Of a stretch of DNA of 64,000 nucleotides, positions 1 to 64,000 are shown piece by piece. The translations under genes and the position numbers were made by a program. The notes under the pieces are model-generated. The model was given only the letters and a program-made list of their open reading frames with translations. It was not told the DNA's origin and did no database searches. Location of the stretch: positions 43,426 to 107,425 of the forward strand of contig BTVY01000021.1 of the NCBI GenBank assembly GCA_045863335.1, given 5' to 3'. Each line of letters starts with the position of its first letter. Position 1 is the stretch's first letter. This stretch comes from Candidatus Hydrogenedentota bacterium (GTDB lineage Bacteria > Hydrogenedentota > Hydrogenedentia > Hydrogenedentales > SLHB01).

Positions 1-301
1 TGCCTTTGTCGAAGGCGTCACGCACCATCTTCACACGGTCCTCAAAAGACGGCGGATCGTCGAGCCCGTAGTACGCGTATTCTTTTTCCATCATGGCCGA
101 GCCGCCATGGCCGAGCACGGGGAAGCTGTAACCCGTCTTGCCGAATTTGCGGACGGGAATCTTCAGGTCGGAGGTGATGGGTTTGGTTCCGGCGCTTTGC
201 GCGCGGGCCGTCCCCGCGCCGAGGGCGGATGCAGCGGCCGCCACGCCAATACCCGTCTTCATGAATCCCCGTCGATCGATGTCGTTCTGCGCGTGAGCCA
301 T
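1..301 (-). CDS. Tat-exported aldo/keto reductase (partial, runs off the window start; not in the ORF track)
   Basis: Manual translation MAHAQNDIDRRGFMKTG...KIPVRKFGKTGYSFPVLGHGG: twin-arginine signal plus an AKR N-terminal motif; GGGAG RBS. Confidence 0.8.
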   Translation of the reverse strand, partial: MAHAQNDIDRRGFMKTGIGVAAAASALGAGTARAQSAGTKPITSDLKIPVRKFGKTGYSFPVLGHGGSAMMEKEYAYYGLDDPPSFEDRVKMVRDAFDKG

Positions 302-419
302 GGATGCTCTCCCTTGTGCCGTGACCAGTCCGAGTATGAGGAACCATGGTCGCATGGACCGGACGGATTTGCAACTTGCGGACCTACACGGACAGACATG
401 ACCTCTTTTTGTGGTTCAT

Positions 420-2774
420 TCAGAATCTGGGCAGATGTTTCAGGCCGTAAAAGTTGCGGTCTTGATCAGTCCGCTCAAATTTGGGTGGTGCGAGCATATC
501 GGCCGTCGTGTTGCTGCCTTCGCGCGTCAGGAAATAGCGGCCACCTTTGTTGGTTTTGAACTGAATGATTGCACCATCTAAAGACTGGGTTGGTTCATCA
601 GAGTCCATTCGCGACACGGTCACCTTCGCATCCGGCCAGGGATTTGCTATCTCGCACGGCATTCCCGCTTCGGACGCTATCACGGCGCCGACGACTTCGT
701 CGTCTTCGAGCTTGGCCGTCACGACGAAGGCGCCTTCGGCCCGGAGATTCTCGAAGTAGGCGTCGTTCCAGCGATCCGGCATGGTGGGGAACAGGCGAAT
801 TCGGCCACCCCAGGATTGCAGGAGCATTTCCATGGTCGCGGCAGCCGATCCGAAACCGGCTTCCAAAGTCATGGGCTCGTAGTCGAAGAGCGTGACGCCG
901 AAGATGCGCGGGTCGCCATTCACGTGGAAGGTGTTCGGCTTGATGAATGCGTTCGCGTACATGTCGAGCATCTGCCACGCCATGTTGCCGTAGCCCGCGC
1001 GCGACGCGATGAGCGACATCCACGGATAGGCCCAGCCGGTCCATTCGCCCGTGCCTTTCACGCGAATCTCGTGGAGGGAATCGCGGATGATGGCGCGGTC
1101 CTCGTCGCTGCCGTCCAGGGTAATCAATCCCAGCGGATGGATCGCCATGAGGTGGGAATGGTGGCGGTGCGAGTGAGCCAGCGGCGTGTCCGCGCTGACG
1201 AGCAGGCGATTGCCGTTGCGCAGATAGGGCGTCAAGTTGGCCAACACCTCGTTTACACGGCCCGTCAACTCATCCTCGGTTCCAAGGATGGCATTGGATT
1301 CGAGAATTGCGTTTCCGAGAAATCGAATCAGGGCCAGATCGCAATTGGGGTCTTTCGTATACGCGCTGAATCCGCCTTCTCCGTACTCGGGCGAGTAGCT
1401 GAGCGGCACGTGCAGCTTCCCGTCGTCGCCGGGCTCGAGCAGGTTCGCATAGGTGAGGAAGCAGCCTTTCATCATGGGCAGGGCCTGCACCCGAAGAAAC
1501 GTCCCGTCCTGCGAGTACAGGAAGTGCAGCCAGTAGTGGTGCGCGAGCCAGGCCGCATTTCCCGGCCACAGCTCCACGCCGGAATAGCCGTAGATGCGTT
1601 CGCCTTTGGGGCCAATCGCGCAGCCCGACCAGAGTCCGTCGAACCCGAAGAACTCCTGGCACTGTTCCTGCCATCGCGGGATGCACTCGGAGAATGCGCG
1701 ATACAACGGCTCGCCCAATTCGAGCCGGTTGGCCGTGTAGATGGGCCAATAGGACTGCTGGACGTTCATGTCGAGATGGTAGTCGCCGGCCCAGGGCGGC
1801 ATGCCGCCGTCGAGCGTCCATAGCCCTTGCAGCGTGACCGGCAATCCACCCGGACGCGACGAACACGCGAGCTTGTACATCTCGATGTAGTAGAGCGCTT
1901 CAAAGCGCGCGTCGGGGATGGTGAGGTAGGAGCGCGTCCAGTAGTTTTCCCACCAGTTCACGTGCGCAATCTGAGCGACGTCGTCGAAGGATGCCAGCGC
2001 CGACTGCGCGGCGGCGAGGGGATCGGGCGCGTCGTTGGACGACATGATGGACAACAGAAACTGCACGCGATCACCGCTTACCTGCAATCGTTGCCAGGCC
2101 AGCGCATAAACCAGGCCTGCGGGAGTCCGTTGCACGAAGGACCCGCCGGACGCGTCCTCTGACACTTCGGGCTCTGGATAGCCCCAACGCTTGAGCGTCT
2201 CCTTCGCGCCGGCGTCGAGATGATCGAGGGAGACGCGAAACGTCGCGTTCGCGGCAGCGCCGCCTTCGAGCAGGAGGGACAAGACGTTTGATTCGGCATT
2301 CACTCGCGACGTCATCGCGGTCCGTTCATTGTCCACCGTCAGCCGTTGCGCGACCGTCGCATCGCGCAATCGCAACCGCGCATCAATCCATTCCACGGCA
2401 CCGCCGAAATCCACCTCCAGGCGCGGCATGGGGAGACGCGTGGGATGCGGATCGTCGCCGTAGATGGCTTCGGTCCGCATGATCTGTTCGGCTTCTTTCC
2501 GCTGAGCCGTTTCGACCAATTCGCGGAGTCGCGCATAGGTGATGCCGTCTAGCGGTTTCTCGCGCGTTTCCCATGCATCGTATTTATCGAGAGTGATCTT
2601 CAGCGGCGCGCCGTCGCCCCAGATCATGGCGCCCATGTGGCCGTTGGCGAGGGGTATCCCTTCCAACCAACGCACGGGCGCTTTCTCCCAGACGGGATCG
2701 TGCTGATCCAGAAACGAAACCGGCGGCATCGCCGCGGACGCGATGACAATCAAGGATGCGAGCGCTGTGGACAT
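420..2774 (-). CDS. Glycoside hydrolase family 95-like (alpha-L-fucosidase)
   Basis: GIPLANGHMGAMIWG, LQGLW...W.GDYHLDMNVQQSYW, SYSPEY, HRHHSHL, EMLLQS motifs; start reassigned to MSTALASL after a GGGGGAG RBS. Confidence 0.88.
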   Translation of the reverse strand: MSTALASLIVIASAAMPPVSFLDQHDPVWEKAPVRWLEGIPLANGHMGAMIWGDGAPLKITLDKYDAWETREKPLDGITYARLRELVETAQRKEAEQIMRTEAIYGDDPHPTRLPMPRLEVDFGGAVEWIDARLRLRDATVAQRLTVDNERTAMTSRVNAESNVLSLLLEGGAAANATFRVSLDHLDAGAKETLKRWGYPEPEVSEDASGGSFVQRTPAGLVYALAWQRLQVSGDRVQFLLSIMSSNDAPDPLAAAQSALASFDDVAQIAHVNWWENYWTRSYLTIPDARFEALYYIEMYKLACSSRPGGLPVTLQGLWTLDGGMPPWAGDYHLDMNVQQSYWPIYTANRLELGEPLYRAFSECIPRWQEQCQEFFGFDGLWSGCAIGPKGERIYGYSGVELWPGNAAWLAHHYWLHFLYSQDGTFLRVQALPMMKGCFLTYANLLEPGDDGKLHVPLSYSPEYGEGGFSAYTKDPNCDLALIRFLGNAILESNAILGTEDELTGRVNEVLANLTPYLRNGNRLLVSADTPLAHSHRHHSHLMAIHPLGLITLDGSDEDRAIIRDSLHEIRVKGTGEWTGWAYPWMSLIASRAGYGNMAWQMLDMYANAFIKPNTFHVNGDPRIFGVTLFDYEPMTLEAGFGSAAATMEMLLQSWGGRIRLFPTMPDRWNDAYFENLRAEGAFVVTAKLEDDEVVGAVIASEAGMPCEIANPWPDAKVTVSRMDSDEPTQSLDGAIIQFKTNKGGRYFLTREGSNTTADMLAPPKFERTDQDRNFYGLKHLPRF

Positions 2775-2837
2775 GGGTACTCCCCCCTCTGATTCTTTCC
2801 GCGTATCGTACCCGGTATTTGAACCAAGATCGAGGCA

Positions 2838-2904
2838 TGTAGCGCAGGCGTCCCCGCCTGCAAGTTTGAGAATCAGAGATGCAGGCGGGGACGCCTGCGC
2901 TACA
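2838..2904. repeat. GTAG-type REP-like inverted repeat pair
   Basis: TGTAGCGCAGGCGTCCCCGCCTGCA and its perfect reverse complement, 17 bp apart, intergenic. Confidence 0.8.
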
Positions 2905-2928
2905 GGTGCGGATCGTTTGAATTCGAGA

Positions 2929-4695
2929 CTACTGCTTCCCTCGCAGGTGGGGTTCGACGTAGGTACGCCATTCGTCGGAATCTTTCGGCACGTACGAAAC
3001 GTGCCAGTCGAGGTACAGGACATTGCGTCCCGGTTCGGGTCCTGGGAAGTCCGTACGATTCAGCAGGATCGGAATCTCCGACGCGATCGCGTCGGCGGTT
3101 GCGCGATCGTTTTGCCAGATGTCCGGGTCGCCGGCGCGCTGCGCGACGAGATCATGAACCTGCGTACCGGGATACAAATACAAGTACGAGTTCGTTCCGG
3201 GATCGTCCTTCGGGCTCGTCAGCACGGACGGATCGGTCATGTACTCCGGATACACGGAAATCCAACCGCCCGGCGTGTAGTTCTCGTGCTCGTTCTGGAA
3301 CATTTGGATGATAATGCGAAGTTGCTGGAGATTCTTCTGGTCCTGTGTGATCCAGGCGTTGAGCGTGCCTTCGTCGGGCACGGTGTCGTTGGCGCGCCGG
3401 CCTTCCTGGTGTACCTGTTCGTGGAGATCGCCGCGCGCGGTGACGGTGTAGGTGACGCTGGGGTCGGTAAATTCGACGGTCAGAATCGTGGACGGCTCCA
3501 ACCACTCGTCTCCTCCATACTGTGCGCGAAGCACTTCGTCGTACGCAGCAAAGCGTTCACCGAGGGGCAGGTACTGGCGGAATGTATCGAAGCGCGGGGC
3601 CTCCGCCAGATTCGGTACGGCGATCCGGTGTTGGCCATCGTAGGTGACCCGGCGCTCCTCGTTCGTGGTGTACGGTGTGGACCGACTCAACTCGCCCGCC
3701 ATCAGCATGTCGAGAGTTGATGGAAACAGCCCCCCGTGATCGCGGGCGTAGCTCATCAACGCGTTGCGAATCTGCTCCACTTCCTGTTTGCGTTCGCGCA
3801 ACCTGGCCAGGATGGTCTCTTCATCTTCAGGAACTTTCGTGAACCGCAGTTCCAACGACTCCGGGTCGACCCCGTCGCCGAAGGGGGTTGCGCCGTCGAA
3901 CCTCATGACGACGTAATCCTGCGACCAGGCCAGTTCGCCGCGCATCACGAACAAGCCGTCGCCTTCCTTGAACTGAAGCATCAGTTCGCGCTCGTCCAGG
4001 GTGCCGGTGGCGAACGTGCCGCCGCGTTCGTCCGTGACTTCGACGCGGTCGCCGTCCTGATGAAAGGTCAGGAGATCGCCGTAGTCTTCAACTGACCCGT
4101 CCATGGCCAGCACGGCCTTCCACAATCCATCGATACTGCGCGGGAGCTGCGCTTCCATCGAGAATGGCCCCAGGGTCAGGCGGATGGACTCGCCGTCATG
4201 GTCAAGCACGACTTCCTTTTCGTACACCTCCGTCAACGTGACGTCTTGTTTGACCACGTCGCCCACACGATAGACTTTCTGCTTGCCAGAAACCGTATCG
4301 CGAAGCACCGCGGCCGGCGACCCACCGAGAACCGTGCCTGCAAGGGCAAGGTTGAGCGGTTCCGGCTCGGGTTCTGGCGCGGATATTGGAGACGCTTCCT
4401 CCTGGTCATCGATGGCCTCGGCCGCAGGCTCCGGCGGCAGGTCTGGCGACGGCTCCAGTTCGCCGGCCGAAACCGTGGGAGTCGTCGGGGCCTGGGTTGG
4501 ACGCAGGAAATAGAACGTCGACAGGCTGGCAAGCACCACGAGCAGAATCACTCCGATCGCAACGGCCAAAAGCGCTCGTCGCGGCTCGTGACGTGCAGGC
4601 GCGTCCGCGGGCGCGTCTCCGGCGACCGGGTGCTCCCCGTGAGGTTCTCCGTCGTTCTCACGTGGAGAAGTCTGCTCGTTGCCGCGTTCAGTCAT
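2929..4695 (-). CDS. Membrane-anchored protein with a GspC/T2SS-C-like domain and a C-terminal DUF1559-like region
   Basis: TM helix; LALAGTVLGG..AVLRD...KVYRVGD (GspC HR-like); YPEYMTDPSVL..GRNVLYLDWHV. Confidence 0.6.
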   Translation of the reverse strand: MTERGNEQTSPRENDGEPHGEHPVAGDAPADAPARHEPRRALLAVAIGVILLVVLASLSTFYFLRPTQAPTTPTVSAGELEPSPDLPPEPAAEAIDDQEEASPISAPEPEPEPLNLALAGTVLGGSPAAVLRDTVSGKQKVYRVGDVVKQDVTLTEVYEKEVVLDHDGESIRLTLGPFSMEAQLPRSIDGLWKAVLAMDGSVEDYGDLLTFHQDGDRVEVTDERGGTFATGTLDERELMLQFKEGDGLFVMRGELAWSQDYVVMRFDGATPFGDGVDPESLELRFTKVPEDEETILARLRERKQEVEQIRNALMSYARDHGGLFPSTLDMLMAGELSRSTPYTTNEERRVTYDGQHRIAVPNLAEAPRFDTFRQYLPLGERFAAYDEVLRAQYGGDEWLEPSTILTVEFTDPSVTYTVTARGDLHEQVHQEGRRANDTVPDEGTLNAWITQDQKNLQQLRIIIQMFQNEHENYTPGGWISVYPEYMTDPSVLTSPKDDPGTNSYLYLYPGTQVHDLVAQRAGDPDIWQNDRATADAIASEIPILLNRTDFPGPEPGRNVLYLDWHVSYVPKDSDEWRTYVEPHLRGKQ

Positions 4696-4924
4696 TGGCG
4701 CTGTCCTCGCTCAGTCGCGCTTTCCACAAATGCAGGTTCATTCTATTGGAACAGAAAACGCCAGGAAAGCACGCAATGATGACGCTTCGGACAGTTGCGC
4801 GAAGATTGGTGAAGGGATGGCGCCCTGCAAGATCGTCTGCCGGAATTGCATAGCGCAGGTAAACGCGCTACGATTCCCGGGAAGGGGCTCGTATCGCCGG
4901 CCCCGGGGTTTAAGGCGGGAGACC

Positions 4925-6802
4925 ATGACCAAGGTCAAGTGTCCAAAATGCGGGGCGACGAATCCCAGCGACGAATCGAAGTGCGGCCGTTGCGGCGGCA
5001 CGCTGCCGCAGGTTCGCGTCCAATCTGGAGACGTCGGGCAGCGTCCGGCCCCTCCGGGCAGACCCGGCCACCATACCTTCCAGAAAGGCCAGGTCGTCGC
5101 CAACCGGTACACTATCCTTGACGTGATTGGCCGGGGCGGCATGGGCTGTATCTATAAGGTCTACGACAACACGCTGAAAGAGGAGGTCGCGTTAAAGACG
5201 CTCCTCCCGCAATACGTGCAGGACAAGCTGGTCGTCGATCGCTTCTTTAACGAGGCGCGCATCGCGCGGCAGTTGTCGCACCCGGGAATCGTGCGCGTGC
5301 ACGACATCGGCCTGGCCGACGGCTCCGTCTACATTTCCATGGAGTTGCTGAAGGGCCAGTCGCTACGGTCCATGATGGACAAGATGGGCCCGGGCCGCCG
5401 CATCCCCGTGAAGAGCACGCTGCAACTGATGATTCAGCTATGCACGGCGCTCGAGTACGCCCACCAGTTCACCGTGCACCGGGATATCAAGCCCGAGAAC
5501 GTAATGGTCTTGCCGAACGGCACGGTCAAGCTCATGGATTTCGGCATCTCGAAGCTCATGAGCAACCAGAGCCTCACGGCCACATCGGTGATCATGGGCA
5601 CGCCCCACTACATGTCGCCGGAGCAGATCAAGGACAGCCGGAATGTCGATGCTCGTGCGGACGTGTACAGCATCGGCGTCATGCTTTACGAAATCCTCAC
5701 CGGCAACTTGCCCACCGGCATTCCAAAGCCCGCGTCGCAGATCATCAAGGACCTTCCGCCGTCGCTCGATCCCATCGTGGAGAAGTGCGTTGAACCGCAA
5801 CCCATTAACCGCTACCAGAACGTTTCCGACCTCAAGCAGGCGCTCACGTCGATTCTGGAGATTGTTTCGGGCGGGAGCGTTGCGCCTGCGCCAAAGCCGG
5901 GCGGGTCAACCGCGGCCGCACAGGGGACTTCGGGACCGCGCAAGGTGGTTGGCATCGCACTCATCCTGATTGTCGCGGGGCTCACCGCCTTGGGCGTCTG
6001 GGGGCTCACCAGCCGGCGGACATTTCCCTTGCGGGAAGCCCAGGCGGCGGGGACTGAACCCGCGGAAATATCGCAGGCCGAGATTGACCGCGCACGATAC
6101 CAGCGCACCGCGGAGTACCTCCGGTTGGCCGGAAACCGCACGCTGAGCCTTCAGGGATCCGAAGAGCTACAGCCCATCCTCGAACGGGGAGCCGCCCTCG
6201 CCGAGGCGGCAACGCAGCTTGCCTCAGACGACGTCGTCCGGGCGAACCGGTTGGCGGAGCAGGCGCTGCAATGTTATCTCGCCGTGTTGCCGCCGCGGCC
6301 CAATGACATGGTGTTCGTGGCGCCGGGCGATATCGATGAGGATGGCTTCTATATTGGCGCGGCTCCGGTGACAGTCGGGCAATTCTCGCAGTTCGCGTCC
6401 ACGTCCGGCTGGGGCGATTATGGTTCGCTTTCGGCCGAAGCCGCTGCGCAACCCCTCACGAACGTGCCATTCTACGCTGCGCTTGCCTATGCCACGGCCA
6501 ACGATCTCGAATTGCCCACCGCGGCCCAGTGGGATCGCGCCTATCAACAGAGTCCGCAGACCATGGCATCCGGTTACTACGAGTGGACCCGCACGGCGGC
6601 GCGCGGGAATGGAGAACAATCCATACCCGACTTCGGCGATCAAATCCTGTTGCGCGCGGCGTATGCCGACCAGGATGGCAATCCGGTTTTGGATGGCGAC
6701 CGCGTGCTGAACTTCGACGGGGCGGGCCCGCAAGTGGGATTCCGCTGTGTTCGACGAATCCCTACGAATCCTGATTCCGTCGAGGCGCGGCTCCAGGATT
6801 GA
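4925..6802 (+). CDS. Ser/Thr protein kinase with N-terminal zinc ribbon, TM helix and C-terminal FGE-sulfatase-like domain
   Basis: CPKC..CGRC; IGRGGMG, VALK, HRDIKPEN, DFG, GTPHYMSPE; C-terminal GFRCVR. Confidence 0.9.
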   Translation: MTKVKCPKCGATNPSDESKCGRCGGTLPQVRVQSGDVGQRPAPPGRPGHHTFQKGQVVANRYTILDVIGRGGMGCIYKVYDNTLKEEVALKTLLPQYVQDKLVVDRFFNEARIARQLSHPGIVRVHDIGLADGSVYISMELLKGQSLRSMMDKMGPGRRIPVKSTLQLMIQLCTALEYAHQFTVHRDIKPENVMVLPNGTVKLMDFGISKLMSNQSLTATSVIMGTPHYMSPEQIKDSRNVDARADVYSIGVMLYEILTGNLPTGIPKPASQIIKDLPPSLDPIVEKCVEPQPINRYQNVSDLKQALTSILEIVSGGSVAPAPKPGGSTAAAQGTSGPRKVVGIALILIVAGLTALGVWGLTSRRTFPLREAQAAGTEPAEISQAEIDRARYQRTAEYLRLAGNRTLSLQGSEELQPILERGAALAEAATQLASDDVVRANRLAEQALQCYLAVLPPRPNDMVFVAPGDIDEDGFYIGAAPVTVGQFSQFASTSGWGDYGSLSAEAAAQPLTNVPFYAALAYATANDLELPTAAQWDRAYQQSPQTMASGYYEWTRTAARGNGEQSIPDFGDQILLRAAYADQDGNPVLDGDRVLNFDGAGPQVGFRCVRRIPTNPDSVEARLQD

Positions 6803-6980
6803 TCGCTTTGCTGCGATTTCGGTAGCGAATGCGTTGGCGGCATCTTAAACTCGGACAAACATTTAGACGTGTTAGCGAGAGAACTGCGCCGCATGGGGTT
6901 TGACACCCTCGTTATCAGCATTTACAATAAGGTCAGTCCTCGGGAATCGCCCGAAACCAAGATAACCTCACGAGGCCGAT

Positions 6981-7418
6981 ATGCAAGTTTGTTCGTGCCC
7001 TCATTGCGGTACACCCCGCATCATTACATCGAAAGTTCCCAAAGATGTGGTCGTGGTCATGCCCTGCCCGAACTGCCGCGAATTGGTCGTGCTTTTCCGG
7101 AACAAGGCTATCGCGTTGAGCCGCAAGATCATGGAGCAAGGATCCTTCGAAGAGCGCAAGGACCACATTGCGGAGATCATCACCGAGTTTTTCGAACCGG
7201 GCATGCTGGGTCTGCCTCCGTCTGAGAGTGGGGCCGGATTCGAACTCGACGACGACGATGTGGGGTCCGCGACCGAGGCATTCGACGGACTCTTCGCGAG
7301 CTCGTCGGATTCGACCACGGCGAAGGGGCCCATTAGCGAGAAAGAGGTCGAAGAGTTCGTGCGGCTCGATCTGCATCGCATTGACGAGCCAAACTACTTC
7401 AAGAAATACTTCGGCTGA
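6981..7418 (+). CDS. Hypothetical zinc-ribbon protein
   Basis: CPHC...CPNC, acidic C-terminal half, GAGG RBS. Confidence 0.7.
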   Translation: MQVCSCPHCGTPRIITSKVPKDVVVVMPCPNCRELVVLFRNKAIALSRKIMEQGSFEERKDHIAEIITEFFEPGMLGLPPSESGAGFELDDDDVGSATEAFDGLFASSSDSTTAKGPISEKEVEEFVRLDLHRIDEPNYFKKYFG

Positions 7419-7420
7419 TT

Positions 7421-8179
7421 CTACTCTCCCGCGTTCGAACTCATGACCAAGGCGCCATGTCCCGACGCGATCTGAAACAACGCGATCGCAGCGGCGACAG
7501 CCACGTTCAGGCTATCCAAATCTCTCGCCAGTGGAATCGTGACAGAAACATCCGCTTCCTTCCGCACGCCGGGACGCAGTCCCTCGGATTCGTTTCCGAG
7601 TACCAGCGCACAGCGATCTGCCCACGGCGTATCAAATACGCTTTGGCCACCGGCCGCGTCCATGGCATACACCCAGAACCCCGCCTCTTTTAGGGCGCGA
7701 AGCGTTTGGGCCACGTTTCCGCATTGCACGATGGGCACATGAAAGGCCGTGCCCGCGCTGGCGCGCAACACGTCCTCGTCCAGCAGGGCTCCGCCGCGGC
7801 TGGTCACCAGCACGCCCGCCGCGCCTGCCCCCGCCGCAGTACGAATCAGCATGCCGAGGTTCTTGGGATGCTGTATTTGATCGAGGACGAGCAACGTCGC
7901 TTTCGGCCCGCACTGCGCGAGGCAGTCCGCCAGCGCCGTGTATTCCACGGGACTGATGATGGCGACGACGCCCTGGTGCTCCTGCGTGCCGGCCAGTTCG
8001 TTGAGTTTCGCCTGCGGCACAAAATCGAACCGCACCTTCGCGCGCTTCGCCTCCGATACAAGCGCGTTTACCCCGTGCGCACGCGACTCCTTCGCGATGT
8101 ACACGCGGTTCACGCGCCCGGCGGAACGCAACGCTTCGGTGACGGCATTTACGCCGTGGATGACTTTCGTGGAGGACAT
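7421..8179 (-). CDS. rlmB: 23S rRNA (guanosine-2'-O)-methyltransferase, TrmH/SpoU family
   Basis: IHGVNAVTEAL, HQGVVA, LDQIQHPKNLG, GNESEG, DSLNVAVA. Confidence 0.9.
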   Translation of the reverse strand: MSSTKVIHGVNAVTEALRSAGRVNRVYIAKESRAHGVNALVSEAKRAKVRFDFVPQAKLNELAGTQEHQGVVAIISPVEYTALADCLAQCGPKATLLVLDQIQHPKNLGMLIRTAAGAGAAGVLVTSRGGALLDEDVLRASAGTAFHVPIVQCGNVAQTLRALKEAGFWVYAMDAAGGQSVFDTPWADRCALVLGNESEGLRPGVRKEADVSVTIPLARDLDSLNVAVAAAIALFQIASGHGALVMSSNAGE

Positions 8180-8243
8180 GAGCGGGATCGTATGCGACGC
8201 CGCGTGGGATTGCAACGCGGACAGATTGACGATAGGGGTGCGC

Positions 8244-8678
8244 TCAAGTACCGCCTTCGTGCCGCACGGGCTCGCTGATCCCTGGCGACGTTGTCAGCAA
8301 CAAAATCAAGACATAGGCGTGAGCGCCAATGAACAAAAGGATGGGCAGCGATGCCGGCAGGTCATGACGCCAGTCAATTCCATCGCCCGCCAGCGATGCA
8401 GCTCCGATCAAGAGGACGCCGCCGACAGTGACGCTGGCACAGACCAGGCACAAGCCGTAATAGCCCCACGTTCGCCCTTTGGAGAACAGATAAGCCGCAA
8501 GCGCGGCAAACAGAAGGACACCAACTCGGTTGAAGTCTCGAGCATCGACATCAGGAAACCAGACGCCGGACTCCGCATCACGAAAAACCGCAAGGAAGGA
8601 CAACAGGGTCAGCATGCCGTAAAACCCGGCGAGCACCCGCCCCGCGTAACGTACCCGCCGTGATGGCGCGTTTGCCAT
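8244..8678 (-). CDS. Hypothetical 4-TM membrane protein
   Basis: Four hydrophobic segments; GGAGG RBS before MANAPSRR. Confidence 0.65.
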   Translation of the reverse strand: MANAPSRRVRYAGRVLAGFYGMLTLLSFLAVFRDAESGVWFPDVDARDFNRVGVLLFAALAAYLFSKGRTWGYYGLCLVCASVTVGGVLLIGAASLAGDGIDWRHDLPASLPILLFIGAHAYVLILLLTTSPGISEPVRHEGGT

Positions 8679-8774
8679 GTACCCTCCAGAGACCGTGAAA
8701 TCCATTGCGTGCGATCAACTCTTTCGCAATAATAGCAGCGCACTCAGAAACGCACAAACCACAGGGGGCAATTC

Positions 8775-9803
8775 ATGTTTTCGTTCGCCGGCAAGTATTT
8801 ATATCGGTTGATATCAATTCTTCCCTCCGGGTCTGCGTTGGCCGTCCTACTTCTGGCGGCTTCCTGCGCGTCGGTGCGAACCGGCTCGCCGTTCGCGGGC
8901 GCTCCGCCGGCGGCTCCAGGGTACACGGACTACCGGGACGCCATCGAAGCGTTGTCCTCCGGCGCGGTACCGCGGGTGCAGGCGCCAGAATCGGTTCCGG
9001 CCGGTATCGACTTCTACGACGATCTGACATTCTCGGAGCCGGACGGCGTCACACTCACGCTGGATCTGTATGTTCCGGCGGAGTCGAGCGCGCCTCCCCC
9101 ACTCATGCTCTTCATTCACGGCGGCGGTTGGCATCAAGGAAAGAAAGAACACACCGCCTACTACAACAACTACTTTGCGCAGCGCGGCTACGCGACGGCT
9201 TCTGCGGCTTACCGTCTCTCGCCGGAGCATACCTTTCCCGCCGCAATCCAGGACGTGAAGTGCGCGATGGTCTGGTTGAAGCAGCACGGACCCGAGTACG
9301 GTTTTGATGGGAGTCGCGTCGTGCTCATCGGCGGTTCTGCGGGCGGCCACTTGTCGCTGCTGGCGGGCTACAGCCAGGATCCCGCGCTGGCGTGTCCCAA
9401 CGCGCCGGCCGGTTCGGAACCCGAGGTAAAGGGCATTGTGAATTTCTATGGCGTCGTGGACTGCACGACGCCTCGCGCGCAAGCGGCTCATCAAGTCAAT
9501 GATTTCATCGGCCAGCCGTACAGCGAAGCGCCAGACCGGTACGCCTTGGCGTCGCCGATCCATCATCTCGACGCGAACGATCCGCCGACGCTGACCTTCC
9601 ACGGAACTATCGATGAGCTGGTCCCGATTTCCCAGGCGGACACGTTGCACGCGAGACTGGATGAATTGAACGTGCCCAACTACTACGACCGCGTCGAAGG
9701 GTGGCACCATTCCATGGACCTTGCGGTGCCGCTCAGCGAGCGATTCTGTTACGTCACCGAGCGATTTCTGAAACGGTATCTGCCCCTGGGTTCCGCCGAA
9801 TAG
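8775..9803 (+). CDS. Alpha/beta hydrolase (esterase/lipase), probable lipoprotein
   Basis: HGGGW oxyanion motif, GGSAGG nucleophile elbow, HGTID..VP; lipobox-like LAASC. Confidence 0.88.
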   Translation: MFSFAGKYLYRLISILPSGSALAVLLLAASCASVRTGSPFAGAPPAAPGYTDYRDAIEALSSGAVPRVQAPESVPAGIDFYDDLTFSEPDGVTLTLDLYVPAESSAPPPLMLFIHGGGWHQGKKEHTAYYNNYFAQRGYATASAAYRLSPEHTFPAAIQDVKCAMVWLKQHGPEYGFDGSRVVLIGGSAGGHLSLLAGYSQDPALACPNAPAGSEPEVKGIVNFYGVVDCTTPRAQAAHQVNDFIGQPYSEAPDRYALASPIHHLDANDPPTLTFHGTIDELVPISQADTLHARLDELNVPNYYDRVEGWHHSMDLAVPLSERFCYVTERFLKRYLPLGSAE

Positions 9804-9828
9804 GCTCTCGGTTCCGAAGTTCTTGCGT

Positions 9829-9867
9829 GCGAGGCACTCCCCGCCGTTTCGCGGGGAGTGCCTCGCT
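9829..9867. terminator. Stem-loop between convergent genes
   Basis: GCGAGGCACTCCCCGC...GCGGGGAGTGCCTCGC inverted repeat. Confidence 0.6.
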
Positions 9868-9916
9868 TGCGTTATGGGAGACGCGGGTACTGCAGTTTGC
9901 GCCGCCTTGGGTCGCC

Positions 9917-10891
9917 TTAGCCGCCTACGGCGGTCATCGCCCACGCTACAGGTTCATTGACCGGACCTTTCCCGGTCGCCGTGTACTTGTGGAACTCCAC
10001 ATGTCCATCCATGAACAGCACGTTCGATCCGCCGGGAACGTGGTTCATCTTGGACGTGTCCGTGGAGAGCGTGTCGAACATGACGAAGATGCTGCTTTGG
10101 GCACTCGTCGATCCCGCCGGGTTGTTGATGTCCGTGATCGTGAATCGTTCGATGCCCTCGCGCAGGCGGCCCACTCGATCGGAATTCGCGTTGCCCAATG
10201 CGGAGGCGCCGGTGACGCCTTCACTTTCGGCCTCGGCCATGTCGATGTCCTCGTCGCCGGCCGATTCGCTGCCCGATTCCGCTTGCAACGTCACACCCGC
10301 CAGCATACCGGCCAACTGGCCGTTGATGTTGCCGGTCACAGAATTGTAGCCGAACGCCGCGAGGATCGAACCAGGGACTGTGGGTTCGCTGCCATCGGTC
10401 CGGTCAAGGAGCCAGCCGAAGTACACGTAACTGGAGTCGACAGCGCTCCAGCCGGTGTCAATGTCTTCACAGTTCCGCCCGAAGATGGTCTCTCCGGTGA
10501 CGGCGCTCACGGCATTCTCATCGTACGAGTCTTCCGCATCCGACGGGCAGAACACCAAGGCCCCGTCGGTGAGGTATTCCGGAAAGACGGCCGGTACCTT
10601 GAACCCGGTCGCAATGGCCCCGAAATCGCCGGTTTCGGGATACGCGGCGTCCTCACAGTCCACGACGGGCGTATACAATTCCACCATCATCGGCGGCCAC
10701 GCCCCGCCCTGGGATTCGTTGCTGTACATCTTGAACACGATGCCCATTTGCTTCAGGTTGTTTTGGCAACTCGCTCGTCGCGCCGCTTCCCGGGCTCGCG
10801 CCAGGGCCGGCAACAAGATTGCGGCCAGAATCCCGATAATCGCAATCACGACCAACAATTCGATCAACGTAAAACCTCGTTTCAACTTCAT
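9917..10891 (-). CDS. Prepilin-type N-terminal cleavage/methylation, DUF1559 domain protein
   Basis: [32 protein letters not shown]9-DG motif [15 protein letters not shown]. Confidence 0.93.
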
Positions 10892-11631
10892 ACTACTGAT
10901 ACCCCTTTCACTACGCTTGTGCGTGAACCGCCCGTGTACGACCTTCGCCATGCGAACACCGATCGCAAACGCGCCAAACGGCCCACCGCACCAACCATCC
11001 GACACCCAATGCCGGAACAAACAGCGCTTCTATTCGACGCCCAACGCAGGCAAAAATAAGCCAAATACGTATTTAACTATTTATATTTTGTACTATATAC
11101 TCAGACCAATCGAGTGAGAGACGTCTCCCTCGGAGGATCTGTCAGTCCAGAAATTGGACACGGACGAATCCCTCCAGACCATCCCATGAGGGATTCGCAC
11201 CCGCGTCTGCCAGCTAAGCCGTTTAATCAATGGAGCTTCCATCGCACCTGGCGCGGTAGCTTCCGAGCTTTCCCCGATTCGCCTTCGTGGCGCATCAGTT
11301 CAACAGGAGCAACGATGGTGCCGAAGCAGACCGGCGACAAAGCCATTCGTGTAATGCATTATGCATGAATATGTTACAGCATCTACGGCAGTCTCATCGG
11401 AGGGATTGAGGGATTCCGGGAAGGACCGCAAGTCCAAATTCTGGGCTGGACTTTGTAACAATTCGTTACAGAGAAACCTGATGTGGTCCAGTACGGGCCG
11501 GCCCACTCCTTCTACCGGCCTGCTGTCCGCAAATCTTCATTGGGATTCCCAGATGCCGATTGGCTCCTCTCGGGCCTTCGTGGTAAACTCCGGCCCAAAC
11601 GAACCCGCCTCATCTGTACCCGGGAGCAGTG

Positions 11632-13659
11632 ATGTACGGCATCGACGAAAAGAGCAATTACGACCCCCGTTTTGCCGCCAAGACCCGCGGCCGTTCCTGG
11701 CCTATCTACCGGCGGCTCCTGGGCTATGTCTTCGCATATAAAGCCCGGCTCGCCGTATCCATCGTGCTCGCCATGTTTGTCGCGGCATCCTTCGGCGGGA
11801 TTATCGTGGGCACCGGCAACGTGGTTCGATTCGTGTTCCAGGGCGAGGAGCAGTTTCAGGACGAACTGGCGGGGATGAAGAAGAACATCCTCGAACGAAG
11901 CCAGTGGGTCCACGAGAATCTCCGAATAGAGCTTGTCGGTGTGGACGAGAGTGTCGAGGATCTTCTGCTATACCTCCGCGAAGACGGCAAAGAGATGCGC
12001 GCCATGGCGTGGCTTTGCGCATTCGTCCTATCGCTTGCCTTGTTTGGCGGCGTAGCGCGATTCTTCCAGGAGTACCTGTCGGCGTCCATCGCCACGTTCG
12101 TGACGGTGGAGATCGGACAGGAGATGTACGCCAACATCATCCGGCTGCCCATGCGCTTCTTCGAGCAACGCACGTCGGGCGAGATCATTGCGCGGATGAC
12201 GAACGACGCGTTCTCCGCGGGACGCGGGTTGACCGCGGTATTCATGAAACTCTTTCGCGAGCCCTTCAAGTTCCTGGTCTGCCTCGGTATTGCGGTTGCC
12301 ATCGCTCCGGGCCTCACGGCAATCGGCCTGATCGTCCTGCCGTTGGTGGGCCTGATTATGGTCAAGATCGGACACAGCGTCCGGAAGCGGATGCGCCGGA
12401 CGCTCGAAAAGATCGCCGGGTTGCAGACCGTGGCCAAGGAAAGCGTCACCGGCATCAGCATTATCAAAGGCTTTTCCATGGAGCCCCACGTGGTCGATCT
12501 CGTGAACCGCGAATACCGCAAGCTCAAACGCCAGGGACTGAAGATGATGAAAGCGGAGGCCGCCATCGGCCCGCTCACCGAATTCGTCATGATTTGCGGC
12601 TTCGTCGTCTTCGTATTGCTGAGCGCGCGGCAGGTGATCGCCGGGCAACTGCAGATCGCCGACCTCATGATGCTCTACGTGGCCCTCGCCGGCATGCTCG
12701 ACCCAGTCCGAAAACTTACGTCAGTCAACAACGCGGTGCAGACCAGTGTTGCCAGCGCGGAACGGGTCTTCGAGTTTATCGATCTGAAGCCCGATATCGT
12801 AGACGCACCCGACGCGGTCGAGTTGCAGCCGATCCGCGACGCGATTCAGTTCAATGACGTGCGCTTCTCGTACGACGGAACGACGGAGGTGTTGCACGGC
12901 CTGACCTTCGAGGTAAAGAAGGGCGAGATGGTTGCCATCGTCGGATTCAGTGGCGCGGGCAAGAGTACGCTCGTGAAGCTCATCCCCCGGTTCTACGATG
13001 TTTCCGGCGGTTCTATTCGCATCGACGGGATCGACATTCGCAAGGTCACGCAGGAAAGTTTGCGTGCGCAAATCAGCATCGTCACGCAGGATACCATCCT
13101 CTTCAACGAATCCGTGCGCGTGAACATTGCGGCGGGGAAAGAAGTCTACTCCGAGGAACGCGTGTGGGAGGCGTTACGCGCCGCGCACGCCAACGAGTTT
13201 GTGGAGAAGCTGTATCAGAAGCTCGAGACCCCCATCGGCGAGGCCGGCGGCACGTTATCCGGCGGGCAACGCCAGCGCCTCGCCATCGCCCGCGCGCTGA
13301 TCAAGGACCCGAAGATCCTGATCCTCGACGAGGCGACATCGAGCCTGGATTCCGAAAGCGAACGCGCGATTCAAAAGGCCATCGAAGAGTTCGTCGTGGG
13401 GCGTACGTCCATCGTTATCGCGCACCGGCTCTCCACCATTCGCCGTGCCGACCGCATCATCGTGCTTGATGAAGGGCATCTGGCTGAAGAAGGTACGCAC
13501 GACGAGTTGCTCTTGCGGCCCGACAGTATTTACCGCAGGTTATACGAAGTGCAGTTCGCGGTTTCGGAGCAGCCGGAAGCGGAAGCCCCGGAAGCGGACG
13601 GCGAAACGGTTGCGAGCGCCGCCGTCAAGCGGGAGGACGATCGCGATGCGGCGTATTAG
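11632..13659 (+). CDS. ABC exporter, fused permease/ATPase (MsbA-like)
   Basis: TM domain, Walker A GFSGAGKS, LSGGQRQR signature, ILDEATSSLD. Confidence 0.92.
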   Translation: MYGIDEKSNYDPRFAAKTRGRSWPIYRRLLGYVFAYKARLAVSIVLAMFVAASFGGIIVGTGNVVRFVFQGEEQFQDELAGMKKNILERSQWVHENLRIELVGVDESVEDLLLYLREDGKEMRAMAWLCAFVLSLALFGGVARFFQEYLSASIATFVTVEIGQEMYANIIRLPMRFFEQRTSGEIIARMTNDAFSAGRGLTAVFMKLFREPFKFLVCLGIAVAIAPGLTAIGLIVLPLVGLIMVKIGHSVRKRMRRTLEKIAGLQTVAKESVTGISIIKGFSMEPHVVDLVNREYRKLKRQGLKMMKAEAAIGPLTEFVMICGFVVFVLLSARQVIAGQLQIADLMMLYVALAGMLDPVRKLTSVNNAVQTSVASAERVFEFIDLKPDIVDAPDAVELQPIRDAIQFNDVRFSYDGTTEVLHGLTFEVKKGEMVAIVGFSGAGKSTLVKLIPRFYDVSGGSIRIDGIDIRKVTQESLRAQISIVTQDTILFNESVRVNIAAGKEVYSEERVWEALRAAHANEFVEKLYQKLETPIGEAGGTLSGGQRQRLAIARALIKDPKILILDEATSSLDSESERAIQKAIEEFVVGRTSIVIAHRLSTIRRADRIIVLDEGHLAEEGTHDELLLRPDSIYRRLYEVQFAVSEQPEAEAPEADGETVASAAVKREDDRDAAY

Positions 13660-13702
13660 CTTAACCGGCAGGGCATCGATGCATCATCATCCGGACGGAA
13701 GT

Positions 13703-13924
13703 ACCTCCCCCTTGATCCCCCTTCAAAGGGGGAATTCGCGTGTCCAAGATAAACGCGTTAAAGAGAGCGATTCGCTCCGAAATCGGGATAGAATCGTTAT
13801 CACACTGCAACGCGGAGCGTTGCGATCGAGGCAGGAGCGGGTCGTCTCGACCAGTTGCTACGTCCATTACCGACAGATTTTGTTCGGTGAAATTCCCCCT
13901 TCGAAGGGGGATCAAGGGGGATGT
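13703..13924. repeat. MITE-like element bounded by 34-bp inverted repeats (CCCCCTT...AAGGGGG family)
   Basis: ACCTCCCCCTTGATCCCCCTTCAAAGGGGGAATT at 13703 and a near-perfect reverse complement at 13891. Confidence 0.75.
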
Positions 13925-13975
13925 TCTTCGGTTTCCGCCAGCGAAGTCTCCGCGATCGGCAACCGGCGCACACTG

Positions 13976-14683
13976 GTGTACGGCTGGGTGCGCAACGTGT
14001 GCTTGGCGCTTGTCATTCTCGTCGCGATGGGCTGTGGCTCAGGGGAAACCGGACCAAACGGGCAGGAGCCGCCAGCAGTGCCAGCGACCGACAGCGCTTC
14101 ACGGTCTGCGGCAGAGCAAAACGCTACTGCGGACGACACCGCCCTGGCGCGGGTGTTTGTGCGCGACATGGATGGCAACCCGATGCCGAACATGCTGCCC
14201 ATCGCATCGACGGAGCCGAACGCCTTCAACAAACCCATCGCGACCGGCCAACCGACGGGCGCGGATGGACGGGGCTACGTCACCATACCGACCGACCAAT
14301 GGCTGTACGTGCGCGCGTGGGATCCCACCAGCCGCATGTTCGCGAACAATTACTACGACGTGCTCCCGGGCAAAGCCGAAACGACGGACGTGATGGAAAT
14401 TGTTATGGTGCCGGGGGCTTCCTTGAGCGCGGTTGTCGTGGACCGGAGCGGAGTGCCCGTGGCCGATTCGCCGGTAGGCATGATGATGGCGCATCCGACC
14501 CGAGGCCCCTGGTGGCCCGCCGAGTCGCACACCGACGAGTACGGTCGTGTGATTTTTGAGTCCTTGCCTGCGGGGAAGTATCAGGTGACTCTCGAAATCC
14601 CGGGCGGACAGCAGATCGATCTCCCGGAAGTGGCGCTGCCACCGGGCGGCAATGCGGACCTGGGGCCGCTCGCAGTCCAATAG
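13976..14683 (+). CDS. Lipoprotein with carboxypeptidase-regulatory/prealbumin-like beta domains (start uncertain)
   Basis: Lipobox VAMGC; VVDRSGVPV..TDEYGR..FESLPAGKY. Confidence 0.7.
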   Translation: MYGWVRNVCLALVILVAMGCGSGETGPNGQEPPAVPATDSASRSAAEQNATADDTALARVFVRDMDGNPMPNMLPIASTEPNAFNKPIATGQPTGADGRGYVTIPTDQWLYVRAWDPTSRMFANNYYDVLPGKAETTDVMEIVMVPGASLSAVVVDRSGVPVADSPVGMMMAHPTRGPWWPAESHTDEYGRVIFESLPAGKYQVTLEIPGGQQIDLPEVALPPGGNADLGPLAVQ

Positions 14684-14717
14684 CGGCGAACGGGCCCGCG
14701 TGCGGGGAGCATCGCCA

Positions 14718-15392
14718 TTATTCGCTGACGACGTCCGTCGGTCCGTCGAGATAGACCCCCATCACCGCACCTTCCGGACTGATGATCACGAGCCGCTGTT
14801 TGACGAATGCCAGGCTGCACCCTTCACCGCAGACCTGGGCCCAGACCAACTCCAATCGCGCCACGTAGCATTCGGGATAATGGCGCCCCTGGATATCGAA
14901 CCACTTGTGGTGATCGATCACGCCTGAATAACGCAGGCGGCACCGCTCCACGGCCGCACCGCCGGTGGGGCCGGTTTCGGCGCTTTCGAAGGACTCGATA
15001 AGCCGCGAGAAGTATTCGACGGAAGCGGCCGTGATCGCGCATGGGATGTGTACCCCATTCCGCACGAGGTAGGACCAGGACGGCTGTTCTGCCGGCGGCG
15101 CGACGCCTTCTTGCTGAACCAGTTGCCGCCACGCCGCGACGGATTCCTGACTCGGGTACACGGACTCGGCGATGTGAAGGAGTTCGCGCTGATGCTCGTC
15201 ATCGTAGATTCGCGTGATGGTCGCGGAGAAGTTGCCCCTCACGTAGTCCTGTTCCGGCAACGCGATCTTCTGGTCGTGCTGCGACACGTACCAATCGCCT
15301 GTTGCGCGGGCTTCCGGTACGGAACGATCCATCGCGGCGCAACCGGAGAGTGCCAGCGGAACGCAGAACAAACCCAACAATATCTTACCCAT
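14718..15392 (-). CDS. Hypothetical lipoprotein
   Basis: Signal peptide with lipobox LSGC. Confidence 0.65.
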   Translation of the reverse strand: MGKILLGLFCVPLALSGCAAMDRSVPEARATGDWYVSQHDQKIALPEQDYVRGNFSATITRIYDDEHQRELLHIAESVYPSQESVAAWRQLVQQEGVAPPAEQPSWSYLVRNGVHIPCAITAASVEYFSRLIESFESAETGPTGGAAVERCRLRYSGVIDHHKWFDIQGRHYPECYVARLELVWAQVCGEGCSLAFVKQRLVIISPEGAVMGVYLDGPTDVVSE

Positions 15393-15492
15393 GGCAAGGC
15401 CTCAGATTGACTATTCGTAATTCGCGCGCACGGGGAAACCATATCACCACACTCACGAGGCCTTCCAATCTCCGGTACCCGCGCGGCGCGAG

Positions 15493-15882
15493 CTATGTCG
15501 AAAGGAACTTTGCCGCCAGCCACGGCCCCGCCAGCGTCGTCAACAGCACGAGAATCCATACCCGACCGCGACGCAGGTCGTAATCCGCAAACACGGCCGC
15601 CCATGGCTTCTTCATCCACACACGAACCATCGAGACTTCGAAGGCGACCGTCATGGCGGTCCATATGCAACCGATGACCGCGGCTTGCGATGCGCCCATA
15701 GCGGTCCAACGCGCAAAAGCCACGATAAGCGCCCCGAAAACAATACACACCAGGATTGTTCCCACCTGATGAGCGCGCAATTCCCCCATGCGCGGCTTCA
15801 ACAGTTTTTCGCGCAATCCCCCGCTTGTAACGGCGACGACCAGCAGTAGAAACCAGAATGCCAAGGCTTTCCAGAACATCAA
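15493..15882 (-). CDS. Conserved-type small 4-TM membrane protein
   Basis: Hydrophobic; LRE...AHQ..T...FE...ADYDL..GRVW pattern. Confidence 0.7.
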   Translation of the reverse strand: MMFWKALAFWFLLLVVAVTSGGLREKLLKPRMGELRAHQVGTILVCIVFGALIVAFARWTAMGASQAAVIGCIWTAMTVAFEVSMVRVWMKKPWAAVFADYDLRRGRVWILVLLTTLAGPWLAAKFLST

Positions 15883-15926
15883 GCATCCTCATTCGTATAG
15901 AGTCCAACGCGGACCAATCGACAGGA

Positions 15927-17018
15927 TTACTGGTCGAGCTTGTCTTGGTGCTTCCGATACAGCCCGCGGAACTGATGGTAGGTCAAGCCCATGGTTTCGG
16001 CGGCCTTTCGCTGATTGTACTTCGCATCGTCGAGCGCGCACTTCAGCAGGCAGAGTTCCACGCTCGTAATCGCGTCGTTGTATTTCATGCCATCCAGGAC
16101 GGTCGAAAGATCCGGCGTCGCCGGTTCCGAGGGGATGGGGACAGCATGAGGCGCTTCGGCGACGGAAGTCTCCACAGGCCGGCGGGGGGACGTCCGGTGT
16201 TCGTAGGGCGACTGAAACGGGTCGAAGATGATCTCGGTATCTTCGATGATGTTATCGTCGGAACGATAGACCGCCCGTTCGACCACATTCTTCAACTCCC
16301 GCACGTTTCCCGGCCAGTCATAGCCTTCGAGCACCTTGACAGCCTTGGGGGTGAACTCCGGGATTCCCTCCCACTTCAATTCGTAGGCCATCCGCGAACC
16401 GAAGTGTTGTGCGAGCAGCATGACATCTTCGCGCCGTTCGCGCAGGGGAGGCAGAAAGAGAACCTCGAAGGAAAGGCGGTCGAGCAGGTCGCGCATGAAA
16501 TAGCCTTGGTCGGCCATCTCGCTGAGGTTGGCGTTGGTGGCGCCGATGATCCGCGCATCCACCTGGATCGGGCGGGAACTGCCCACGCGCTCGAAGCTGC
16601 CGTACTCGACCACGCGCAGGATCTTCTCCTGGGTCTCGACGGGGATGTTCCCGATTTCGTCCAGGAACAAGGTGCCATCGTTTGCCGCTTCAAAGCGCCC
16701 CGTTCGCCGGCGGCTGGCGCCAGTGAAGGCGCCTTCCTCGTGTCCAAAAAGCTCGGCCTCGATCAGCGACGAGGCCAGCGCCGCGCAATTCAGCGCCACG
16801 AAGGGTTCCTTCCACCGAGGCGACAGATAATGCACGCGCGCGGCGGCCAACTCTTTCCCTGTGCCGCGCTCGCCGATGAGGAGAACCGGGCGATCCACCT
16901 GGGCAACGCGAGACAAACGTTCCTGAAAAGACAGAAATGCCTCAGAATGGCCCAAGGCCTCGTGAACAACCGAATCGCCGATGGGCCTGTTCTCGCTATC
17001 GCGATCATATTCTGCCAT
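15927..17018 (-). CDS. pspF: Phage shock protein operon sigma-54 activator PspF
   Basis: GERGTGKE, GAFTGA, WPGNVRELKN, C-terminal YNQRKAA..GLTYHQFR; no N-terminal receiver domain; divergent from pspA. Confidence 0.93.
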   Translation of the reverse strand: MAEYDRDSENRPIGDSVVHEALGHSEAFLSFQERLSRVAQVDRPVLLIGERGTGKELAAARVHYLSPRWKEPFVALNCAALASSLIEAELFGHEEGAFTGASRRRTGRFEAANDGTLFLDEIGNIPVETQEKILRVVEYGSFERVGSSRPIQVDARIIGATNANLSEMADQGYFMRDLLDRLSFEVLFLPPLRERREDVMLLAQHFGSRMAYELKWEGIPEFTPKAVKVLEGYDWPGNVRELKNVVERAVYRSDDNIIEDTEIIFDPFQSPYEHRTSPRRPVETSVAEAPHAVPIPSEPATPDLSTVLDGMKYNDAITSVELCLLKCALDDAKYNQRKAAETMGLTYHQFRGLYRKHQDKLDQ

Positions 17019-17148
17019 CAGACTTCCCGCCAGAGGTTTGCGTACCGCACCAGAGTTTAGCGACCTCCACCACTCAATGCAAGCTATATTTTTGGCTAGA
17101 TACAGATAAGGCCAATTTTTCCAGCAACTTACAACGACATAAGCCAGT

Positions 17149-17163
17149 TGGCACAGCGATTGC
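17149..17163 (+). promoter_or_regulatory. Sigma-54 promoter of the psp operon
   Basis: TGGCAC-AGCGA-TTGC, consensus -24/-12. Confidence 0.85.
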
Positions 17164-17208
17164 CATTGACTCTGTTGTAAAGAAGCCAAGATCGGGAGAT
17201 TACCTAAG

Positions 17209-17712
17209 ATGATGACGAATGCTCGGAACTGCAATTCGCGACGACGCTACGCGCGGGTTCCCGTTACCGGAACTGTCGAATACCGTTTGGGCGCTTTTCG
17301 CGGAACGGCGGAGCTGCGAGATGCCGGTCTATCCGGACTTTCCATGGCAGTCGACCGCAACCTGTTGCCCGGCCAGCGAATTATGGTCGAGGCCGTCAAC
17401 TCGGGCGGAGGGATTGATCGCGCGAGGGAGATGAAGGGCGTGGTCTCATGGGTCGCTCCATCGGGGATCGAGGGAGAAAACCTTGTCGGGGTTCGTATCT
17501 ATTGTATCGACGAAGGAACGCGGGAGACCATGCACGAACTCGTAAGCGCAGCGTTCAGGACCCGTAAGGAAGCAGCGTTACGACAGGTAAGCTGGGGCAT
17601 TCGCCCCCTGCGGCATAGCCGAAGCGCGGGATTTATTGACACTAGCGACACATGGGTCGCCCAAGAATCAACCGAAACACATCTGAAACACACGACTGCG
17701 GCCGCAATTTGA
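17209..17712 (+). CDS. PilZ domain protein
   Basis: RRRYARVP (RxxxR) and DAGLSG (DxSxxG-like) motifs. Confidence 0.75.
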   Translation: MMTNARNCNSRRRYARVPVTGTVEYRLGAFRGTAELRDAGLSGLSMAVDRNLLPGQRIMVEAVNSGGGIDRAREMKGVVSWVAPSGIEGENLVGVRIYCIDEGTRETMHELVSAAFRTRKEAALRQVSWGIRPLRHSRSAGFIDTSDTWVAQESTETHLKHTTAAAI

Positions 17713-17759
17713 AGTGCCAAGTTTGCCGCTGGCGCGGCTAACAGGTCAAAGGAGGAGTC

Positions 17760-18431
17760 ATGGGAATCTTTACGCGGGCACGAGACATCATCACGGCGAA
17801 CATCAACGCCATTCTCGATCAGGCCGAGGACCCCGAGAAGCTGGTCACGCTGATGGTCCGCGAAATGGAGGACACCCTCATCGAGTTGAAGGCGTCCTGC
17901 GCGGGAGCGATGGCAGCCAAACACCGGATCGTCCATGACCAGGAGCAGGCCCGGTTGCGGGCGGGCGAGTGGGAAAGCCGGGCGCGGCGGGCAGTCGACA
18001 AGGGACGCGACGGCTTGGCCCGGGAAGCCCTCCATGAAAAGCGCCGGTATACGGAGCGCGTCGAAGGGCTGGACCGCGAGCTGGCACAGTGCGAGGCGGT
18101 CGTAAGCCACTACCAGGACGACATTAAACAGCTCGAAGAGAAATTGGAGACCGCCCGGGAGCGCAAGCGGGTGCTGGTGCAGCGGCACGTCCACGCAATT
18201 AACAAGCGCCGCGCGCAAATAGATATCCGGCGGATGGACACGTCGGACGTCTTTGCCCGGTTCGACCGGGTGGAGCATGAGATCGACCGCATGGAAAGCG
18301 AGGCGGACCTCGTCAATTTCGGACGCAGCGTATCGCTCCGGGACCAAATTGATGCGCTGGAAGACGATGACGACATCGAAGAGGAGTTGCGCCGGCTGAA
18401 GTCCGCGTCGACCCCGCCGCCGATTCGGTGA
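17760..18431 (+). CDS. pspA: Phage shock protein A
   Basis: MGIFTRARDIITANINAILDQAEDPEK, coiled coil; AGGAGG RBS. Confidence 0.95.
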   Translation: MGIFTRARDIITANINAILDQAEDPEKLVTLMVREMEDTLIELKASCAGAMAAKHRIVHDQEQARLRAGEWESRARRAVDKGRDGLAREALHEKRRYTERVEGLDRELAQCEAVVSHYQDDIKQLEEKLETARERKRVLVQRHVHAINKRRAQIDIRRMDTSDVFARFDRVEHEIDRMESEADLVNFGRSVSLRDQIDALEDDDDIEEELRRLKSASTPPPIR

Positions 18432-18488
18432 TCGGTTCTATTCTGGCGGCCTACAGAAGTTCGCGATTCAGGAAAGGACATTTGCGAC

Positions 18489-18719
18489 ATGGCATACGGA
18501 TATGACTACGGCCGACGGGGTTTGTATCGCTCCCGATCCGGGATCCTCTTCGGCGTCTGCAAAGGGATCGCCGAGTATTTCGACGTTTCCTTGTTCTGGA
18601 CCCGGATGATTGTATTTCTCACGTTCGTTTTCACGGGGTTCTGTCCGGTGGGGATCGCCTACATTCTCGCGGCGCTGCTCATGAAGCCCGAGCCGCGCTG
18701 GTACCGTTACCCGGCCTGA
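18489..18719 (+). CDS. pspC: PspC domain protein
   Basis: LYRSRSGILFGVCKGIAEYF...AYI. Confidence 0.9.
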   Translation: MAYGYDYGRRGLYRSRSGILFGVCKGIAEYFDVSLFWTRMIVFLTFVFTGFCPVGIAYILAALLMKPEPRWYRYPA

Positions 18720-18769
18720 TCCTCAGGCATCCTCACCCTCGGGAGAAAACCCCTCTCTCCCCTACCCCG

Positions 18770-18800
18770 CCTCGCGGCGCGCCACCCCCGCGCCGCGAGG
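18770..18800 (+). terminator. Hairpin after pspC
   Basis: CCTCGCGGCGCG...CGCGCCGCGAGG. Confidence 0.55.
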
Positions 18801-18904
18801 AACATTTATATTCTGGCGACGGTCCCCGGTCCGGACTTCATTGCAAAGGCGGGTAACCTGTGATAAATTGGTTTCTGTCATCCGTTTAAGAAGGAGGCGG
18901 ACCT

Positions 18905-19600
18905 ATGGATTGCCAGGTATGTAATGTCCGGAGTTCTGTCGGGTATTGCGTGGAATGTCAAAAGATTCTGTGCGAAACCTGCGGGGTGACCTGCGAAAAC
19001 TGCAACAAACTCTCCTGTCCCGATCACATTCATGAGACCAGCAGCGGCCGCGTGCTGTGCAAGGGTTGCTACGACGAGCGCCGCGAAAAACGCAAACAAA
19101 TGAAAGCCGCCCACGCCAAGAAAGGCGAGGGCGACACCAGTTTAGAGGGCCTGGAAGCGCCCGACGAAGAAGGCGATATCGGCGATGAAGCGCTCGTTGC
19201 CAGCGCAAGACGCCCTATCCAACCATGGCAGTTCAGCGTGTACATCGCCTCCGCGGGAATCGTGGTCGCACTGCTGGCACTTTTCATCGATGCGCTGCGG
19301 CGAATTCCCATGGGGGGTAATAACTACATCAACTCGGGATGGATCTTCCTGATTATCCCGGTGCTGGCGATTATCTGGGCGGTGGTGGGGCTCACGAAGG
19401 AGGAGTACTACGAGGATCGTCCGAAGTGCTTCTACGGTCTTGCGGCATCGGTCGTGGCCGCCGTGCTCACGCTGGTTGTTATCGTACGCGATCCGGGCCC
19501 GGACCAAACGGAGACCGGGCTTCAGGACGTCCGTCAGAGCATGAGCGAAGAAGAGCTTCAACGGTGGCGCGAAGACACGCTGAACCAGTATCAACGCTAA
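18905..19600 (+). CDS. Cys-rich (B-box-like zinc finger) membrane protein
   Basis: Multiple CxxC pairs at the N-terminus, three TM segments; AAGGAGG RBS. Confidence 0.75.
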   Translation: MDCQVCNVRSSVGYCVECQKILCETCGVTCENCNKLSCPDHIHETSSGRVLCKGCYDERREKRKQMKAAHAKKGEGDTSLEGLEAPDEEGDIGDEALVASARRPIQPWQFSVYIASAGIVVALLALFIDALRRIPMGGNNYINSGWIFLIIPVLAIIWAVVGLTKEEYYEDRPKCFYGLAASVVAAVLTLVVIVRDPGPDQTETGLQDVRQSMSEEELQRWREDTLNQYQR

Positions 19601-19619
19601 GACTCGGGAGACACTCCAC

Positions 19620-19733
19620 GTGATCGAGTTTGCCGACGTTTACATCTGGATTAAAGCGAACCAGTGGTGGTTGTGGGCCATGGTGCCGCTGGCGATCGTC
19701 GTAATCATCATTCGCGCCGGCAGCGTGCGGTAA
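19620..19733 (+). CDS. Small single-pass membrane protein (37 aa)
   Basis: MIEFADVYIWIKANQWWLWAMVPLAIVVIIIRAGSVR; GGGAG RBS; fills the gap directly after the previous gene. Confidence 0.6.
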   Translation: MIEFADVYIWIKANQWWLWAMVPLAIVVIIIRAGSVR

Positions 19734-19759
19734 TGCCCCGGGATGCCGAGATTCGGCTT

Positions 19760-20713
19760 CTACGAATGTTGAAGCGCCGCAATCGCGGCCTTCAAGACGG
19801 CTCCCGACGCGGCTAGTAGATTGCGTTCATCGCCCGGGAGCCCACAGTCTACAATTTCATCGACGCCGTTTTCGGAGACGATGCAGGGTACGCTGAGGCA
19901 CACGCCGTTGAGGCCGTACTCCCCATCGAGGCGGGTGGAGACGGTCAGCACGCTGCGCTGGTTCCGGACGATCGCTTCCACGATGCGGACGAGGGCCATC
20001 CCCACGCCGAACCAGGTCGCGCCTTTGTAGTCGATGATGTGGTACGCCGAATTGCGGACCCGTTCTTCGATGCTTTTGCGCTCATCCATCCAGTTCTCGC
20101 ACTTGTGGCAGGCGGGGCAGTACGCGTCGATGGGGATGCCCGCGAGGTGGGTCATGGACCACGCCGCGAATTCGCTGTCGCCGTGTTCGCCGAGCATGTA
20201 GGCATGCACGTTGTGGATGTCGACCCCGCAGTGTTCGCTAAGCAGATAGCGGAGCCGGGCGCTGTCGAGCACCGTACCCGAACCGATGACACGCCCACGC
20301 GGCCAGCCCGATTGTTGGAGCGCCACGTAGGTCAGCACATCGACGGGGTTGGAAACGACGATGACGACGGCGCTGGACCCCTGGCCCACGATATCGCTCA
20401 TAATCGTGCTCACGATCGCGGCGTTCTTCTTGAGCAGGTCCAACCGGCTTTCGCCCGGTTGCTGCGCCGCGCCTGCAGTAATGACGATCACCGATGCGTC
20501 CGCATAATCGGCGACCGTTCCCACGTGAAGAGAGAGACTGGGGTAGTAAGGCCTGCCGTGGCTCAGGTCGAGGATCTGTCCCTGGGCGAGGCGCTCGTTC
20601 TTGTCGACAAGCGCGATCTCGCTGACGAGACCGCTCTGCGCGAGGGCGTAGGAGAAGGTGGACCCCACCGATCCCGCACCTACTACGACGACTTTGCGTT
20701 TACTTGATCGCAC
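19760..20713 (-). CDS. ldh: L-lactate dehydrogenase
   Basis: GAGSVG, GESRLDL, SNPVD, GTVLDSAR, GEHGDS. Confidence 0.93.
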   Translation of the reverse strand: MRSSKRKVVVVGAGSVGSTFSYALAQSGLVSEIALVDKNERLAQGQILDLSHGRPYYPSLSLHVGTVADYADASVIVITAGAAQQPGESRLDLLKKNAAIVSTIMSDIVGQGSSAVVIVVSNPVDVLTYVALQQSGWPRGRVIGSGTVLDSARLRYLLSEHCGVDIHNVHAYMLGEHGDSEFAAWSMTHLAGIPIDAYCPACHKCENWMDERKSIEERVRNSAYHIIDYKGATWFGVGMALVRIVEAIVRNQRSVLTVSTRLDGEYGLNGVCLSVPCIVSENGVDEIVDCGLPGDERNLLAASGAVLKAAIAALQHS

Positions 20714-20860
20714 TGCGCTCTCCTTGAAATGAGGCCCCGGACACTACAGGTCAGGGTCCGGCCGCCAGGAAACCTAAATTCAGAATCGGTTTCGTTCATC
20801 CGGCTCAAGTGAACTAGCGGGCAACGCGCGAATCCGCAGCCCGGTCTCAATTCACCGGGC

Positions 20861-21985
20861 TCAAACGGATACTTCGCGCTCGATGCCGAGGAACACGGTC
20901 ACTTCGCCGGCATCGGCTTCAAAGGTGGCTTTCGCGTCGGAGAATCCGACCGCCAGGCTGAGTAGATACGCCACGGCGTTCGTCTCGGGCACGGCGACCA
21001 TGCCTTCGCGGAGAAACCCGACGTCATGGGCGTCGCCGAAGGCTTTCGCTTTCGTTGCGAAGGCGGACAGGTGCGCGTCGCAATGGGGGTTGTTCCACGA
21101 CCATTCCCACTCCATGCGCTCGGGATGAAAAGACCCGAGAATCTGCGCGCGGAAAGCGCGGCGGGAGCCGTCGTCATACATCAGGTGCAGCAGGGCGTCG
21201 TCCTGGTGGTACTCCCATTCAACGATTCGATCCGCTGCGGCCTCTTCGATCCAATGCTCCTGCCGAACTGCGAACATGGCGGAGGCTTTCACCATACGCT
21301 CCATAACCTCATCCGCGATGTCCTGATCGAACAGACTGGGCTGGCCAGCCGCACCGTTCCCGGATGCGGCGTCCGCGGCAAGAGGTTTGCCTTCTTCAAA
21401 GACCACCCAACCTCCGTTGCGGCGTACCAGCAGGGACTGGGTGAGCGCGTGATTGTCTGCCGCGGCAAATTCCTCCGCCGTATGATGGCGCATGAGCTGA
21501 AGTCCCTCGTCCGACTCGCTGCCGGTGATGAGGAGCACATGGCGGGCGGGCACAGCGACGACAATTTCTCCTGGAACCTTGCCCTCGAGCTTCTGCCAGA
21601 ATTCGTCCAGCAAGAGAACGCATGCCTCCAGATCTTCGCCAACAACGACCTGTAGCAATGGCGGTTCTCCAGCCCTCCGAATCTCTTGGATTTGATGTCT
21701 CAGATTGTTGATTGCGAGGTCGCGCAAGTCCATCACGTTCAACTCTAGGCGCTGCATGTCGTGCGCCATGACCGACTGGAAGGCCTCCGGGAGATCAAAG
21801 GCATAGGTAATCAGCAGGTCTGCGATGAAAGGTTCGGTGTGCGGCCACTGCTCCCGTGGGACGTGTGCGGCCAAGGCCTCAAGGAAGGCCACGTTCTTGA
21901 TGCGCGGCACGATGGTTGACGCGTCCGGTTTATCCGGCACACCCTCGGTTTGCGGTTGCTTCTTGAAACGGTCGAACAGTCCCAT
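20861..21985 (-). CDS. Two-domain protein (DUF1444-like plus DUF6882-like)
   Basis: IVPRIK...LLITYAFD...AINNL...VAVPARH N-terminal domain; AQILGSF...WEWSWNNP C-terminal domain. Confidence 0.65.
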   Translation of the reverse strand: MGLFDRFKKQPQTEGVPDKPDASTIVPRIKNVAFLEALAAHVPREQWPHTEPFIADLLITYAFDLPEAFQSVMAHDMQRLELNVMDLRDLAINNLRHQIQEIRRAGEPPLLQVVVGEDLEACVLLLDEFWQKLEGKVPGEIVVAVPARHVLLITGSESDEGLQLMRHHTAEEFAAADNHALTQSLLVRRNGGWVVFEEGKPLAADAASGNGAAGQPSLFDQDIADEVMERMVKASAMFAVRQEHWIEEAAADRIVEWEYHQDDALLHLMYDDGSRRAFRAQILGSFHPERMEWEWSWNNPHCDAHLSAFATKAKAFGDAHDVGFLREGMVAVPETNAVAYLLSLAVGFSDAKATFEADAGEVTVFLGIEREVSV

Positions 21986-22105
21986 GGCACATCCCTTCCC
22001 GTTCTGGTTGCGTTCCGTGTCGCCTTGCAGAGCACACTACGTGAACGCGATGCGCGCCCACGGCTGAAACACTTCGACGGGGACTACGCTGTTCGCCGAT
22101 CTCGT

Positions 22106-23539
22106 CTAAGGAAACCCTACCGGCCGGACGTTCTTTCCTTCGACGCCCGTACGCGCGTCGCCGAGATCCGCGCGCATGCGGTCGAGCAACCCGTGGAGCC
22201 GCTCCGCGATTTCGGGATGGTCGCGCAAGACCGACTTCTGTTCGCCCGGATCCGTGGGAAGATGGTACAAGCCTTCCGGCAGATACGCCTCGGGGCCTTT
22301 GTACCCCCGATACACCAACTCTTCGCTCAGCGGCGTCTCTAGTTTCAGTTTCCACTCCCCGCTGCGCACCGCCATGAGATCGTTTCGCGAGTAGAAGTAG
22401 AACGCGTCATGGGGACTCGTCGCGCCGGGTTCGCCAGCCATGAGGGGATAGATGTCCTTGCCGTCGATGATTCGGTCGTCGGGCGCGGACGTCCCCGCGA
22501 GCTTGGCGAAAGTCGGCAGCAGATCGATCGTGCTGGCCACCTCAGAACAGGTCGTACCCGCAGGGATATGCCCCGGCCACCGCATGATGCAGGGCACGCG
22601 CATGCCCCCATCCCAAGTCGTGCCTTTTCCGTTGCGCAATGGCGTCGCGGAGCCGCCATTTTCCGCATGACTAAGCCAGGGTCCATTGTCGGAAGTGAAC
22701 ACAACGATGGTGTTGTCGTCGATCTCGAGTTCCTTCAGCGTGTCGAGGATTTGACCGACCCCCCAGTCGATGGTTTCGATGACGTCGCCGTAGAGACCAC
22801 GCTCCGACTGGCCTTCAAACTTCTCCGACACGTACAGCGGGATGTGCGGCATGTTGTGGGCGAGATAGACGAAGAACGGCTCGTCCTTGTGCTCGCGAAT
22901 GAACTTCACCGTTTCTTCCGTATACCGCTCCGTGAGGGTTTCCTGAACTGCGGGTTCTTCGATCGTCTCTTCCATCCGCATCAAGGGACAGGGCACCATG
23001 TCGTTGCTGTAGGGAATGCCGTAGTAGTAGTCGAACCCGTGCCGGGTCGGCAGGAAGGGCGGCAGATGGCCGAGGTGCCACTTGCCGACGCAGGCCGTCG
23101 CGTAGCCCTGCGTCTTCAACAGTTCGGGCAACAGGATCTCGTCGCGGTTGATACCGCATTCGGAATCGGGAAACAACACCCAACCCATGCGGCCTTCCGA
23201 ACGCGGTGTTTGGCCCATGCTCACCCGCTGCGGGTAGCAACCGGTCATCAATGCCGCGCGCGACGGCGTACACACCGGCGCGGCCACGTAGAAGTCGGTG
23301 AATTTCATTCCTTCGGCGGCCATGCGATCGAGGTTCGGCGTTTTGATATTCGGCGATCCGAAGCAACCGACATCGTTATAGCCCTGGTCGTCTGTGAAGA
23401 CGATGATGATGTTTGGCGGGCGTTCGCCTGCCTGCGCCGAAGCGCCTAGGGTTCGGCACGCGCTTAGCACGGACGTGCCCGCGATAGTCGCGGCGGTGTG
23501 CGTCAGGAACTGCCGGCGCGTGGATTGTGCATCGTGCAT
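22106..23539 (-). CDS. Tat-exported sulfatase (arylsulfatase family)
   Basis: TRRQFL signal, DDQGY, CTPSRAALMTG, GKWHLG, SDNG. Confidence 0.93.
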   Translation of the reverse strand: MHDAQSTRRQFLTHTAATIAGTSVLSACRTLGASAQAGERPPNIIIVFTDDQGYNDVGCFGSPNIKTPNLDRMAAEGMKFTDFYVAAPVCTPSRAALMTGCYPQRVSMGQTPRSEGRMGWVLFPDSECGINRDEILLPELLKTQGYATACVGKWHLGHLPPFLPTRHGFDYYYGIPYSNDMVPCPLMRMEETIEEPAVQETLTERYTEETVKFIREHKDEPFFVYLAHNMPHIPLYVSEKFEGQSERGLYGDVIETIDWGVGQILDTLKELEIDDNTIVVFTSDNGPWLSHAENGGSATPLRNGKGTTWDGGMRVPCIMRWPGHIPAGTTCSEVASTIDLLPTFAKLAGTSAPDDRIIDGKDIYPLMAGEPGATSPHDAFYFYSRNDLMAVRSGEWKLKLETPLSEELVYRGYKGPEAYLPEGLYHLPTDPGEQKSVLRDHPEIAERLHGLLDRMRADLGDARTGVEGKNVRPVGFP

Positions 23540-23561
23540 CGAGTGTCCTCCGTCCGAGGTG

Positions 23562-23656
23562 CCATGGGCATCCTGCCCATGTCTTCGAGGTGTCATGGCC
23601 TTCCAGGCCATGGTGGGCATCCTGCCCACGGTACACGGGCGGGACGCCCGTGCTCC
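23562..23656. repeat. REP/BIME-like cluster of short palindromes
   Basis: TGGGCATCCTGCCCA twice, CACGGGCGGGACGCCCGTG and ATGGCCTTCCAGGCCAT in the divergent intergenic region. Confidence 0.7.
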
Positions 23657-23796
23657 TTGAGGGGATAGTACCAAGTGGCTGAATGCGATGCCACGCGGGG
23701 GCTTTGCCATTCTGTGTCCTGAACCGCCATAATGCGGGTTCGGAGTGGCTTGCCGCTCCACTCAAACTGCATTCAATGAACCAGGGGAAGATCAGC

Positions 23797-25068
23797 ATGA
23801 AACCCAAGTCCGACGTATCACGACGTAACTTCATCCAGACCGCCGGAGTGGCGGCAGGCGCGGCCGCGCTGAGCGCGAAGAGCTATGCCCAAGCCGCTGG
23901 AGCCAATGACCGCCTGAACGTGGCGTTCATCGGCTGCGGTGGCATGGCGGGCGCGCACCTGGGCGCGTTGCTGGCCATGCGGGAAGAGGAGAATCTCGGA
24001 TTCCTCGGTGTGTGCGACGTGTATCGTGACCGGGCGCAAGGGTTCCACGACAAGATCAAGGAAGCGGGCGGCGGCGATCCCATCGTCACGCAGGACTATC
24101 GCGAGATCCTCGGTATGGCCGACGTGGACTACGTCGTCATCGCGACGCCGGAGCATTCGCACGCGTACCTGTCGCTGGCGGCGATGAATGCGGGCAAGCA
24201 TGTCTATTGCGAAAAGCCCATGACCCACAACGTGGATGATGCGTTCGACGTCGTGGAAAAAGCGAAGGAGACGGGCCTCAAGTTTCAGGTCGGCGTGCAG
24301 GCCTTGGCCGACGACAGTTATTCGAGCGCGTACGAAGCCATCAAGGCGGGTAAGATCGGTCAGGTCGTCGAAGCGCAGATCGATTATGTGCGCCGGTATG
24401 CGAAGGACGAGGGTCCGTGGCGTCGCGGTATCGCGGACGACATGCCGAAACCGGAGGACCTCGATTGGGAAGCCTGGGTCGATCCCTACCGGCGCCGCCC
24501 GTGGAACCCGCACCACTACTTCGAATGGCGCAACTATCGCGACTACTCCGGCGGCGTGGCGACGGACCTGTTCATCCACCGGATCACGCGCCTCATCAAA
24601 GCGACCGGTGTCACGTTCCCGGCGCGCGGGGTCGGCATGGGCGGAATTTACATGTGGCCCGACGGGCGCGATCTTCCCGACAACTTCGAAATGTTGTTGG
24701 AGTATCCCGCGGTGCCGGGCATCAGCACCGGAATGACGATGCGCCTGCTGGGTACCATGTCCAATCAACATGGCGCGGAACATTGCATACGCGGGTACGA
24801 TGGCACGCTCATCTTCAATTCCAAGGGATGGGAGATTGTCAGCCAGAAAGACGGCAAGGTCGTCGAGACCCATGAGAAGACCGGCGGCGAAGACGTGGTG
24901 CCCCATCATAAGAATCATCACGCGGCGATCCGCCACGGCGCGGAGCTAAACTGCCCGCCGGAGTTGGGACTCTACGGCGTCGTGGCCGTGCGCATGGGGA
25001 ACCTGTCCTGGTTCAAACGCCGCATGATGGAATGGAACGACCGTAAGCGGAAGATCGTACCTGCGTAG
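23797..25068 (+). CDS. Tat-exported Gfo/Idh/MocA oxidoreductase
   Basis: SRRNFI, IGCGGM, IATPEH.H, HVYCEKP, WRNYRDYSGG. Confidence 0.92.
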   Translation: MKPKSDVSRRNFIQTAGVAAGAAALSAKSYAQAAGANDRLNVAFIGCGGMAGAHLGALLAMREEENLGFLGVCDVYRDRAQGFHDKIKEAGGGDPIVTQDYREILGMADVDYVVIATPEHSHAYLSLAAMNAGKHVYCEKPMTHNVDDAFDVVEKAKETGLKFQVGVQALADDSYSSAYEAIKAGKIGQVVEAQIDYVRRYAKDEGPWRRGIADDMPKPEDLDWEAWVDPYRRRPWNPHHYFEWRNYRDYSGGVATDLFIHRITRLIKATGVTFPARGVGMGGIYMWPDGRDLPDNFEMLLEYPAVPGISTGMTMRLLGTMSNQHGAEHCIRGYDGTLIFNSKGWEIVSQKDGKVVETHEKTGGEDVVPHHKNHHAAIRHGAELNCPPELGLYGVVAVRMGNLSWFKRRMMEWNDRKRKIVPA

Positions 25069-25074
25069 AACCGA

Positions 25075-26265
25075 TCAGCCGCCGTCGCAAAGACGGGGCA
25101 AGGCTTCGACATGCTTGCGTACGTCGATCATGAAATTGGCGGCGGCCACCCCGTTGATCACGCGGTGATCGAAGGTCATGGTCATATGCGTGGCCCGGCG
25201 GGTTTGTAGTTCGCCGTCGGGACCCGCCTCGACGACGGTATGCGGCGCACCGAGAAAGATGGTCGCTACGGAAGGCGGCACGACGACGGGCACGGCAGTG
25301 TACACGCCGAACGCCTCCATGCTCGAAAAGGCCACGTGCACCACCGATTCGTTCGCCTGATCGCGCCCAACTCGTGCTTCCGCGATCCGGGTGCGGGCGG
25401 TTTTCACGAATTCCGGGAACGTCAAGGTATCCGCCTCCGCGACGACCGCGGTTGTCAGTTCATCCTCCGGCAGCGCCACCGCGATACCGATGTTGGTATG
25501 GCGATAGAGCCGCACGGAATTTACATCGAGCACGACAGACCGGAACTTGGAGTGGTGGGCAATGGCCTGTACGATGCACCATGCGACCAACAGAGAGCGT
25601 GAAGGGACACCGTCGAACGAATCGGCATGCGATTTGAACCACTCGTGCGCGGTCTCGATGGGCGTCCACGGCACCTCCACTTCGATCGTCCCCGGCACGA
25701 CTTGTTGTTGCGCGCGGGTCAGGCGATAGAAGAGCGTGCGCTGCCGCGACGACATGGCCACGTCTTCAAACTCCGCCGCATGGTGTTCCGCATCGTCTTC
25801 GTTTCGCTCCGCGAGGTACGCGTCGATATCGTCGGGGAGCAGCCGTTTCCCGGCGGCGGGTACGGTTTGGAGTTCCTCATCGGAAAGCCCGAGCTTTCGC
25901 GCGTAGACCCGCGTGCGCGGGGGGATGACGTTACGCACGCGCGATCCCGCTGCGTTTACGGTTCGTTTGGGCGAATCTACGTTGGCCTGTTCAGACGCAA
26001 TGGCATTCGCCAGGTCGACGGGATCGTTCGTTTCAATGGTGGCCACCACGTCGCCGATCCCCACGATTGCGTCAATCTCGACCGACCACGCGTCGAGCGT
26101 GCCGGCGCAGGGCGACTCCACCTCGGTGACCGCCTTGTCGGTTTCCATTTCATAGACGGGCTCGTCGCGAGCGATCGTGTCACCCGGCTTCTTCAACAGG
26201 CGCACGATACGCGCTTCCTGCAAGCCCTCGCCCAGTTGGGGCACCCGCATCTGGTACTTCGCCAT
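25075..26265 (-). CDS. 2-oxoacid dehydrogenase E2 (dihydrolipoamide acyltransferase)
   Basis: Lipoyl motif ETDKA; catalytic TFDHRVING. Confidence 0.88.
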   Translation of the reverse strand: MAKYQMRVPQLGEGLQEARIVRLLKKPGDTIARDEPVYEMETDKAVTEVESPCAGTLDAWSVEIDAIVGIGDVVATIETNDPVDLANAIASEQANVDSPKRTVNAAGSRVRNVIPPRTRVYARKLGLSDEELQTVPAAGKRLLPDDIDAYLAERNEDDAEHHAAEFEDVAMSSRQRTLFYRLTRAQQQVVPGTIEVEVPWTPIETAHEWFKSHADSFDGVPSRSLLVAWCIVQAIAHHSKFRSVVLDVNSVRLYRHTNIGIAVALPEDELTTAVVAEADTLTFPEFVKTARTRIAEARVGRDQANESVVHVAFSSMEAFGVYTAVPVVVPPSVATIFLGAPHTVVEAGPDGELQTRRATHMTMTFDHRVINGVAAANFMIDVRKHVEALPRLCDGG

Positions 26266-26272
26266 CCCGCCG

Positions 26273-28261
26273 TTACTCCATCGTCTCGCGGATCGCCGCC
26301 AATACCCGCGGCACATCCGGCAGCGCGGCATATTCTAGAGCCGGATGATACGGCATGGGAATGTCCGCGCGCGCGACCAGTTGCGGAGGCGCGAGGAAGA
26401 GGTCCCAGCGGGACGGGTCGGACGTCATCTCGGCGATGATGGCCTGGCCGAACCCGGTGGTGCGGGTATCTTCATGGACAACGACCAAGCGTCCCGTCTT
26501 CTCGAGGCTTCGCGCGATGCACTGCCAGTCGCATGGCACGACGGTGCGGAGATCGATGACTTCACAGTCGACGCCTTCGGCCTCCGCCTGCTGCGCCGCC
26601 TCCAACAAGACCTCCATGCAATTTCCGTAGCTCACGAGTGTCACGTCTCCACCGGCGCGGCGAACGGCAGCCTTGCCAAACGGTAGACCGTCGAGTGCCT
26701 CTCCTACTGCCACGCGCTGCCGGAAGATATGCTTCGGCAACAGAATCATCGAAGGATCGTCGCCATGGATCGCGCTCCACAGCAGACCCGCCGCGTCCTC
26801 GGGCGTACTGGGAATAGCGATTCGAATGCCCGGGATATGCGCCAACAAGCCTTCATTGCTCTGGCTATGCCACAGGGCACCGCCCGGCAAATAGGCGCCA
26901 TACGTTGCGATGATCGTCAAGGGGCAAGACCACGCCCCGTTCGAGCGCCAGCGCAAACAGGACGCGTGACTCATGAGCTGGTTTAAGGCGGGCGGCAGGA
27001 AGTCGATGAACTGCAATTCAAACACGGGCCGCATGCCCGCCGCGGCCATGCCGACGCCGGCACCGGCAATCGTTGCTTCGGCCAGCGGCGAATTGACGAC
27101 ACGACCCGGGAACTCCGTCGAGAGTCCCTTGGTCAACCCGAAGACCCCCCCGCGCGGGTCCGCGATATCTTCGCCGAAGAGTTGCACGCGCGCATCCGAC
27201 GACAAGGCCGCGCGCAAGGTCTCGTTGACGGCCGCGACCATGGTCGTTTCCTTACCCAGGCGTACCGGCAAAGCGGGGCTGGACGCGGACGGCCCAAAGA
27301 CATGCGTCTCGATGGTTCTGGGATCAGGTTCACTTGCGCGCTCGGCGCGTTGATAGTCGTCATCCACCTGCGCGACGATTTCCGCCTGAGACGTTTCCCA
27401 CGCTCCGGCAGAAATCAGCCCTTTCTCGATGCAATGCCTGGCAAGTTGGTCAATCGGATCGCGGCGCGACATGGCTTCGATTTCGTCAGCGGGCCGGTAT
27501 ACGCGATGGTCGTCGGACGACGTATGCGAACACAGCCGGTCCAATTCACACCACAACACGGTGGGGCCTTCTCCGGACCGCGCCCGCCGAACGGCAGCGC
27601 CGCCGGCCTGAAAGACGGCAAGGGGATCGCGACCGTCCACGGGCATTACATGCGCATCGTTCAATGCGCGCAGCTTATATGGAGTGAGATGCGCCGTGGG
27701 CGTGCTGATGCCGTAGCCATTGTCTTCGACCACGAAAACCACGGGGAGTTGTTCCTGCAACGCAAAGGCCACGGCCTCGTAGTACTCGCCCTGACGCGTC
27801 GCGGCGTCGCCGATCGTGCAAAGCACGACGCCGTCACGCTGGTTCAGCTTGAACGACCACGCGGTACCCACGGCTGGCAAACACTGCGAGCCCGTGGGCG
27901 TTGCGACGCTGAACACGTTGAGCGCGCGGTCGCTGTAGTGGCCCGGCATCATACGGCCGCCCGAACTCGACGCCGCCCGGGCATAGTAGGCGAGCGCCAA
28001 GTCGTAGCTTGAGATGCCCCGCGCCAATGCGAGCGGCCGGTCGCGATAGTATAAATACAGGTAGTCTTCGGGCTTCAGGTGATACGCGAGCGCGGCGAGC
28101 GGCTCATGCCCCATCGCCGAAACCTGGAACCAGCCTTTGCCCTGACGCAATAGCACGCCTTCCCGGCGGTCCCCTTCGCGAGACAGGAACATGAGTTTCA
28201 GGAATTCGACTTCGGGGAGTCTGCGGATCTGTTCGTTCAGAAGTTTGGATTCACTGCTCAC
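26273..28261 (-). CDS. 2-oxoacid dehydrogenase E1, fused alpha/beta subunits
   Basis: TPP motif GDAA...EDNGY, HTSSDD, GEDI, SPLAEATI. Confidence 0.92.
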   Translation of the reverse strand: MSSESKLLNEQIRRLPEVEFLKLMFLSREGDRREGVLLRQGKGWFQVSAMGHEPLAALAYHLKPEDYLYLYYRDRPLALARGISSYDLALAYYARAASSSGGRMMPGHYSDRALNVFSVATPTGSQCLPAVGTAWSFKLNQRDGVVLCTIGDAATRQGEYYEAVAFALQEQLPVVFVVEDNGYGISTPTAHLTPYKLRALNDAHVMPVDGRDPLAVFQAGGAAVRRARSGEGPTVLWCELDRLCSHTSSDDHRVYRPADEIEAMSRRDPIDQLARHCIEKGLISAGAWETSQAEIVAQVDDDYQRAERASEPDPRTIETHVFGPSASSPALPVRLGKETTMVAAVNETLRAALSSDARVQLFGEDIADPRGGVFGLTKGLSTEFPGRVVNSPLAEATIAGAGVGMAAAGMRPVFELQFIDFLPPALNQLMSHASCLRWRSNGAWSCPLTIIATYGAYLPGGALWHSQSNEGLLAHIPGIRIAIPSTPEDAAGLLWSAIHGDDPSMILLPKHIFRQRVAVGEALDGLPFGKAAVRRAGGDVTLVSYGNCMEVLLEAAQQAEAEGVDCEVIDLRTVVPCDWQCIARSLEKTGRLVVVHEDTRTTGFGQAIIAEMTSDPSRWDLFLAPPQLVARADIPMPYHPALEYAALPDVPRVLAAIRETME

Positions 28262-28417
28262 GCGATATCAATCCGTCCCGGTAAAGAATCATCGTTACAC
28301 TACCCGGAAAGACTACTTACGGACGCGCCACTTTTCCAGTATCTTTCCTTCGTTTTCGACCTACCGTACGGTATTGAGTGTTCGCGGCACCCATAGACAT
28401 CCCGACGAACAAAAGGT

Positions 28418-29815
28418 CTACGTCATCGTAGGGGCATACTCTATCAAACGGAAATCTTCCGGCGTGCAGTTCGGCCGCAACCTACCCGTCAATTCACCCG
28501 CCGCGACCAACGCGCGGGTAACCAGTTTCTCCCCCGCGCCGAGTCCTACATAGGTTGCCGTCGTACCGCCGTACCCGCCCGCGGCGGCATCCTTGATCGT
28601 GGGAAAGTAGATATGAAAGTCGTTCGCATAGCCGACGAGCAACGTATCGCGCACGGGTGACTTCGTCTTCAGGTCCAATTGGAACTGCACAAACAATTCA
28701 CCCGGCATGAAGGCGAGGGCAAGATCGTCGTTGATGGTCAACACGGAAAGTGGCACATGCAAGTCGGCTTCCAGATCGTCGAGATACCGGTCGAACATCC
28801 CGCCATACACCGCTCGAAATACTTCCTGATGTTCCGGATCCTGAAAGTCCCACCGCGTACCAACCTCGACCATCTCCTCCCGATAGGCGAGGCGCGGCTG
28901 CGCGACCTCGGAGGCAGTAATCTTGGGCAATGCACTGAGAATTGCGGTCGCGCACTCCTTCCCGACCGCGCGCATGGCATCCACACCGCCATCGCTCAAG
29001 GGCGTCTTGTCGAGGTAAGGATTGATGTCGCCCGCGCCGCCTTGAAGAAACAGGCACGGCGCGCCCGTTTCACGCTCCACCGCGCGATACATCTCGCCGA
29101 CCCAATCGGCGGTGATTTCCCGGTTGTCTGAACCCAGCACCACCGGATGACACGCGAAATGGACGAGTGTGGCAAAGCGCGATCCGTCCGTTCGCTCGAA
29201 CGCGATGATGGTGGCCTCGGCATCTACCGGTGAGGTGGGGATGCGTTCCGCGTTGCGCCAGAGCATGAGGCAGCGTCCATCCTCCGTGAGGACCCGGCGG
29301 TTGTGGCCGATGTCAAACGCAGTATGCCCCACGCCGATTCGCACGGGCTCCAACTGCGCGACGGCGTCGTCGATGCAATCGCCAAGCCGCGCCTCGATCA
29401 CCGTTGCATGAGGGGCGGACTCATCTTCCATCACGGGTCCGCCGTGGGTATGCGATGCCGTGAAGACAACGTGGGTGACGCCTATCGCTGCGGCGCGTTC
29501 GCGAATGCGATCCATGGCAGGTCGCGCTGGCGCCCGGCCGAGGTCCATGGTGACGACCGCAACGGTTGTATCCGCGCCCCGCAACACGATCGCCTGGGCC
29601 TTCAAGGCGTCCAGCGCCCCGGTCGACGGACCAGACCGGTTGCTGTACCCCCACATGGGAACTCCCGGTTCGGGAGTAATATCGCGCACCCCAATTCCTG
29701 CCAACATCGCACCCCCTCCCATTTGCTGCGCGCCTCCCGTATCGGCAGACGCCGCTCCCGCGACCGCGAGCGCTGCAGAAGTCTTAATAAACGTACGACG
29801 CGATACCGTGTTCAT
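28418..29815 (-). CDS. Neutral/alkaline ceramidase-family hydrolase, Tat-exported
   Basis: SRRTFI, ASHTHGGP, FACHP, QGGAGDINP, PGELF. Confidence 0.8.
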   Translation of the reverse strand: MNTVSRRTFIKTSAALAVAGAASADTGGAQQMGGGAMLAGIGVRDITPEPGVPMWGYSNRSGPSTGALDALKAQAIVLRGADTTVAVVTMDLGRAPARPAMDRIRERAAAIGVTHVVFTASHTHGGPVMEDESAPHATVIEARLGDCIDDAVAQLEPVRIGVGHTAFDIGHNRRVLTEDGRCLMLWRNAERIPTSPVDAEATIIAFERTDGSRFATLVHFACHPVVLGSDNREITADWVGEMYRAVERETGAPCLFLQGGAGDINPYLDKTPLSDGGVDAMRAVGKECATAILSALPKITASEVAQPRLAYREEMVEVGTRWDFQDPEHQEVFRAVYGGMFDRYLDDLEADLHVPLSVLTINDDLALAFMPGELFVQFQLDLKTKSPVRDTLLVGYANDFHIYFPTIKDAAAGGYGGTTATYVGLGAGEKLVTRALVAAGELTGRLRPNCTPEDFRLIEYAPTMT

Positions 29816-30004
29816 GGCTTGTCCCTCGCATTCGGCGAATTCTGGACTCCCGGATATTCTACGAAACCTGTCCCACCGTTTCCCAGGGTCACGCGACGGG
29901 TGCTATACTGACGCGCTGCTGCCGGGAGCACGTCCGCAAGCCGTTATCAGAGACGGCAGAGCGACATCGAAATCGGGATTGGAAAGCACTTGCGCTTTCA
30001 GCTT

Positions 30005-30043
30005 CGATCCCGATAGCGATAGCGATCCCGATAGCGATTTCGA
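30005..30043. repeat. CGATNN hexamer tandem repeat
   Basis: cgatcc cgatag cgatag cgatcc cgatag cgattt, intergenic. Confidence 0.7.
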
Positions 30044-30140
30044 GAAACGTGAGTGGTGCAACCGCAGGTGAATGCCGATCACCGTTCCGCCGCGGCGGTG
30101 GCGCTGACCGCTGCTGAGATGAAATCCGGAGGCACGTAGA

Positions 30141-31055
30141 ATGCCGGTAAGCACGTCCGTTCATATTACGCACTGTCTTCAATACATCATCGCGCTCGGG
30201 CCCCGTTCGATCCTGGACATAGGCTGCGGGTTTGGGTTGTGGGGCTTCCTCTGCCGGGAGTACCTCGACGTCATGGAGGAACGGGTCCAACCCGAGGCGT
30301 GGCGAATCCGCATCGACGGCATCGAGTTGTTCGAACCCTACATTCAGTCGCACCAGCGCGCTTTGTACACCAATATCACGATCGGCGATATCCGGGAACT
30401 GGCCCCGAAGGTGGACCAGTACGAACTCATCATCGCGGGAGACGTCATCGAGCACCTGGACAAAGAGGACGGCGAACGGGTCATTGAACAGCTCTACGAG
30501 AGGGCGACTCGCGCGCTGCTCGTGAACATTCCCCTGGGGGACGGCTGGGATCATCCGGAACGGCATGGCAATCCCGGCGAACTGCATCGGAGTCAATGGA
30601 CGCCCGAAGACTTCCTCGCGTACCCAAATATTGCCCAGATGTTTGAGTTGCCGGCAGGGGCCTACGGGAGCTTTTTCTGCCCCAAGGATTGCACGGTCGA
30701 GCAACGTGTGGAGGGATTGCTCCAGGCTGCGGATTACGCCCGTTCGTCGGGGCATGTGGAGAAAGCGCTCGGGCTGTTGCAGCAAGGGCGCGAGCTGGAT
30801 CCGAAGCATCGCGACACGATTCTGTTCTTGTCGGATACCTTGCTCGCGGCGGCAAGGTATCCCGAGGCCGTACACGTTCTGGAAGAAGCGGTGCAACGCG
30901 ACCGCGAATTCCATTTTGCCTTCCTCGCCCTGGCCCGCATTCTGAAGATTCTGGGACGAACCGATGAGGCCCGTTTTTACGCGCAGTCGTTAATCGACAA
31001 CTCCGTCGTGGGAGAGGACGTGCACAGGCAGGCGCGTGCCGTGCTGGAGTCGTAA
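30141..31055 (+). CDS. Class I SAM methyltransferase with C-terminal TPR repeats
   Basis: LDIGCGFG, DVIEHL; TPR-like helices. Confidence 0.85.
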   Translation: MPVSTSVHITHCLQYIIALGPRSILDIGCGFGLWGFLCREYLDVMEERVQPEAWRIRIDGIELFEPYIQSHQRALYTNITIGDIRELAPKVDQYELIIAGDVIEHLDKEDGERVIEQLYERATRALLVNIPLGDGWDHPERHGNPGELHRSQWTPEDFLAYPNIAQMFELPAGAYGSFFCPKDCTVEQRVEGLLQAADYARSSGHVEKALGLLQQGRELDPKHRDTILFLSDTLLAAARYPEAVHVLEEAVQRDREFHFAFLALARILKILGRTDEARFYAQSLIDNSVVGEDVHRQARAVLES

Positions 31056-31056
31056 A

Positions 31057-31731
31057 TCATCCGTCGCGAGCGACCCAATCACCGATGGCGCGAACGGCAT
31101 CGCCGGGGATGGTATGTCCCTCCTCGTGCCTGAAGCGCTCCACGGTATATCCCCTTTCGGTCAACTCCGATTCCGCCTCCTCCGCCTTTTCGACCGGTAC
31201 CAACGGATCGTTGTCGCCGTGCACGAGCAGTACGCGGAATGGAGTGGCCGTCCCGAGTGGGTCTCGCACGTCGCTCGGCAGATCCGCTCCGCACGCGATA
31301 ACGCCACGAACCGGGACCGCGCCCGAAACGGCGAGCCGGTATGCCATGGCGCCGCCCTGGCTGAACCCGAGAACGTAGATGCGGTTGTGGTCGAACGATT
31401 CTCGCTCCCGTAGCTGCGCAATCAGCCGGGTCATGTACCCGATGAAATCGCGAATGGAGTTTTCCTTCTCGTACATGGTCAGCCAGTTGCACCCGACCTT
31501 CTTGGGGTCGAGTTGCATGTAGATCTGGTGAGGCCCCTGCGGCGCGGCGAGCAAGATGCCCTGTTCCCGGATCGACGCCGGGGATCGAGCGAATCCCTTG
31601 CACTTCTGCCCGTAGCCGTGCAAGGCTATGAGTAGCGGCGGCGCCGATGATGAGGCGGGGTCCGGACGCAACACGGAATAATACACAGTGAAGTCAATAG
31701 CCAGAGGCTCAACATTGATGTCGGGTATCAC
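31057..31731 (-). CDS. Phospholipase/carboxylesterase (alpha/beta hydrolase)
   Basis: LHGYG, GFSQGG, HGDNDP.VP, GH; start uncertain. Confidence 0.85.
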   Translation of the reverse strand: MIPDINVEPLAIDFTVYYSVLRPDPASSSAPPLLIALHGYGQKCKGFARSPASIREQGILLAAPQGPHQIYMQLDPKKVGCNWLTMYEKENSIRDFIGYMTRLIAQLRERESFDHNRIYVLGFSQGGAMAYRLAVSGAVPVRGVIACGADLPSDVRDPLGTATPFRVLLVHGDNDPLVPVEKAEEAESELTERGYTVERFRHEEGHTIPGDAVRAIGDWVARDG

Positions 31732-31776
31732 GCGGTATTCACTCCGAAAGTTAATGCTTGGGGGAGTCCCGTTGCC

Positions 31777-32649
31777 GTGAACTCCATCGTATCCAATCCG
31801 TACTCGAATGACGAGATCCCCTGGGTCAAGGGAAACCTGCACGCTCATACCACGAACAGCGACGGCAAGCGAAGTCCCCAGGTGGTGGTGGATACCTATG
31901 CCGCCCGCGGCTATGGATTCCTGACCATCAGCGATCACGACTACTTGACGGACCCGGCGACCCTGCGCGATCACGGGATGACCCTGATTCCGGGCAACGA
32001 AGTCACGGCAAGGGGCCCGCACGTGCTGCACATCGGCGCGTCACAGCTACTCGATCCCGATCCCGACCGCCAAACGGTGCTCAACCAGATTGTCGATTCA
32101 GGAGAACTCGCTATCATCGCTCATCCCAACTGGGAAGACGATTTCTCGCACTGTCCCCAGGCCGCGCTGGAATCCTGGCGCGGCTACATGGGAATTGAAA
32201 TCTACAACGGCGTCGTTCGCCGGTTGACGGGAAGCCCATTGGCGACGGACCGGTGGGACCGATTGTTGGGCCTTGGGCGCCGCGTGTGGGGTTTCGCCCA
32301 CGACGACAGCCATCGCGACGGCGATGACGAGCTGGCCTGGATCATGGTGCAGACGGAGTATCGCGATGCAGCGGCAATCATGACTGCGATCCGGCAAGGG
32401 CGCTTCTATGCCAGCACCGGGGTCGAGATCGAAGGAATCCGCGTGTGCGGAAATACGATCGCCGTGCGAACACGCAACGCGGAGCGCATCGTCGTCCATT
32501 CCGATTTTGGCCGCCGCCAAGCGGCCGTCGACGACACCTGTATTTCCTTCACCGTCCCGGAAACGGGCGCGATCACGTACGTTCGATTTGAATGCTGGGG
32601 GCCGGGTGACGCGATGGCGTGGACGCAACCGTTCTTCCTGAATCCCTAG
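31777..32649 (+). CDS. PHP-domain (CehA/McbA-like) metallohydrolase
   Basis: NLHAHTTNSDG, SDHD, GNE, AHP, DDSH. Confidence 0.85.
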   Translation: MNSIVSNPYSNDEIPWVKGNLHAHTTNSDGKRSPQVVVDTYAARGYGFLTISDHDYLTDPATLRDHGMTLIPGNEVTARGPHVLHIGASQLLDPDPDRQTVLNQIVDSGELAIIAHPNWEDDFSHCPQAALESWRGYMGIEIYNGVVRRLTGSPLATDRWDRLLGLGRRVWGFAHDDSHRDGDDELAWIMVQTEYRDAAAIMTAIRQGRFYASTGVEIEGIRVCGNTIAVRTRNAERIVVHSDFGRRQAAVDDTCISFTVPETGAITYVRFECWGPGDAMAWTQPFFLNP

Positions 32650-32755
32650 TCAATTCTACATGGTCCGCAAGGGCCGACGGCCTACCAATCCGTATGTTCG
32701 GAATGAAAAATCCAACCATATTGTAGGTATCACTGCATCAATCGTGGACCGATAG

Positions 32756-33373
<618 letters not shown>

Positions 33374-33439
33374 CTCCCGCCTGTTGCCCGGAGCGATGCG
33401 TTGGCTCGAAAACACCGTTAGGTACGTACGGAGGACAAA

Positions 33440-34864
33440 ATGCGGAAAGATCTCAGTCCAAAAGATGTGGTCGACCTCATAAAGAAGGAAGAGGTCAAGT
33501 TCGTCGATATCCGGTTCATGGACTTCCCGGGTTTGATGCAACACTTCTCGATCCCGGCCCGTGAATTGAGCGAGGATACCTTCGAGGATGGCCTCGGGTT
33601 CGACGGATCGAGCATCCGGGGCTGGCAGGCCATCAACGAGAGCGACATGCTCGTACTGCCGGATCCGAAGACGGCGACCATCGACCCCTTCTCGGAAATC
33701 AAGACCCTCATTTTGTACTCGAATATCCTTGACCCGATTACGAAAGAGCGGTACAGCCGTTGCCCGCGTTGCATCGCGCAGAAGGCCGAAAACTACATGG
33801 TCTCGACCGGCCTTGCCGACACCGCATATATGGGGCCGGAAGCGGAGTTCTTCGTATTCGACAACGTTCAGTACGACATCAATTCGAATTCGGCGTTCCA
33901 CGTAGTCGACAGCGCGGAAGGCATCTGGAACAGCGGCCGTGACGAAGAGCCCAATCTGGGGTACAAGCTGCGCCACAAGGAAGGGTACTTCCCGGTTCCG
34001 CCGTCCGACTCCCTTCAGGACCTCCGCAACGAGATGGTCGACACCATGCTCAAGTGCGGGCTGAATGTGGAATGCCACCACCATGAAGTGGCGACCGCCG
34101 GACAGTGCGAGATCGATCTGCGGTTTGACAGCCTGACGCTCATGGCCGACATGATGACCATGTACAAGTACATCATCAAGAACACGGCCAAGGCGCACAA
34201 CAAGACCGTCACCTTCATGCCGAAGCCGCTCTACGCGGACAACGGCTCCGGGATGCACACCCATATCAGCCTTTGGAAGGGCGGCAAGCCGCTCTTCGCG
34301 GGAGACAAGTACGCCGGCCTGAGCCAGGAAGCCTTGTGGGGCATCGGCGGCCTGCTCAAACACGCGCCCGCGCTGGTCGCGATCACGAACCCCACGGTGA
34401 ATTCGTACAAGCGCCTCGTGCCGGGTTACGAAGCCCCGGTCAACCTGGCCTACTCGAGCCGGAATCGCAGCGCCTGCTGCCGAATCCCCATGTACTCGCC
34501 CAGCCCGAAGGCCAAACGCATCGAGTTCCGCGTGCCGGATCCGTCGTGCAACCCGTATCTCGCGTTCTCCGCGCTGCTCATGGCCGTCATCGACGGTATC
34601 CAGAACAAGATCGATCCGGGTTCCCCGATGGACAAGGACCTCTACGACCTGCCGGCCGAAGAGAAGGCCCTCATCCCGCAGACGCCGGGAAGCCTGGGCG
34701 AAGCGCTGGACGCCCTGGAAAAGGATCACGAGTTCCTGCTTCGGGGGGATGTGTTCACGAAGGACGTGATCGACACTTGGATCAGCTACAAGCGGGACAA
34801 AGAAGTGCTGCCCATGAGCCTGCGCCCGCACCCGTACGAGTTCTACTTGTACTACGACGTCTAA
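33440..34864 (+). CDS. glnA: Glutamine synthetase type I
   Basis: FDGSSI, HHHEVA, TFMPKP..DNGSGMH, GYEAP, adenylylation-site LYDLP. Confidence 0.97.
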
Positions 34865-34890
34865 GCCGTAACTACATCTGCAAAATCGAG

Positions 34891-34930
34891 CGGGGTGGCA
34901 ACGATACCGTTGCCACCCCGTCTGTTTTTT
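34891..34930 (+). terminator. Intrinsic terminator of glnB-glnA
   Basis: CGGGGTGGCAACG-ATAC-CGTTGCCACCCCG followed by a T-run. Confidence 0.85.
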
Positions 34931-35061
34931 GACTTGCCCCGCGGCAAGGGCCCCAGCCGTCTCGAAACCCGCCGGGCCCGCTGACGGTCCAATTGATTAG
35001 ACGCATGGCCGGAATCGCCAGTATCTGCCACGATCCGAGGCGCTGTACAAGGCATAGGAAC

Positions 35062-35096
35062 AAAAAAAGGGCCGAAACGCATACACGCTTCGGCCC
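35062..35096 (-). terminator. Intrinsic terminator after micropeptide A
   Basis: Minus strand GGGCCGAAGCG...TTTCGGCCC-TTTTTTT. Confidence 0.75.
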
Positions 35097-35156
35097 ACAC
35101 TCAACTCGCCCGGCCCCTCCGGACAGCAATCCGGGAAGGGCCGGTAGAATGCGCGA

Positions 35157-35219
35157 TTAGAGTACCTGGTACAGAACGACCAGAATGATCAGCCACCAGA
35201 TCCAAGAGAACCAGAACAT
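35157..35219 (-). CDS. Trp-rich hydrophobic micropeptide A (MFWFSWIWWLIILVVLYQVL, 20 aa)
   Basis: AAGGGAGGT RBS, ATG, paralogy with B and C, downstream terminator. Confidence 0.8.
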   Translation of the reverse strand: MFWFSWIWWLIILVVLYQVL

Positions 35220-35606
35220 GTTTTCGACCTCCCTTCTAGATGAGATGTGACGCCGCCCCTTCGGAGCGATAGTGTAAGACACCGGGGATACCCACATGTA
35301 TCCCTAAGCACCATACAACCTTGAATCAATTTCGTTTCACCGTCCGGTACCCTGGTATTCGGGTTTCGCACGCATCTCGTCAATCGCCGACCCACGCGTT
35401 TCGAAACCTGTCGGCCGTTTGCCGGGTCCAACTATCAGATTCGACGGAACCACCAGAATCCGGAAGCTGCAACAAAAGACAGTTTAAACATTCTCGCTGG
35501 CAATTTTAAAGGGGTCGAAGCATTGGCCTGCCCCGACCCCAGAATCTGCGCCGAATTGTGAGCCAAATGGGCCACTAGTGCCAGCGCAACGCGTATTCGG
35601 TTCTAG

Positions 35607-35666
35607 TTAGAGAACCTGATACAGAAGTACGATGATCAAAATCCACCACATCCACCACCAAAACAT
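35607..35666 (-). CDS. Trp-rich hydrophobic micropeptide B (MFWWWMWWILIIVLLYQVL, 19 aa)
   Basis: AAGGGAGGT RBS; same LYQVL C-terminus as A with synonymous codon differences. Confidence 0.8.
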   Translation of the reverse strand: MFWWWMWWILIIVLLYQVL

Positions 35667-35783
35667 AGTTCAAACCTCCCTTCATGTTAACGTTTACGCC
35701 ACTCCCTCACGGAGTGACGAAGATGCACAACACTTGATTTGATTGAACTGTATCTTGCCTTCTCTGAAGGCAAGAGGGCAGGG

Positions 35784-35882
35784 TTAAAGCACTTCGTACA
35801 GAATGACGATTGCGATGATCCACCAGATCCAGGTGAACGGGCTCAAGAGCCACCAGAACGCGGCTTTGGGCGTACCTTTCAT
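35784..35882 (-). CDS. Trp-rich hydrophobic micropeptide C (MKGTPKAAFWWLLSPFTWIWWIIAIVILYEVL, 32 aa)
   Basis: AAAGGAGGT RBS; WIWW..I.V.LYEVL shared with A and B. Confidence 0.8.
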   Translation of the reverse strand: MKGTPKAAFWWLLSPFTWIWWIIAIVILYEVL

Positions 35883-35986
35883 GAGTCAGACCTCCTTTCC
35901 TGCATCTCCAATCAGTCCGCTGAATCTCGGGTCCCCGGTCCTCCGCAGAACCTCACCCGAGATTGGTCTCGTGAAAACCAAGGCAG

Positions 35987-36015
35987 ATTGTATACGAGGT
36001 TTCGAGTATTTTCAA
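35987..36015 (-). promoter_or_regulatory. Sigma-70 promoter for micropeptide C
   Basis: TTGAAA-N17-TACAAT on the minus strand. Confidence 0.7.
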
Positions 36016-36213
36016 GCCCCTTCACACCTTTCGCAGCACTGCCTTGGGCCGGATCGAAACATCTTGCGGGTACGGGCACACTATAGCACAAACTGTGGGC
36101 ATCCTCAATAGAGAATATGTGGACAGCCGCGTCACGATAACGGTTTCGGGACCCGCTTCGCATCCCCGCGAAACCATGGAGGCGTGGACCCGGTCAAACT
36201 CCTAAAGCGAAAC

Positions 36214-36254
36214 AAAAAAAGTGTGGCGAATCCGCCGTGGATTCGCCACAAAAA
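36214..36254 (-). terminator. Intrinsic terminator after micropeptide D
   Basis: Minus strand TGTGGCGAATCC...GGATTCGCCACA-CTTTTTTT. Confidence 0.8.
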
Positions 36255-36281
36255 CTGCTAAGGAAAATGAGGTGTCCGGTA

Positions 36282-36368
36282 CTAGACCTGAAGGTTCCAA
36301 CCGGCCTCGAAGAACACCGCAAGGATGTACCATACGGCTACCCAAAACCACCAGAAAAGCAAAAACAT
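36282..36368 (-). CDS. Trp/Phe-rich micropeptide D (MFLLFWWFWVAVWYILAVFFEAGWNLQV, 28 aa)
   Basis: AAAGGAG RBS; paralogous to E; followed by a terminator. Confidence 0.78.
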   Translation of the reverse strand: MFLLFWWFWVAVWYILAVFFEAGWNLQV

Positions 36369-36546
36369 AGCCTTTTTCTCCTTTCGTTTCTACGAATGGT
36401 CGAACAGCACTAGACCCTAACTGTAGAGCTATCGGACCGGGAGAAACAACGAAGCATCGTCAACTGCTTCTCCTTCCGCTTCCGACTGGCGCCCACGCGA
36501 CTAGCATCGCACAGCGCCAAGCGTACCTGGGTCTAAGCTTCCAGCC

Positions 36547-36627
36547 TTAGAACGGGTAAAGCCCAGCGTAGAAGACGTTCCACACCAACCACCAGAAAAG
36601 CCAGAATCCCCACAGCAAAAGAAACAT
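36547..36627 (-). CDS. Trp/Phe-rich micropeptide E (MFLLLWGFWLFWWLVWNVFYAGLYPF, 26 aa)
   Basis: AAAGGAGGT RBS; MFLL..W..W...F.AG shared with D. Confidence 0.8.
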   Translation of the reverse strand: MFLLLWGFWLFWWLVWNVFYAGLYPF

Positions 36628-36684
36628 ACCTAGACCTCCTTTCATGTTGATCGTTCTTCGTTGCCCCCCATGGAGCGTGGCGAC

Positions 36685-36713
36685 AGTATAGCATAAGAGA
36701 TCCTGAGAAACAA
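36685..36713 (-). promoter_or_regulatory. Sigma-70 promoter for micropeptide E
   Basis: TTGTTT-N17-TATACT with extended -10 TG. Confidence 0.7.
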
Positions 36714-36846
36714 CGAGTTGTGGGAGAAAATCTCTCGTACCCATGGTGCTGTGCCCCAGGGCCATACGTTCACAGCAAATTCGAAATCCGAAGCACGAAA
36801 TCCGAAGCTAATTCCAAGGATCGGAACCTGAATGGATGCCCCCTGT

Positions 36847-36930
36847 GGCTTGGGCGTCCTCGCCCAAGAGGTCTGCCGGGGTAGCCCGCAGGTTACATCC
36901 CCAGGAGCTTGTGCGAGGACGCCCAAGCCA
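36847..36930. repeat. REP-like inverted repeat pair
   Basis: TGGCTTGGGCGTCCTCGCCCAAG ... CTTGTGCGAGGACGCCCAAGCCA. Confidence 0.7.
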
Positions 36931-37023
36931 TGGCTACTGTCTCGAAATGGGACTGGTCTCCGGCATGGTTTTTAGGGCATTATCGGCGTTGATGAGCCAA
37001 TCGCGGCCACGGAGAATCTCACG

Positions 37024-38538
37024 GTGAACGCCAATCCGCCCAATATCCTCTTCATTATGACCGACCAGCAACGCGCGGACGCGTTGCAAGCAGCGGGGAA
37101 TCCCCTCATCTTCACCCCCAATATGGACCGGTTGGCCGCGCGGGGCGTCCGGTTTACGCGCGCGTATTCCACCTGCCCGGTCTGCGTTCCGGCCCGGTAC
37201 ACCATCCGGACCGGGCGGGAACCCCACACCACGGGGGTCTATTCCAACGCGGCGCCGGACCCGGTCGAAGGGCAGCCGGCCGCCATGGAGGACCGCTGCG
37301 GACCCTACCTGGCGCGAACGATGACCGGCCTCGGCTACCGGACCTTCGGGATTGGGAAGTTCCACTCCCAGCCCCGCGACGAAGACCTGGGATACGAGGT
37401 CCATCTCCACAGCGAAGAACTGTTCGGATCGCCGGAGGACCGGAAGAAGGACGCCTATTGCCGGTTCATCGCGGGCGAGCATCCCGCGTTCTCCTATATC
37501 GAGGATTATATGGGCGAGCGAACGGAAATGTACTACATGCCCCAACAGAGCCCCCTTCCGCCGGAGCTGACGGTAGAATCGTGGGCGGCCGACCGCGCCG
37601 TGGAACAAATACAGTCCTCGGATTCGCGTCCGTACTTTGGCTTTGTATCCTTCATCGGGCCTCACCCGCCGCTGGCGCCGCCCATCCCTTTCAACCGGAT
37701 GTACGATCCCGACGAGATGCCTAACCCCATCCGGGGTGACATTGCAGTCGATCACATGGACGAACAGATCCCCTGGATGAACCACGCCGTGTGGGCGGAG
37801 GACATCAACGATGCCCACGCGCGCGTGCTTCGGGCGCGATACTATGGCGAGATCTCCTATATCGACCAGTGCCTGGGCCGCATCCTGGACGCGGTAGACG
37901 CCCGCGACGACGCTGCCAACACGCTGATCTGCTTCTACTCCGACCACGGCGACCACCTCGGCGACCACCATGGCTGGCAGAAGGAGAGCTATTTCGACGT
38001 ATCCTGCCGCGTGCCGTTCCTGGTGAGTTGGCTGGACCGGCTCGACGCCGGAGTCGTGAGCGACAATCTGGTATGCCTGACCGACCTCTTCGGCATCGCC
38101 ACCACCGCCGCCGGCGCGCCGGACCTGCGAGACGGCTCGGACATTCTGGGCGCACTATGGGGCACGGCAACGCCGCGCGAGCGGGTCATCGGCCTCTACG
38201 GCACACCGGGCACGCCCCGATTCAAAGTCATGGTCCGCGAAGGCGACTGGAAATACGTCTACTTCGCGAACGGCGGTACGGAACAACTCTTCAACCTAAC
38301 CGAGGATCCCCACGAGCTGCGGCAACGCGCGCAGGACAAGCCAGACGTCGTCGCACGACTCCGCGCAACCGCCGTGGAGGCCGTAAACGTGCCCAACGCG
38401 AACCGCGCCCTCGACGCCGGCGGCCTTGTCGCCTTCCCCTTCGAAGCCCGCCCCTTCCGCCGTATCGTACAGATGGACCGGTCCCGCGACATAACCGGCT
38501 TTCCGGAGAACCCGGGGGACCTGTTTGCCGGAACCTAG
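37024..38538 (+). CDS. Sulfatase (choline-sulfatase-like, cytoplasmic)
   Basis: TDQQRAD, CVPAR, GKFH, PHPP, SDHGD. Confidence 0.92.
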   Translation: MNANPPNILFIMTDQQRADALQAAGNPLIFTPNMDRLAARGVRFTRAYSTCPVCVPARYTIRTGREPHTTGVYSNAAPDPVEGQPAAMEDRCGPYLARTMTGLGYRTFGIGKFHSQPRDEDLGYEVHLHSEELFGSPEDRKKDAYCRFIAGEHPAFSYIEDYMGERTEMYYMPQQSPLPPELTVESWAADRAVEQIQSSDSRPYFGFVSFIGPHPPLAPPIPFNRMYDPDEMPNPIRGDIAVDHMDEQIPWMNHAVWAEDINDAHARVLRARYYGEISYIDQCLGRILDAVDARDDAANTLICFYSDHGDHLGDHHGWQKESYFDVSCRVPFLVSWLDRLDAGVVSDNLVCLTDLFGIATTAAGAPDLRDGSDILGALWGTATPRERVIGLYGTPGTPRFKVMVREGDWKYVYFANGGTEQLFNLTEDPHELRQRAQDKPDVVARLRATAVEAVNVPNANRALDAGGLVAFPFEARPFRRIVQMDRSRDITGFPENPGDLFAGT

Positions 38539-38592
38539 TGTCCTGAGCCCTAAGTTCCTTCTCAAGAATCTTGTGTGACGTGTTGGTCAAAG

Positions 38593-38625
38593 TCCCCCTT
38601 TGAAGGGGGATTTAGGGGGATGTTC
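38593..38625. repeat. Single copy of the CCCCCTT...AAGGGGG repeat
   Basis: TCCCCCTTTGAAGGGGGATTTAGGGGGATGTTC. Confidence 0.7.
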
Positions 38626-38846
38626 CCTCAGATACCGGGACAAAAAATGAAAAGAATCTCAAATTCGCTACGCTAGCGGCTCCCGTCGCCTGACTCGATC
38701 GGGGGCGTGGTCTCTGTCTATATTGTCCGTATATCTGCCTCTGTTCTCTGACGGCAACGGATGGGGATGCCGGTTGGATTCCAGGTCGAGCGCGGGTGAA
38801 TGAGATTTGCCGGGCGGCATACTTTGTCTTCTACGCAAAGGGTTGA

Positions 38847-40229
38847 ATGATGCGATTTTGGTGCGCACGATTGGGTTCTTTTCTGTCATTGGTGCTCCTG
38901 AACGTTTCCGCGTGCTTCGTTGCGGTCGCGCAGGGGACCGCACTCCTGCCGGAACAGGAAGCCGCGTTACGGGGGATTGCCCGGGCCGAAACCGTTGACT
39001 GGACGGATTTGACGGGGGCTCAGGCCACCGCGTTGCACGAACGGGCGGAGCGGTATCTCGATCTGTATCAGAAGTACCACTTGCCCCACGGCTTGAATGC
39101 CGACGTCTGGTGGAACGACTACGAGCGGTCGAGTGTGAGCCGGCTTGAGGGGCTTGGCGACAGCGCGGCGTGGACAGGACATTACCTGGCAGCCCTCGCG
39201 TTGAAACACAACGTCACGCAAAACGCGAAGACGCGGTCGGACATTCTGGCCGTGTTGGACAAGTTCGACCTCCTCACCGTCGTGAGCGGGCGGGAAGGGT
39301 ACATCGCGCGGTACGCGGGTCCGGCCGATGACGCGGGCTATCGCGAGTACTACAGCGTGTACGGGAAGGGCGAGGATCCCGATCGCCCGGGGCTCGGGAA
39401 ACGGGCGTTTCGCGGTGTTGAACCGTACACGGACCTCGTCTGGCTGGGGTATAGCTCCCGCGACACCTACGATGGCGTTAACTTCGGCCTCGCAATCGCG
39501 TTGGCCTATGTACGCGATGACGAGGTCGAGGGGCGCGTGAAGCGCATCGTCGAACGGGTCGTCGACCGCCTCATCGAGGATTCGTGGGACATCCCCGATG
39601 GAAAAGGCAATACGACGCGCGCGACGCCGACGTACAAGGCGGCGTGGATGCGCACGGCCCTGTCGGTCAATGGCGAGAAGTATGGCAGCCTCCGGGAAGA
39701 ATATGCGGAGATCTGCGCCTGGATTGCTCAACGCTCGTCCCTCAAGTCGCCCTTCGAGCGGGAGTATTTTGCGAATAACTTACTGTTCATTCGCTTGTCC
39801 GCGCTATGCGCGCTCGAGAAGGATCCCGAACTGAAGAAGCTCCTCAACGGCGCGCTCACGGGGATGTACTTAGAAACGCGCGACCACCTCAACCCCCACT
39901 TTGCCGCCATCTATCTGCTTGCGACGGGCGATACGGAGAATGAGGAAGCCCGCGCGCTGGTACAAGGACTGTTGATCGACTTCCCCGGCCCGCCCAAGTT
40001 TGGACGTGCCGTCGACCTCCGAAAAGATACGTCCATCGAAATGCAGGACGACGAGTTCACGAAGTACGCCCTGCTATCGCGGGAGCGGGTACCCAGCGAT
40101 TTCTACTGGCAACGCTCGCCGTGCCTGAGCCACGGCAGCTTCGATCTGCCCTACGAGTTTCCCGGGATCGACGTGTTTCTGCCCTACTGGATGGGGCGCG
40201 TGGCCGGTGTGATACCGGCGCCGAATTAG
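38847..40229 (+). CDS. Secreted hypothetical protein, possibly alpha/alpha-barrel
   Basis: Signal peptide; long ORF with typical codon usage; GDSAAWTGHYLAA and SSRDTYDG motifs. Confidence 0.7.
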   Translation: MMRFWCARLGSFLSLVLLNVSACFVAVAQGTALLPEQEAALRGIARAETVDWTDLTGAQATALHERAERYLDLYQKYHLPHGLNADVWWNDYERSSVSRLEGLGDSAAWTGHYLAALALKHNVTQNAKTRSDILAVLDKFDLLTVVSGREGYIARYAGPADDAGYREYYSVYGKGEDPDRPGLGKRAFRGVEPYTDLVWLGYSSRDTYDGVNFGLAIALAYVRDDEVEGRVKRIVERVVDRLIEDSWDIPDGKGNTTRATPTYKAAWMRTALSVNGEKYGSLREEYAEICAWIAQRSSLKSPFEREYFANNLLFIRLSALCALEKDPELKKLLNGALTGMYLETRDHLNPHFAAIYLLATGDTENEEARALVQGLLIDFPGPPKFGRAVDLRKDTSIEMQDDEFTKYALLSRERVPSDFYWQRSPCLSHGSFDLPYEFPGIDVFLPYWMGRVAGVIPAPN

Positions 40230-40427
40230 GAAACGCTCACTCGACCTAACCCCATTGCGCGTTCCAGACGCTAGTGCTAGTATTACAAAAGGATCACGGG
40301 CGCACGGATCACCCGCGCGAAACCACCGGATCAATGAGGGGGATCAATAAATGGTTGCCGTTTCCATTTGTTGTCGAGAGAGTTTATCAGACGTTTCCAG
40401 AAAGTCGAAAGGAGAAAGACGGTGTTT

Positions 40428-40793
40428 ATGCTGAAAGCGGTGTTCTTCGTGTTTCTATTGGCACCCGTGGGCGGGGGGGCAGTTGGCGCGCTCATTGCAG
40501 CAATCTCGTTCGTGATGTCAGGGGAATATGCGTCGTTTGGAGCTTCATTTGGCATTCCGATCGGTGCGTTTACCGGGTTAATACACGGACTGATTTTTGT
40601 GTGGTTTTTGCCCGAAGAATCATTAACCCGCTTGATAGTGTACCTAACTCTTGGGACGCTACTCGGAGCGATGCCCATGGCGTTGATTCCCGATTTTGCG
40701 GTACCTGCATGGTTTGGCGGGGTTGTCGGGTGCTGGGTCGCGTTCGGATTGTTTAAGAGCAAACTAATTGAACATTATATGGGTGCGGAATAA
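40428..40793 (+). CDS. Hypothetical 4-TM membrane protein
   Basis: Gly-rich hydrophobic segments; AAGGAG RBS. Confidence 0.6.
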   Translation: MLKAVFFVFLLAPVGGGAVGALIAAISFVMSGEYASFGASFGIPIGAFTGLIHGLIFVWFLPEESLTRLIVYLTLGTLLGAMPMALIPDFAVPAWFGGVVGCWVAFGLFKSKLIEHYMGAE

Positions 40794-41129
40794 TTGGGGA
40801 CATCCATGATAGGTATAAGTCAAGAGGCAAAGCGGGCGGTTTGCCATTCTGCGCCGAACTAGGGATCGCTCACTCGATCTCCCCTTGTACGAGTCTTGTA
40901 GCGCCCGGTTTTCATGCCGGACGAAACTCAAAGCCGCACATCTGCGGGGAAACTGCGCCCGCCATGGAAGGCGGGACGCTACGGATCGCCGTATGCGGAT
41001 TCTTACCACGGGCTGCTCATGGACTTGTTTGCCGGGGCGTAGCTTGCGCAAGCGGACATTTCTAAATTGCATTGCTAGCTCCCGTGACCGGATTCGATCT
41101 CGGGGGCGATCCTTTTTATACTGTCCGGC

Positions 41130-42593
41130 ATGAAGAACAAGCTATCGCGACGGGAATTCTTGTACCGGACTACGGCGGCGGCGGCGACTTTGCCGGCAGC
41201 ACTGTATGGCATTTCGCATGCGTCTGCGCAGCAACGGCCAAACATTGTCTTCATCTGCACGGACGACCAGGCGCCCTGGGCCTTGGGGCGGTCGGGGAAT
41301 CCGGACGCCCATACGCCCAATCTGGATCGGCTCTTTGACGAGGGCGCGTATCTCACCGGCGCGTTCGTGGTCACGCCGGTGTGTTCGCCTTCCCGCGCGT
41401 CGACCATGTCGAGCCGCTACGGCACGGAAGTGGGCATCACGGACTGGATCAATCACCGGCTCGACGATGAGGCCCACCTTGGACTGCGCGCGGAGTTTCC
41501 CGTGTGGCCGGAACTGCTCCACGAAGCCGGCTATCACACCGGGCTGGTGGGCAAGTGGCACTTGGGCACCGATCCTCAGTACCACCCGAAGAAGCGGGGA
41601 TTCGAGTATTTCTCGGGCTTTCTGACCGGCGGCACGAACCCCAAGGACCCCGAGCTGGAAGTCGACGGGGAGAAGAAAGCGCATCAAGGGCTCACCGTGG
41701 ACATTCACACGGACTACGCGCTGGAGTTCTTGAAGCAGGATCACGGCGGCCGGCCTTTTGCGCTGAACGTACACTACCGATCGCCCCATGCCCCGTACCT
41801 TCCCGTGGCCGATGAGGACATGGCGTTCTTCGACGACGAGTCCATCGACATCCCGAACCCGACCCTGCCGGGGCTGGACGCGGAGCGGGTCGAGAGACTC
41901 ATGCGCGAATACCTCGCGAACGTGGCGGGGATCGACCGCAATGTCGGGCGGATCCTGGCCTATCTCGACGAATCCGGTTTGGCGGAGAACACCATCGTCG
42001 TGTTCACCAGCGACCATGGATACAACGTGGGCCAACACGGTATCCTCCACAAAGGCAACGCGCGGTGGATCCTCACAAAGTTCCGGGAAAACCGCGGGGT
42101 GGACGGAACCAACGCGCGGCCGAACATGTTTGATACTTCGCTGCGCGTGCCCACCTGCATCCGTTGGCCGGGGGTGCTCGCGCCGGGCACGGTCCTCGAC
42201 GAAACGACGACCAATCTGGACTGGTTTCCCACGATCCTGGAGATGGCCGGAGTCGCAATCCCGCAGGAGATCACGATTCGCGGAAAAAGCATCGTGCCGC
42301 TCCTGCGCGGCGATGCGGGTATCTGGAATGACGAGTTCTACGGCGAATACAGCCAGCATCACTACGTGGAAACCCACTTGCGCATGTATCGTACGCCGCA
42401 GTGGAAACTGATTCGCGATTTTAAAAGGCCGGGATACGGGGAGTTGTATGACCTCGTGAACGACCCGACGGAATCGACCAATATGATTGACGCCCGAGAA
42501 ACGCGCGGGATCGTGCAGGCGCTCGACGCGCGCATCCGCGCGAAGATGGAGGAAACCGGCGATCCCGTTTTGGAATTGGCGTCGGCCGTCTAA
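41130..42593 (+). CDS. Tat-exported sulfatase
   Basis: SRREFL, TDDQ, CSPSR, GKWHLG, SDHG. Confidence 0.93.
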   Translation: MKNKLSRREFLYRTTAAAATLPAALYGISHASAQQRPNIVFICTDDQAPWALGRSGNPDAHTPNLDRLFDEGAYLTGAFVVTPVCSPSRASTMSSRYGTEVGITDWINHRLDDEAHLGLRAEFPVWPELLHEAGYHTGLVGKWHLGTDPQYHPKKRGFEYFSGFLTGGTNPKDPELEVDGEKKAHQGLTVDIHTDYALEFLKQDHGGRPFALNVHYRSPHAPYLPVADEDMAFFDDESIDIPNPTLPGLDAERVERLMREYLANVAGIDRNVGRILAYLDESGLAENTIVVFTSDHGYNVGQHGILHKGNARWILTKFRENRGVDGTNARPNMFDTSLRVPTCIRWPGVLAPGTVLDETTTNLDWFPTILEMAGVAIPQEITIRGKSIVPLLRGDAGIWNDEFYGEYSQHHYVETHLRMYRTPQWKLIRDFKRPGYGELYDLVNDPTESTNMIDARETRGIVQALDARIRAKMEETGDPVLELASAV

Positions 42594-42638
42594 TCCGCGC
42601 ACCTGCGATCGTGTGCCTCGCGCTGAAGGGATTCCCAA

Positions 42639-43754
42639 GTGCAACCAAGCATCGCCGTGGCCGGCGGTTGGGGGTATATCGGCCAGAAGTTCATCCAGGC
42701 GGCATGCCGGCTGGGTTGGCGTGTGTACGTCTACGACCCCTCGCCCATTCCGGCGCCGATGAAGTCCCTCCCCATCGAGGTGTTCGACGACGAATCCCGG
42801 TTCTACGAATTGCCCGCAACCCTCTATCACTTGGCGCTCCACCCGCATCACCGGAGGGCCGCGTTGGAGCGGCTGTTCGCGCGCGCCGATGCCGGTCAGA
42901 AACCGATCGTCCTGTGTGAGAAGCCCATGGCCGATCCCGGGAACCCCGAGGAAGGACGCTGGCTGCTCCAAACGTGCCGCGCGTCGGATACGATCGTGCT
43001 CTTCGATTTCATCGAGTTGTTTGACGACATTACATTGCGGGTCCACCAGTTCCTATCCCAGTTCCGTCACGTGTCTTTGCAGCGCATTCATATGTGGCGG
43101 TCCAAGGATCGCGAAGACCCGTCGATCCCGCGCAACTACAAGATCATGGTCCCCATTCAGTATCAGGAGACCGTGCATTGCATCGCTTACGTGCTCAGCC
43201 TTTTCGCCCAAAGTCCACCTGGGCTGGAGGGGGCATTCGCGCACGGCGTCCGCATAACGGGAAAATCGGAACGCTACGCGCCACCGAATCCGGAAGACTA
43301 TTCCGTCCCGGTGGATGGAAAGGTCGAAGGCACAATCCAACTCGGGGAGACCTCGGTTCATTTGCACACCGATTTCAAATCGGGGGCGCTCTTCACCAAG
43401 CGGCGAACAATTGAGGGCATCGGCGATGGCGTGCCGTTCCATATCGAGGCCGAACACCTGGAAGGCCGGAAGTATCTGATCATCAACGGGACTCGGACCG
43501 AGATCCCACCCGATGCGGAGGCATACCACCAGGTCATCCAGCGATCGGTTCAGTGGGTCACGGAACACGGCGGCGACGTCAACGCGAATCTGCGATTTCC
43601 CAATACGACCTTTGCGTGGTACACCTATCAGCTTTCCGCCATGCTGTGGGATAGCTGCAACGAAGGCGCGCTGAAGAGCGCCAAATCCGCGCGGGAGATT
43701 CTGAACTACGAGCCCGGGTACCCGCATCATCTGCGCGAAGGAATGGGCGAATGA
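42639..43754 (+). CDS. NAD(P)-dependent oxidoreductase (Gfo/Idh/MocA-like)
   Basis: GGWGYIG Rossmann motif, LCEKPM. Confidence 0.7.
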   Translation: MQPSIAVAGGWGYIGQKFIQAACRLGWRVYVYDPSPIPAPMKSLPIEVFDDESRFYELPATLYHLALHPHHRRAALERLFARADAGQKPIVLCEKPMADPGNPEEGRWLLQTCRASDTIVLFDFIELFDDITLRVHQFLSQFRHVSLQRIHMWRSKDREDPSIPRNYKIMVPIQYQETVHCIAYVLSLFAQSPPGLEGAFAHGVRITGKSERYAPPNPEDYSVPVDGKVEGTIQLGETSVHLHTDFKSGALFTKRRTIEGIGDGVPFHIEAEHLEGRKYLIINGTRTEIPPDAEAYHQVIQRSVQWVTEHGGDVNANLRFPNTTFAWYTYQLSAMLWDSCNEGALKSAKSAREILNYEPGYPHHLREGMGE

Positions 43755-43876
43755 ATCGCGGCGACGCACTTGCGCGGCTGTCGCCGGATGAGACTCCTCA
43801 CACGTGGCCAAGTCACTCACCACCAGTAGAACTGGTGGCTTGAGGAAGGCCCCTCAAAGGGGCCCGCAGCAAAAGA

Positions 43877-44034
43877 GAAGAACATCCCCCTTCAAAGGGG
43901 GAAAGCCATGCAACGCTTCGCGTTGGGTTGGGGATTGTCGATACCCGGGTTCGGAGAAGGTTACGCGGCATATACCGATTGCCATAGTTACGCATAATTC
44001 CCCCTTTGAAGGGGGATCAAGGGGGATGTTCTTC
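43877..44034. repeat. Second MITE-like pair of CCCCCTT...AAGGGGG repeats
   Basis: GAAGAACATCCCCCTTCAAAGGGGGAA and AATTCCCCCTTTGAAGGGGGATCAAGGGGGATGTTCTTC in inverted orientation. Confidence 0.7.
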
Positions 44035-44156
44035 TCCTCCTTCTCAACGCGCTCGGTGCTCCGATCCTGTACGATGCACGACGGAACGGCACAGCCTTGT
44101 CGATTTTCACCACGCCATGGCGTGTGGCTTAATGAACAGTTAAGGAGACGCAACCA

Positions 44157-45578
44157 ATGCCAATGGCACCCCAAGGACTTTCCAAAATGGAAGTACTCGA
44201 ACGGCTTCAGGCGATGAAGGCCCGCGACTTGCCGTGGCGGTCGGGCAAGGTCTTGGCGTACATCTACGACGGCGGCGAATCGGTTGAGCATGTGACCAAA
44301 GACGCCTACGCCATGTATCTCGCGGAGAACGGTCTCGACTTCACCAGCTTTCCGAGCATGGTGAAACTGGAGCGGGACGTCATCCGGGCGGTCGCGGACC
44401 TCCTGCGCGGGAGCGAGGGCGTCGTCGGGAGTTTCACCTCCGGCGGCACGGAAAGCATCTTGTGCGCGGTCAAGACGGCGCGGGACTGGGCGCGCGCACA
44501 CCGGCCGCACATCACGACGCCGGAAATCGTAATGCCGTTGACCGCCCATCCGGCGTTCTACAAGGCCGCCTGGTATTTTGGTTTGAAGGTGGTGGCGTGC
44601 CCATTTGATCCGCAATCGTACCGCGCCGACGTGGCCGCAATGCGTGAGGCAATTACCGAGAACACGATTCTCCTTGTCGGCTCCGCGCCGGGCTACGCCC
44701 AGGGCGTGGTCGATCCCATCGCCGAGATCGGACAACTCGCGCTCGCTCGAGACCTGCTCTTCCACGTCGACGCCTGCGTGGGCGGGATTCACTTGTCCAT
44801 CATGCGCCGCGCGGGATTCAACGTGCCGGACTTCGACTTCTCGATCCCCGGCGTAACGTCCATGTCCACCGACATGCACAAGTACGGCTATGCGGCCAAG
44901 GGCGCGTCGACGGTGTTGTATCGCAACGCGGAACTGCGCCGCTTCCAATACTTCGCCTGCGTGCGCACGACGACCTACGCATTTATCAACTCGACCGTCA
45001 TGAGCACAAAGTCCGGCGGGCCCGTGGCGGGGGCCTGGGCGGCGTTGCATTTCTTGGGTGAAGACGGCTATGCCGAAATCGTCCGGGAAGTAATGGAGAC
45101 GACGCATGCCATGATCGATGCGGTGAACGCCATCGACGAACTGCACGTCCTCGGCAAACCCGAGATGTGCATGTTCTCGTTTGCATCCGACGCGCTGAAC
45201 ATCTACCAGGTCGCCGACGCCATGAAGAAACGGGGCTGGTACCTCCAGCCTCAGTTTTCCACGCCCTACTCCCCCGCCAACCTTCACGTCACCGTGACGC
45301 GGGCGAACGTGGGCAAAGCCCCCGAGTTCGCCGTCGATCTCCGGGACGCGGTGAACGACGTGCTCGCATCCGACGCCCCCATCCGCGCGGAGGATCTCCG
45401 CGCGCAACTCCTCAACTCGGACTCGCCTCAAGACATCCGCCAACTCAGCAGCGCCTTCGGCATCCAGAACGGCACGCTCCCCGACGACCTCGCCCTCGTC
45501 AACACCGCGCTCGACATCCTTCCCGACGACGTGGTCGAAGAGTTGCTCATCGACTTCATGAGCGACTTGTTTGCGTGA
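44157..45578 (+). CDS. PLP-dependent group II decarboxylase / sphingosine-1-phosphate lyase-like
   Basis: TSGGTESIL, HPAF.KAA, HVDACVGG, DMHKYGY. Confidence 0.88.
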   Translation: MPMAPQGLSKMEVLERLQAMKARDLPWRSGKVLAYIYDGGESVEHVTKDAYAMYLAENGLDFTSFPSMVKLERDVIRAVADLLRGSEGVVGSFTSGGTESILCAVKTARDWARAHRPHITTPEIVMPLTAHPAFYKAAWYFGLKVVACPFDPQSYRADVAAMREAITENTILLVGSAPGYAQGVVDPIAEIGQLALARDLLFHVDACVGGIHLSIMRRAGFNVPDFDFSIPGVTSMSTDMHKYGYAAKGASTVLYRNAELRRFQYFACVRTTTYAFINSTVMSTKSGGPVAGAWAALHFLGEDGYAEIVREVMETTHAMIDAVNAIDELHVLGKPEMCMFSFASDALNIYQVADAMKKRGWYLQPQFSTPYSPANLHVTVTRANVGKAPEFAVDLRDAVNDVLASDAPIRAEDLRAQLLNSDSPQDIRQLSSAFGIQNGTLPDDLALVNTALDILPDDVVEELLIDFMSDLFA

Positions 45579-45596
45579 GACCTTGGTTGTGACGCG

Positions 45597-48500
45597 TTAC
45601 GCGCGTTCTCGGGCTGTCCTCCGGATTGCGATGACGGCACCCAGTGACAGCGCGAACAGCAACAGCGCGATCATCCAGGGCGTTTCGAGCGGCACCGCTT
45701 TGGTTGCAGGGTTGTCGGATGCGTCGAGCGGATCCGTGCCCCAATGCGACTCCTCAATGTCCGTGTAGCCGTCGTTGTCGTCGTCGGGGTCGACGTCGTT
45801 TCGGATGCCGTCGTTGTCCGTGTCTTTCGGGAACGTGTCGTCGCCGTCGAGGATGCCGTCGGCATCGTCATCAGGATCGGAGGCGTTGGGAATCCCGTCG
45901 TTGTCCGTGTCCAGCGGGAAGGGATCGTCGCCGTCCAGATAGCCGTCGTTATCGTCGTCCGGATCCAGGTCGTCCGTTGTCCCATCGCCATCGGTGTCCA
46001 GCTTGGCGCCGATGCCGTAGAGCGAGAAATGGTCGACGGTGAAGGATATCGTGTTGTTGACCAGATCGCGCGCGACGATGGTCGTCACGGGGATATCGAA
46101 CACGCCCGTGCCGGAGTTGTACTGGAATACTTCGAGATTGGCTTCGTCCAACCCCGCCACCTGACCGTCGGTGTACGAGACCGTGACGGTGATAGGCGAG
46201 CTGAACTGGGTCCCTTCGGGACCGAATTCGCGGACGACCGGAATCGCACTCACCCCTGCCGGGAGTTCCGCAGGCTGAGCGGGATCGATGGGCGTCGTAA
46301 TCTGGATCTCCTGCGGTTCTCCCACGGGGAAGTCGATCATGGTCCCCGCGTCGATGGCCACGGAAGTACCGCTGGCGTCGGAGAACTGCTGATCCTGGAA
46401 CACGGAGATGTCGTTGTTCGCGGGCGCGCCGACGACCGAGCCGCCCACGCGTTTCGACACTTCCAAGGTCGTAATCATGAGATGCGTGACCCCGGCCACA
46501 TCCTTGATGTAGGTCAGACGAGTGCCGCCCGGTGTGGGAACGGCGACGGCTTGGTTGCCGGGAGCCGTCAGGCGGATCTCCGGTTCGAACCCATGGGCGC
46601 GGGCGATCATGATATCGAAGTCTGAGGCCGCCAGGGATGCAAAGAAATCGTCGTCCCGGAACACGCGGTTCCAATCCTCCGAATAGAAGACCAGCGTCTC
46701 GTCGGTGGAGAAGAACGGGGCGAACGAACCCTTCGGCGTGATACCGGAACGAATGTCGATGAGGAAATCGTCGTCCAGAGCAACCGGCGCGAGCGACGAG
46801 TACTGCGTCGCCCCCTGGTAGGGCGCGGTCAGGATATCCTGCAAGTTCGTGAGGATGTAGACGTCGCTCTGATCGCCAATGCCGGGCGTGGGGCTGCTGT
46901 GATAATCCGCGAAGGTCACCGCGGTGCCGTCGGCGTTGACGGCCGGCCAATCCACGTCCACGCCTACTCCCGTCAGGTTCGTCACGATCTTCGGCAGCCG
47001 CGAGGCATCTTCCGTGCCGTCGGCAAGCACGGGTATGGCGGCCATATCGTCGCCGTGCCGGGTGACGATCCAGTTGTCCGAAGGCAGGCGCGTCATGCTG
47101 GGATCGTCCAGCGTGTACATTCCGAAGTAGAGCGGCTGCGTAACGACGCCGGAGTTCACATCGACGTGCGAATCGCCCACGACGATGGCGGAATCGTCGG
47201 GCGTCCACCAAATGGGCGCGTCCGGCGCGTTGGGTGCATCGGCCGTCAACCGCTGCCAACTCGAGGGGTCGCCGATATCCACGAGGAACACAGCGCTCTG
47301 TTGCGTGTTGATATTCACCGCCCAGAAGGCGACGCGATCGGCGCCGTTGGAGGCCTGGGCGAAGAACGCGCTGCGGCCCGCGACGTTCGAGCCGTCCACC
47401 GCTTCGCCTGCGTAGAATGCCGCGTCCAGCATTTCCGTTTCAGGTCCGAGTGCAAACTGAGGGCCGTAGGGCAACACATCGGGAATCACGCTGACTTCCG
47501 TCGTAAACTTGAAAGGATTGGGTCCCCCGCTGGGGAAGGTCAGTTCCACGAAGAAGGCGGTCCATCCATTGGCGGGGACGGGCAATTGCGCGGTGTATTC
47601 ATTGGGGCCGGACGGCGCGAGGACGGAACTCGTGTAGATAGCGCCGACGTTGTCGATGTTGAAGTCGCGGGCGTTCGGGTTAGTCGCCTGCCAGAGAAGC
47701 ACCTGCGATGGGGCGTCGACCGTGTTCACCGTGATTGACCCGTCTTCGTTCTTCACCCAGGAGAATTCGGGACGCGGCGTGCCCGTCAAGAGCGCGGTAT
47801 ACCACGCGCTGACGTCGTTCCACGCGGAGGCGTTCAGGCCGTGCCCCGCGTTGGGGACATACCGGAGATACTTCTCTCCCGGGAGCTTGTCCCAGTAGAA
47901 CTGCGACGAATCGGGCAGGAAAAACTGATCCTGAGCGGAGTTCATGACAAGCTTGGGCATGGTGTACCGGTCGCGATACGTGTACGGCCCGACTTCGGCC
48001 AGGAGCGCGCCGAACTCCGGAGTGCCAAACCAGGAGGGGATGTCCATGTCGACGTAATCTTGAATCGCGGGCGCCCACCGGCCCAGCGCCGCGAAGTGGT
48101 GCTCGAAGGAGACCTCCAGGTTCAGCAGGTCGATGACCAATGGCGCAATCGCCACCACGCGGGTGTCGACGGCGGCGGTGGTCCAGGTTGTCCAGCCGCG
48201 TTTCGACGCGCCGGCCACGACGAATTGATTGACGGTATGACTGCCACCTTGGGCGCTGGCGCACAGCGCCGTGATGGTGTCCATGGCGCGCACGGCGGCT
48301 TTGGTCATGGGCAAGCGGGAGAGCCATTTCGGATCGCCCGAGGTGAGGTACTTGTCCCAGGCGTAGGCGATCTGCTCGTCTTCCCAACGGGGCACGTCGC
48401 CTGTGAAGGTGAGGGGCTGATTCGGGACCATCCGCAGGCGCGCGGTGACCGAATTGGTCGCGAGGGCCATGGCGATCAGTTCCGCGCTGTTTCCGCCTGG

Positions 48501-48818
48501 AGCGCCGCCGCCATTACTCCCGCCTTCGATGAACATGAATCCGGTGGTATGGGAGACCGTGTCCGGTACGGTGATGACGAGCCAATGCTCCCACAGCGTC
48601 CGATCCACTTCCGCCAACGTGAGCCAGGTCTGAGACTTCAGGTCGATGACGAAGTCGGTGTAACCGGCGCCGGGCACCACACTGTTCACCGACCACGCGT
48701 AACTCGCGTCCGGCGACGCCACGTAATCGTCCAGGGCCGTCGCCCCGGCGATACCCGGCGCCAAGAGCACGACCGCAACGAAACCCAAACAGACACCGGG
48801 AACCTTGGGTGTATACAT
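45597..48818 (-). CDS. Modular surface protein: PqaA-type hydrolase, propeller-like region, ZU5-like domain, TSP3 Ca-binding repeats and IPTL-CTERM-like anchor
   Basis: GASKRGWTTW, DQFFLPD, VPNAGH; FGPEGTQFSSPI..DHFS.Y; DxDxDG repeats; VPLETPWMIALLL...RR tail. Confidence 0.85.
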   Translation of the reverse strand: MYTPKVPGVCLGFVAVVLLAPGIAGATALDDYVASPDASYAWSVNSVVPGAGYTDFVIDLKSQTWLTLAEVDRTLWEHWLVITVPDTVSHTTGFMFIEGGSNGGGAPGGNSAELIAMALATNSVTARLRMVPNQPLTFTGDVPRWEDEQIAYAWDKYLTSGDPKWLSRLPMTKAAVRAMDTITALCASAQGGSHTVNQFVVAGASKRGWTTWTTAAVDTRVVAIAPLVIDLLNLEVSFEHHFAALGRWAPAIQDYVDMDIPSWFGTPEFGALLAEVGPYTYRDRYTMPKLVMNSAQDQFFLPDSSQFYWDKLPGEKYLRYVPNAGHGLNASAWNDVSAWYTALLTGTPRPEFSWVKNEDGSITVNTVDAPSQVLLWQATNPNARDFNIDNVGAIYTSSVLAPSGPNEYTAQLPVPANGWTAFFVELTFPSGGPNPFKFTTEVSVIPDVLPYGPQFALGPETEMLDAAFYAGEAVDGSNVAGRSAFFAQASNGADRVAFWAVNINTQQSAVFLVDIGDPSSWQRLTADAPNAPDAPIWWTPDDSAIVVGDSHVDVNSGVVTQPLYFGMYTLDDPSMTRLPSDNWIVTRHGDDMAAIPVLADGTEDASRLPKIVTNLTGVGVDVDWPAVNADGTAVTFADYHSSPTPGIGDQSDVYILTNLQDILTAPYQGATQYSSLAPVALDDDFLIDIRSGITPKGSFAPFFSTDETLVFYSEDWNRVFRDDDFFASLAASDFDIMIARAHGFEPEIRLTAPGNQAVAVPTPGGTRLTYIKDVAGVTHLMITTLEVSKRVGGSVVGAPANNDISVFQDQQFSDASGTSVAIDAGTMIDFPVGEPQEIQITTPIDPAQPAELPAGVSAIPVVREFGPEGTQFSSPITVTVSYTDGQVAGLDEANLEVFQYNSGTGVFDIPVTTIVARDLVNNTISFTVDHFSLYGIGAKLDTDGDGTTDDLDPDDDNDGYLDGDDPFPLDTDNDGIPNASDPDDDADGILDGDDTFPKDTDNDGIRNDVDPDDDNDGYTDIEESHWGTDPLDASDNPATKAVPLETPWMIALLLFALSLGAVIAIRRTARERA

Positions 48819-49060
48819 CGCGAGACCCCTCGAAGTTCGATATGCGGACGCACCTGTCCGCAGCCCGGTGTCCATTATTTCATGGAAGACCGATGGAGGC
48901 AACAACGGCCTGTTGGAGAGGAAGCCTCTTGGGTCGAGGCGACGAGAATTGGTTTACTTAACCGGAATCTCTCAGGTATCATTTGACCAAGAGAAACGCG
49001 CATCACCGTGTACCAGGGGGGCACGGCGCGAATTTCGATTACGTTGGAGGAACCAGCACC

Positions 49061-49204
49061 ATGGGAATCGATCCCGCAGTTCTCTTGTACTACCTGCAGT
49101 TGCTTGAACCCGTCTTCAGCTTCTTCACATCCTTCTCGGGGGTCATCCTGCAATTGTTCTTCCTGGGATTGGACTTTGGATCGTTTTTCCTCGGGTTCAT
49201 TTAG
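49061..49204 (+). CDS. Small Phe/Leu-rich membrane protein (47 aa)
   Basis: GGAGG RBS; MGIDPAVLLYYLQLLEPVFSFFTSFSGVILQLFFLGLDFGSFFLGFI. Confidence 0.65.
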   Translation: MGIDPAVLLYYLQLLEPVFSFFTSFSGVILQLFFLGLDFGSFFLGFI

Positions 49205-49283
49205 TTAACGACCCAAAACATCGAGTCCGTGCAGCATCCGACGGGACAATGCTCCGAGCTTGTCGCAGCGTTGTTAGATGTCC

Positions 49284-51296
49284 TCAGGTAGCGGGAATCT
49301 CTTTGGTCTCGCTGACGCGCTGATTGCTCTCGTCTTGCGAAGGACGCACCGCGGGAACCGGGCGCACGACCCAGGCCAGGGCCCCGACGGCCAGCACCGC
49401 GATTTCCACGACGTAGAAGATCATGAGCGCTTTCGCAATTCCGCTGGTGAAGCCGTAGCTGTGCAGGCCCACGCCGAGCAGGTTGACGCCGAACCATGAG
49501 AAGACAACGATCATCCCGCAGCAGACCGCGCCCATGACGATGCCGAACTCGCGAATGTACCCCGCCAGGCGGGCATGCAGCATAATCAGCATCCACAACA
49601 CGATCATGAGCGCGCCGTTCTCTTTCGGGTCCCAGCCCCAGAACCGGCCCCAACTGTAGTTAGCCCAGATGCCGCCGAGCACGGTCCCGACCGTGGCGAA
49701 GAGCAGCCCGAAGCACAGCACGCCGTAGGTCATCTTCGCGAGCGACCGGTAGAAGGCGGGGTCCTGCTTTCGCAGGCCGAGCGCGTACGCGAAGATGTAG
49801 ACATGGGCGATGGCCGCCGCAAGCAACCCGGCGGCGTACCCCATGGTGACGGTCGTCACGTGGGTGGACAACCAGAAATTCGTATCGAGCACGGCGATCA
49901 TGCTCGGCATGGTGTCCGTACCATCGATGACCTCGTATTTATTCGCGAGAAACACTCCGAGCGCACCCAGGATCGATGCCAGGGACAGGGCGATGCGCTG
50001 ACGGTTCACATACTCGATGAATAATGCAACCACGACGGCCACCGCCGTGATGAAAAGGATCGTTTCATATAGCGTCGTCACCGGTGGCCGGTTGCGAATG
50101 ATGCAGCGCATCGTGATGCCCGCCACGAGAACGAGCGTGGGCACGGTCACGGCGGCGAGGGTCAACCAGTTCAACGCCCGGTTCTTCGGTTTGATCCAAA
50201 GAATCGCCACGAGCAGAAAACTGAACAAATACAAATACAGGCTGCGATAGAAGAAATCCGCTTTGTAATAGGTCAATTCAAGAGGCACCTTGGCGTATTC
50301 ACCGCGTGCTTCGGCTATCGCCACGGTGGCGGCATTCAGCGTCTCGGCTTCCGCCGTAAACGATTCGGGAGCGTCCACGCTCGCTGCAACGCCCTCCCAC
50401 CCGCGAATCACGTCGATTTGTTTCGAAAGGTCCAGACCGGACATGAAGACAGCCTCGGCCAGGGAGGCGGGGTTGTACCATTCGCGCAACTCGCCGTCGG
50501 CCGGCGGCGGTATGACGGCCATGGCCCGCGAGTCGCCGACTGCGGCATTCATCGCGTTGATGAGCTTCTGAATCGAGGCCAGTTCCGCCTTCGTGGTTTC
50601 ATCTCCTCCGTGCGCGGCGTTCGAGCTTAACGAGATGTAGGCCTCTTGCAACGCAGACGCATTCCCCAACACGGTGCTAAGCGATACCGACTCGGCCTCG
50701 CCGAATATGCCTTTCAAGGTCGCGCTGTCTCCGACGACAAATGAAGCGCGGGCGAACTCGAGAAAAGAGGTCAGCGTCTCGAATTGATGCACGTTGTGGG
50801 CCAGGTTGATGAGCTGCGTCTGCGCGGGTGTCCGCTGTTCGTCGGCGATCTGCGAGAACTGACTTGCCTGAGTGAACAACGTCATGCGCGCCGAAGCCAG
50901 GTCGTTGTACGAATAGCGCGCCCGTTCGTCGGTGGCCGAGAGACCGGTCATGGACAGGACGTCCGCGTTCTCGATGAGGAAGTTTTTGTAGTTCTTGGCG
51001 CGATCCGGGTAGAACAGGCAGTCCAGCAGCCAGGCCATAGGCTCCAAGCGCTCTCCGTCGGGCGTTTCGATACTGCGCTTCCCGTTGATGCCCAGGAGCT
51101 GGAAAGCCGCAAAGGTATCCAACGGCTTGATGCGCCCGCCTTCCTGGATGGGAATCACGGCGAAGGCGTCTATGGCCGCACCGGACCACGCGGGGCGTGT
51201 CGACGCTTCGGCGGTGTCGGCGGTTTGCGCCCAACACGTCGCGCACACAAACGCAGCGAGAAGAATGGATGCCAGGTAGTTGGAATGGCGAATCAT
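49284..51296 (-). CDS. ccsA: Cytochrome c biogenesis system II synthase CcsA/ResC-like
   Basis: WWD domain WANYSWGRFWGWDPKE, HV.TVT, GLHSYG. Confidence 0.92.
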   Translation of the reverse strand: MIRHSNYLASILLAAFVCATCWAQTADTAEASTRPAWSGAAIDAFAVIPIQEGGRIKPLDTFAAFQLLGINGKRSIETPDGERLEPMAWLLDCLFYPDRAKNYKNFLIENADVLSMTGLSATDERARYSYNDLASARMTLFTQASQFSQIADEQRTPAQTQLINLAHNVHQFETLTSFLEFARASFVVGDSATLKGIFGEAESVSLSTVLGNASALQEAYISLSSNAAHGGDETTKAELASIQKLINAMNAAVGDSRAMAVIPPPADGELREWYNPASLAEAVFMSGLDLSKQIDVIRGWEGVAASVDAPESFTAEAETLNAATVAIAEARGEYAKVPLELTYYKADFFYRSLYLYLFSFLLVAILWIKPKNRALNWLTLAAVTVPTLVLVAGITMRCIIRNRPPVTTLYETILFITAVAVVVALFIEYVNRQRIALSLASILGALGVFLANKYEVIDGTDTMPSMIAVLDTNFWLSTHVTTVTMGYAAGLLAAAIAHVYIFAYALGLRKQDPAFYRSLAKMTYGVLCFGLLFATVGTVLGGIWANYSWGRFWGWDPKENGALMIVLWMLIMLHARLAGYIREFGIVMGAVCCGMIVVFSWFGVNLLGVGLHSYGFTSGIAKALMIFYVVEIAVLAVGALAWVVRPVPAVRPSQDESNQRVSETKEIPAT

Positions 51297-52462
51297 GATG
51301 CGGTCCTCGCTTCCTTTCGGAGGTAAAGGATCAGACGGTAGCAGAAGTGGACGAGCAATCCGGCAGTGATGATGATGCACGCATAGAGCGGCCACTGATC
51401 GGAAGGATTCTTGACCACGGCGAACGACGAGAACAGTGGATCGTTCGGACCGGCGTTTTGCGGTCCCCAGGACGCCTGAAACAGGGTGTACCCTTTGTAC
51501 CGGAGCGGTTTGTTCATGGAGATGTGAATCTTTTGCGTCGCCTCGGAATCGACGACGGTCACGTCGCTGCTGAAGGACGCAGGCCGGCTCGTGCCGGGGT
51601 GCAGGACGCGCGTGAAATCGTCGAGGATGACGGTGAACGGCAGGGGCCAGGTCCGCCGTCGCAAGGTGACGTCCCAGACGCCGGTGTTGGTCGCGATGCG
51701 GAACGGCGATTGGGCCATTCCCCAGAGTGCTCCTTCAAGCGTGGTGTCAGAACCTTTTTGGGCTGCGGTCGCGTAGAGACCGGCGACATTCCGTTCATTC
51801 TGCGGTTCCAGATCCAACGGCACAAGCGCGATTCCGCCGGCGATTTTGTTGCCGGCGGCCGCCGGCGCCGAGGCGGGCACCGCTGCGGCGTTACGCATGA
51901 ATCCCGTGAGTGTGAGGTCAAACGGCAAGTCCGCCTGGGCGAAGGTCGCGGCTTCGTTGCCGGTAGCTTGGGAGAACCTATCGCCCGGGATCACCAACTC
52001 TTTGGCCGGCCCTTCGCCTTTGACTTCCGTTATGGCCACTTCCCATTCGTGATAGCTCTCGAACACGTTGTTCTGTTCGCCTTCGTACAAGGTCAGGTGA
52101 CCGTCCTTCGACCATTTGAAGGTGATGAACCCGCCCAGCAGCATGAACAGAATGCCGATGTGCACGATGAACACGCCCAGGTGCGACCAGCCGGGCCGAA
52201 ACCGCACGATTGCGCCCAGGGTGAGATTGATAAACAGAAGAACGAGGAGTGAATACACCCCGGGCAGCGGCAGCAGCGGCACGCCGAAGACTTCCTGAAC
52301 GAGGAAGACCGAGTTGAAGTATTTTTCCTGTGCGGCGAACAGGCCGTGATCGACTTGCTCGAGCGTGCCGAGCAGCGTCAGCACGAGCAGGAAGAAGAGG
52401 ATGACGATGCCGAAGGCGTACGACGCGAGCCCCCGGTAAATGGCTTTCAGTGTAGCAATCAT
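51293..52462 (-). CDS. Cytochrome c biogenesis protein ResB/CcsB-like
   Basis: GTLEQ, HIG, ISMNKPLRYKGYTLFQASW; ATGA overlap with ccsA. Confidence 0.88.
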   Translation of the reverse strand: MIATLKAIYRGLASYAFGIVILFFLLVLTLLGTLEQVDHGLFAAQEKYFNSVFLVQEVFGVPLLPLPGVYSLLVLLFINLTLGAIVRFRPGWSHLGVFIVHIGILFMLLGGFITFKWSKDGHLTLYEGEQNNVFESYHEWEVAITEVKGEGPAKELVIPGDRFSQATGNEAATFAQADLPFDLTLTGFMRNAAAVPASAPAAAGNKIAGGIALVPLDLEPQNERNVAGLYATAAQKGSDTTLEGALWGMAQSPFRIATNTGVWDVTLRRRTWPLPFTVILDDFTRVLHPGTSRPASFSSDVTVVDSEATQKIHISMNKPLRYKGYTLFQASWGPQNAGPNDPLFSSFAVVKNPSDQWPLYACIIITAGLLVHFCYRLILYLRKEARTAS

Positions 52463-52481
52463 TTCCAGAATACTTCCGTAC

Positions 52482-53690
52482 TTACCGAAGTGACTCGCAA
52501 AACGCGATGAACTCGTCTTTGTTGGCCTGTACTTCGCTCGCGGGACCCGTCATCTTTACAAAGAGCGTTTCCCCTTCGAGCGGGCAAATGGCGCCGAGCA
52601 GCGCGAACGCGTCGCCACCCTGGCCGTCCATGTCCGTAAAGTCGCCCGTAATCTCGATCATCGGAGATGGTTTTCCCAAAATGGTAATGGTCGGCAACTC
52701 GGCGAGCGCGGGGCCATCCAGCGGCGCTTGCCCCATCTGCTGTTGCCAGCGGTTGACGTTTGCCTCGACGCCACCGGCCGGACCCGACAAGGAGGTGACG
52801 TAGCACTCCGTCTGGCCGCTCTCCCCCATGGTAAACGTGACGATCCGCATGGGCTTGTCCGGAGCTTGCGTCCACGATTCGGGAGCGGTCCAGTCTTGTA
52901 CGACGGAGGTGTCATCTCGCATACCGGGCGCCGGGGCCATTACCTGCATATCGCCGATCTCGGGATGTCCCTCAGGCAACTGCATGTCCGACTGCCCCGG
53001 AATCTCGGGATGTCCTTCGGGCAGTTGCGATTGTTCCTGGCCGGGAATTGGCGGGTGGCCTTCCGGCAGTTGGGTGGCCGGCTGCGCAGTTGCCGCTTCC
53101 AGGGACTCTGCAAAACTGAGGAAGTTCTCTTTCTCGCGATCTACCACCGCCGCCGGACCGGTCATCTTGACGAAGACGGCGTGGCCGCGATCTTCGAGAA
53201 TGAGGCCCAGCAGTTTGTAGCCGTCCTGGGCTTCGTCGCCCATGCCCTTGTATGCGCCTTCGAACTCAACGAGCAAGGCGTCTTGCCCAAGAACCTGGAC
53301 GGTGGGGTATTCCGCGAGTTCGGCGGCAGCAACCGGTTCCAGCGTTAGCTGCGCGCGCCACCGGTTGACATTGGCTTCCACGCCCCCGCCCGTACCGGAC
53401 AGGACGGTGAGGTAGCATTCCGCATCCGCTTCGGGATCGACTTTGAAATTCGCGGAACGATTTGGCGTAGAAGGAAGTTCCTGCCATGAGTCCGGCGCGT
53501 CCCACGTATAGGTGGCGACGGGCGAAGCACTGACCATGGTTGCGGGCGTGCCGGCCATCGCCGGTGCTGATGACGTGGCCGGATCGACGGTCCGCGTCTC
53601 CGTGATCTCCTGCGTGCCGTTGTCGCTGCACGACGCCCCGGCAAATGCCACAACAATCGCGACTGCCGAAAGGAGCAGACGCGCACGCAT
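52482..53690 (-). CDS. Lipoprotein with two tandem repeated domains and LPEGHP linker repeats
   Basis: Lipobox AGASC; CY.T.LSG..GGVEANVNRW...FVKMTGPA twice. Confidence 0.75.
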   Translation of the reverse strand: MRARLLLSAVAIVVAFAGASCSDNGTQEITETRTVDPATSSAPAMAGTPATMVSASPVATYTWDAPDSWQELPSTPNRSANFKVDPEADAECYLTVLSGTGGGVEANVNRWRAQLTLEPVAAAELAEYPTVQVLGQDALLVEFEGAYKGMGDEAQDGYKLLGLILEDRGHAVFVKMTGPAAVVDREKENFLSFAESLEAATAQPATQLPEGHPPIPGQEQSQLPEGHPEIPGQSDMQLPEGHPEIGDMQVMAPAPGMRDDTSVVQDWTAPESWTQAPDKPMRIVTFTMGESGQTECYVTSLSGPAGGVEANVNRWQQQMGQAPLDGPALAELPTITILGKPSPMIEITGDFTDMDGQGGDAFALLGAICPLEGETLFVKMTGPASEVQANKDEFIAFCESLR

Positions 53691-53940
53691 ACGATATACC
53701 TGGGCAAAATCGAGAAAAAACCGCATAGCAATATCCTGTCTATCAATGCGTTTCGTTGCCTTGCACGACACCGGGGCGATCCCCCGCAGAGGGAACTCCC
53801 GGCAATAGAACCCAAGTATAGCACCGTCGCGCCATCAAAGGCAGCTTGTCACCCGCCGGCGATCCAACAAGGATGCGGGGCGGCCGGTGCGACCGCCCCG
53901 CATGACGTGACAACTCTGTGGATTCTCGTAGCGCCCGGCG

Positions 53941-54552
53941 TCAGCCGCCAGATGCCTTCTTCGGATTCGAGTGATCGATCTTCTTCTTCGCCAATTCGAA
54001 GTCGAATCCAACCTTGGTCCCATCTTCCAACGTGTACCGCTCGGGATCCCAAGTCGGGGATTCCTCATTGTGACACTTGGTGCAGGTTTCCTTGGTGATT
54101 TCGGCTTGGGTCGCCGCCATGTCGATGGACGTATCCTTCTGGAACATCACTTTCTTACCGGCTGCGATGTGGTCCGAGCCGGGGCCGTGACACTCTTCGC
54201 AGCTCACGCCATCTTCCAGCTTGATCTTGTCCGGAACCGCGTTCGACGCGGCGTCAAAGGCCGTGACGTGGCACTTGATGCACTCCGGCGATTCCGCCGG
54301 GGGCTTCTCAAGACCCTTCTCCTCACCGATCTTGATGGCTTCAGGCGATTTCAGCGTCTCGAAGGCTTTCGCGTGCTCCTTGGATTTCCAGGTGTCGTAC
54401 TGTGCGCCCTCGTCCTTCTTGTTGTGGCACACTTTGCATTGGGATGATCCCGCAAAGTCCGCCGCTTGAGCCGAGTCGAACCCGAGACCCCAAGCCAGAC
54501 CGAGGCACAAGGCGCAAATCGCCAATGGTTGTACAATTCGTTTCATACGCAT
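53941..54552 (-). CDS. Periplasmic tetraheme cytochrome c (c554-like)
   Basis: Signal peptide; CKVCH, CIKCH, CEECH(GPGS), CTKCH; AAGGAGG RBS. Confidence 0.88.
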   Translation of the reverse strand: MRMKRIVQPLAICALCLGLAWGLGFDSAQAADFAGSSQCKVCHNKKDEGAQYDTWKSKEHAKAFETLKSPEAIKIGEEKGLEKPPAESPECIKCHVTAFDAASNAVPDKIKLEDGVSCEECHGPGSDHIAAGKKVMFQKDTSIDMAATQAEITKETCTKCHNEESPTWDPERYTLEDGTKVGFDFELAKKKIDHSNPKKASGG

Positions 54553-54590
54553 ATCCCTCCTTTCGAAACCTATACGTGGCCCTAACCGGC

Positions 54591-55619
54591 TCAGTGACAG
54601 AACCGGCAGTTTACGGTGCTGTTCTCCGGATGGGGCGCCCGATTGGTCTGTCCCCCCGGGTGGCACGCCGCGCAGGCCGCCGGATATACCAGCGCCCGGT
54701 GGGGCGACGGCAACGCGGACGGATGCTCGATGCTTTCGTGGCACACGACGCAGTTCGTCTTGGTCGGCGGATAGTGACACGACGTGCAGTGGTGATTTAC
54801 CGGCGGGCCCCATGCCCGGCGGTGCGATTCCGGTTCAGTATTCTGGTGGCACTGCAGGCACGAGTCCTCCTCGTGGCACACGCTACAGTTGTTGCGATCC
54901 CACGACGCCTGCATCCCGTGGGTCTTGCGGCGCCACGTCACGGTATGGCTGTCGGGCGCGGTCGTCGTGTGGCAATCGTCGCAAAACGCCTGCTCGGTGT
55001 GACACAACGCGCAATACTTGGGATCCACTTTGGACTCCGTTCCGTGAACCTTCGCCCAAATCGCCGGTTGGTCGTGGGCCAGATTCACCCCATATCTGGA
55101 CGACGGAATCGTGTCTTTATTCGTTTCCTTGTGGCAGACCGAGCACTCGTTCAGCGCGGGACTGGTCTTTCCGTGGCAATCCATGCAGAAGGGCTTCAGC
55201 GGTCCGCTTGGAAGGATGGCCTTGTCCACGTTGGTGTGGCAGGTGGCGCATTCCACTTCCGCCGCCACGTGGGGATCGTGATTGAATACAATGTCCGGGC
55301 CCAGGGGACTCTGGAACTCGGCGATCTCAAAACTCTCGTTCGTATGACAGAACCCGCAGGCCTCCGGCTCGGGATTGTCCATGTCGATATCATGGCACAC
55401 CGAACACGTATCATGTGTCGGGAAACCGTAGGTACCGCCTTCCTGGGGTTCGTGGCAGATGGCGCACTCCAGCCCTTGCTCGGTGTGCAGCGCATGGTTG
55501 ACCCGAACGCCCCGGTCTGCTTTTTCCGCTTTCGGCTGCGTGTAGGTAATGCAGGCCGCGACCAGCCCGCTCAGGGCAACCGCCACCACCAGCCAGAGAA
55601 TCCGTTGGCGCCGCGTCAT
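54591..55619 (-). CDS. 14-heme c-type cytochrome lipoprotein (c3/c7-like modules)
   Basis: 14 CxxCH motifs counted; NHxxH ligand motifs; lipobox LVAAC. Confidence 0.9.
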   Translation of the reverse strand: MTRRQRILWLVVAVALSGLVAACITYTQPKAEKADRGVRVNHALHTEQGLECAICHEPQEGGTYGFPTHDTCSVCHDIDMDNPEPEACGFCHTNESFEIAEFQSPLGPDIVFNHDPHVAAEVECATCHTNVDKAILPSGPLKPFCMDCHGKTSPALNECSVCHKETNKDTIPSSRYGVNLAHDQPAIWAKVHGTESKVDPKYCALCHTEQAFCDDCHTTTAPDSHTVTWRRKTHGMQASWDRNNCSVCHEEDSCLQCHQNTEPESHRRAWGPPVNHHCTSCHYPPTKTNCVVCHESIEHPSALPSPHRALVYPAACAACHPGGQTNRAPHPENSTVNCRFCH

Positions 55620-55641
55620 GCTGTAAGTCTCCTACGCAAGG

Positions 55642-57372
55642 TCAGAACTCCAGTGTATAGCCCGCACGCACCCGCCAATAGGGCGAATCGTCGCTATCGT
55701 CTTCTTCAAAGCTCACGGCCAGGCTCACGTCCTGATTCTCGGCAAACTGCCAGCGCAACCGGCTGAACACCGAGAAGATGTCGTCGTTGGTCTCGTACGG
55801 TTTCACATCGCGAAGCCGCACCGTGAAGTTGTTGTCGTAATAGGCCGTGTTGGAATTCGGGTTCAGGGATGCGATGGCCCTCCGCACGCCGTTCTTCCAT
55901 TGAGGGAAGAAATCGTAGCGGCTGCCGTCGCGCTCGTATCGTTCGTAGTTCGCGCCAAGCGTCAGCGACAGGTCGTTCCACTTCTTCGTGACGTCCCCGC
56001 CCACCGACCAGGACGCGTCGCCTCCGTCCACGTCCCACACCTGGAACGAGGAGGAGGCGCTCAAGCCCCAGAAAAGTTCGTCCGCCGTGAGGATGACGGC
56101 GAAGCGGTTGTAGTCGCGGTTAGCGCGATCGGCGTAGTCGTAGTCGTGATCGTACGCGCGCATCCAGGAATCGGGGTAGTCCGCGTCGACCCGGTGGACC
56201 TGGCCTTCCAGGGTGAGCGTGAACTTCTCGCCCAGGGGCCGGTGCAGGACCAGCAGGAAGTCGTCGTACTCGTGCTCAGGACCGAAGATGCGGTAGTACC
56301 CAGTCAGGTCGCTGGCGCGATCCTCGTGCGCGCTCATCAGCCGCCGGTAGGTTGCTTGATACGTCACCTTCCAGGAGGGGATCTGCCCGGTTGCTTGAAG
56401 GGTCAATTCGTCACCGCTATTGCTGTAAAGATCCAGCCGTCCGAACAGGGTCAAATTCGCGGTAACGACTTGCCAAACGCTGAGTGATATGCGGGTGTCC
56501 TCTTGTTCGCCGTCCACGTCGCGCGGGAAGTCGCGATACAGGAGATTGCTCAAGCGGGGCCGGATATACCGGTCGTAATCGTGGCGATGGTCGTCTTCCC
56601 AATACACATCGACGGCAACACGCGTACTCGTGGTCAATTGCGCGGAAAGGCCGCCGCCCGCGACCGGGTCTTCGAAGTCGTCGCCGTACATCGAGGCTTG
56701 CCATCCGCCGAAGACGTACCAGTCCCATCGGGCGTGACGTTGCTTGAAGTACAGTCCGTCAAAACGATTGAATGCGGGGCCTTCCTGAACGCGCTGGCGC
56801 CCGAACCGCAGCGTCGAATCGCCCCACAAGTCGTCCACGTCGAGGTAGAGGTACACGACCCGGGCATCCACGTCCGAGTCGTAGTTGTCGTCAAGGTCGC
56901 GGAGCGTGTTGTATCGCTCGTCGTCGGAATCGAGGTCTTCCCGGAGCCAGAACAGGCTGCGCACGTGAATGTTCTCAAGCCCCGGCGGGTCTACGTTGAA
57001 CTGAAGCGTCTGATCAAGATCGATGTCGGATTCGGAATCGGACCATGTGCCGTCGAACCCAGCCGTAAACCGGCCGTAATACCAGCGGTCTTTTTCGGTC
57101 ATACCGGGGTCTTCGGCTTCGGCTTCCACTTCGGGTTCCGCGTCAGATTCGGGTTCCACGGAATCAGCTTCCGGCGCTGGGGACGGTTCCGCAGCTTCTT
57201 CAGCCGCGGCGGCCGGTTCTTCGGGACTCTCTTCCTGGGCGAATCCAGGTAACGCGACCGCGAATGCGCTCAAGACGCTCAACAGGAGCCACGCATGGCG
57301 TAAACGAGCCCCTCTCGCGCCGCCCCCTTTCCGTCGAATCGGCTGACATCGATCACGGCGCTTCCGGTACAT
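55642..57372 (-). CDS. Putative outer-membrane beta-barrel (cytochrome-associated porin)
   Basis: Signal peptide, amphipathic beta pattern, C-terminal RAGYTLEF ending in Phe; located between multiheme genes; start uncertain. Confidence 0.75.
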   Translation of the reverse strand: MYRKRRDRCQPIRRKGGGARGARLRHAWLLLSVLSAFAVALPGFAQEESPEEPAAAAEEAAEPSPAPEADSVEPESDAEPEVEAEAEDPGMTEKDRWYYGRFTAGFDGTWSDSESDIDLDQTLQFNVDPPGLENIHVRSLFWLREDLDSDDERYNTLRDLDDNYDSDVDARVVYLYLDVDDLWGDSTLRFGRQRVQEGPAFNRFDGLYFKQRHARWDWYVFGGWQASMYGDDFEDPVAGGGLSAQLTTSTRVAVDVYWEDDHRHDYDRYIRPRLSNLLYRDFPRDVDGEQEDTRISLSVWQVVTANLTLFGRLDLYSNSGDELTLQATGQIPSWKVTYQATYRRLMSAHEDRASDLTGYYRIFGPEHEYDDFLLVLHRPLGEKFTLTLEGQVHRVDADYPDSWMRAYDHDYDYADRANRDYNRFAVILTADELFWGLSASSSFQVWDVDGGDASWSVGGDVTKKWNDLSLTLGANYERYERDGSRYDFFPQWKNGVRRAIASLNPNSNTAYYDNNFTVRLRDVKPYETNDDIFSVFSRLRWQFAENQDVSLAVSFEEDDSDDSPYWRVRAGYTLEF

Positions 57373-57467
57373 TCCGTATCCCCTTCCGCAATGCGCTATC
57401 CATTTCCGGCCTATTCCCCACATCCACGGCCACTACCCCAAAAATTCCTATCTTCCTTGACGAAAGC

Positions 57468-58289
57468 CTACGGCGCGGACTTTGCCCCGTACCACATTTC
57501 GTAGACGCCCTGAAGCCCAATCATCGTCGCCTCATTGTCCACATTGAATACGGGCGAAGCCGGTACGGTACCGTCGTGACACCCCATGGTACCCGCGCAC
57601 GAATTCGGCGGCACCGGCGTTACACCGTTTTGCGACGCCTCTGCCGAGACAATCGGCGGTATCGGATCGAAGGTGTGGCTATGGGGCCCGTCGTCCTGGT
57701 TGGTGCGGACCTTCGGTGGCATATGACAACTCGTGCACCGGCTCGCGCCGGTCCCGGTGGGATCGACGGAATGATTCGTGTGTTGTTCGATCTGGGATTC
57801 CGTCTGGAACCCGTCGAATACATGACAGGAACGGCACAGTAAATTGTTGGTAAAGGGTCCGATTGTTTCGATGGGCGAATGCACGTCGTGGCAGTCGTAA
57901 CAGGAAACTGAACGGCTTACATGGTGGCCGCTCTGTTGGAAATCTTCGACGATTTCCTGGTGGCAGGCGGTGCAAGCCGCGTAGGACAACTCGTAAGCGC
58001 CGAAGGCGGGATTGATGAGCGCGCCGCCCAGTCCCCCGCTCTGTACATGCGCTTCGGCCCCGACGTGGCAGGTATCACAGGAAACGCCCCGGTGGGAACT
58101 CAGCAGGAAGGTCCGCATATCCTTAGCGGTACGGCCGTTGTGACAACCGAGACAGGTCGTGGTGCTTCCCGCGCCGCCCACGGGCGCGCTCGGGCAACCC
58201 GTTGTCAACGAGACAACCAGCGCCAGCACTACGACACCGGTGCTAACTGCACAGAAACGCACCCTCGGACTAGCCGAACGCATCGTCAT
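57468..58289 (-). CDS. Multiheme c-type cytochrome lipoprotein (6 CxxCH plus 1 CX5CH)
   Basis: CLGCH, CDTCH, CTACH, CYDCH, CRSCH, CTSCH, CAGTMGCH; lipobox TTGC. Confidence 0.88.
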   Translation of the reverse strand: MTMRSASPRVRFCAVSTGVVVLALVVSLTTGCPSAPVGGAGSTTTCLGCHNGRTAKDMRTFLLSSHRGVSCDTCHVGAEAHVQSGGLGGALINPAFGAYELSYAACTACHQEIVEDFQQSGHHVSRSVSCYDCHDVHSPIETIGPFTNNLLCRSCHVFDGFQTESQIEQHTNHSVDPTGTGASRCTSCHMPPKVRTNQDDGPHSHTFDPIPPIVSAEASQNGVTPVPPNSCAGTMGCHDGTVPASPVFNVDNEATMIGLQGVYEMWYGAKSAP

Positions 58290-58776
58290 TACCGCACCCC
58301 CTTCGTTGCGTGAGTTGGACGTGCCCTCTCCCAAGGAACGTCCCCCCACGACCGGCCCTATTCCGCAGGATTGAAATCCTTGAGTTTCCATCTGGAACAA
58401 CCCACGTGACTTGGCCACCGTGTGTAATCTAATCGCGACCACCGGAAGGTGTCAAGCCTAGTATCTTCAGTTCCATACCCGGCAGGCGATTGACTCCGGC
58501 GCACAACGCTGGCTCGCGGGAAAAATAGAGCAATTCTGGTGCCCAAAACTGGGAATTCTGCCTGCAACGATACTTGATGCATGCATCATTGGTTTTTGAG
58601 CGACCGGAAGACTCGCCAGAGTGCGCAATGCGCCAAGCACTTGAGCACATCTGCGTGCGCACATTTGTCCAACACGCCTCACCCAGATTCTCCTTTTTTC
58701 CTCCTCGAAGCCTCGGCATGGTCATTAACGGCGCACAATGCAGGACGGCAGGCAAACCGCGTACCTTGCCGCATTC

Positions 58777-58792
58777 GGGCATTCAACTTGCA
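58777..58792 (+). promoter_or_regulatory. Possible sigma-54 promoter for the NapC/NirT-like gene
   Basis: GGGCAT-TCAAC-TTGCA with GG-N10-GC spacing. Confidence 0.45.
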
Positions 58793-58892
58793 TGTTCAAC
58801 CGCTCCGGGATCTACCGGATCCCCGGCAAATCTGGTATTTTTGTAAAATGCATGGAGTACGAACGGGGTAAACGGCGGGAGAGAGAGAACCC

Positions 58893-60386
58893 ATGATTAA
58901 GTTTTTCGCGAAACTGTTGGGGGCCCTAATCTGGTTGTTCATGCGCAACTGGCTAACCGTGTTGGGTGCCGGTCTGACGACAATCAGCTTCTTGGCGATC
59001 GCGGCACTGGTTGCACTTGAGCTCACAGGGATAATCGTCTCGCCCTACCTGGGTATCGTCGCGTTCCTCATCCTGCCGGGCTTCTTCGTCGCCGGATTGG
59101 TCCTCATCCCCGTGGGGGCGCTGTGGCAGCGGCGCGTGGAACGGAAACATGGAAAAGTAAGTTCAGGCGATGAGCCCTACGCTCTACCTAAGATTGATTT
59201 CAATAATCCTCGCACGCAACGGATCGCGATTATGGTCCTTCTGCTCACCTTCGTGAATCTGTTCATCATCGGCGCTACCAGTTACAAGAGCGTCGTGTAC
59301 ATGGATTCCGTCGAGTTCTGCGGGGAAGTGTGCCACACCGTCATGAAACCCGAATTCACGGCGTACAAAAACTCGCCCCATTCCCGGGTCGAGTGCGTCG
59401 AGTGTCATATCGGACCCGGAGCGCCTTGGTTCGTGCGTTCCAAACTGTCCGGCACCGGCCAGCTATTTGCGGTCACGTTCGACACGTACGAACGTCCGAT
59501 CCCAACCCCGGTGGAAAACCTGCGCCCATCGCGGGACACTTGTGAGCAGTGCCACTGGCCTGAGCGATTTACGGGCGACCGTGTGCGGGTCATCAAGCGA
59601 TTCCAGGAAGACGAAGCGAACACACCTGTTCATACCGTACTTCTGATGCACATCGGGGGCGGTCAAGAAGGCTCCGGCGGTATCCATAGTTGGCACATCG
59701 CCCCCGGCCGTGAAACCACCTATCTGGCCGCGGACCCAGAGACGGGCGAACCGGATCCGACTCGACGGAAGATTGCCATGGTCCGCGTTAAGGAAGCGGA
59801 CGGAACCGTAACGGAGTACAAAGCAGACGGGTTCGAGCCGACACCGGAACTCCTGAACTCGCAGGAGTTTCGCGTGATGGACTGCATTGACTGTCACAAT
59901 CGGCCTACCCATGTGTTTGAGCTGCCCTTCCAGGCAGTGGACAAGGCCCTTGCCAGCGGGGACATCGACCCGACGCTGCCGTATATCCGCGCGAAGGCGG
60001 TCGAAGTGCTGGAGGCGGTCGAGGTAGAACACTCCGATCTGGAGATGATTGAAACCAAATTGCTGGAGCATTTTCGTGAATCATTTGGCTCGGACTACGA
60101 CGCCAATGCCGAACGCGTTGAAAGGGCAATACACGAAGTCCAGGCAATCTATAGCCGGAATGTCTTTCCGGACATGGATGTCACGTGGGGAGACTATCCG
60201 AACAACCTCGGGCACCTGGCGGACCGGGTTCCTTACGAAGGGTTCGAAGGCTGCAATCGTTGCCATGACGGCGGCCATTCCACGACTGATGGACGCATCA
60301 TCAACAACGATTGCACCCTGTGTCACAGCGTGCTTGCCATGGAAGAAGAGGACCCGCAGATTCTCGTCGATCTTGGCATCCACTAG
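58893..60386 (+). CDS. Membrane-anchored NapC/NirT-family multiheme cytochrome c (quinol dehydrogenase-like)
   Basis: Three N-terminal TM helices; FCGEVCH, CVECH, CEQCH, CIDCH, CNRCH, CTLCH. Confidence 0.88.
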   Translation: MIKFFAKLLGALIWLFMRNWLTVLGAGLTTISFLAIAALVALELTGIIVSPYLGIVAFLILPGFFVAGLVLIPVGALWQRRVERKHGKVSSGDEPYALPKIDFNNPRTQRIAIMVLLLTFVNLFIIGATSYKSVVYMDSVEFCGEVCHTVMKPEFTAYKNSPHSRVECVECHIGPGAPWFVRSKLSGTGQLFAVTFDTYERPIPTPVENLRPSRDTCEQCHWPERFTGDRVRVIKRFQEDEANTPVHTVLLMHIGGGQEGSGGIHSWHIAPGRETTYLAADPETGEPDPTRRKIAMVRVKEADGTVTEYKADGFEPTPELLNSQEFRVMDCIDCHNRPTHVFELPFQAVDKALASGDIDPTLPYIRAKAVEVLEAVEVEHSDLEMIETKLLEHFRESFGSDYDANAERVERAIHEVQAIYSRNVFPDMDVTWGDYPNNLGHLADRVPYEGFEGCNRCHDGGHSTTDGRIINNDCTLCHSVLAMEEEDPQILVDLGIH

Positions 60387-60575
60387 CTGCATCCAAAATC
60401 GAATAGCGCCAGAGCAGGTGTCCCGAGCCTGAACGAACGAGGACAGTTGTGTACGGGCACATACGCTCAATCCTGCGGGAGCAAGCGCATATCAACGGAA
60501 CAGCCGGGGCTGAATGTGGTGCCTAACCCGTTTCAAATAGGCTTTTTGCAAATCCAAACTGTCATGTGCCTCATT

Positions 60576-60591
60576 TGGCATAGAAGGTGCT
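60576..60591 (+). promoter_or_regulatory. Probable sigma-54 promoter for the MtrC/OmcA-like gene
   Basis: TGGCAT-AGAAG-GTGCT. Confidence 0.6.
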
Positions 60592-60790
60592 TATAAAGCA
60601 CCGATTTAGAAGTACCCGAGTCGTGGGCGCGCATCGTGAAGGCGCTCGATAACCACATTTGAATATGCCGTGTCGAGATTCCGAACCCCAAAAAAACGGG
60701 GCTCCGGCGGTTATGTTATATTGGAACTCATACGATTTGGGGTGCCATGACCTACTTCATGGCGAGTAACAGGGAAAGGGGGCATTTACA

Positions 60791-62881
60791 ATGGTGCACA
60801 GCAAAAGGATTGGCAGAGCGTTCTCCCTATGCGCGCTCAGTCTTGTTGTGGCCCTGGCAGTGGGCTGTCCGGGCACACCAGGACCACAGGGGCCTGAAGG
60901 CCCTCCAGGACCCGAAGGCCCTCCGGGACCTGCGGGGCCGGAGGATTTCGGCGGCAACGCGCCGGGACTGCACATTACGATTGAAAAGGTGGACATTCCG
61001 GCGGACTTGCGCCCTGTTGTCACCTTTACTGCCGTGGATGACCGGGGCGACACGCTGGCCCTGAATGAGTTCACCGACATCCGGTTCATCATGGGCTTCC
61101 TGAAGGCGTACGTGAACGGCGGCACGCTGAAGTATTCGAGCTACACGACGCGCACGGATGCCGGGCAAACTCAAGCCACGACGGATAACGCGCGTCTGGG
61201 CGGTTTGACCCAGAATAAGAACGGCAAGTTCAAGTACAAGTTCCAGACCGCATTGCCGGCCAACTACGACGCGTCTGCCAGCCATCAGGTGGCCGCGCAA
61301 GCCGTCCGTGAGTTTGCGGCAAACGAGACCGAATACCCGGACAACCCATGGTTTGCTTGGGTGCCGGACGGGACCACGGCGCTTGAGGTACGCGACATCG
61401 TGGACACGGAGACGTGTAACACCTGTCACACCCGGCTCGAATTCCACGGCGGCGACCGTCGTGAGATTCAATACTGCATCATGTGCCACTCGCCGCAGAG
61501 CACGGACGGTCAGTCGCTGAACTCGGTCGACATGGCAGAGATGATTCACAAGATCCACATGGGCGAAGAGCTGCCCAGCGTGCAGGACGGCGAAGACTAC
61601 TTCATCGGGGGATTCACCGGCCCGATCAGTTACTCTGACGTGGTGTTCCCGCAAGACATTCGCAATTGCGAAGTCTGCCACGGCGAAGAGAAGGCATCCT
61701 TCTACCTCGAAAACCCGACCAAATCGGGATGCGCGTCGTGCCACGACCGGACCTGGTTCGGACTGGCCGCGAACACGCCGGCGGGATTCGTTCACCACAG
61801 CAGCGCCGATGGCATGCTGGACGTGGACCTCAATCTTCCGGACGATTCGCTCTGCGCGGGCTGCCATTTGCCGGAATCCGGAGTGGCTCCGATTCTTCCC
61901 AATCACGTGACGCCGCTCGAAAGCGACGACGCGCCGGGCCTGCAGTTCGCGATCAACTCGGTGAACGTAATCAATCCGGGTCCGACGGCACAGCCCGTCG
62001 TCAACTTTACGGTGACGGACAAGAACGGCGATCCGTACACGAACCTCAATAGCCAATTGACGGCGTGCAACGCGCTGCTCGCGTGGCCCGCGGACGATTA
62101 CGAGCAGTACATCAATGCAGGCGTGCGAAACAGCATGAACCTCGTGAATAACGGAAACGGCAACTACACGTATACGTACACGGAGACCTTCGATTCGACG
62201 ACGACCGACACCTTCGGCATCGCGATGACGGGCCGGTTGACCTTCATGCACGACGGCGCAAGCGTAACGCAGGGTCCGTCGGCGAACGGCCTGACCTTCT
62301 TCCGTATGGACGGTGGATTGGTCGAGCCTCGGCGCGAAGTCATCGATGAAGAGGCATGTAACGTGTGTCACGACGGCGTTCGCGCTCACGGTGAACAACG
62401 CTTCGGAGTAGGCGTGTGCGTCATGTGTCACAACCCGAACGAGACGGATGAAGCGCGTCGCCCGATGGGTGAAATGCCGCCGGTTACCGTCAACTTCAAG
62501 GACATGCTGCACAAGATCCACACCGGCGAAGATCTCGAAGGCGCCTACACGGTGTACGGCTTCGGAAACACGCCGCACGACTTCACGCACATCCGGTTCC
62601 CGGCCCCGCTCCAGGATTGCAGCCTCTGCCACGCGGAAGACACGTACCTGCTTCCGGTACCGGAAGAGGCGCTGTCGACCCTGGTGGTCCAGGAAACGGG
62701 TGGTCCGACGGTGATTAGCGAGACCATGCCGGAGGCGGCAGCATGCACGACGTGCCACGACGGCCTGGCCGCGAATGTCCACGCGTTCATCAACACGGCG
62801 CAGGGCGTGGAAACCTGCGTCGTGTGCCACGGTGAAGAAGCGGACTACGCGGTGAGCGAGATTCACATGCTTGAACCCTAA
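60791..62881 (+). CDS. OmcA/MtrC-family decaheme c-type cytochrome lipoprotein
   Basis: Lipobox LAVGC, collagen-like GPx repeats, 10 CxxCH in two pentaheme blocks, MIHKIH and MLHKIH, FPQDIRNC. Confidence 0.92.
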   Translation: MVHSKRIGRAFSLCALSLVVALAVGCPGTPGPQGPEGPPGPEGPPGPAGPEDFGGNAPGLHITIEKVDIPADLRPVVTFTAVDDRGDTLALNEFTDIRFIMGFLKAYVNGGTLKYSSYTTRTDAGQTQATTDNARLGGLTQNKNGKFKYKFQTALPANYDASASHQVAAQAVREFAANETEYPDNPWFAWVPDGTTALEVRDIVDTETCNTCHTRLEFHGGDRREIQYCIMCHSPQSTDGQSLNSVDMAEMIHKIHMGEELPSVQDGEDYFIGGFTGPISYSDVVFPQDIRNCEVCHGEEKASFYLENPTKSGCASCHDRTWFGLAANTPAGFVHHSSADGMLDVDLNLPDDSLCAGCHLPESGVAPILPNHVTPLESDDAPGLQFAINSVNVINPGPTAQPVVNFTVTDKNGDPYTNLNSQLTACNALLAWPADDYEQYINAGVRNSMNLVNNGNGNYTYTYTETFDSTTTDTFGIAMTGRLTFMHDGASVTQGPSANGLTFFRMDGGLVEPRREVIDEEACNVCHDGVRAHGEQRFGVGVCVMCHNPNETDEARRPMGEMPPVTVNFKDMLHKIHTGEDLEGAYTVYGFGNTPHDFTHIRFPAPLQDCSLCHAEDTYLLPVPEEALSTLVVQETGGPTVISETMPEAAACTTCHDGLAANVHAFINTAQGVETCVVCHGEEADYAVSEIHMLEP

Positions 62882-62918
62882 CCCTTCAGCAACAACCACC
62901 TCAGTTGCTTGATTGCGG

Positions 62919-62955
62919 CCCGGGCGGGTAGGAAATCCTACCCGCCCGGGCTGTT
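62919..62955. terminator. Hairpin between the convergent mtrC-like and sulfatase genes
   Basis: CCCGGGCGGGTAGGA-AA-TCCTACCCGCCCGGG followed by a T-rich tail. Confidence 0.75.
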
Positions 62956-62994
62956 TCTTGGGAACGCGATTGCTACGTCACCGACGAGAGCAGA

Positions 62995-63946
62995 TTACGG
63001 CTGGTACGCGGGATTGTACTCGCCCCGTTCGGCGAATCCGCCCAATTCGGGGCGCATGGGACTCACGCGGGGATAGGAGTCGAAAACGTCGCCGGTGCCG
63101 AGCGCGCGTGGATCGCCCTGTTCAGTCAGCAGGGACATGAGGTCGTTCCGCATGCGGTTCACGACACCCTGATGCGCGGGGTCGCTTGCCAGATTGGCGA
63201 GACAGGCCGGATCTTCCTGCACCGCGTACAGCTCATCCTCCGGACGTTTCCCGACCGCCGCTTCCAGTAAAGCGGCCCAATCGCCTCCCTCCATCACCAG
63301 CCGTTTGGTCGGCGATTCGTCGATGTCGTGGTACTCCGGCGGATCGCCCGCCGGCCAGCGGTCGGATTTGAAATTGCGGATGTACAGGTAGTCTTCAGTG
63401 CGGATGGCGCGCGAAGGGTATCCCCAGTTGTCGTAGCGCGCATGGGTATGCCGCTCGCGCCCTGTCAACACATGGTCCCGATACGAGTCGGTCTTGCCCG
63501 CGAGCAGCGGCGTCATTGTCGCGCCCACCATCGTGCCGGGAACGTCCACGCCCGCAAGGTCCAGAAACGTCGGCGCGAAATCGACGAAGCTCATGAGCGC
63601 GTCGGTCGGGCGTCCTTGGGGAAACCGTTCGGGCCAGCGTATGGCAAGGGGCACGCGGGTTCCGTACTCATAGAGGTTGGCCTTGGCTCGCGGGAAGGGC
63701 ATGCCGTTGTCACTCGTGACAACGACAACCGTGTTGTCCAGTTCGCCCAGTTCGTCAAGCCGTTGCAGCATCCGAGCCAACTGGGAATCAAACCACTCGA
63801 TCTCCACGAAGTAATCGAGCATATCGCTGCGCACCGTGGGATGGTCAGGAAGGAACTCCGGCACGCGAACTCGAACGGGATTCTTGCCGGATCGAATGCC
63901 GGAACCCTGTTCGTACCGAAGATGGGGTTCGCTGGACCCGTACCAG
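62995..63946 (-). CDS. Sulfatase (sulfamidase-like), 3' exon downstream of a group II intron
   Basis: WYGSSEPH..YEQGSG...VPEFLPD, TSDNGMPFPRAK.NLYE, GRERH; homology stops abruptly at the intron boundary. Confidence 0.85.
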
Positions 63947-64000
63947 ATCGAGTAGGAGGGGGAGGATAGTTCCTCCCCCGTCCTCTCACACCACCGTACG
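63947..64000 (-). mobile_element. 3' end (domain V distal half and domain VI) of a group II intron, class C (IIC)-type
   Basis: Minus strand CGTACGGTGGTGTGAGAGGACGGGGGAGGA..TCCTCCCCCTCCTACTCGAT matches the IIC DV/DVI consensus with bulged A and terminal AY. Confidence 0.88.

Follow-up and report, generated by a model that had tools for sequence, protein, structure and literature searches.

The window analyzed here, a 64,000-nucleotide stretch of DNA from an uncultured Candidatus Hydrogenedentota bacterium of wastewater, carries five unannotated minus-strand micro-ORFs, A to E (Table 1), that are almost certainly real, expressed micro-protein genes. The encoded peptides comprise 19 to 32 amino acids, more than 70% of them hydrophobic, with Y-[QE]-V-L, Y-P-F, or G-W-N-x-x-x at the C-terminus. 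They belong to a set that, judged by profile searches, is confined to five genera within one family of the phylum. We propose, with a probability of about 0.4 to 0.45, that the peptides may be abundant single-pass membrane accessory micro-subunits or modulators acting as a set, and we think that they are not self-contained toxin cassettes.

Table 1. Genes and predicted expression signals of the array in the window (gene coordinates include the stop codon)
Feature	Position	Strand	Description
Gene A	35157-35219	minus	20 aa, type 1
Gene B	35607-35666	minus	19 aa, type 1; start at 35666 (corrects an earlier reading)
Gene C	35784-35882	minus	32 aa, type 1 with basic N-terminal extension M-K-G-x-P-K
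Gene D	36282-36368	minus	28 aa, Trp-rich single helix; C-terminal [EQ]-[AG]-G-W-N motif
Gene E	36547-36627	minus	26 aa, Trp-rich single helix; invariant C-terminal Y-P-F
E-D unit promoter	36685..36713	minus	TTGTTT, 17 nt, TGcTATACT (extended -10)
E-D spacer hairpin	36432..36485	minus	UCGGAAGCGGAAGGAGAA ... UUUCUCCCGGUCCGA; SD-like GGAGAA buried against UUUCUCC
E-D unit intrinsic terminator	36212..36250	minus	12-bp stem and T-run
Promoter P1, type-1 unit	36080..36108	minus	TTGAGG, 17 nt, TGcTATAGT; leader of ~190 nt
Promoter-like site P2	35987..36015	minus	TTGAAA, 17 nt, TACAAT; 10/12 matches
C-B-A unit intrinsic terminator	35062..35096	minus	Matching hairpin after A in G004

Identification of the micro-genes

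The initial annotation had described five co-oriented ORFs with near-consensus ribosome-binding sites in this region. Both statements hold: the peptides are exactly as quoted there, and each of the ORFs starts with ATG and is preceded at a distance of 6 to 9 nt by a Shine-Dalgarno (SD) sequence reading AGGAG, GGAGG, or GGGAGG. A fixed filter (ATG start, SD-like motif, 12 to 60 amino acids, at least four Trp residues and 12% Trp, more than 70% hydrophobic residues) retrieved six ORFs from the 6.75-Mb genome, as compared with one from the reversed genome and 1, 0, and 1 from three shuffled genomes. All members of the array of five were thereby recovered, and the sixth ORF is a paralog, F, which lies elsewhere in the genome (contig C31). 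The Trp content amounts to 16 to 26% in A to E and 13% in F, against 1.38% for long ORFs of the same genome. By inspection, each peptide contains zero to three charged residues, leaving the set almost uncharged and wholly hydrophobic.

Sequence conservation of the peptides

The host genome (G000) and a second genome of the same genus (G004) served as the reference pair for dN/dS, with pS ranging from 0.24 (A) to 0.59 across the genes. Low ratios were obtained for E (0.07; Sd 9, Nd 5), D (0.03; Sd 8, Nd 2), C (0.14), A (0.07), and F (0.05). Gene B is the most variable member, its pairwise dN/dS of 0.28 to 1.16 being calculated over very few sites; G003, G005, and G004 retain its frame and SD. 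Gene A differs from its counterpart in G004 by one amino-acid change and three synonymous changes and from those in G001 and G002 by six synonymous changes and one replacement. Eleven orthologs from five genera are available for E, in which W13, W16, Y20, Y24, P25, and F26 are invariant, next to eight orthologs of D and six orthologs or paralogs of C (alignment A4). According to these comparisons, purifying selection covers the whole peptides and not just the Trp residues or the last codons. The earlier claim that codons differ synonymously while the peptide is conserved, which had been taken to point to selection at the protein level, is thus confirmed between species (dN/dS of 0.03 to 0.14 within the genus, B being noisier), and homologs that keep frame and ribosome-binding site, under purifying selection, were found across genera.

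Families, distribution, and gene order

The six genes fall into four families, namely type 1 (A, B, and C), D, E, and F. Two paralog groups had been proposed initially; the grouping of A, B, and C stands, but D and E are separate, single-copy orthologous families. D, E, and F share the N-terminal pattern M-F-L-L-x-W-x-x-W and carry Trp at positions i, i+3, and i+7 on one face of the helix. The C-terminal motifs are specific for each family: L-Y-[QE]-V-L (type 1), Y-A-x-x-Y-P-F (E), [EQ]-x-G-W-N (D), and V-G-x-G-x-x-L-P-[DE]-L (F). Profile comparisons among the four families gave probabilities of 53 to 90%, which are weak and driven by composition and do not establish that D, E, and F share an ancestor.

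Of 135 genomes of the phylum, 16 contain exactly one match to the E profile each and belong without exception to one family (the host genome and 5/5 others of genus g1, 5/5 of g11, 3/3 of g8, 1/1 of g17, and 1/1 of g42), whereas none of the 82 genomes of other families has a match. In a tree of the response regulator that neighbors the set in some genomes, all 13 E-bearing genomes are located on one side of one branch (support 83/63). Four genera preserve the order E-D-type 1, and the fifth has E alone; the complete set is therefore not obligatory. Wherever E and D both occur, they are single-copy and adjacent and are followed by one to four copies of type 1; over all genomes, the type-1 copy number varies from 0 to 4. 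A type-1 profile search found 9 of 133 genomes, which is an underestimate because the known C-like gene of G021 was missed.

In the host genome, a conserved gene for an HTH-receiver response regulator lies a short distance upstream of F. G117 has the contiguous series regulator-F-E-D-type 1-type 1, which ends against a convergent glnA, while in G021 the series reads regulator-F-E-D-C and the array lies away from glnA. PII, glnA, and sulfatase genes are neighbors of the array in two genera; elsewhere it is flanked by genes for a response regulator plus an FMN-binding protein, or for a PEP-CTERM protein plus a glycosyltransferase-like protein. Four genomes of three other genera likewise have the regulator and glnA as convergent neighbors but no peptide genes, and the adjacency of the array to its annotated neighbors therefore looks historical. 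A link to nitrogen regulation through PII and glnA was rejected for this reason and in view of the position of the array in G021. Two further searches produced chance matches only: a scan of viral contigs for a phage or mobile origin (one match, with in-frame stops) and a scan of metagenome contigs for the type-1 pattern (two matches).

Transcription units and RNA-library cover

Conserved promoters and terminators indicate two putative transcription units in the window, E-D and C-B-A. The E-D promoter, a site that a simple promoter scanner did not list, is identical in G004, and a TTGnnn-17-TGnTAnAnT site is found 65 to 72 nt before the E start in six of seven genomes. No extended -10 occurs within 260 nt upstream of D in any of the seven (0/7), which fits co-transcription with E. 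The terminator of this unit retains its stem in G004 with a changed sequence. P1 is likewise conserved in G004, and an extended -10 precedes the first type-1 gene by 195 to 216 nt in 5/7 genomes; P2 was found in G004 and is not clearly kept in other genera. The 5' region upstream of A is conserved and contains a -10-like hexamer, TACACT (35271-35276, read by eye), possibly reflecting an extra internal promoter before A.

For the hairpin of the E-D spacer, 18 pairs are predicted, with hardly any covariation; it is present in six of six genomes from three genera and absent from G117 and from the genus with E alone; the motifs of its left and right arms each occur once in the host genome. Its inner stem was flagged as weakly terminator-like by the scanner. 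A riboswitch-like element was sought in the long leader of the type-1 unit, but leaders from six genomes could not be aligned and yielded no consensus structure, and 5' leaders fold no better than shuffled sequence (z of -1.76 to +0.74). Rfam at a relaxed threshold returned nothing meaningful, as the microRNA and sRNA models that matched scored well short of gathering. The best sub-threshold match, at 36842-36933, is a dispersed hairpin repeat outside the array.

The region is present in RNA libraries of environmental communities. These data are unstranded assembled contigs that do not show strand, ends, or level, and in which DNA carry-over is possible. Contigs from runs X13, X18, and X20, which represent three metatranscriptome studies, cover 34973-36062 and 36189-36767. 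One 950-nt contig of X13 (34973-35928) bridges C, B, and A, and a contig of X20 (36213-36667) bridges D and E, with adapter letters just outside 36213, at the end of the T-run. In X18, a contig ends with adapter letters at 36062, which is compatible with a start from P1 but no proof of it. The gap at 36010-36183 in X13 and X20 and the missing cover of the sulfatase gene (37054-38600) in X13, X18, and X20 are weak hints only, since absence cannot be read from contigs. In run X3, every bin is covered, the sulfatase gene among them, and the D terminator is bridged; this run may contain DNA or read-through and was left out of the unit evidence. The initial annotation had regarded the genes as individually expressed; own promoters are found for part of them, but the positions of promoters and terminators and the gene-bridging contigs fit the units E-D and C-B-A.

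Database and literature searches

Pfam and NCBIfam hmmscan searches with A, C, D, and E gave only noise at E>2, F had no Pfam match at E<=0.01, and A, C, D, E, and F had no match in PADLOC; B, with 19 amino acids, is below the minimum length and was left out of the family scans. Searching the PDB with profiles built from the alignments of all four families returned 0 matches at E<=10, PHROGs gave no match apart from one row at E 6.9, and an Atlas feature search gave no usable match. For gene C, a profile search found five matches among 1.84 billion representative proteins, with one source name, "hypothetical protein". The peptides had initially not been recognized as any family of type I toxins or small membrane regulators, and this agrees with the searches of Pfam, NCBIfam, PADLOC, PHROGs, the PDB, and Rfam, none of which revealed a described small-protein family. 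Neither a description of such peptides nor a physiological study of the host phylum was found among the literature listings searched.

Proposed role at the membrane

Judged from composition, each peptide would insert into the cytoplasmic membrane as one helix because it comprises some 20 residues without charge and has its Trp residues clustered toward the N-terminus. For C, the basic N-terminus points to an orientation with the N-terminus inside and the C-terminus outside. The family-specific C-terminal motifs and the Trp face of D, E, and F are the reason to propose that the peptides act via specific helix-helix contacts, which they may form among themselves, with a larger membrane protein whose gene lies elsewhere, or both. 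Trp is the costliest amino acid, and its extreme content in peptides that are seemingly made in quantity argues for a selected aromatic role inside or at the edge of the membrane.

KdpF, CydX, AcrZ, MgtS, and sarcolipin are single-helix proteins of about 20 to 37 amino acids that act by helix-helix contact in the membrane, and the peptides of the array resemble them in size, single helix, and short conserved terminal motifs. In contrast to these proteins, to which no homology was found, the array consists of five or six genes in units of their own with no partner nearby. Known accessory micro-subunits are usually encoded in the operon of their partner, which is not the case for the array peptides. 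No membrane complex adjoins the array among the annotated neighbors, PII, glnA, the sulfatases, and the response regulator being soluble or unrelated to membrane complexes; the lack of a partner protein speaks against an accessory-subunit role, as does the genus that has E alone. As stated in a 2025 preprint, the 19-aa IbsA inhibits the F1Fo ATP synthase, which suggests that tiny peptides can have a specific membrane target.

Alternative explanations

It is doubtful, although conceivable, that the set represents a single invention, in which F, E, D, and type 1 would have arisen once in one Hydrogenedentota lineage, in the spacer between the convergent regulator and glnA genes, and would co-assemble into a hetero-oligomeric, aromatic-lined structure. 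The peptides would then be made in bulk and form a minimal channel or a membrane-organizing scaffold from nothing but peptides of 20 to 30 residues. A complex prediction for F+E+D+C reached a score of 0.09 against a mark of 0.32, with two chains of fewer than 30 residues being outside the calibration, and speaks neither for nor against binding. WALP peptides are designed aliphatic helices of about 20 residues that just span the bilayer with interfacial Trp residues at their flanks. The array peptides are similar as helices of about 20 residues with Trp that would span the bilayer once, but they are natural, their Trp clusters are asymmetric, and their C-terminal motifs are family specific and under selection. 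If true, a single invention would amount to a ribosomally made analog of gramicidin- or WALP-like peptides to which nothing described so far is equivalent.

We also consider it unlikely that the peptides are type I toxin-like and depolarize or permeabilize the membrane, with their translation held down by an undiscovered RNA antitoxin. Some toxin mRNAs exhibit long-range 5'-3' pairing. An inverted repeat between the E leader (36646-36663) and the E-D spacer (36447-36464), 78% complementary, recalls such pairing. In the predicted minimum-energy fold, moreover, a UUCUCC located upstream is able to pair with the SD of D. The complement, however, is not kept in G021 (judged by eye), and the 5' leaders are not unusually structured. 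The type I heuristics given in the text of Fozo et al. 2010 (PMC2887945) are a size below 70 aa, one hydrophobic helix, a short polar or aromatic C-terminus, tandem positions in an intergenic region, and own promoters, and the array agrees with them in size, single hydrophobic helix, polar or aromatic C-terminus, tandem copies, and own promoters. The tandem ibs/sib, ldr/rdl, and zorO/orzO loci of enterobacteria similarly contain several copies of unannotated genes for hydrophobic single-helix peptides of 18 to 35 aa with own promoters in one intergenic region. The type I analogy that had been drawn for the array is thus upheld for the protein-level heuristics only.

At the nucleotide level, the array is different. 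According to the same source, sequence similarity in loci of the ibs/sib, ldr/rdl, and zor/orz type continues past the coding sequence (PMC2887945). The direct repeats among A, B, and C, by contrast, comprise 49 to 66 nt (the ORF plus at most ~10 nt behind its stop codon) and 15 to 27 nt of the SD region, after which the spacers differ, and the DNA just after the stop codons of E, C, and B shows no conservation between species. The spacers had been called largely dissimilar; this applies to the paralog repeats, which reach little past the ORFs and SD regions, but not between species, where conservation includes promoters, 5' leaders, and terminators. Neither antisense promoters nor antisense terminators recur among G000, G004, and G021: the plus strand of the G000 array has no promoter-like site, the antisense strand of G004 has one that does not recur, and G021 has none. 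An antisense RNA, however, would not be evident from the unstranded RNA-library contigs. The peptides match no described toxin family (such as Ibs, Ldr, Hok, TisB, ShoB, Fst, or TxpA) in Pfam, NCBIfam, and PADLOC (A, C, D, and E; F against Pfam and PADLOC), their Trp content of 13 to 26% sets them apart from the ibs/sib-type loci, and four different families whose order is fixed and of which only type 1 is multicopy do not look like duplicated toxin-antitoxin cassettes.

Quite unlikely is an exported or released set of hydrophobic peptides, similar to leaderless bacteriocins or phenol-soluble modulins or acting as a hydrophobic signal, with a transporter encoded elsewhere. Like the psm-alpha operon of Staphylococcus aureus, aureocin A70, and garvicin KS, the array encodes peptides of 20 to 35 aa head to tail with no signal or leader sequence, own strong SD sequences, strong promoters, and presumably high expression, and the peptides are rich in aromatic residues. 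The variation of the type-1 copy number between genomes would also be in line with fast-evolving competition factors. The psm-alpha peptides and leaderless bacteriocins are amphipathic, often cationic, and secreted by dedicated transporters. The array peptides, with their few charges, have no amphipathic or cationic character and should be insoluble outside the membrane, and there is no ABC transporter or immunity gene among the annotated neighbors. Purifying selection and a fixed order over five genera fit a housekeeping function better than an arms race.

Very unlikely are leader or arrest peptides that would sense the supply of Trp-tRNA or the capacity for membrane insertion and thereby control D, the later type-1 genes, or antisense read-through into glnA. 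The Trp density, the Y-P-F end of E followed by TAA in six E-D spacers, and the conserved hairpin that hides an SD-like sequence would suit such a role, as would the convergence of the array on glnA together with one RNA-library contig that runs ~90 nt beyond the A terminator. Selection acts on whole peptides, however, and no biosynthetic or membrane-insertase gene follows downstream; when tested for a Trp attenuator of the trpL/TnaC type, the units were found to be followed by terminators and not by trp or tna genes. In one genus, E stands alone before a terminator, and the hairpin is missing there and in G117. Moreover, the type-1 leader has no conserved sequence or structure across genera, and Rfam detected no attenuator or T-box.

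Trp is a frequent site of cross-links and prenylation in RiPPs. It is nevertheless highly improbable that the peptides are RiPP precursors whose modification and export depend on enzymes from other loci of the genome: they are short and have conserved C-terminal motifs, but they lack a leader-core organization, with members of 17 to 32 aa starting at the conserved core and the shortest (17 to 20 aa) being entirely hydrophobic. No maturase, protease, or transporter was present among the annotated neighbors in any context seen, in agreement with the initial observation that modifying enzymes are not adjacent. Finally, a chance occurrence of the ORFs in a non-coding region has only their small size, most of them being too short for standard gene callers, in its favor and is virtually untenable, being refuted by the synonymous excess reflected in dN/dS, the six ORFs as opposed to 0 or 1 in the controls, and the conservation of frames and SD sequences over five genera.

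Implications

Genes of 19 to 32 codons reach, or fall short of, the minimum length for reliable annotation, and the present case is unusually clean, with six genes in four families, a fixed order over five genera, clear purifying selection, promoters, terminators, and presence in RNA libraries. The locus looks like a tractable example of how micro-genes can arise and multiply in an intergenic spacer within a single lineage. Should the peptides be toxins, they would constitute new type I families outside the Proteobacteria and Firmicutes, the only groups from which, as far as its text states, the candidates of Fozo et al. 2010 (PMC2887945) were drawn. Should they self-assemble, they would represent a natural minimal membrane structure. 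If they are accessory subunits, as we propose, they would point to an undescribed membrane machine in this family of Candidatus Hydrogenedentota.

Identification of the tryptophan-rich micro-ORFs

A minus-strand reading of 34700-37100, together with a list of ORFs of at least 20 codons, returns the five micro-ORFs A to E exactly as quoted in the initial annotation. AGGAG, GGAGG, or GGGAGG precedes the ATG of every one of them. In the 6.75-Mb, 105-contig assembly, a genome-wide scan for short ORFs with at least four Trp and 12% Trp gave 562 candidates, of which 32 combine an ATG with a Shine-Dalgarno (SD)-like motif. Only six of these 32 are hydrophobic, namely A to E and a sixth member on another contig, F. 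With an explicit hydrophobicity filter, six ORFs were counted in the real genome, one in the reversed genome, and one, none, and one in three shuffled genomes. The Trp content amounts to 16-26% in A to E and 13% in F, compared with 1.38% in the long ORFs of the same genome. The array of Trp-rich micro-ORFs is real and far beyond chance.

Positions of the micro-ORFs and their putative expression signals (window coordinates unless a contig is named)
Feature	Position	Strand	Basis or remark
Gene A	35157-35219	minus	ATG start
Gene B	35607-35666	minus	ATG start
Gene C	35784-35882	minus	ATG start
Gene D	36282-36368	minus	ATG start
Gene E	36547-36627	minus	ATG start
Gene F (31 aa)	contig C31, locus L037, 9286-9378	minus	genome-wide scan
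Intrinsic terminator after D	36250-36222	minus	simple scan
Intrinsic terminator after A	35096-35069	minus	simple scan
Promoter-like site P1, before C	36108-36080	minus	simple scan
Promoter-like site P2, before C	36015-35987	minus	simple scan
Promoter of E, TTGTTT-17-TGcTATACT	36713-36685	minus	by eye; identical in G004

The spacer between B and A holds an 18-codon ORF (35435-35491) with a G-F-W-W-F stretch and DNA resembling the type-1 ORFs (the family of A, B, and C). It has no good SD site, its segment is missing in the same-genus genome G004, and it probably represents a further type-1 copy that has decayed. Contigs of three same-genus assemblies break inside the array (G005, loci L003/L009; G001, L038/L040; G002, L039/L041), either in the B-A spacer or immediately past E, which suggests that repeats or strain variation hamper assembly there.

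Peptide families and their conservation

The five peptides of the array had been assigned to two paralogue groups, a division that needs correction; with F included, four families can be distinguished. Type 1 is characterized by a W-x-W-W core, seven aliphatic residues, and a C-terminal [YL]-[QE]-V-L, to which C-type members add a basic N-terminal M-K-G-x-P-K. The E family has the invariant residues W13, W16, Y20, Y24, P25, and F26, the D family carries W-Y-x-L-x-V-F ... [EQ]-x-G-W-N, and the F family W-x-x-V-G-x-G-x-x-L-P-[DE]-L. An N-terminal M-F-L-L-x-W-x-x-W-x-x-x-W is common to D, E, and F; profile-profile comparison of the four families gives weak scores (53-90% probability), which reflect composition.

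Of 41 related genomes searched at the DNA level, eight matched: the organism's own, all five others of its genus, and two from other genera of the family. The ordered array E-D-C-B-A is kept in G003, G005, and G004 with frames, starts, and SD sites intact, and related arrays occur in G015, G110, G111, and G021. Comparison of the own genome with G004 by Nei-Gojobori counting gave low dN/dS values for E (Sd 9, Nd 5, dN/dS 0.07), D (Sd 8, Nd 2, 0.03), C (Sd 11.5, Nd 10.5, 0.14), A (Sd 3, Nd 1, 0.07), and F (Sd 10.5, Nd 3.5, 0.05). The exception is B, whose roughly 10 synonymous sites yield a noisy dN/dS of 0.28-1.16. In the whole-region alignment of the same two genomes, the ORFs, promoter/leader blocks, and terminators are conserved, and the remaining spacer sequence has diverged, with indels.

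Transcription units

The placement of TTGnnn-17-TGnTAnAnT sites was compared across seven genomes. Such a site lies 67-92 nt before F in six of the seven, 65-72 nt before E in six, and 195-216 nt before the first type-1 gene in five; it precedes D in none of the seven and never stands before later type-1 genes. In G004 the sequence of the D terminator has changed, but its stem is kept. As these promoter sites and the D terminator are kept, the conserved units are F alone, E-D, and the type-1 group, so that the proposal of individually expressed genes needs correction for E-D and the type-1 genes. Upstream of A, a conserved block containing a TACACT hexamer, recognized by eye, may be an added internal promoter. 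On its contig, F has its own TTGACA-17-TGcTAGACT promoter and a terminator.

Part of the stretch is found in 20 of the 24 public runs listed, from bioreactor, sludge, and wastewater habitats, and RNA libraries account for six of the 20. Four RNA runs, each available as assembled contigs, were compared. In X13, one 950-nt contig (34973-35928) spans C, B, and A, and further contigs cover 36189-36488 and 36459-36613. X20 has a contig spanning D and E (36213-36667), and adapter letters adjoin it on the outer side of 36213, where the terminator's T-run ends. X18 covers 35086-35453, 35652-36062, and 36261-36767, and adapter letters follow immediately beyond 36062. Over the sulfatase gene (37054-38600), X13, X18, and X20 have no contigs; run X3 was left out of the evidence, as it covers everything including this gene. 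The contigs carry no strand information and do not reveal transcript ends or levels, so they support, rather than prove, transcription of the array in two units.

Several other elements were observed in the spacers. A 54-nt hairpin between E and D (36432-36485) is almost invariant in sequence across three genera and pairs an SD-like GGAGAA with UUUCUCC, each arm motif being found once in the genome. G117, a relative from the same family, lacks this hairpin, as do the genomes in which E stands alone. The hairpin may serve as a processing site, as a leaky attenuator, or as a switch for the translation of D. The leader between P1 and P2 holds a 16-codon ORF without an SD site (36012-36062), whose length, frame, and C-terminal C-E-x-C-E-G-A are kept in G004 (by eye). 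An X18 contig ends at its first base, and its conservation may simply reflect the overlapping -35 region of P2. The interval separating the E promoter from the divergent sulfatase gene contains a long hairpin (36776-36935); this is one copy of a repeat dispersed through the genome, dozens of partial copies being spread over many contigs. The hairpin reaches a depth of 118 in X3, where several contigs diverge at 36776, and a spurious microRNA match from Rfam falls on it.

Gene order and taxonomic distribution

E and D are single-copy and always adjacent, followed by one to four type-1 copies; in the genus g8, E stands alone. F sits 135-208 nt downstream of the gene for a 192-aa HTH_17/MerR-plus-receiver response regulator. 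It was found in nine of 30 first regulator loci, in one of 39 further loci, and in G021, the F-positive loci comprising all genomes examined of the own genus g1 and of g11, g17, and g42. F is absent from the other 59 regulator loci examined, which come from both g8 genomes, additional genera of the family, and other families. The regulator is not dedicated to the peptides, since 118 of the order's 133 genomes carry it; in nearly all of these 118 it is 55-74% identical. A second receiver-domain gene precedes it. In the own genome, F and these regulator genes lie on contig C31 at locus L037, 9286-10142 and 10506-11432.

In G117, the order regulator-F-E-D-type 1-type 1 is contiguous and is followed by an ankyrin-repeat gene and a convergent glnA, and in G021 the series reads regulator-F-E-D-C. 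In g1 and g11 the series falls into two separately located parts, regulator-F and sulfatase/E-D-type 1/glnA. Three other genera include four genomes in which the regulator gene and glnA adjoin in convergent orientation, without peptide genes in the spacer. The simplest history is that the peptide set arose in the regulator-glnA spacer and was later rearranged; the PII-glnA neighbourhood is therefore uninformative on function.

When one genome per prokaryotic species was scanned with a degenerate pattern for the E C-terminus, 30 stretches were returned. An E-type micro-ORF is present in 13, of which 11 belong to records titled Candidatus Hydrogenedentota, Hydrogenedentales, or Hydrogenedentes and two to records titled "uncultured bacterium" and "uncultured Nitrospiraceae"; the other 17 are chance matches without such an ORF. 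The E-family profile matched 16 of 135 genomes of the phylum, once each and all within one family of 53 genomes (g1 5/5 plus the own genome, g11 5/5, g8 3/3, g17 1/1, g42 1/1), and 0/82 genomes of other families. The type-1 profile matched nine of 133 genomes of the order, a count that underestimates its spread because a known member in G021 was missed. The response-regulator tree has one modestly supported branch (83/63) that places all 13 E-bearing genomes together on the same side, a result compatible with a single origin of the set.

Among 1.84 billion representative proteins, the C-type profile found five matches, four peptides of 29-31 aa and one over-extended call. Cluster look-ups show that the peptides are occasionally called by annotation pipelines, under the sole name "hypothetical protein". 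Matches from viral and metagenome pattern scans were chance only.

Proposed role and novelty

The peptides are short, nearly uncharged, and Trp-rich, are kept as a set, and each has a conserved C-terminal motif. Their promoters and SD sites are recognizable as strong, from which the peptides would be made. Because of these combined properties, we infer that each peptide inserts as a single-pass membrane helix; for C, the basic N-terminus points to an N-in orientation. The helices would act by specific helix-helix contacts, either with one another or with a larger membrane protein, much like small accessory subunits.

The strongest competing reading is a type I toxin array, for which the peptides would be candidates by the protein-level heuristics outlined in Fozo et al. 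2010. Against it, the repeat unit barely exceeds the ORF and SD region, conservation is lacking past the stop codons, the leaders show no unusual structure, and no recurrent antisense promoter or terminator was found in three genomes. Four distinct single-copy families in a fixed order are, moreover, unlike duplicated cassettes. Exported peptides, leader peptides, and RiPP precursors are less likely.

The view that these peptides form an undescribed group is supported. No family was found for A, C, D, and E in Pfam and NCBIfam or for F in Pfam, and PADLOC and PHROGs gave no match. PDB profile searches with all four family alignments returned zero matches at E<=10, the Atlas search gave no usable match, Rfam gave only noise, and text searches found no description among the papers they returned. 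As predicted membrane proteins, the peptides are narrowly distributed and new among the small membrane proteins of bacteria, and what is unusual about them is their Trp content and their conservation as a multi-family set.

Follow-up and report, generated by a model that had tools for sequence, protein, structure and literature searches.

A stretch of DNA of 64,000 nucleotides from a Candidatus Hydrogenedentota bacterium, hereafter the window, carries a divergent gene cluster that probably encodes a complete outward electron-transfer chain on a Pcc-type porin–cytochrome core. The two-arm arrangement noticed in a preliminary description of this DNA was confirmed from the ORF map, and the components of the quinol-to-surface gene set that it proposed are present, distributed over both arms. 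A recount over the five proteins agreed with its figure of 39 canonical CxxCH motifs (4+14+6+5+10); all six frames of the window contain 42, 39 of them inside 53941–62881. With two conserved atypical motifs, the total is 41 hemes. The nearest relatives agree with an origin in Ca. Hydrogenedentota, a lineage not classically known for metal or electrode reduction, and the literature searched does not link this phylum to such a conduit. The features are as follows.

49284–51296, minus strand: CcsA/ResC-type system II cytochrome c synthase, 670 aa from ATG 51296 (PF01578, E 3.6e-23)
51293–52462, minus: ResB-type cytochrome c maturation protein (PF05140, E 5.7e-19)
52482–53726, minus: lipoprotein carrying the repeat LPEGHP three times; the maturation block starts with this gene (lipobox in relatives)
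53873–53903, minus: GC-rich hairpin, terminator- or attenuator-like, after the tetraheme gene (RNA fold)
53941–54546, minus: soluble tetraheme c554-like cytochrome (PF13435, E 4.7e-19; 1bvb, E 9.5e-12)
54591–55619, minus: 14-heme lipoprotein, 342 aa (14 CxxCH, 14 conserved distal His, lipobox, ActA-like N-half)
55642–57372, minus: 22-strand plugless outer-membrane beta-barrel (AlphaFold2 model; start uncertain, ATG 57423 or 57372)
57468–58289, minus: 7-heme lipoprotein, six CxxCH plus CX5CH (invariant CX5CH, lipobox Cys, profile match)
58529–58543, minus: predicted sigma-54-type -24/-12 site of the 7-heme/porin/14-heme/c554 operon (pattern score)
58643–58670, no strand: tandem 14-bp palindrome, candidate enhancer-protein site (top window score, 27.3)
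58778–58792, plus: predicted sigma-54-type site of the ImcH-like gene (pattern score)
58893–60386, plus: predicted ImcH-type inner-membrane quinol oxidase, 497 aa (PF03264, three TM, CX3CH and five CxxCH)
60441–60468, no strand: the tandem palindrome a second time, ~110 bp ahead of the sigma-54 site of mtrC (second-best score, 24.0)
60577–60591, plus: predicted sigma-54-type site of mtrC (pattern score)
60791–62881, plus: MtrC/OmcA-family decaheme lipoprotein (TIGR03507; MtrF 3pmq)
62915–62954, no strand: 18-bp hairpin, terminator-like, between mtrC and a convergent sulfatase gene (RNA fold)

An Rfam search for riboswitches over 48500–64000 returned one match, at chance level.

The porin and the 14-heme lipoprotein

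The protein first described as beta-barrel-like is borne out by its AlphaFold2 model (mean pLDDT 81), which has 22 strands, alternating long and short loops and a C-terminal Phe. It belongs to no Pfam or NCBIfam family, with no TIGR03509 or Pfam match at E 0.1, and would therefore be missed by standard annotation. Scans of its distant relatives (28 proteins against NCBIfam, 75 against Pfam) gave weak generic porin matches and nothing more, and no clear solved homolog was found by sequence. Plasmid searches gave no match for the porin and one weak match for the cytochrome. Three apparent porin–cytochrome fusions (P0056, P0090, and P0161) seem to result from reading through a frameshift and were used only as signs of adjacency.

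An MtrB identity is ruled out by the HMMs and by the count of 22 strands. The solved structure of MtrB has 26 strands. Its predicted number is 28 (PMC4245776). In the fold search, barrel matches reached Z 18.4, the best being TonB-dependent receptors and ushers; 6r2q_B ranked 23rd (Z 15.5, rmsd 5.0, 365 aligned), in the company of other large barrels of a generic kind, and gave no match by sequence. A TonB-dependent receptor was also rejected, as the protein has no plug domain, a ~50-residue acidic linker of low confidence before strand 1 and no Pfam match.

The gene of the 14-heme lipoprotein starts 22 bp downstream of the porin. Its motifs are all of the typical kind, and 14 hemes are kept in 110 of the 112 close relatives. 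Because the 14 conserved distal histidines match the 14 hemes, the protein appears to be bis-His, with no catalytic site. Hemes 1–6 make up an ActA/c7-like domain, the N-half resembling ActA of alternative complex III. The C-half, modelled alone with pLDDT of about 51–77, had no clear match in fold or sequence searches, a result that does not in itself make the fold new.

In the model of the complex, hemes 7–12 of the lipoprotein thread the barrel, with an ipSAE of 0.68 against 0.00 for the best of three controls; the runs share at least 61% of contacts, with partner pLDDT of at least 65. Among the calibration pairs, 116 of the 157 solved and 2 of the 215 mismatched ones attained this mark, counts that apply only roughly here. 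Hemes were left out of the folding, and unrelated natural proteins served as controls; a generic cytochrome-in-barrel likeness to MtrAB may therefore raise the score. Confident contacts cover cytochrome residues 178–296 and 17 of the 22 strands, and face inward in the eight strands checked; among the contacts listed, the c3-like half has none with the barrel. The idea that a c3/c7-like 14-heme protein fills the porin is thus upheld by the model as regards the lumen subunit, but it is the C-terminal repeat half that lies inside, not the c3/c7-like one. Hemes 13–14 would then be surface-exposed. In Pcc systems the porin diverges together with the inner cytochrome more than with the outer one; here, porin distances correlated with those of the 14-heme protein at r 0.82 and of the 7-heme protein at r 0.65 (31 loci; pairs not independent), with overlapping resampled mirror-tree ranges (0.65–0.81 and 0.55–0.74, respectively).

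The 7-heme lipoprotein

The lipoprotein previously given six to seven hemes carries six CxxCH plus a CX5CH found in 36 of 36 aligned sequences. Its N-terminal five hemes are MtrA/NrfB-like, with a profile match (E 9.8e-22) to residues 60–188 of 6r2q_A, which we take to be the periplasmic end of MtrA. It also gave the best window score with the MtrA/DmsE model, at 43.7 bits against a cut-off of 192.2, and no decaheme MtrA/DmsE-like gene occurs among the ORFs of the window, as had been noted from the start. Family members have 7 or 9 hemes, by way of a two-heme insert.

The match to MtrA, together with two lengths such as a spacer might have, would suit a periplasmic adaptor, comparable to N-terminal MtrA, passing electrons to the 14-heme protein and leaving MtrC as the sole surface terminal. 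We consider this rather unlikely, since among Pcc cytochromes it is those of the outer surface, not the periplasmic ones, that are described as more variable and as having atypical motifs (PMC4245776), the triad of 7-heme protein, porin, and 14-heme protein persists without MtrC, and locus L030 substitutes a protein with at least 21 hemes. In the complex job, the 7-heme chain made no confident contact with the 14-heme chain, which is neutral as to its placement; a control lacking the porin scored 0.00.

MtrC and the conservation of the triad

The synteny survey covered 40 related loci, mostly from Ca. Hydrogenedentota; loci with room had enough flank to judge, and the long loci (n=14) had at least 7 kb on both flanks. 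Where there was room, the triad is kept in 35 of 36 loci upstream (7-heme) and in 37 of 37 downstream (14-heme). Near it, among the 40, are found the tetraheme gene (18), ImcH (15), and MtrC (15), as well as the maturation genes for CcsA/ResC (10), ResB (9), and the LPEGHP lipoprotein (8).

The OmcA/MtrC decaheme of the preliminary description is a secure assignment, with 425.3 bits against the TIGR03507 cut-off of 209.3 and a match to MtrF 3pmq at E 2e-26; its tether is a short Gly-Pro repeat. The CX8C motif is absent from the mature window protein and from mature MtrC of 15 loci, the single match among MtrC sequences sitting upstream of a lipobox, whereas in Shewanella the CX8C disulfide of MtrC domain III is an oxygen switch (PMC9973256). 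MtrC is genuine but accessory, being present in 8 of the 14 long loci; ImcH is likewise absent from 6 of 14.

That the triad stands without MtrC in 6 of the 14 long loci and already owns a lipoprotein terminal could mean that it is a self-sufficient Pcc conduit, and that MtrC serves a canonical MtrAB elsewhere and is placed here only for shared regulation and heme maturation; Desulfobacterota can have mtrC away from mtrAB and next to genes for cytochrome biogenesis (PMC12133095). This we judge improbable. MtrC keeps by the triad in 15 loci through several rearrangements of gene order, its distances track those of the porin (r 0.79; 0.61 without within-clade pairs), no MtrA-sized or other decaheme ORF occurs in any of the 40 loci, and in L012 a different surface lipoprotein cytochrome adjoins the triad.

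The inner-membrane protein, the tetraheme cytochrome, and the maturation genes

The cytochrome described as 3-TM NapC/NirT-type does have three hydrophobic segments and five CxxCH, and an extra CX3CH in 16 of 16 aligned sequences. Described ImcH proteins have about 495–519 aa, three N-terminal TM, a membrane-adjacent CX3CH, 5–9 CX2CH, and a NapC/NirT domain (PMC6295460); the window protein shows this whole set and, judged by these features, fits a predicted ImcH and not CymA. A single-TM tetraheme CymA/NapC was rejected given the three TM and six hemes, the NapC models scoring far below cut-off. No solved homolog was found. Like Geobacter ImcH, the protein has 497 aa, three TM, a CX3CH next to the membrane, and the NapC/NirT domain; Geobacter ImcH has six typical motifs and this one five (family range 5–9), and here, unlike there, the gene is clustered with a porin–cytochrome set and MtrC. 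A 2018 survey found no mtrAB adjoining imcH, which has so far been implicated in quinol oxidation only (PMC6295460). CbcL/MtrH-like proteins adjoin the triad in L008, L011, and L031, and the inner-membrane modules are, by these gene neighborhoods, apparently interchangeable.

The tetraheme protein is c554-like, as proposed, by its PF13435 domain and its match to the Nitrosomonas c554 structure 1bvb. A true Nitrosomonas c554 (CycA) was rejected (NF043010, 46.5 against 400 bits), the PF13435 domain alone being satisfied. Directly downstream, at 49284–53726, the cluster reaches system II maturation genes. The CcsA/ResC-type gene scored 119.8 bits with TIGR03144, under the 187.6 cut-off, and the LPEGHP-repeat lipoprotein had no Pfam or NCBIfam match.

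Direction of electron flow

Porin–cytochrome wires are reversible (PMC6295460), Cyc2 homologs have been reported in Hydrogenedentota MAGs (PMC9769843), and the CbcL/MtrH-like modules beside the triad in three loci are known in both oxidisers and reducers; the conduit might therefore work inward, with Fe(II), reduced humics, a cathode, or a syntrophic partner as the electron donor. We regard this as decidedly improbable, as ImcH is known only from Fe(III) reducers (PMC6295460), mtr clusters of Fe(II)-oxidisers tend to be without mtrC (PMC4245776), and the window carries genes for sulfatases and glycoside hydrolases, as is typical of heterotrophs. A role in periplasmic respiration or in electron storage, with no extracellular electron transfer and with the barrel as an unrelated transporter, would agree with the fold matches to TonB-dependent receptors and ushers and with the ActA-like N-half, but it is very hard to credit beside the missing plug domain, the strict porin/14-heme linkage, the modelled lumen complex, a true MtrC, and a cluster with no catalytic subunit.

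Comparison with known systems

Known Pcc examples are Geobacter OmbB-OmaB-OmcB and ExtABCD/EFG, and the two-gene sets of Ca. Kuenenia (kuste4024/4025) and Anaeromyxobacter (PMC4245776, PMC6148476). Their anatomy is a porin of 18–22 predicted strands with an adjacent cytochrome of 5–14 hemes and typical motifs only (PMC4245776). Our cluster shares the strand range (22), the porin-adjacent cytochrome (12–14 hemes and 338–344 aa in Pcc; 14 and 342 here), and a lipoprotein cytochrome that is variable and has an atypical motif, here the 7-heme protein with its invariant lipobox Cys and CX5CH. It differs in the conserved lipobox of the 14-heme protein, in having a 7-heme partner whereas long-cytochrome forms are mostly without a third cytochrome (PMC4245776), and in the clustering of MtrC, ImcH, c554, and maturation genes with the core. 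The set matches a Pcc-type conduit with ImcH and MtrC, the Pcc likeness being one of published anatomy; no OmbB/OmaB or kuste4024/4025 reference protein was among the best 120–150 of up to 999 matches. Look-alikes in the atlas come from Planctomycetota, Myxococcota, Verrucomicrobiota, and Ignavibacteriota, which overlap the lineages of known Pcc carriers. The cluster had been called non-canonical, and it does lack MtrA and MtrB; its core, however, is a known Pcc architecture and therefore not non-canonical in principle.

With Shewanella MtrCAB, the cluster has in common a true MtrC-family decaheme lipoprotein, the cytochrome-in-barrel principle, and, in its 7-heme protein, the first five hemes of MtrA. 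The differences are that here there is no MtrA decaheme, no MtrB, and no mtrCAB order, with ImcH in place of CymA and maturation system II in place of system I. The EET1–4 clusters of peat Acidobacteriota and Verrucomicrobiota, as described in a preprint (bioRxiv 10.64898/2026.05.27.727921), are likewise conserved, sequence-divergent sets of porin and multiheme genes in uncultured heterotrophs, but in other phyla and with representative cytochromes of 8–13 hemes; they may include a 13-heme relative of the present family. A 13-heme sister family gave at least 999 matches, and the named ones among those listed are Planctomycetota.

Predicted regulation

In the window's clade, each of the three transcription units is preceded by a predicted sigma-54 site and by a box common to them. 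The palindrome at 58643–58670 lies midway between the two divergent sigma-54 sites. After the two palindrome copies, the next unrelated window site scored 7.8, and null maxima were 6.5–13.2. The seed of the 14-bp box was read by eye from alignments including the window, and its training retained only 7 of the 10 candidate sites; a model with a 15-bp period failed to recover the window sites and was dropped for the 14-bp period, which worked. The strict sigma-54 pattern occurred 5 times against 0.9 expected, a partly circular count because the three sites of the window had themselves served to tune it; the relaxed score gave 10 window-wide against 2–7 in nulls. Outside the clade, a score of at least 11 was reached in 3 of 28 (7-heme), 0 of 8 (ImcH), and 2 of 9 (mtrC) upstream regions, and the activator-like box is found only in the window and L002–L007. 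A sigma-54 activator gene is linked in 1 of the 40 loci. A scan for sigma-70 promoters found 3 sites where 3.0 were expected; one TTGACA site, near 58455, is also present in L002, L003, and L005.

Proposed chain and implications

In the outward chain that we favor, the ImcH-type protein would oxidise membrane quinol, as its family function suggests, and the soluble tetraheme cytochrome would shuttle electrons across the periplasm to the ActA/c7-like domain (hemes 1–6) of the 14-heme lipoprotein. From there they would run along hemes 7–12 through the 22-strand barrel, as modelled, to hemes 13–14 at the surface, an orientation suggested by loop lengths and contacts. The 7-heme lipoprotein and MtrC would be the surface terminals, with Fe(III)/Mn(IV) oxides, humics, electrodes, or partner cells as acceptors. 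The neighboring ResB/CcsA genes may supply the 41 heme attachments and, in the window's clade, a sigma-54 enhancer protein would turn on both arms together, probably under anoxia. We put forward more tentatively, at somewhat less than an even chance, that this is a natural Pcc–MtrC hybrid in a genome without MtrAB, in which a Geobacter/Kuenenia-type conduit passes electrons directly to a Shewanella-type MtrC, under one sigma-54 regulon and with exchangeable modules both at the inner membrane (ImcH, CbcL/MtrH-like, NrfC-type) and at the surface.

As a compact, testable gene set, the cluster brings together a quinol oxidase and a shuttle, the conduit with its terminals, and the maturation genes and promoters. 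It also yields a structural prediction for a Pcc-type conduit of the long-cytochrome kind, for which PDB searches found no solved homolog. It bears on the interchangeability of Mtr and Pcc parts, as MtrC may take electrons from a non-MtrA wire, and it points to a phylum that is widespread and uncultured as a place of extracellular electron transfer. If the proposal is true, the 13-heme sister family would form a large family of conduits with a porin for which Pfam and NCBIfam lack a model, and Ca. Hydrogenedentota would be overlooked heterotrophs respiring minerals, humics, or partner cells.

Composition and conservation of the cytochrome cluster

The gene layout at 53941–62881 bore out the divergent two-arm arrangement claimed in the preliminary description, and the 39 canonical CxxCH motifs counted there were recovered in five ORFs; all six frames of the window hold 42 matches, of which 39 fall inside this interval. 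Two atypical motifs are also kept, CX5CH in 36 of 36 aligned sequences of the 7-heme protein and CX3CH in 16 of 16 of the NapC/NirT-type protein, and with these the cluster is likely to carry 41 hemes. Downstream of one arm, ResB, CcsA (both by family matches) and a lipoprotein of unknown family are part of the cluster.

Features of the cluster
49284–53726: ResB, CcsA and lipoprotein of unknown family
53941–54546 (−): tetraheme c554-like protein
54591–55619 (−): 14-heme lipoprotein
55642–57372 (−): porin
57468–58289 (−): 7-heme lipoprotein
58893–60386 (+): NapC/NirT-type, ImcH-like protein
60791–62881 (+): MtrC/OmcA-family decaheme protein

The lipoprotein at 52482–53726, which contains a duplicated domain and LPEGHP repeats, is linked to ResB/CcsA in relatives and is possibly a heme or apocytochrome chaperone. 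A PhoPQ-related protein (PF10142) with TSP3 repeats (45597–48818) adjoins the cluster here and in the related loci L002, L005, and L035.

The porin search scored 8000 candidates and found 62 relatives; five of the seven with a taxon name were Ca. Hydrogenedentes. The genome scan with the same protein gave 40 loci, titled as Hydrogenedentota (24), Nitrospiraceae/Nitrospirales (10), uncultured bacterium (4), FCB group (1), and Bathyarchaeia (1); two of them, L035 and L036, are copies within one genome. Because the window porin is 97% identical to that of L001 (Hydrogenedentota) and 96% identical to that of L002 (Nitrospiraceae), the titles outside Hydrogenedentota are presumably, for the most part, mislabels or misbins.

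The sequences themselves establish the gene content, motifs, and linkage of the cluster. Of the 36 loci with room upstream of the porin, 35 have the 7-heme gene there, and all 37 with room on the other side have the 14-heme gene downstream of it. Accessory genes were found among the 40 loci in lower numbers (c554, 18; ImcH, 15; MtrC, 15; CcsA, 10), and among the 14 loci with both flanks of at least 7 kb, MtrC was present in eight, ImcH in eight, and the triad of 7-heme, porin, and 14-heme genes alone in four. MtrC occurs in several different gene orders. CbcL/MtrH-like proteins (multiheme plus cytochrome b) are found in L008, L011, and L031. Three loci contain a 4Fe-4S gene (L008, L021, and L039; in the last two with a tetraheme gene alongside), and L012 encodes an 8-heme Ig/PKD lipoprotein. 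Distances correlated with those of the porin at 0.82 for the 14-heme and 0.65 for the 7-heme protein (31 loci), and at 0.79 for MtrC and 0.84 for ImcH (15 loci each), values that are weak evidence, as the pairs share ancestry.

In L008 (3913–8693) and L011 (3187–8329), the CbcL/MtrH-like proteins are tandem 19-heme and 11-heme forms, each with a cytochrome b domain, adjoining the triad, and L008 encodes a 13-heme c3-like protein as well. In L030 (2–1288), a repetitive cytochrome of at least 21 hemes replaces the 7-heme gene.

The porin and its cytochromes

The proposal that 55642–57372 encodes a beta-barrel agrees with the AlphaFold2 model (61 sequences), a 22-strand barrel without a plug (mean pLDDT 81, pTM 0.78), in which long loops alternate with short ones and the chain ends in Phe; porin residues are numbered from window position 57300. 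Its fold matches are generic large barrels, the best with Z 18.4 (rmsd 4.2, 369 aligned) and MtrB with Z 15.5. No family match was found among Pfam and NCBIfam models, and no homolog in a sequence search against solved structures. The profile search gave 542 representatives at E 0.001 (the best 150 of 542 were listed), and a tree built on a sample of 101 sequences separates close from distant porins with support 1.0. One distant relative, P0153, is a single predicted protein whose N-terminal part looks ResB-like by eye, which hints that linkage between porin and maturation genes also exists in distant lineages.

The 14-heme protein has a lipobox, 14 CxxCH motifs, and 14 conserved distal His. 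All 14 motifs are kept in 110 of 112 close relatives, and in 111 of 125 distant relatives the count is 13 and the C-terminal spacing nearly unchanged. This distant 13-heme family aligns to the 14-heme protein over its full length (probability 100) and has 999 matches at E 1e-5; among the best 120 of these, all nine taxon-named proteins are from Planctomycetota. The N-terminal half is similar to ActA and c7, and the C-terminal half gave no clear match to solved structures.

Porin residues 73–552 were folded three times with residues 46–263 of the 7-heme and 41–342 of the 14-heme protein, the latter being the scored partner. The scores were 0.68, 0.69, and 0.68, and all three controls gave 0.00; the runs shared at least 61% of their contacts, and the partner had a pLDDT of 65 or more. 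In calibration, 116 of 157 true and 2 of 215 mismatched pairs reached this level, counts that apply only roughly to a three-chain job with custom alignments. The model supports binding of the 14-heme protein inside the porin. Confident contacts join cytochrome residues 178–296 (hemes 7–12) to 17 of the 22 strands, on the inward barrel face in the eight strands examined. The earlier idea of a c3/c7-like 14-heme protein filling the porin stands as to the protein modelled in the barrel, but the part placed there is hemes 7–12, not the c3-like half. Since the top contact pairs set residues 226–255 at strand ends beside long loops, the c3-like half would be periplasmic and hemes 13–14 outside.

The best PDB match of the 7-heme profile is 6r2q_A (residues 60–188, E 9.8e-22). 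This chain is listed under another name, but as the one with 333 residues in the entry for the Mtr complex we take it to be MtrA. Against the DmsE model the protein scored 43.7 bits (cut-off 192.2). Some relatives contain a two-heme insert.

The NapC/NirT-type protein has the ImcH features listed in the available text of PMC6295460. The MtrC protein passes the MtrC/OmcA model TIGR03507 and aligns to MtrF across both halves. A CX8C pair, which in Shewanella limits peroxide formation in air, according to the accessible part of PMC9973256, was looked for in this MtrC and is absent, which suggests anoxic use. In L005 (1852–4025), a frameshift splits mtrC, either an error or a pseudogene.

Candidate regulatory sites

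Sigma-54-type sites lie ahead of all three units, by a pattern tuned on these three sites, and the units may be co-regulated. The pattern also matches 32841–32855, upstream of glnK-glnA, an expected sigma-54 target. Across loci, with a sigma-54 consensus and a threshold of 11, matches were found upstream of the 7-heme gene in 9 of 35 regions (0.55 expected), of ImcH in 6 of 15 (0.35), and of mtrC in 7 of 16 (0.3), mostly from the window and L002–L007; upstream of internal genes there were none (0/38 for each). An activator-box matrix built from seven training sites in L003–L007, kept out of ten candidates, its seed consensus drawn by eye from alignments that included the window, gave its two highest scores to window positions 58643 (27.3) and 60441 (24.0), against null maxima between 6.5 and 13.2. 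These candidate boxes are each about 100–135 bp from a sigma-54 site.

Another sigma-54-type site (11308–11322) is upstream of a DUF1559 prepilin-like gene. At 15927–18431, a sigma-54 activator gene is transcribed divergently from a PilZ gene and from pspA; this is probably a unit of PspF type that has no connection with the cytochrome cluster. In one of the 40 loci (L004, 10353–15688), the cluster has next to it a hemN-like gene and genes for a PAS histidine kinase (FixL-like, by its looks, in the first PAS domain) and a REC-PAS-sigma-54 activator, together a candidate oxygen-sensing regulator. A membrane histidine kinase gene adjoins mtrC or the triad in four loci (L027, 10182–11663; L029, 2286–3839; L031, 4129–5622; L040, 12075–12455), with the C-terminal piece alone left in L040.

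Relation to known conduits and proposed route

An MtrCAB identity for the cluster was rejected. In the available text of Shi et al. (PMC4245776), Pcc porins have 18–22 strands and inner cytochromes 5–14 hemes, with 12–14-heme forms of 338–344 residues in Kuenenia and Anaeromyxobacter. The core of the cluster resembles these in anatomy and would work like them. Otero et al. (PMC6148476), in the part available, describe conduits whose core is conserved while the lipoproteins at the surface are exchanged, and the available part of Shaw et al. (PMC12133095) reports Mtr, Omc, and Pcc co-occurring only in Desulfobacterota, and mtrC sometimes apart from mtrAB.

Our literature search, with most subscription journals beyond its reach, found no link between Hydrogenedentota and porin-cytochrome conduits; the sole relevant paper found reports Cyc2 (PMC9769843, in the text available). 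The terms "hydrogenedent" and "imcH" are absent from the main text of Baker et al. (PMC8805035), and the name Hydrogenedentota from three supplement files of PMC12545173.

The cluster is real, conserved, and mechanistically coherent. In the route proposed, quinol would be oxidized by the ImcH-like protein, the tetraheme protein may act as the shuttle to the 14-heme wire threaded, as modelled, through the barrel, and the 7-heme protein, MtrC, or both would be the terminals to an acceptor outside.
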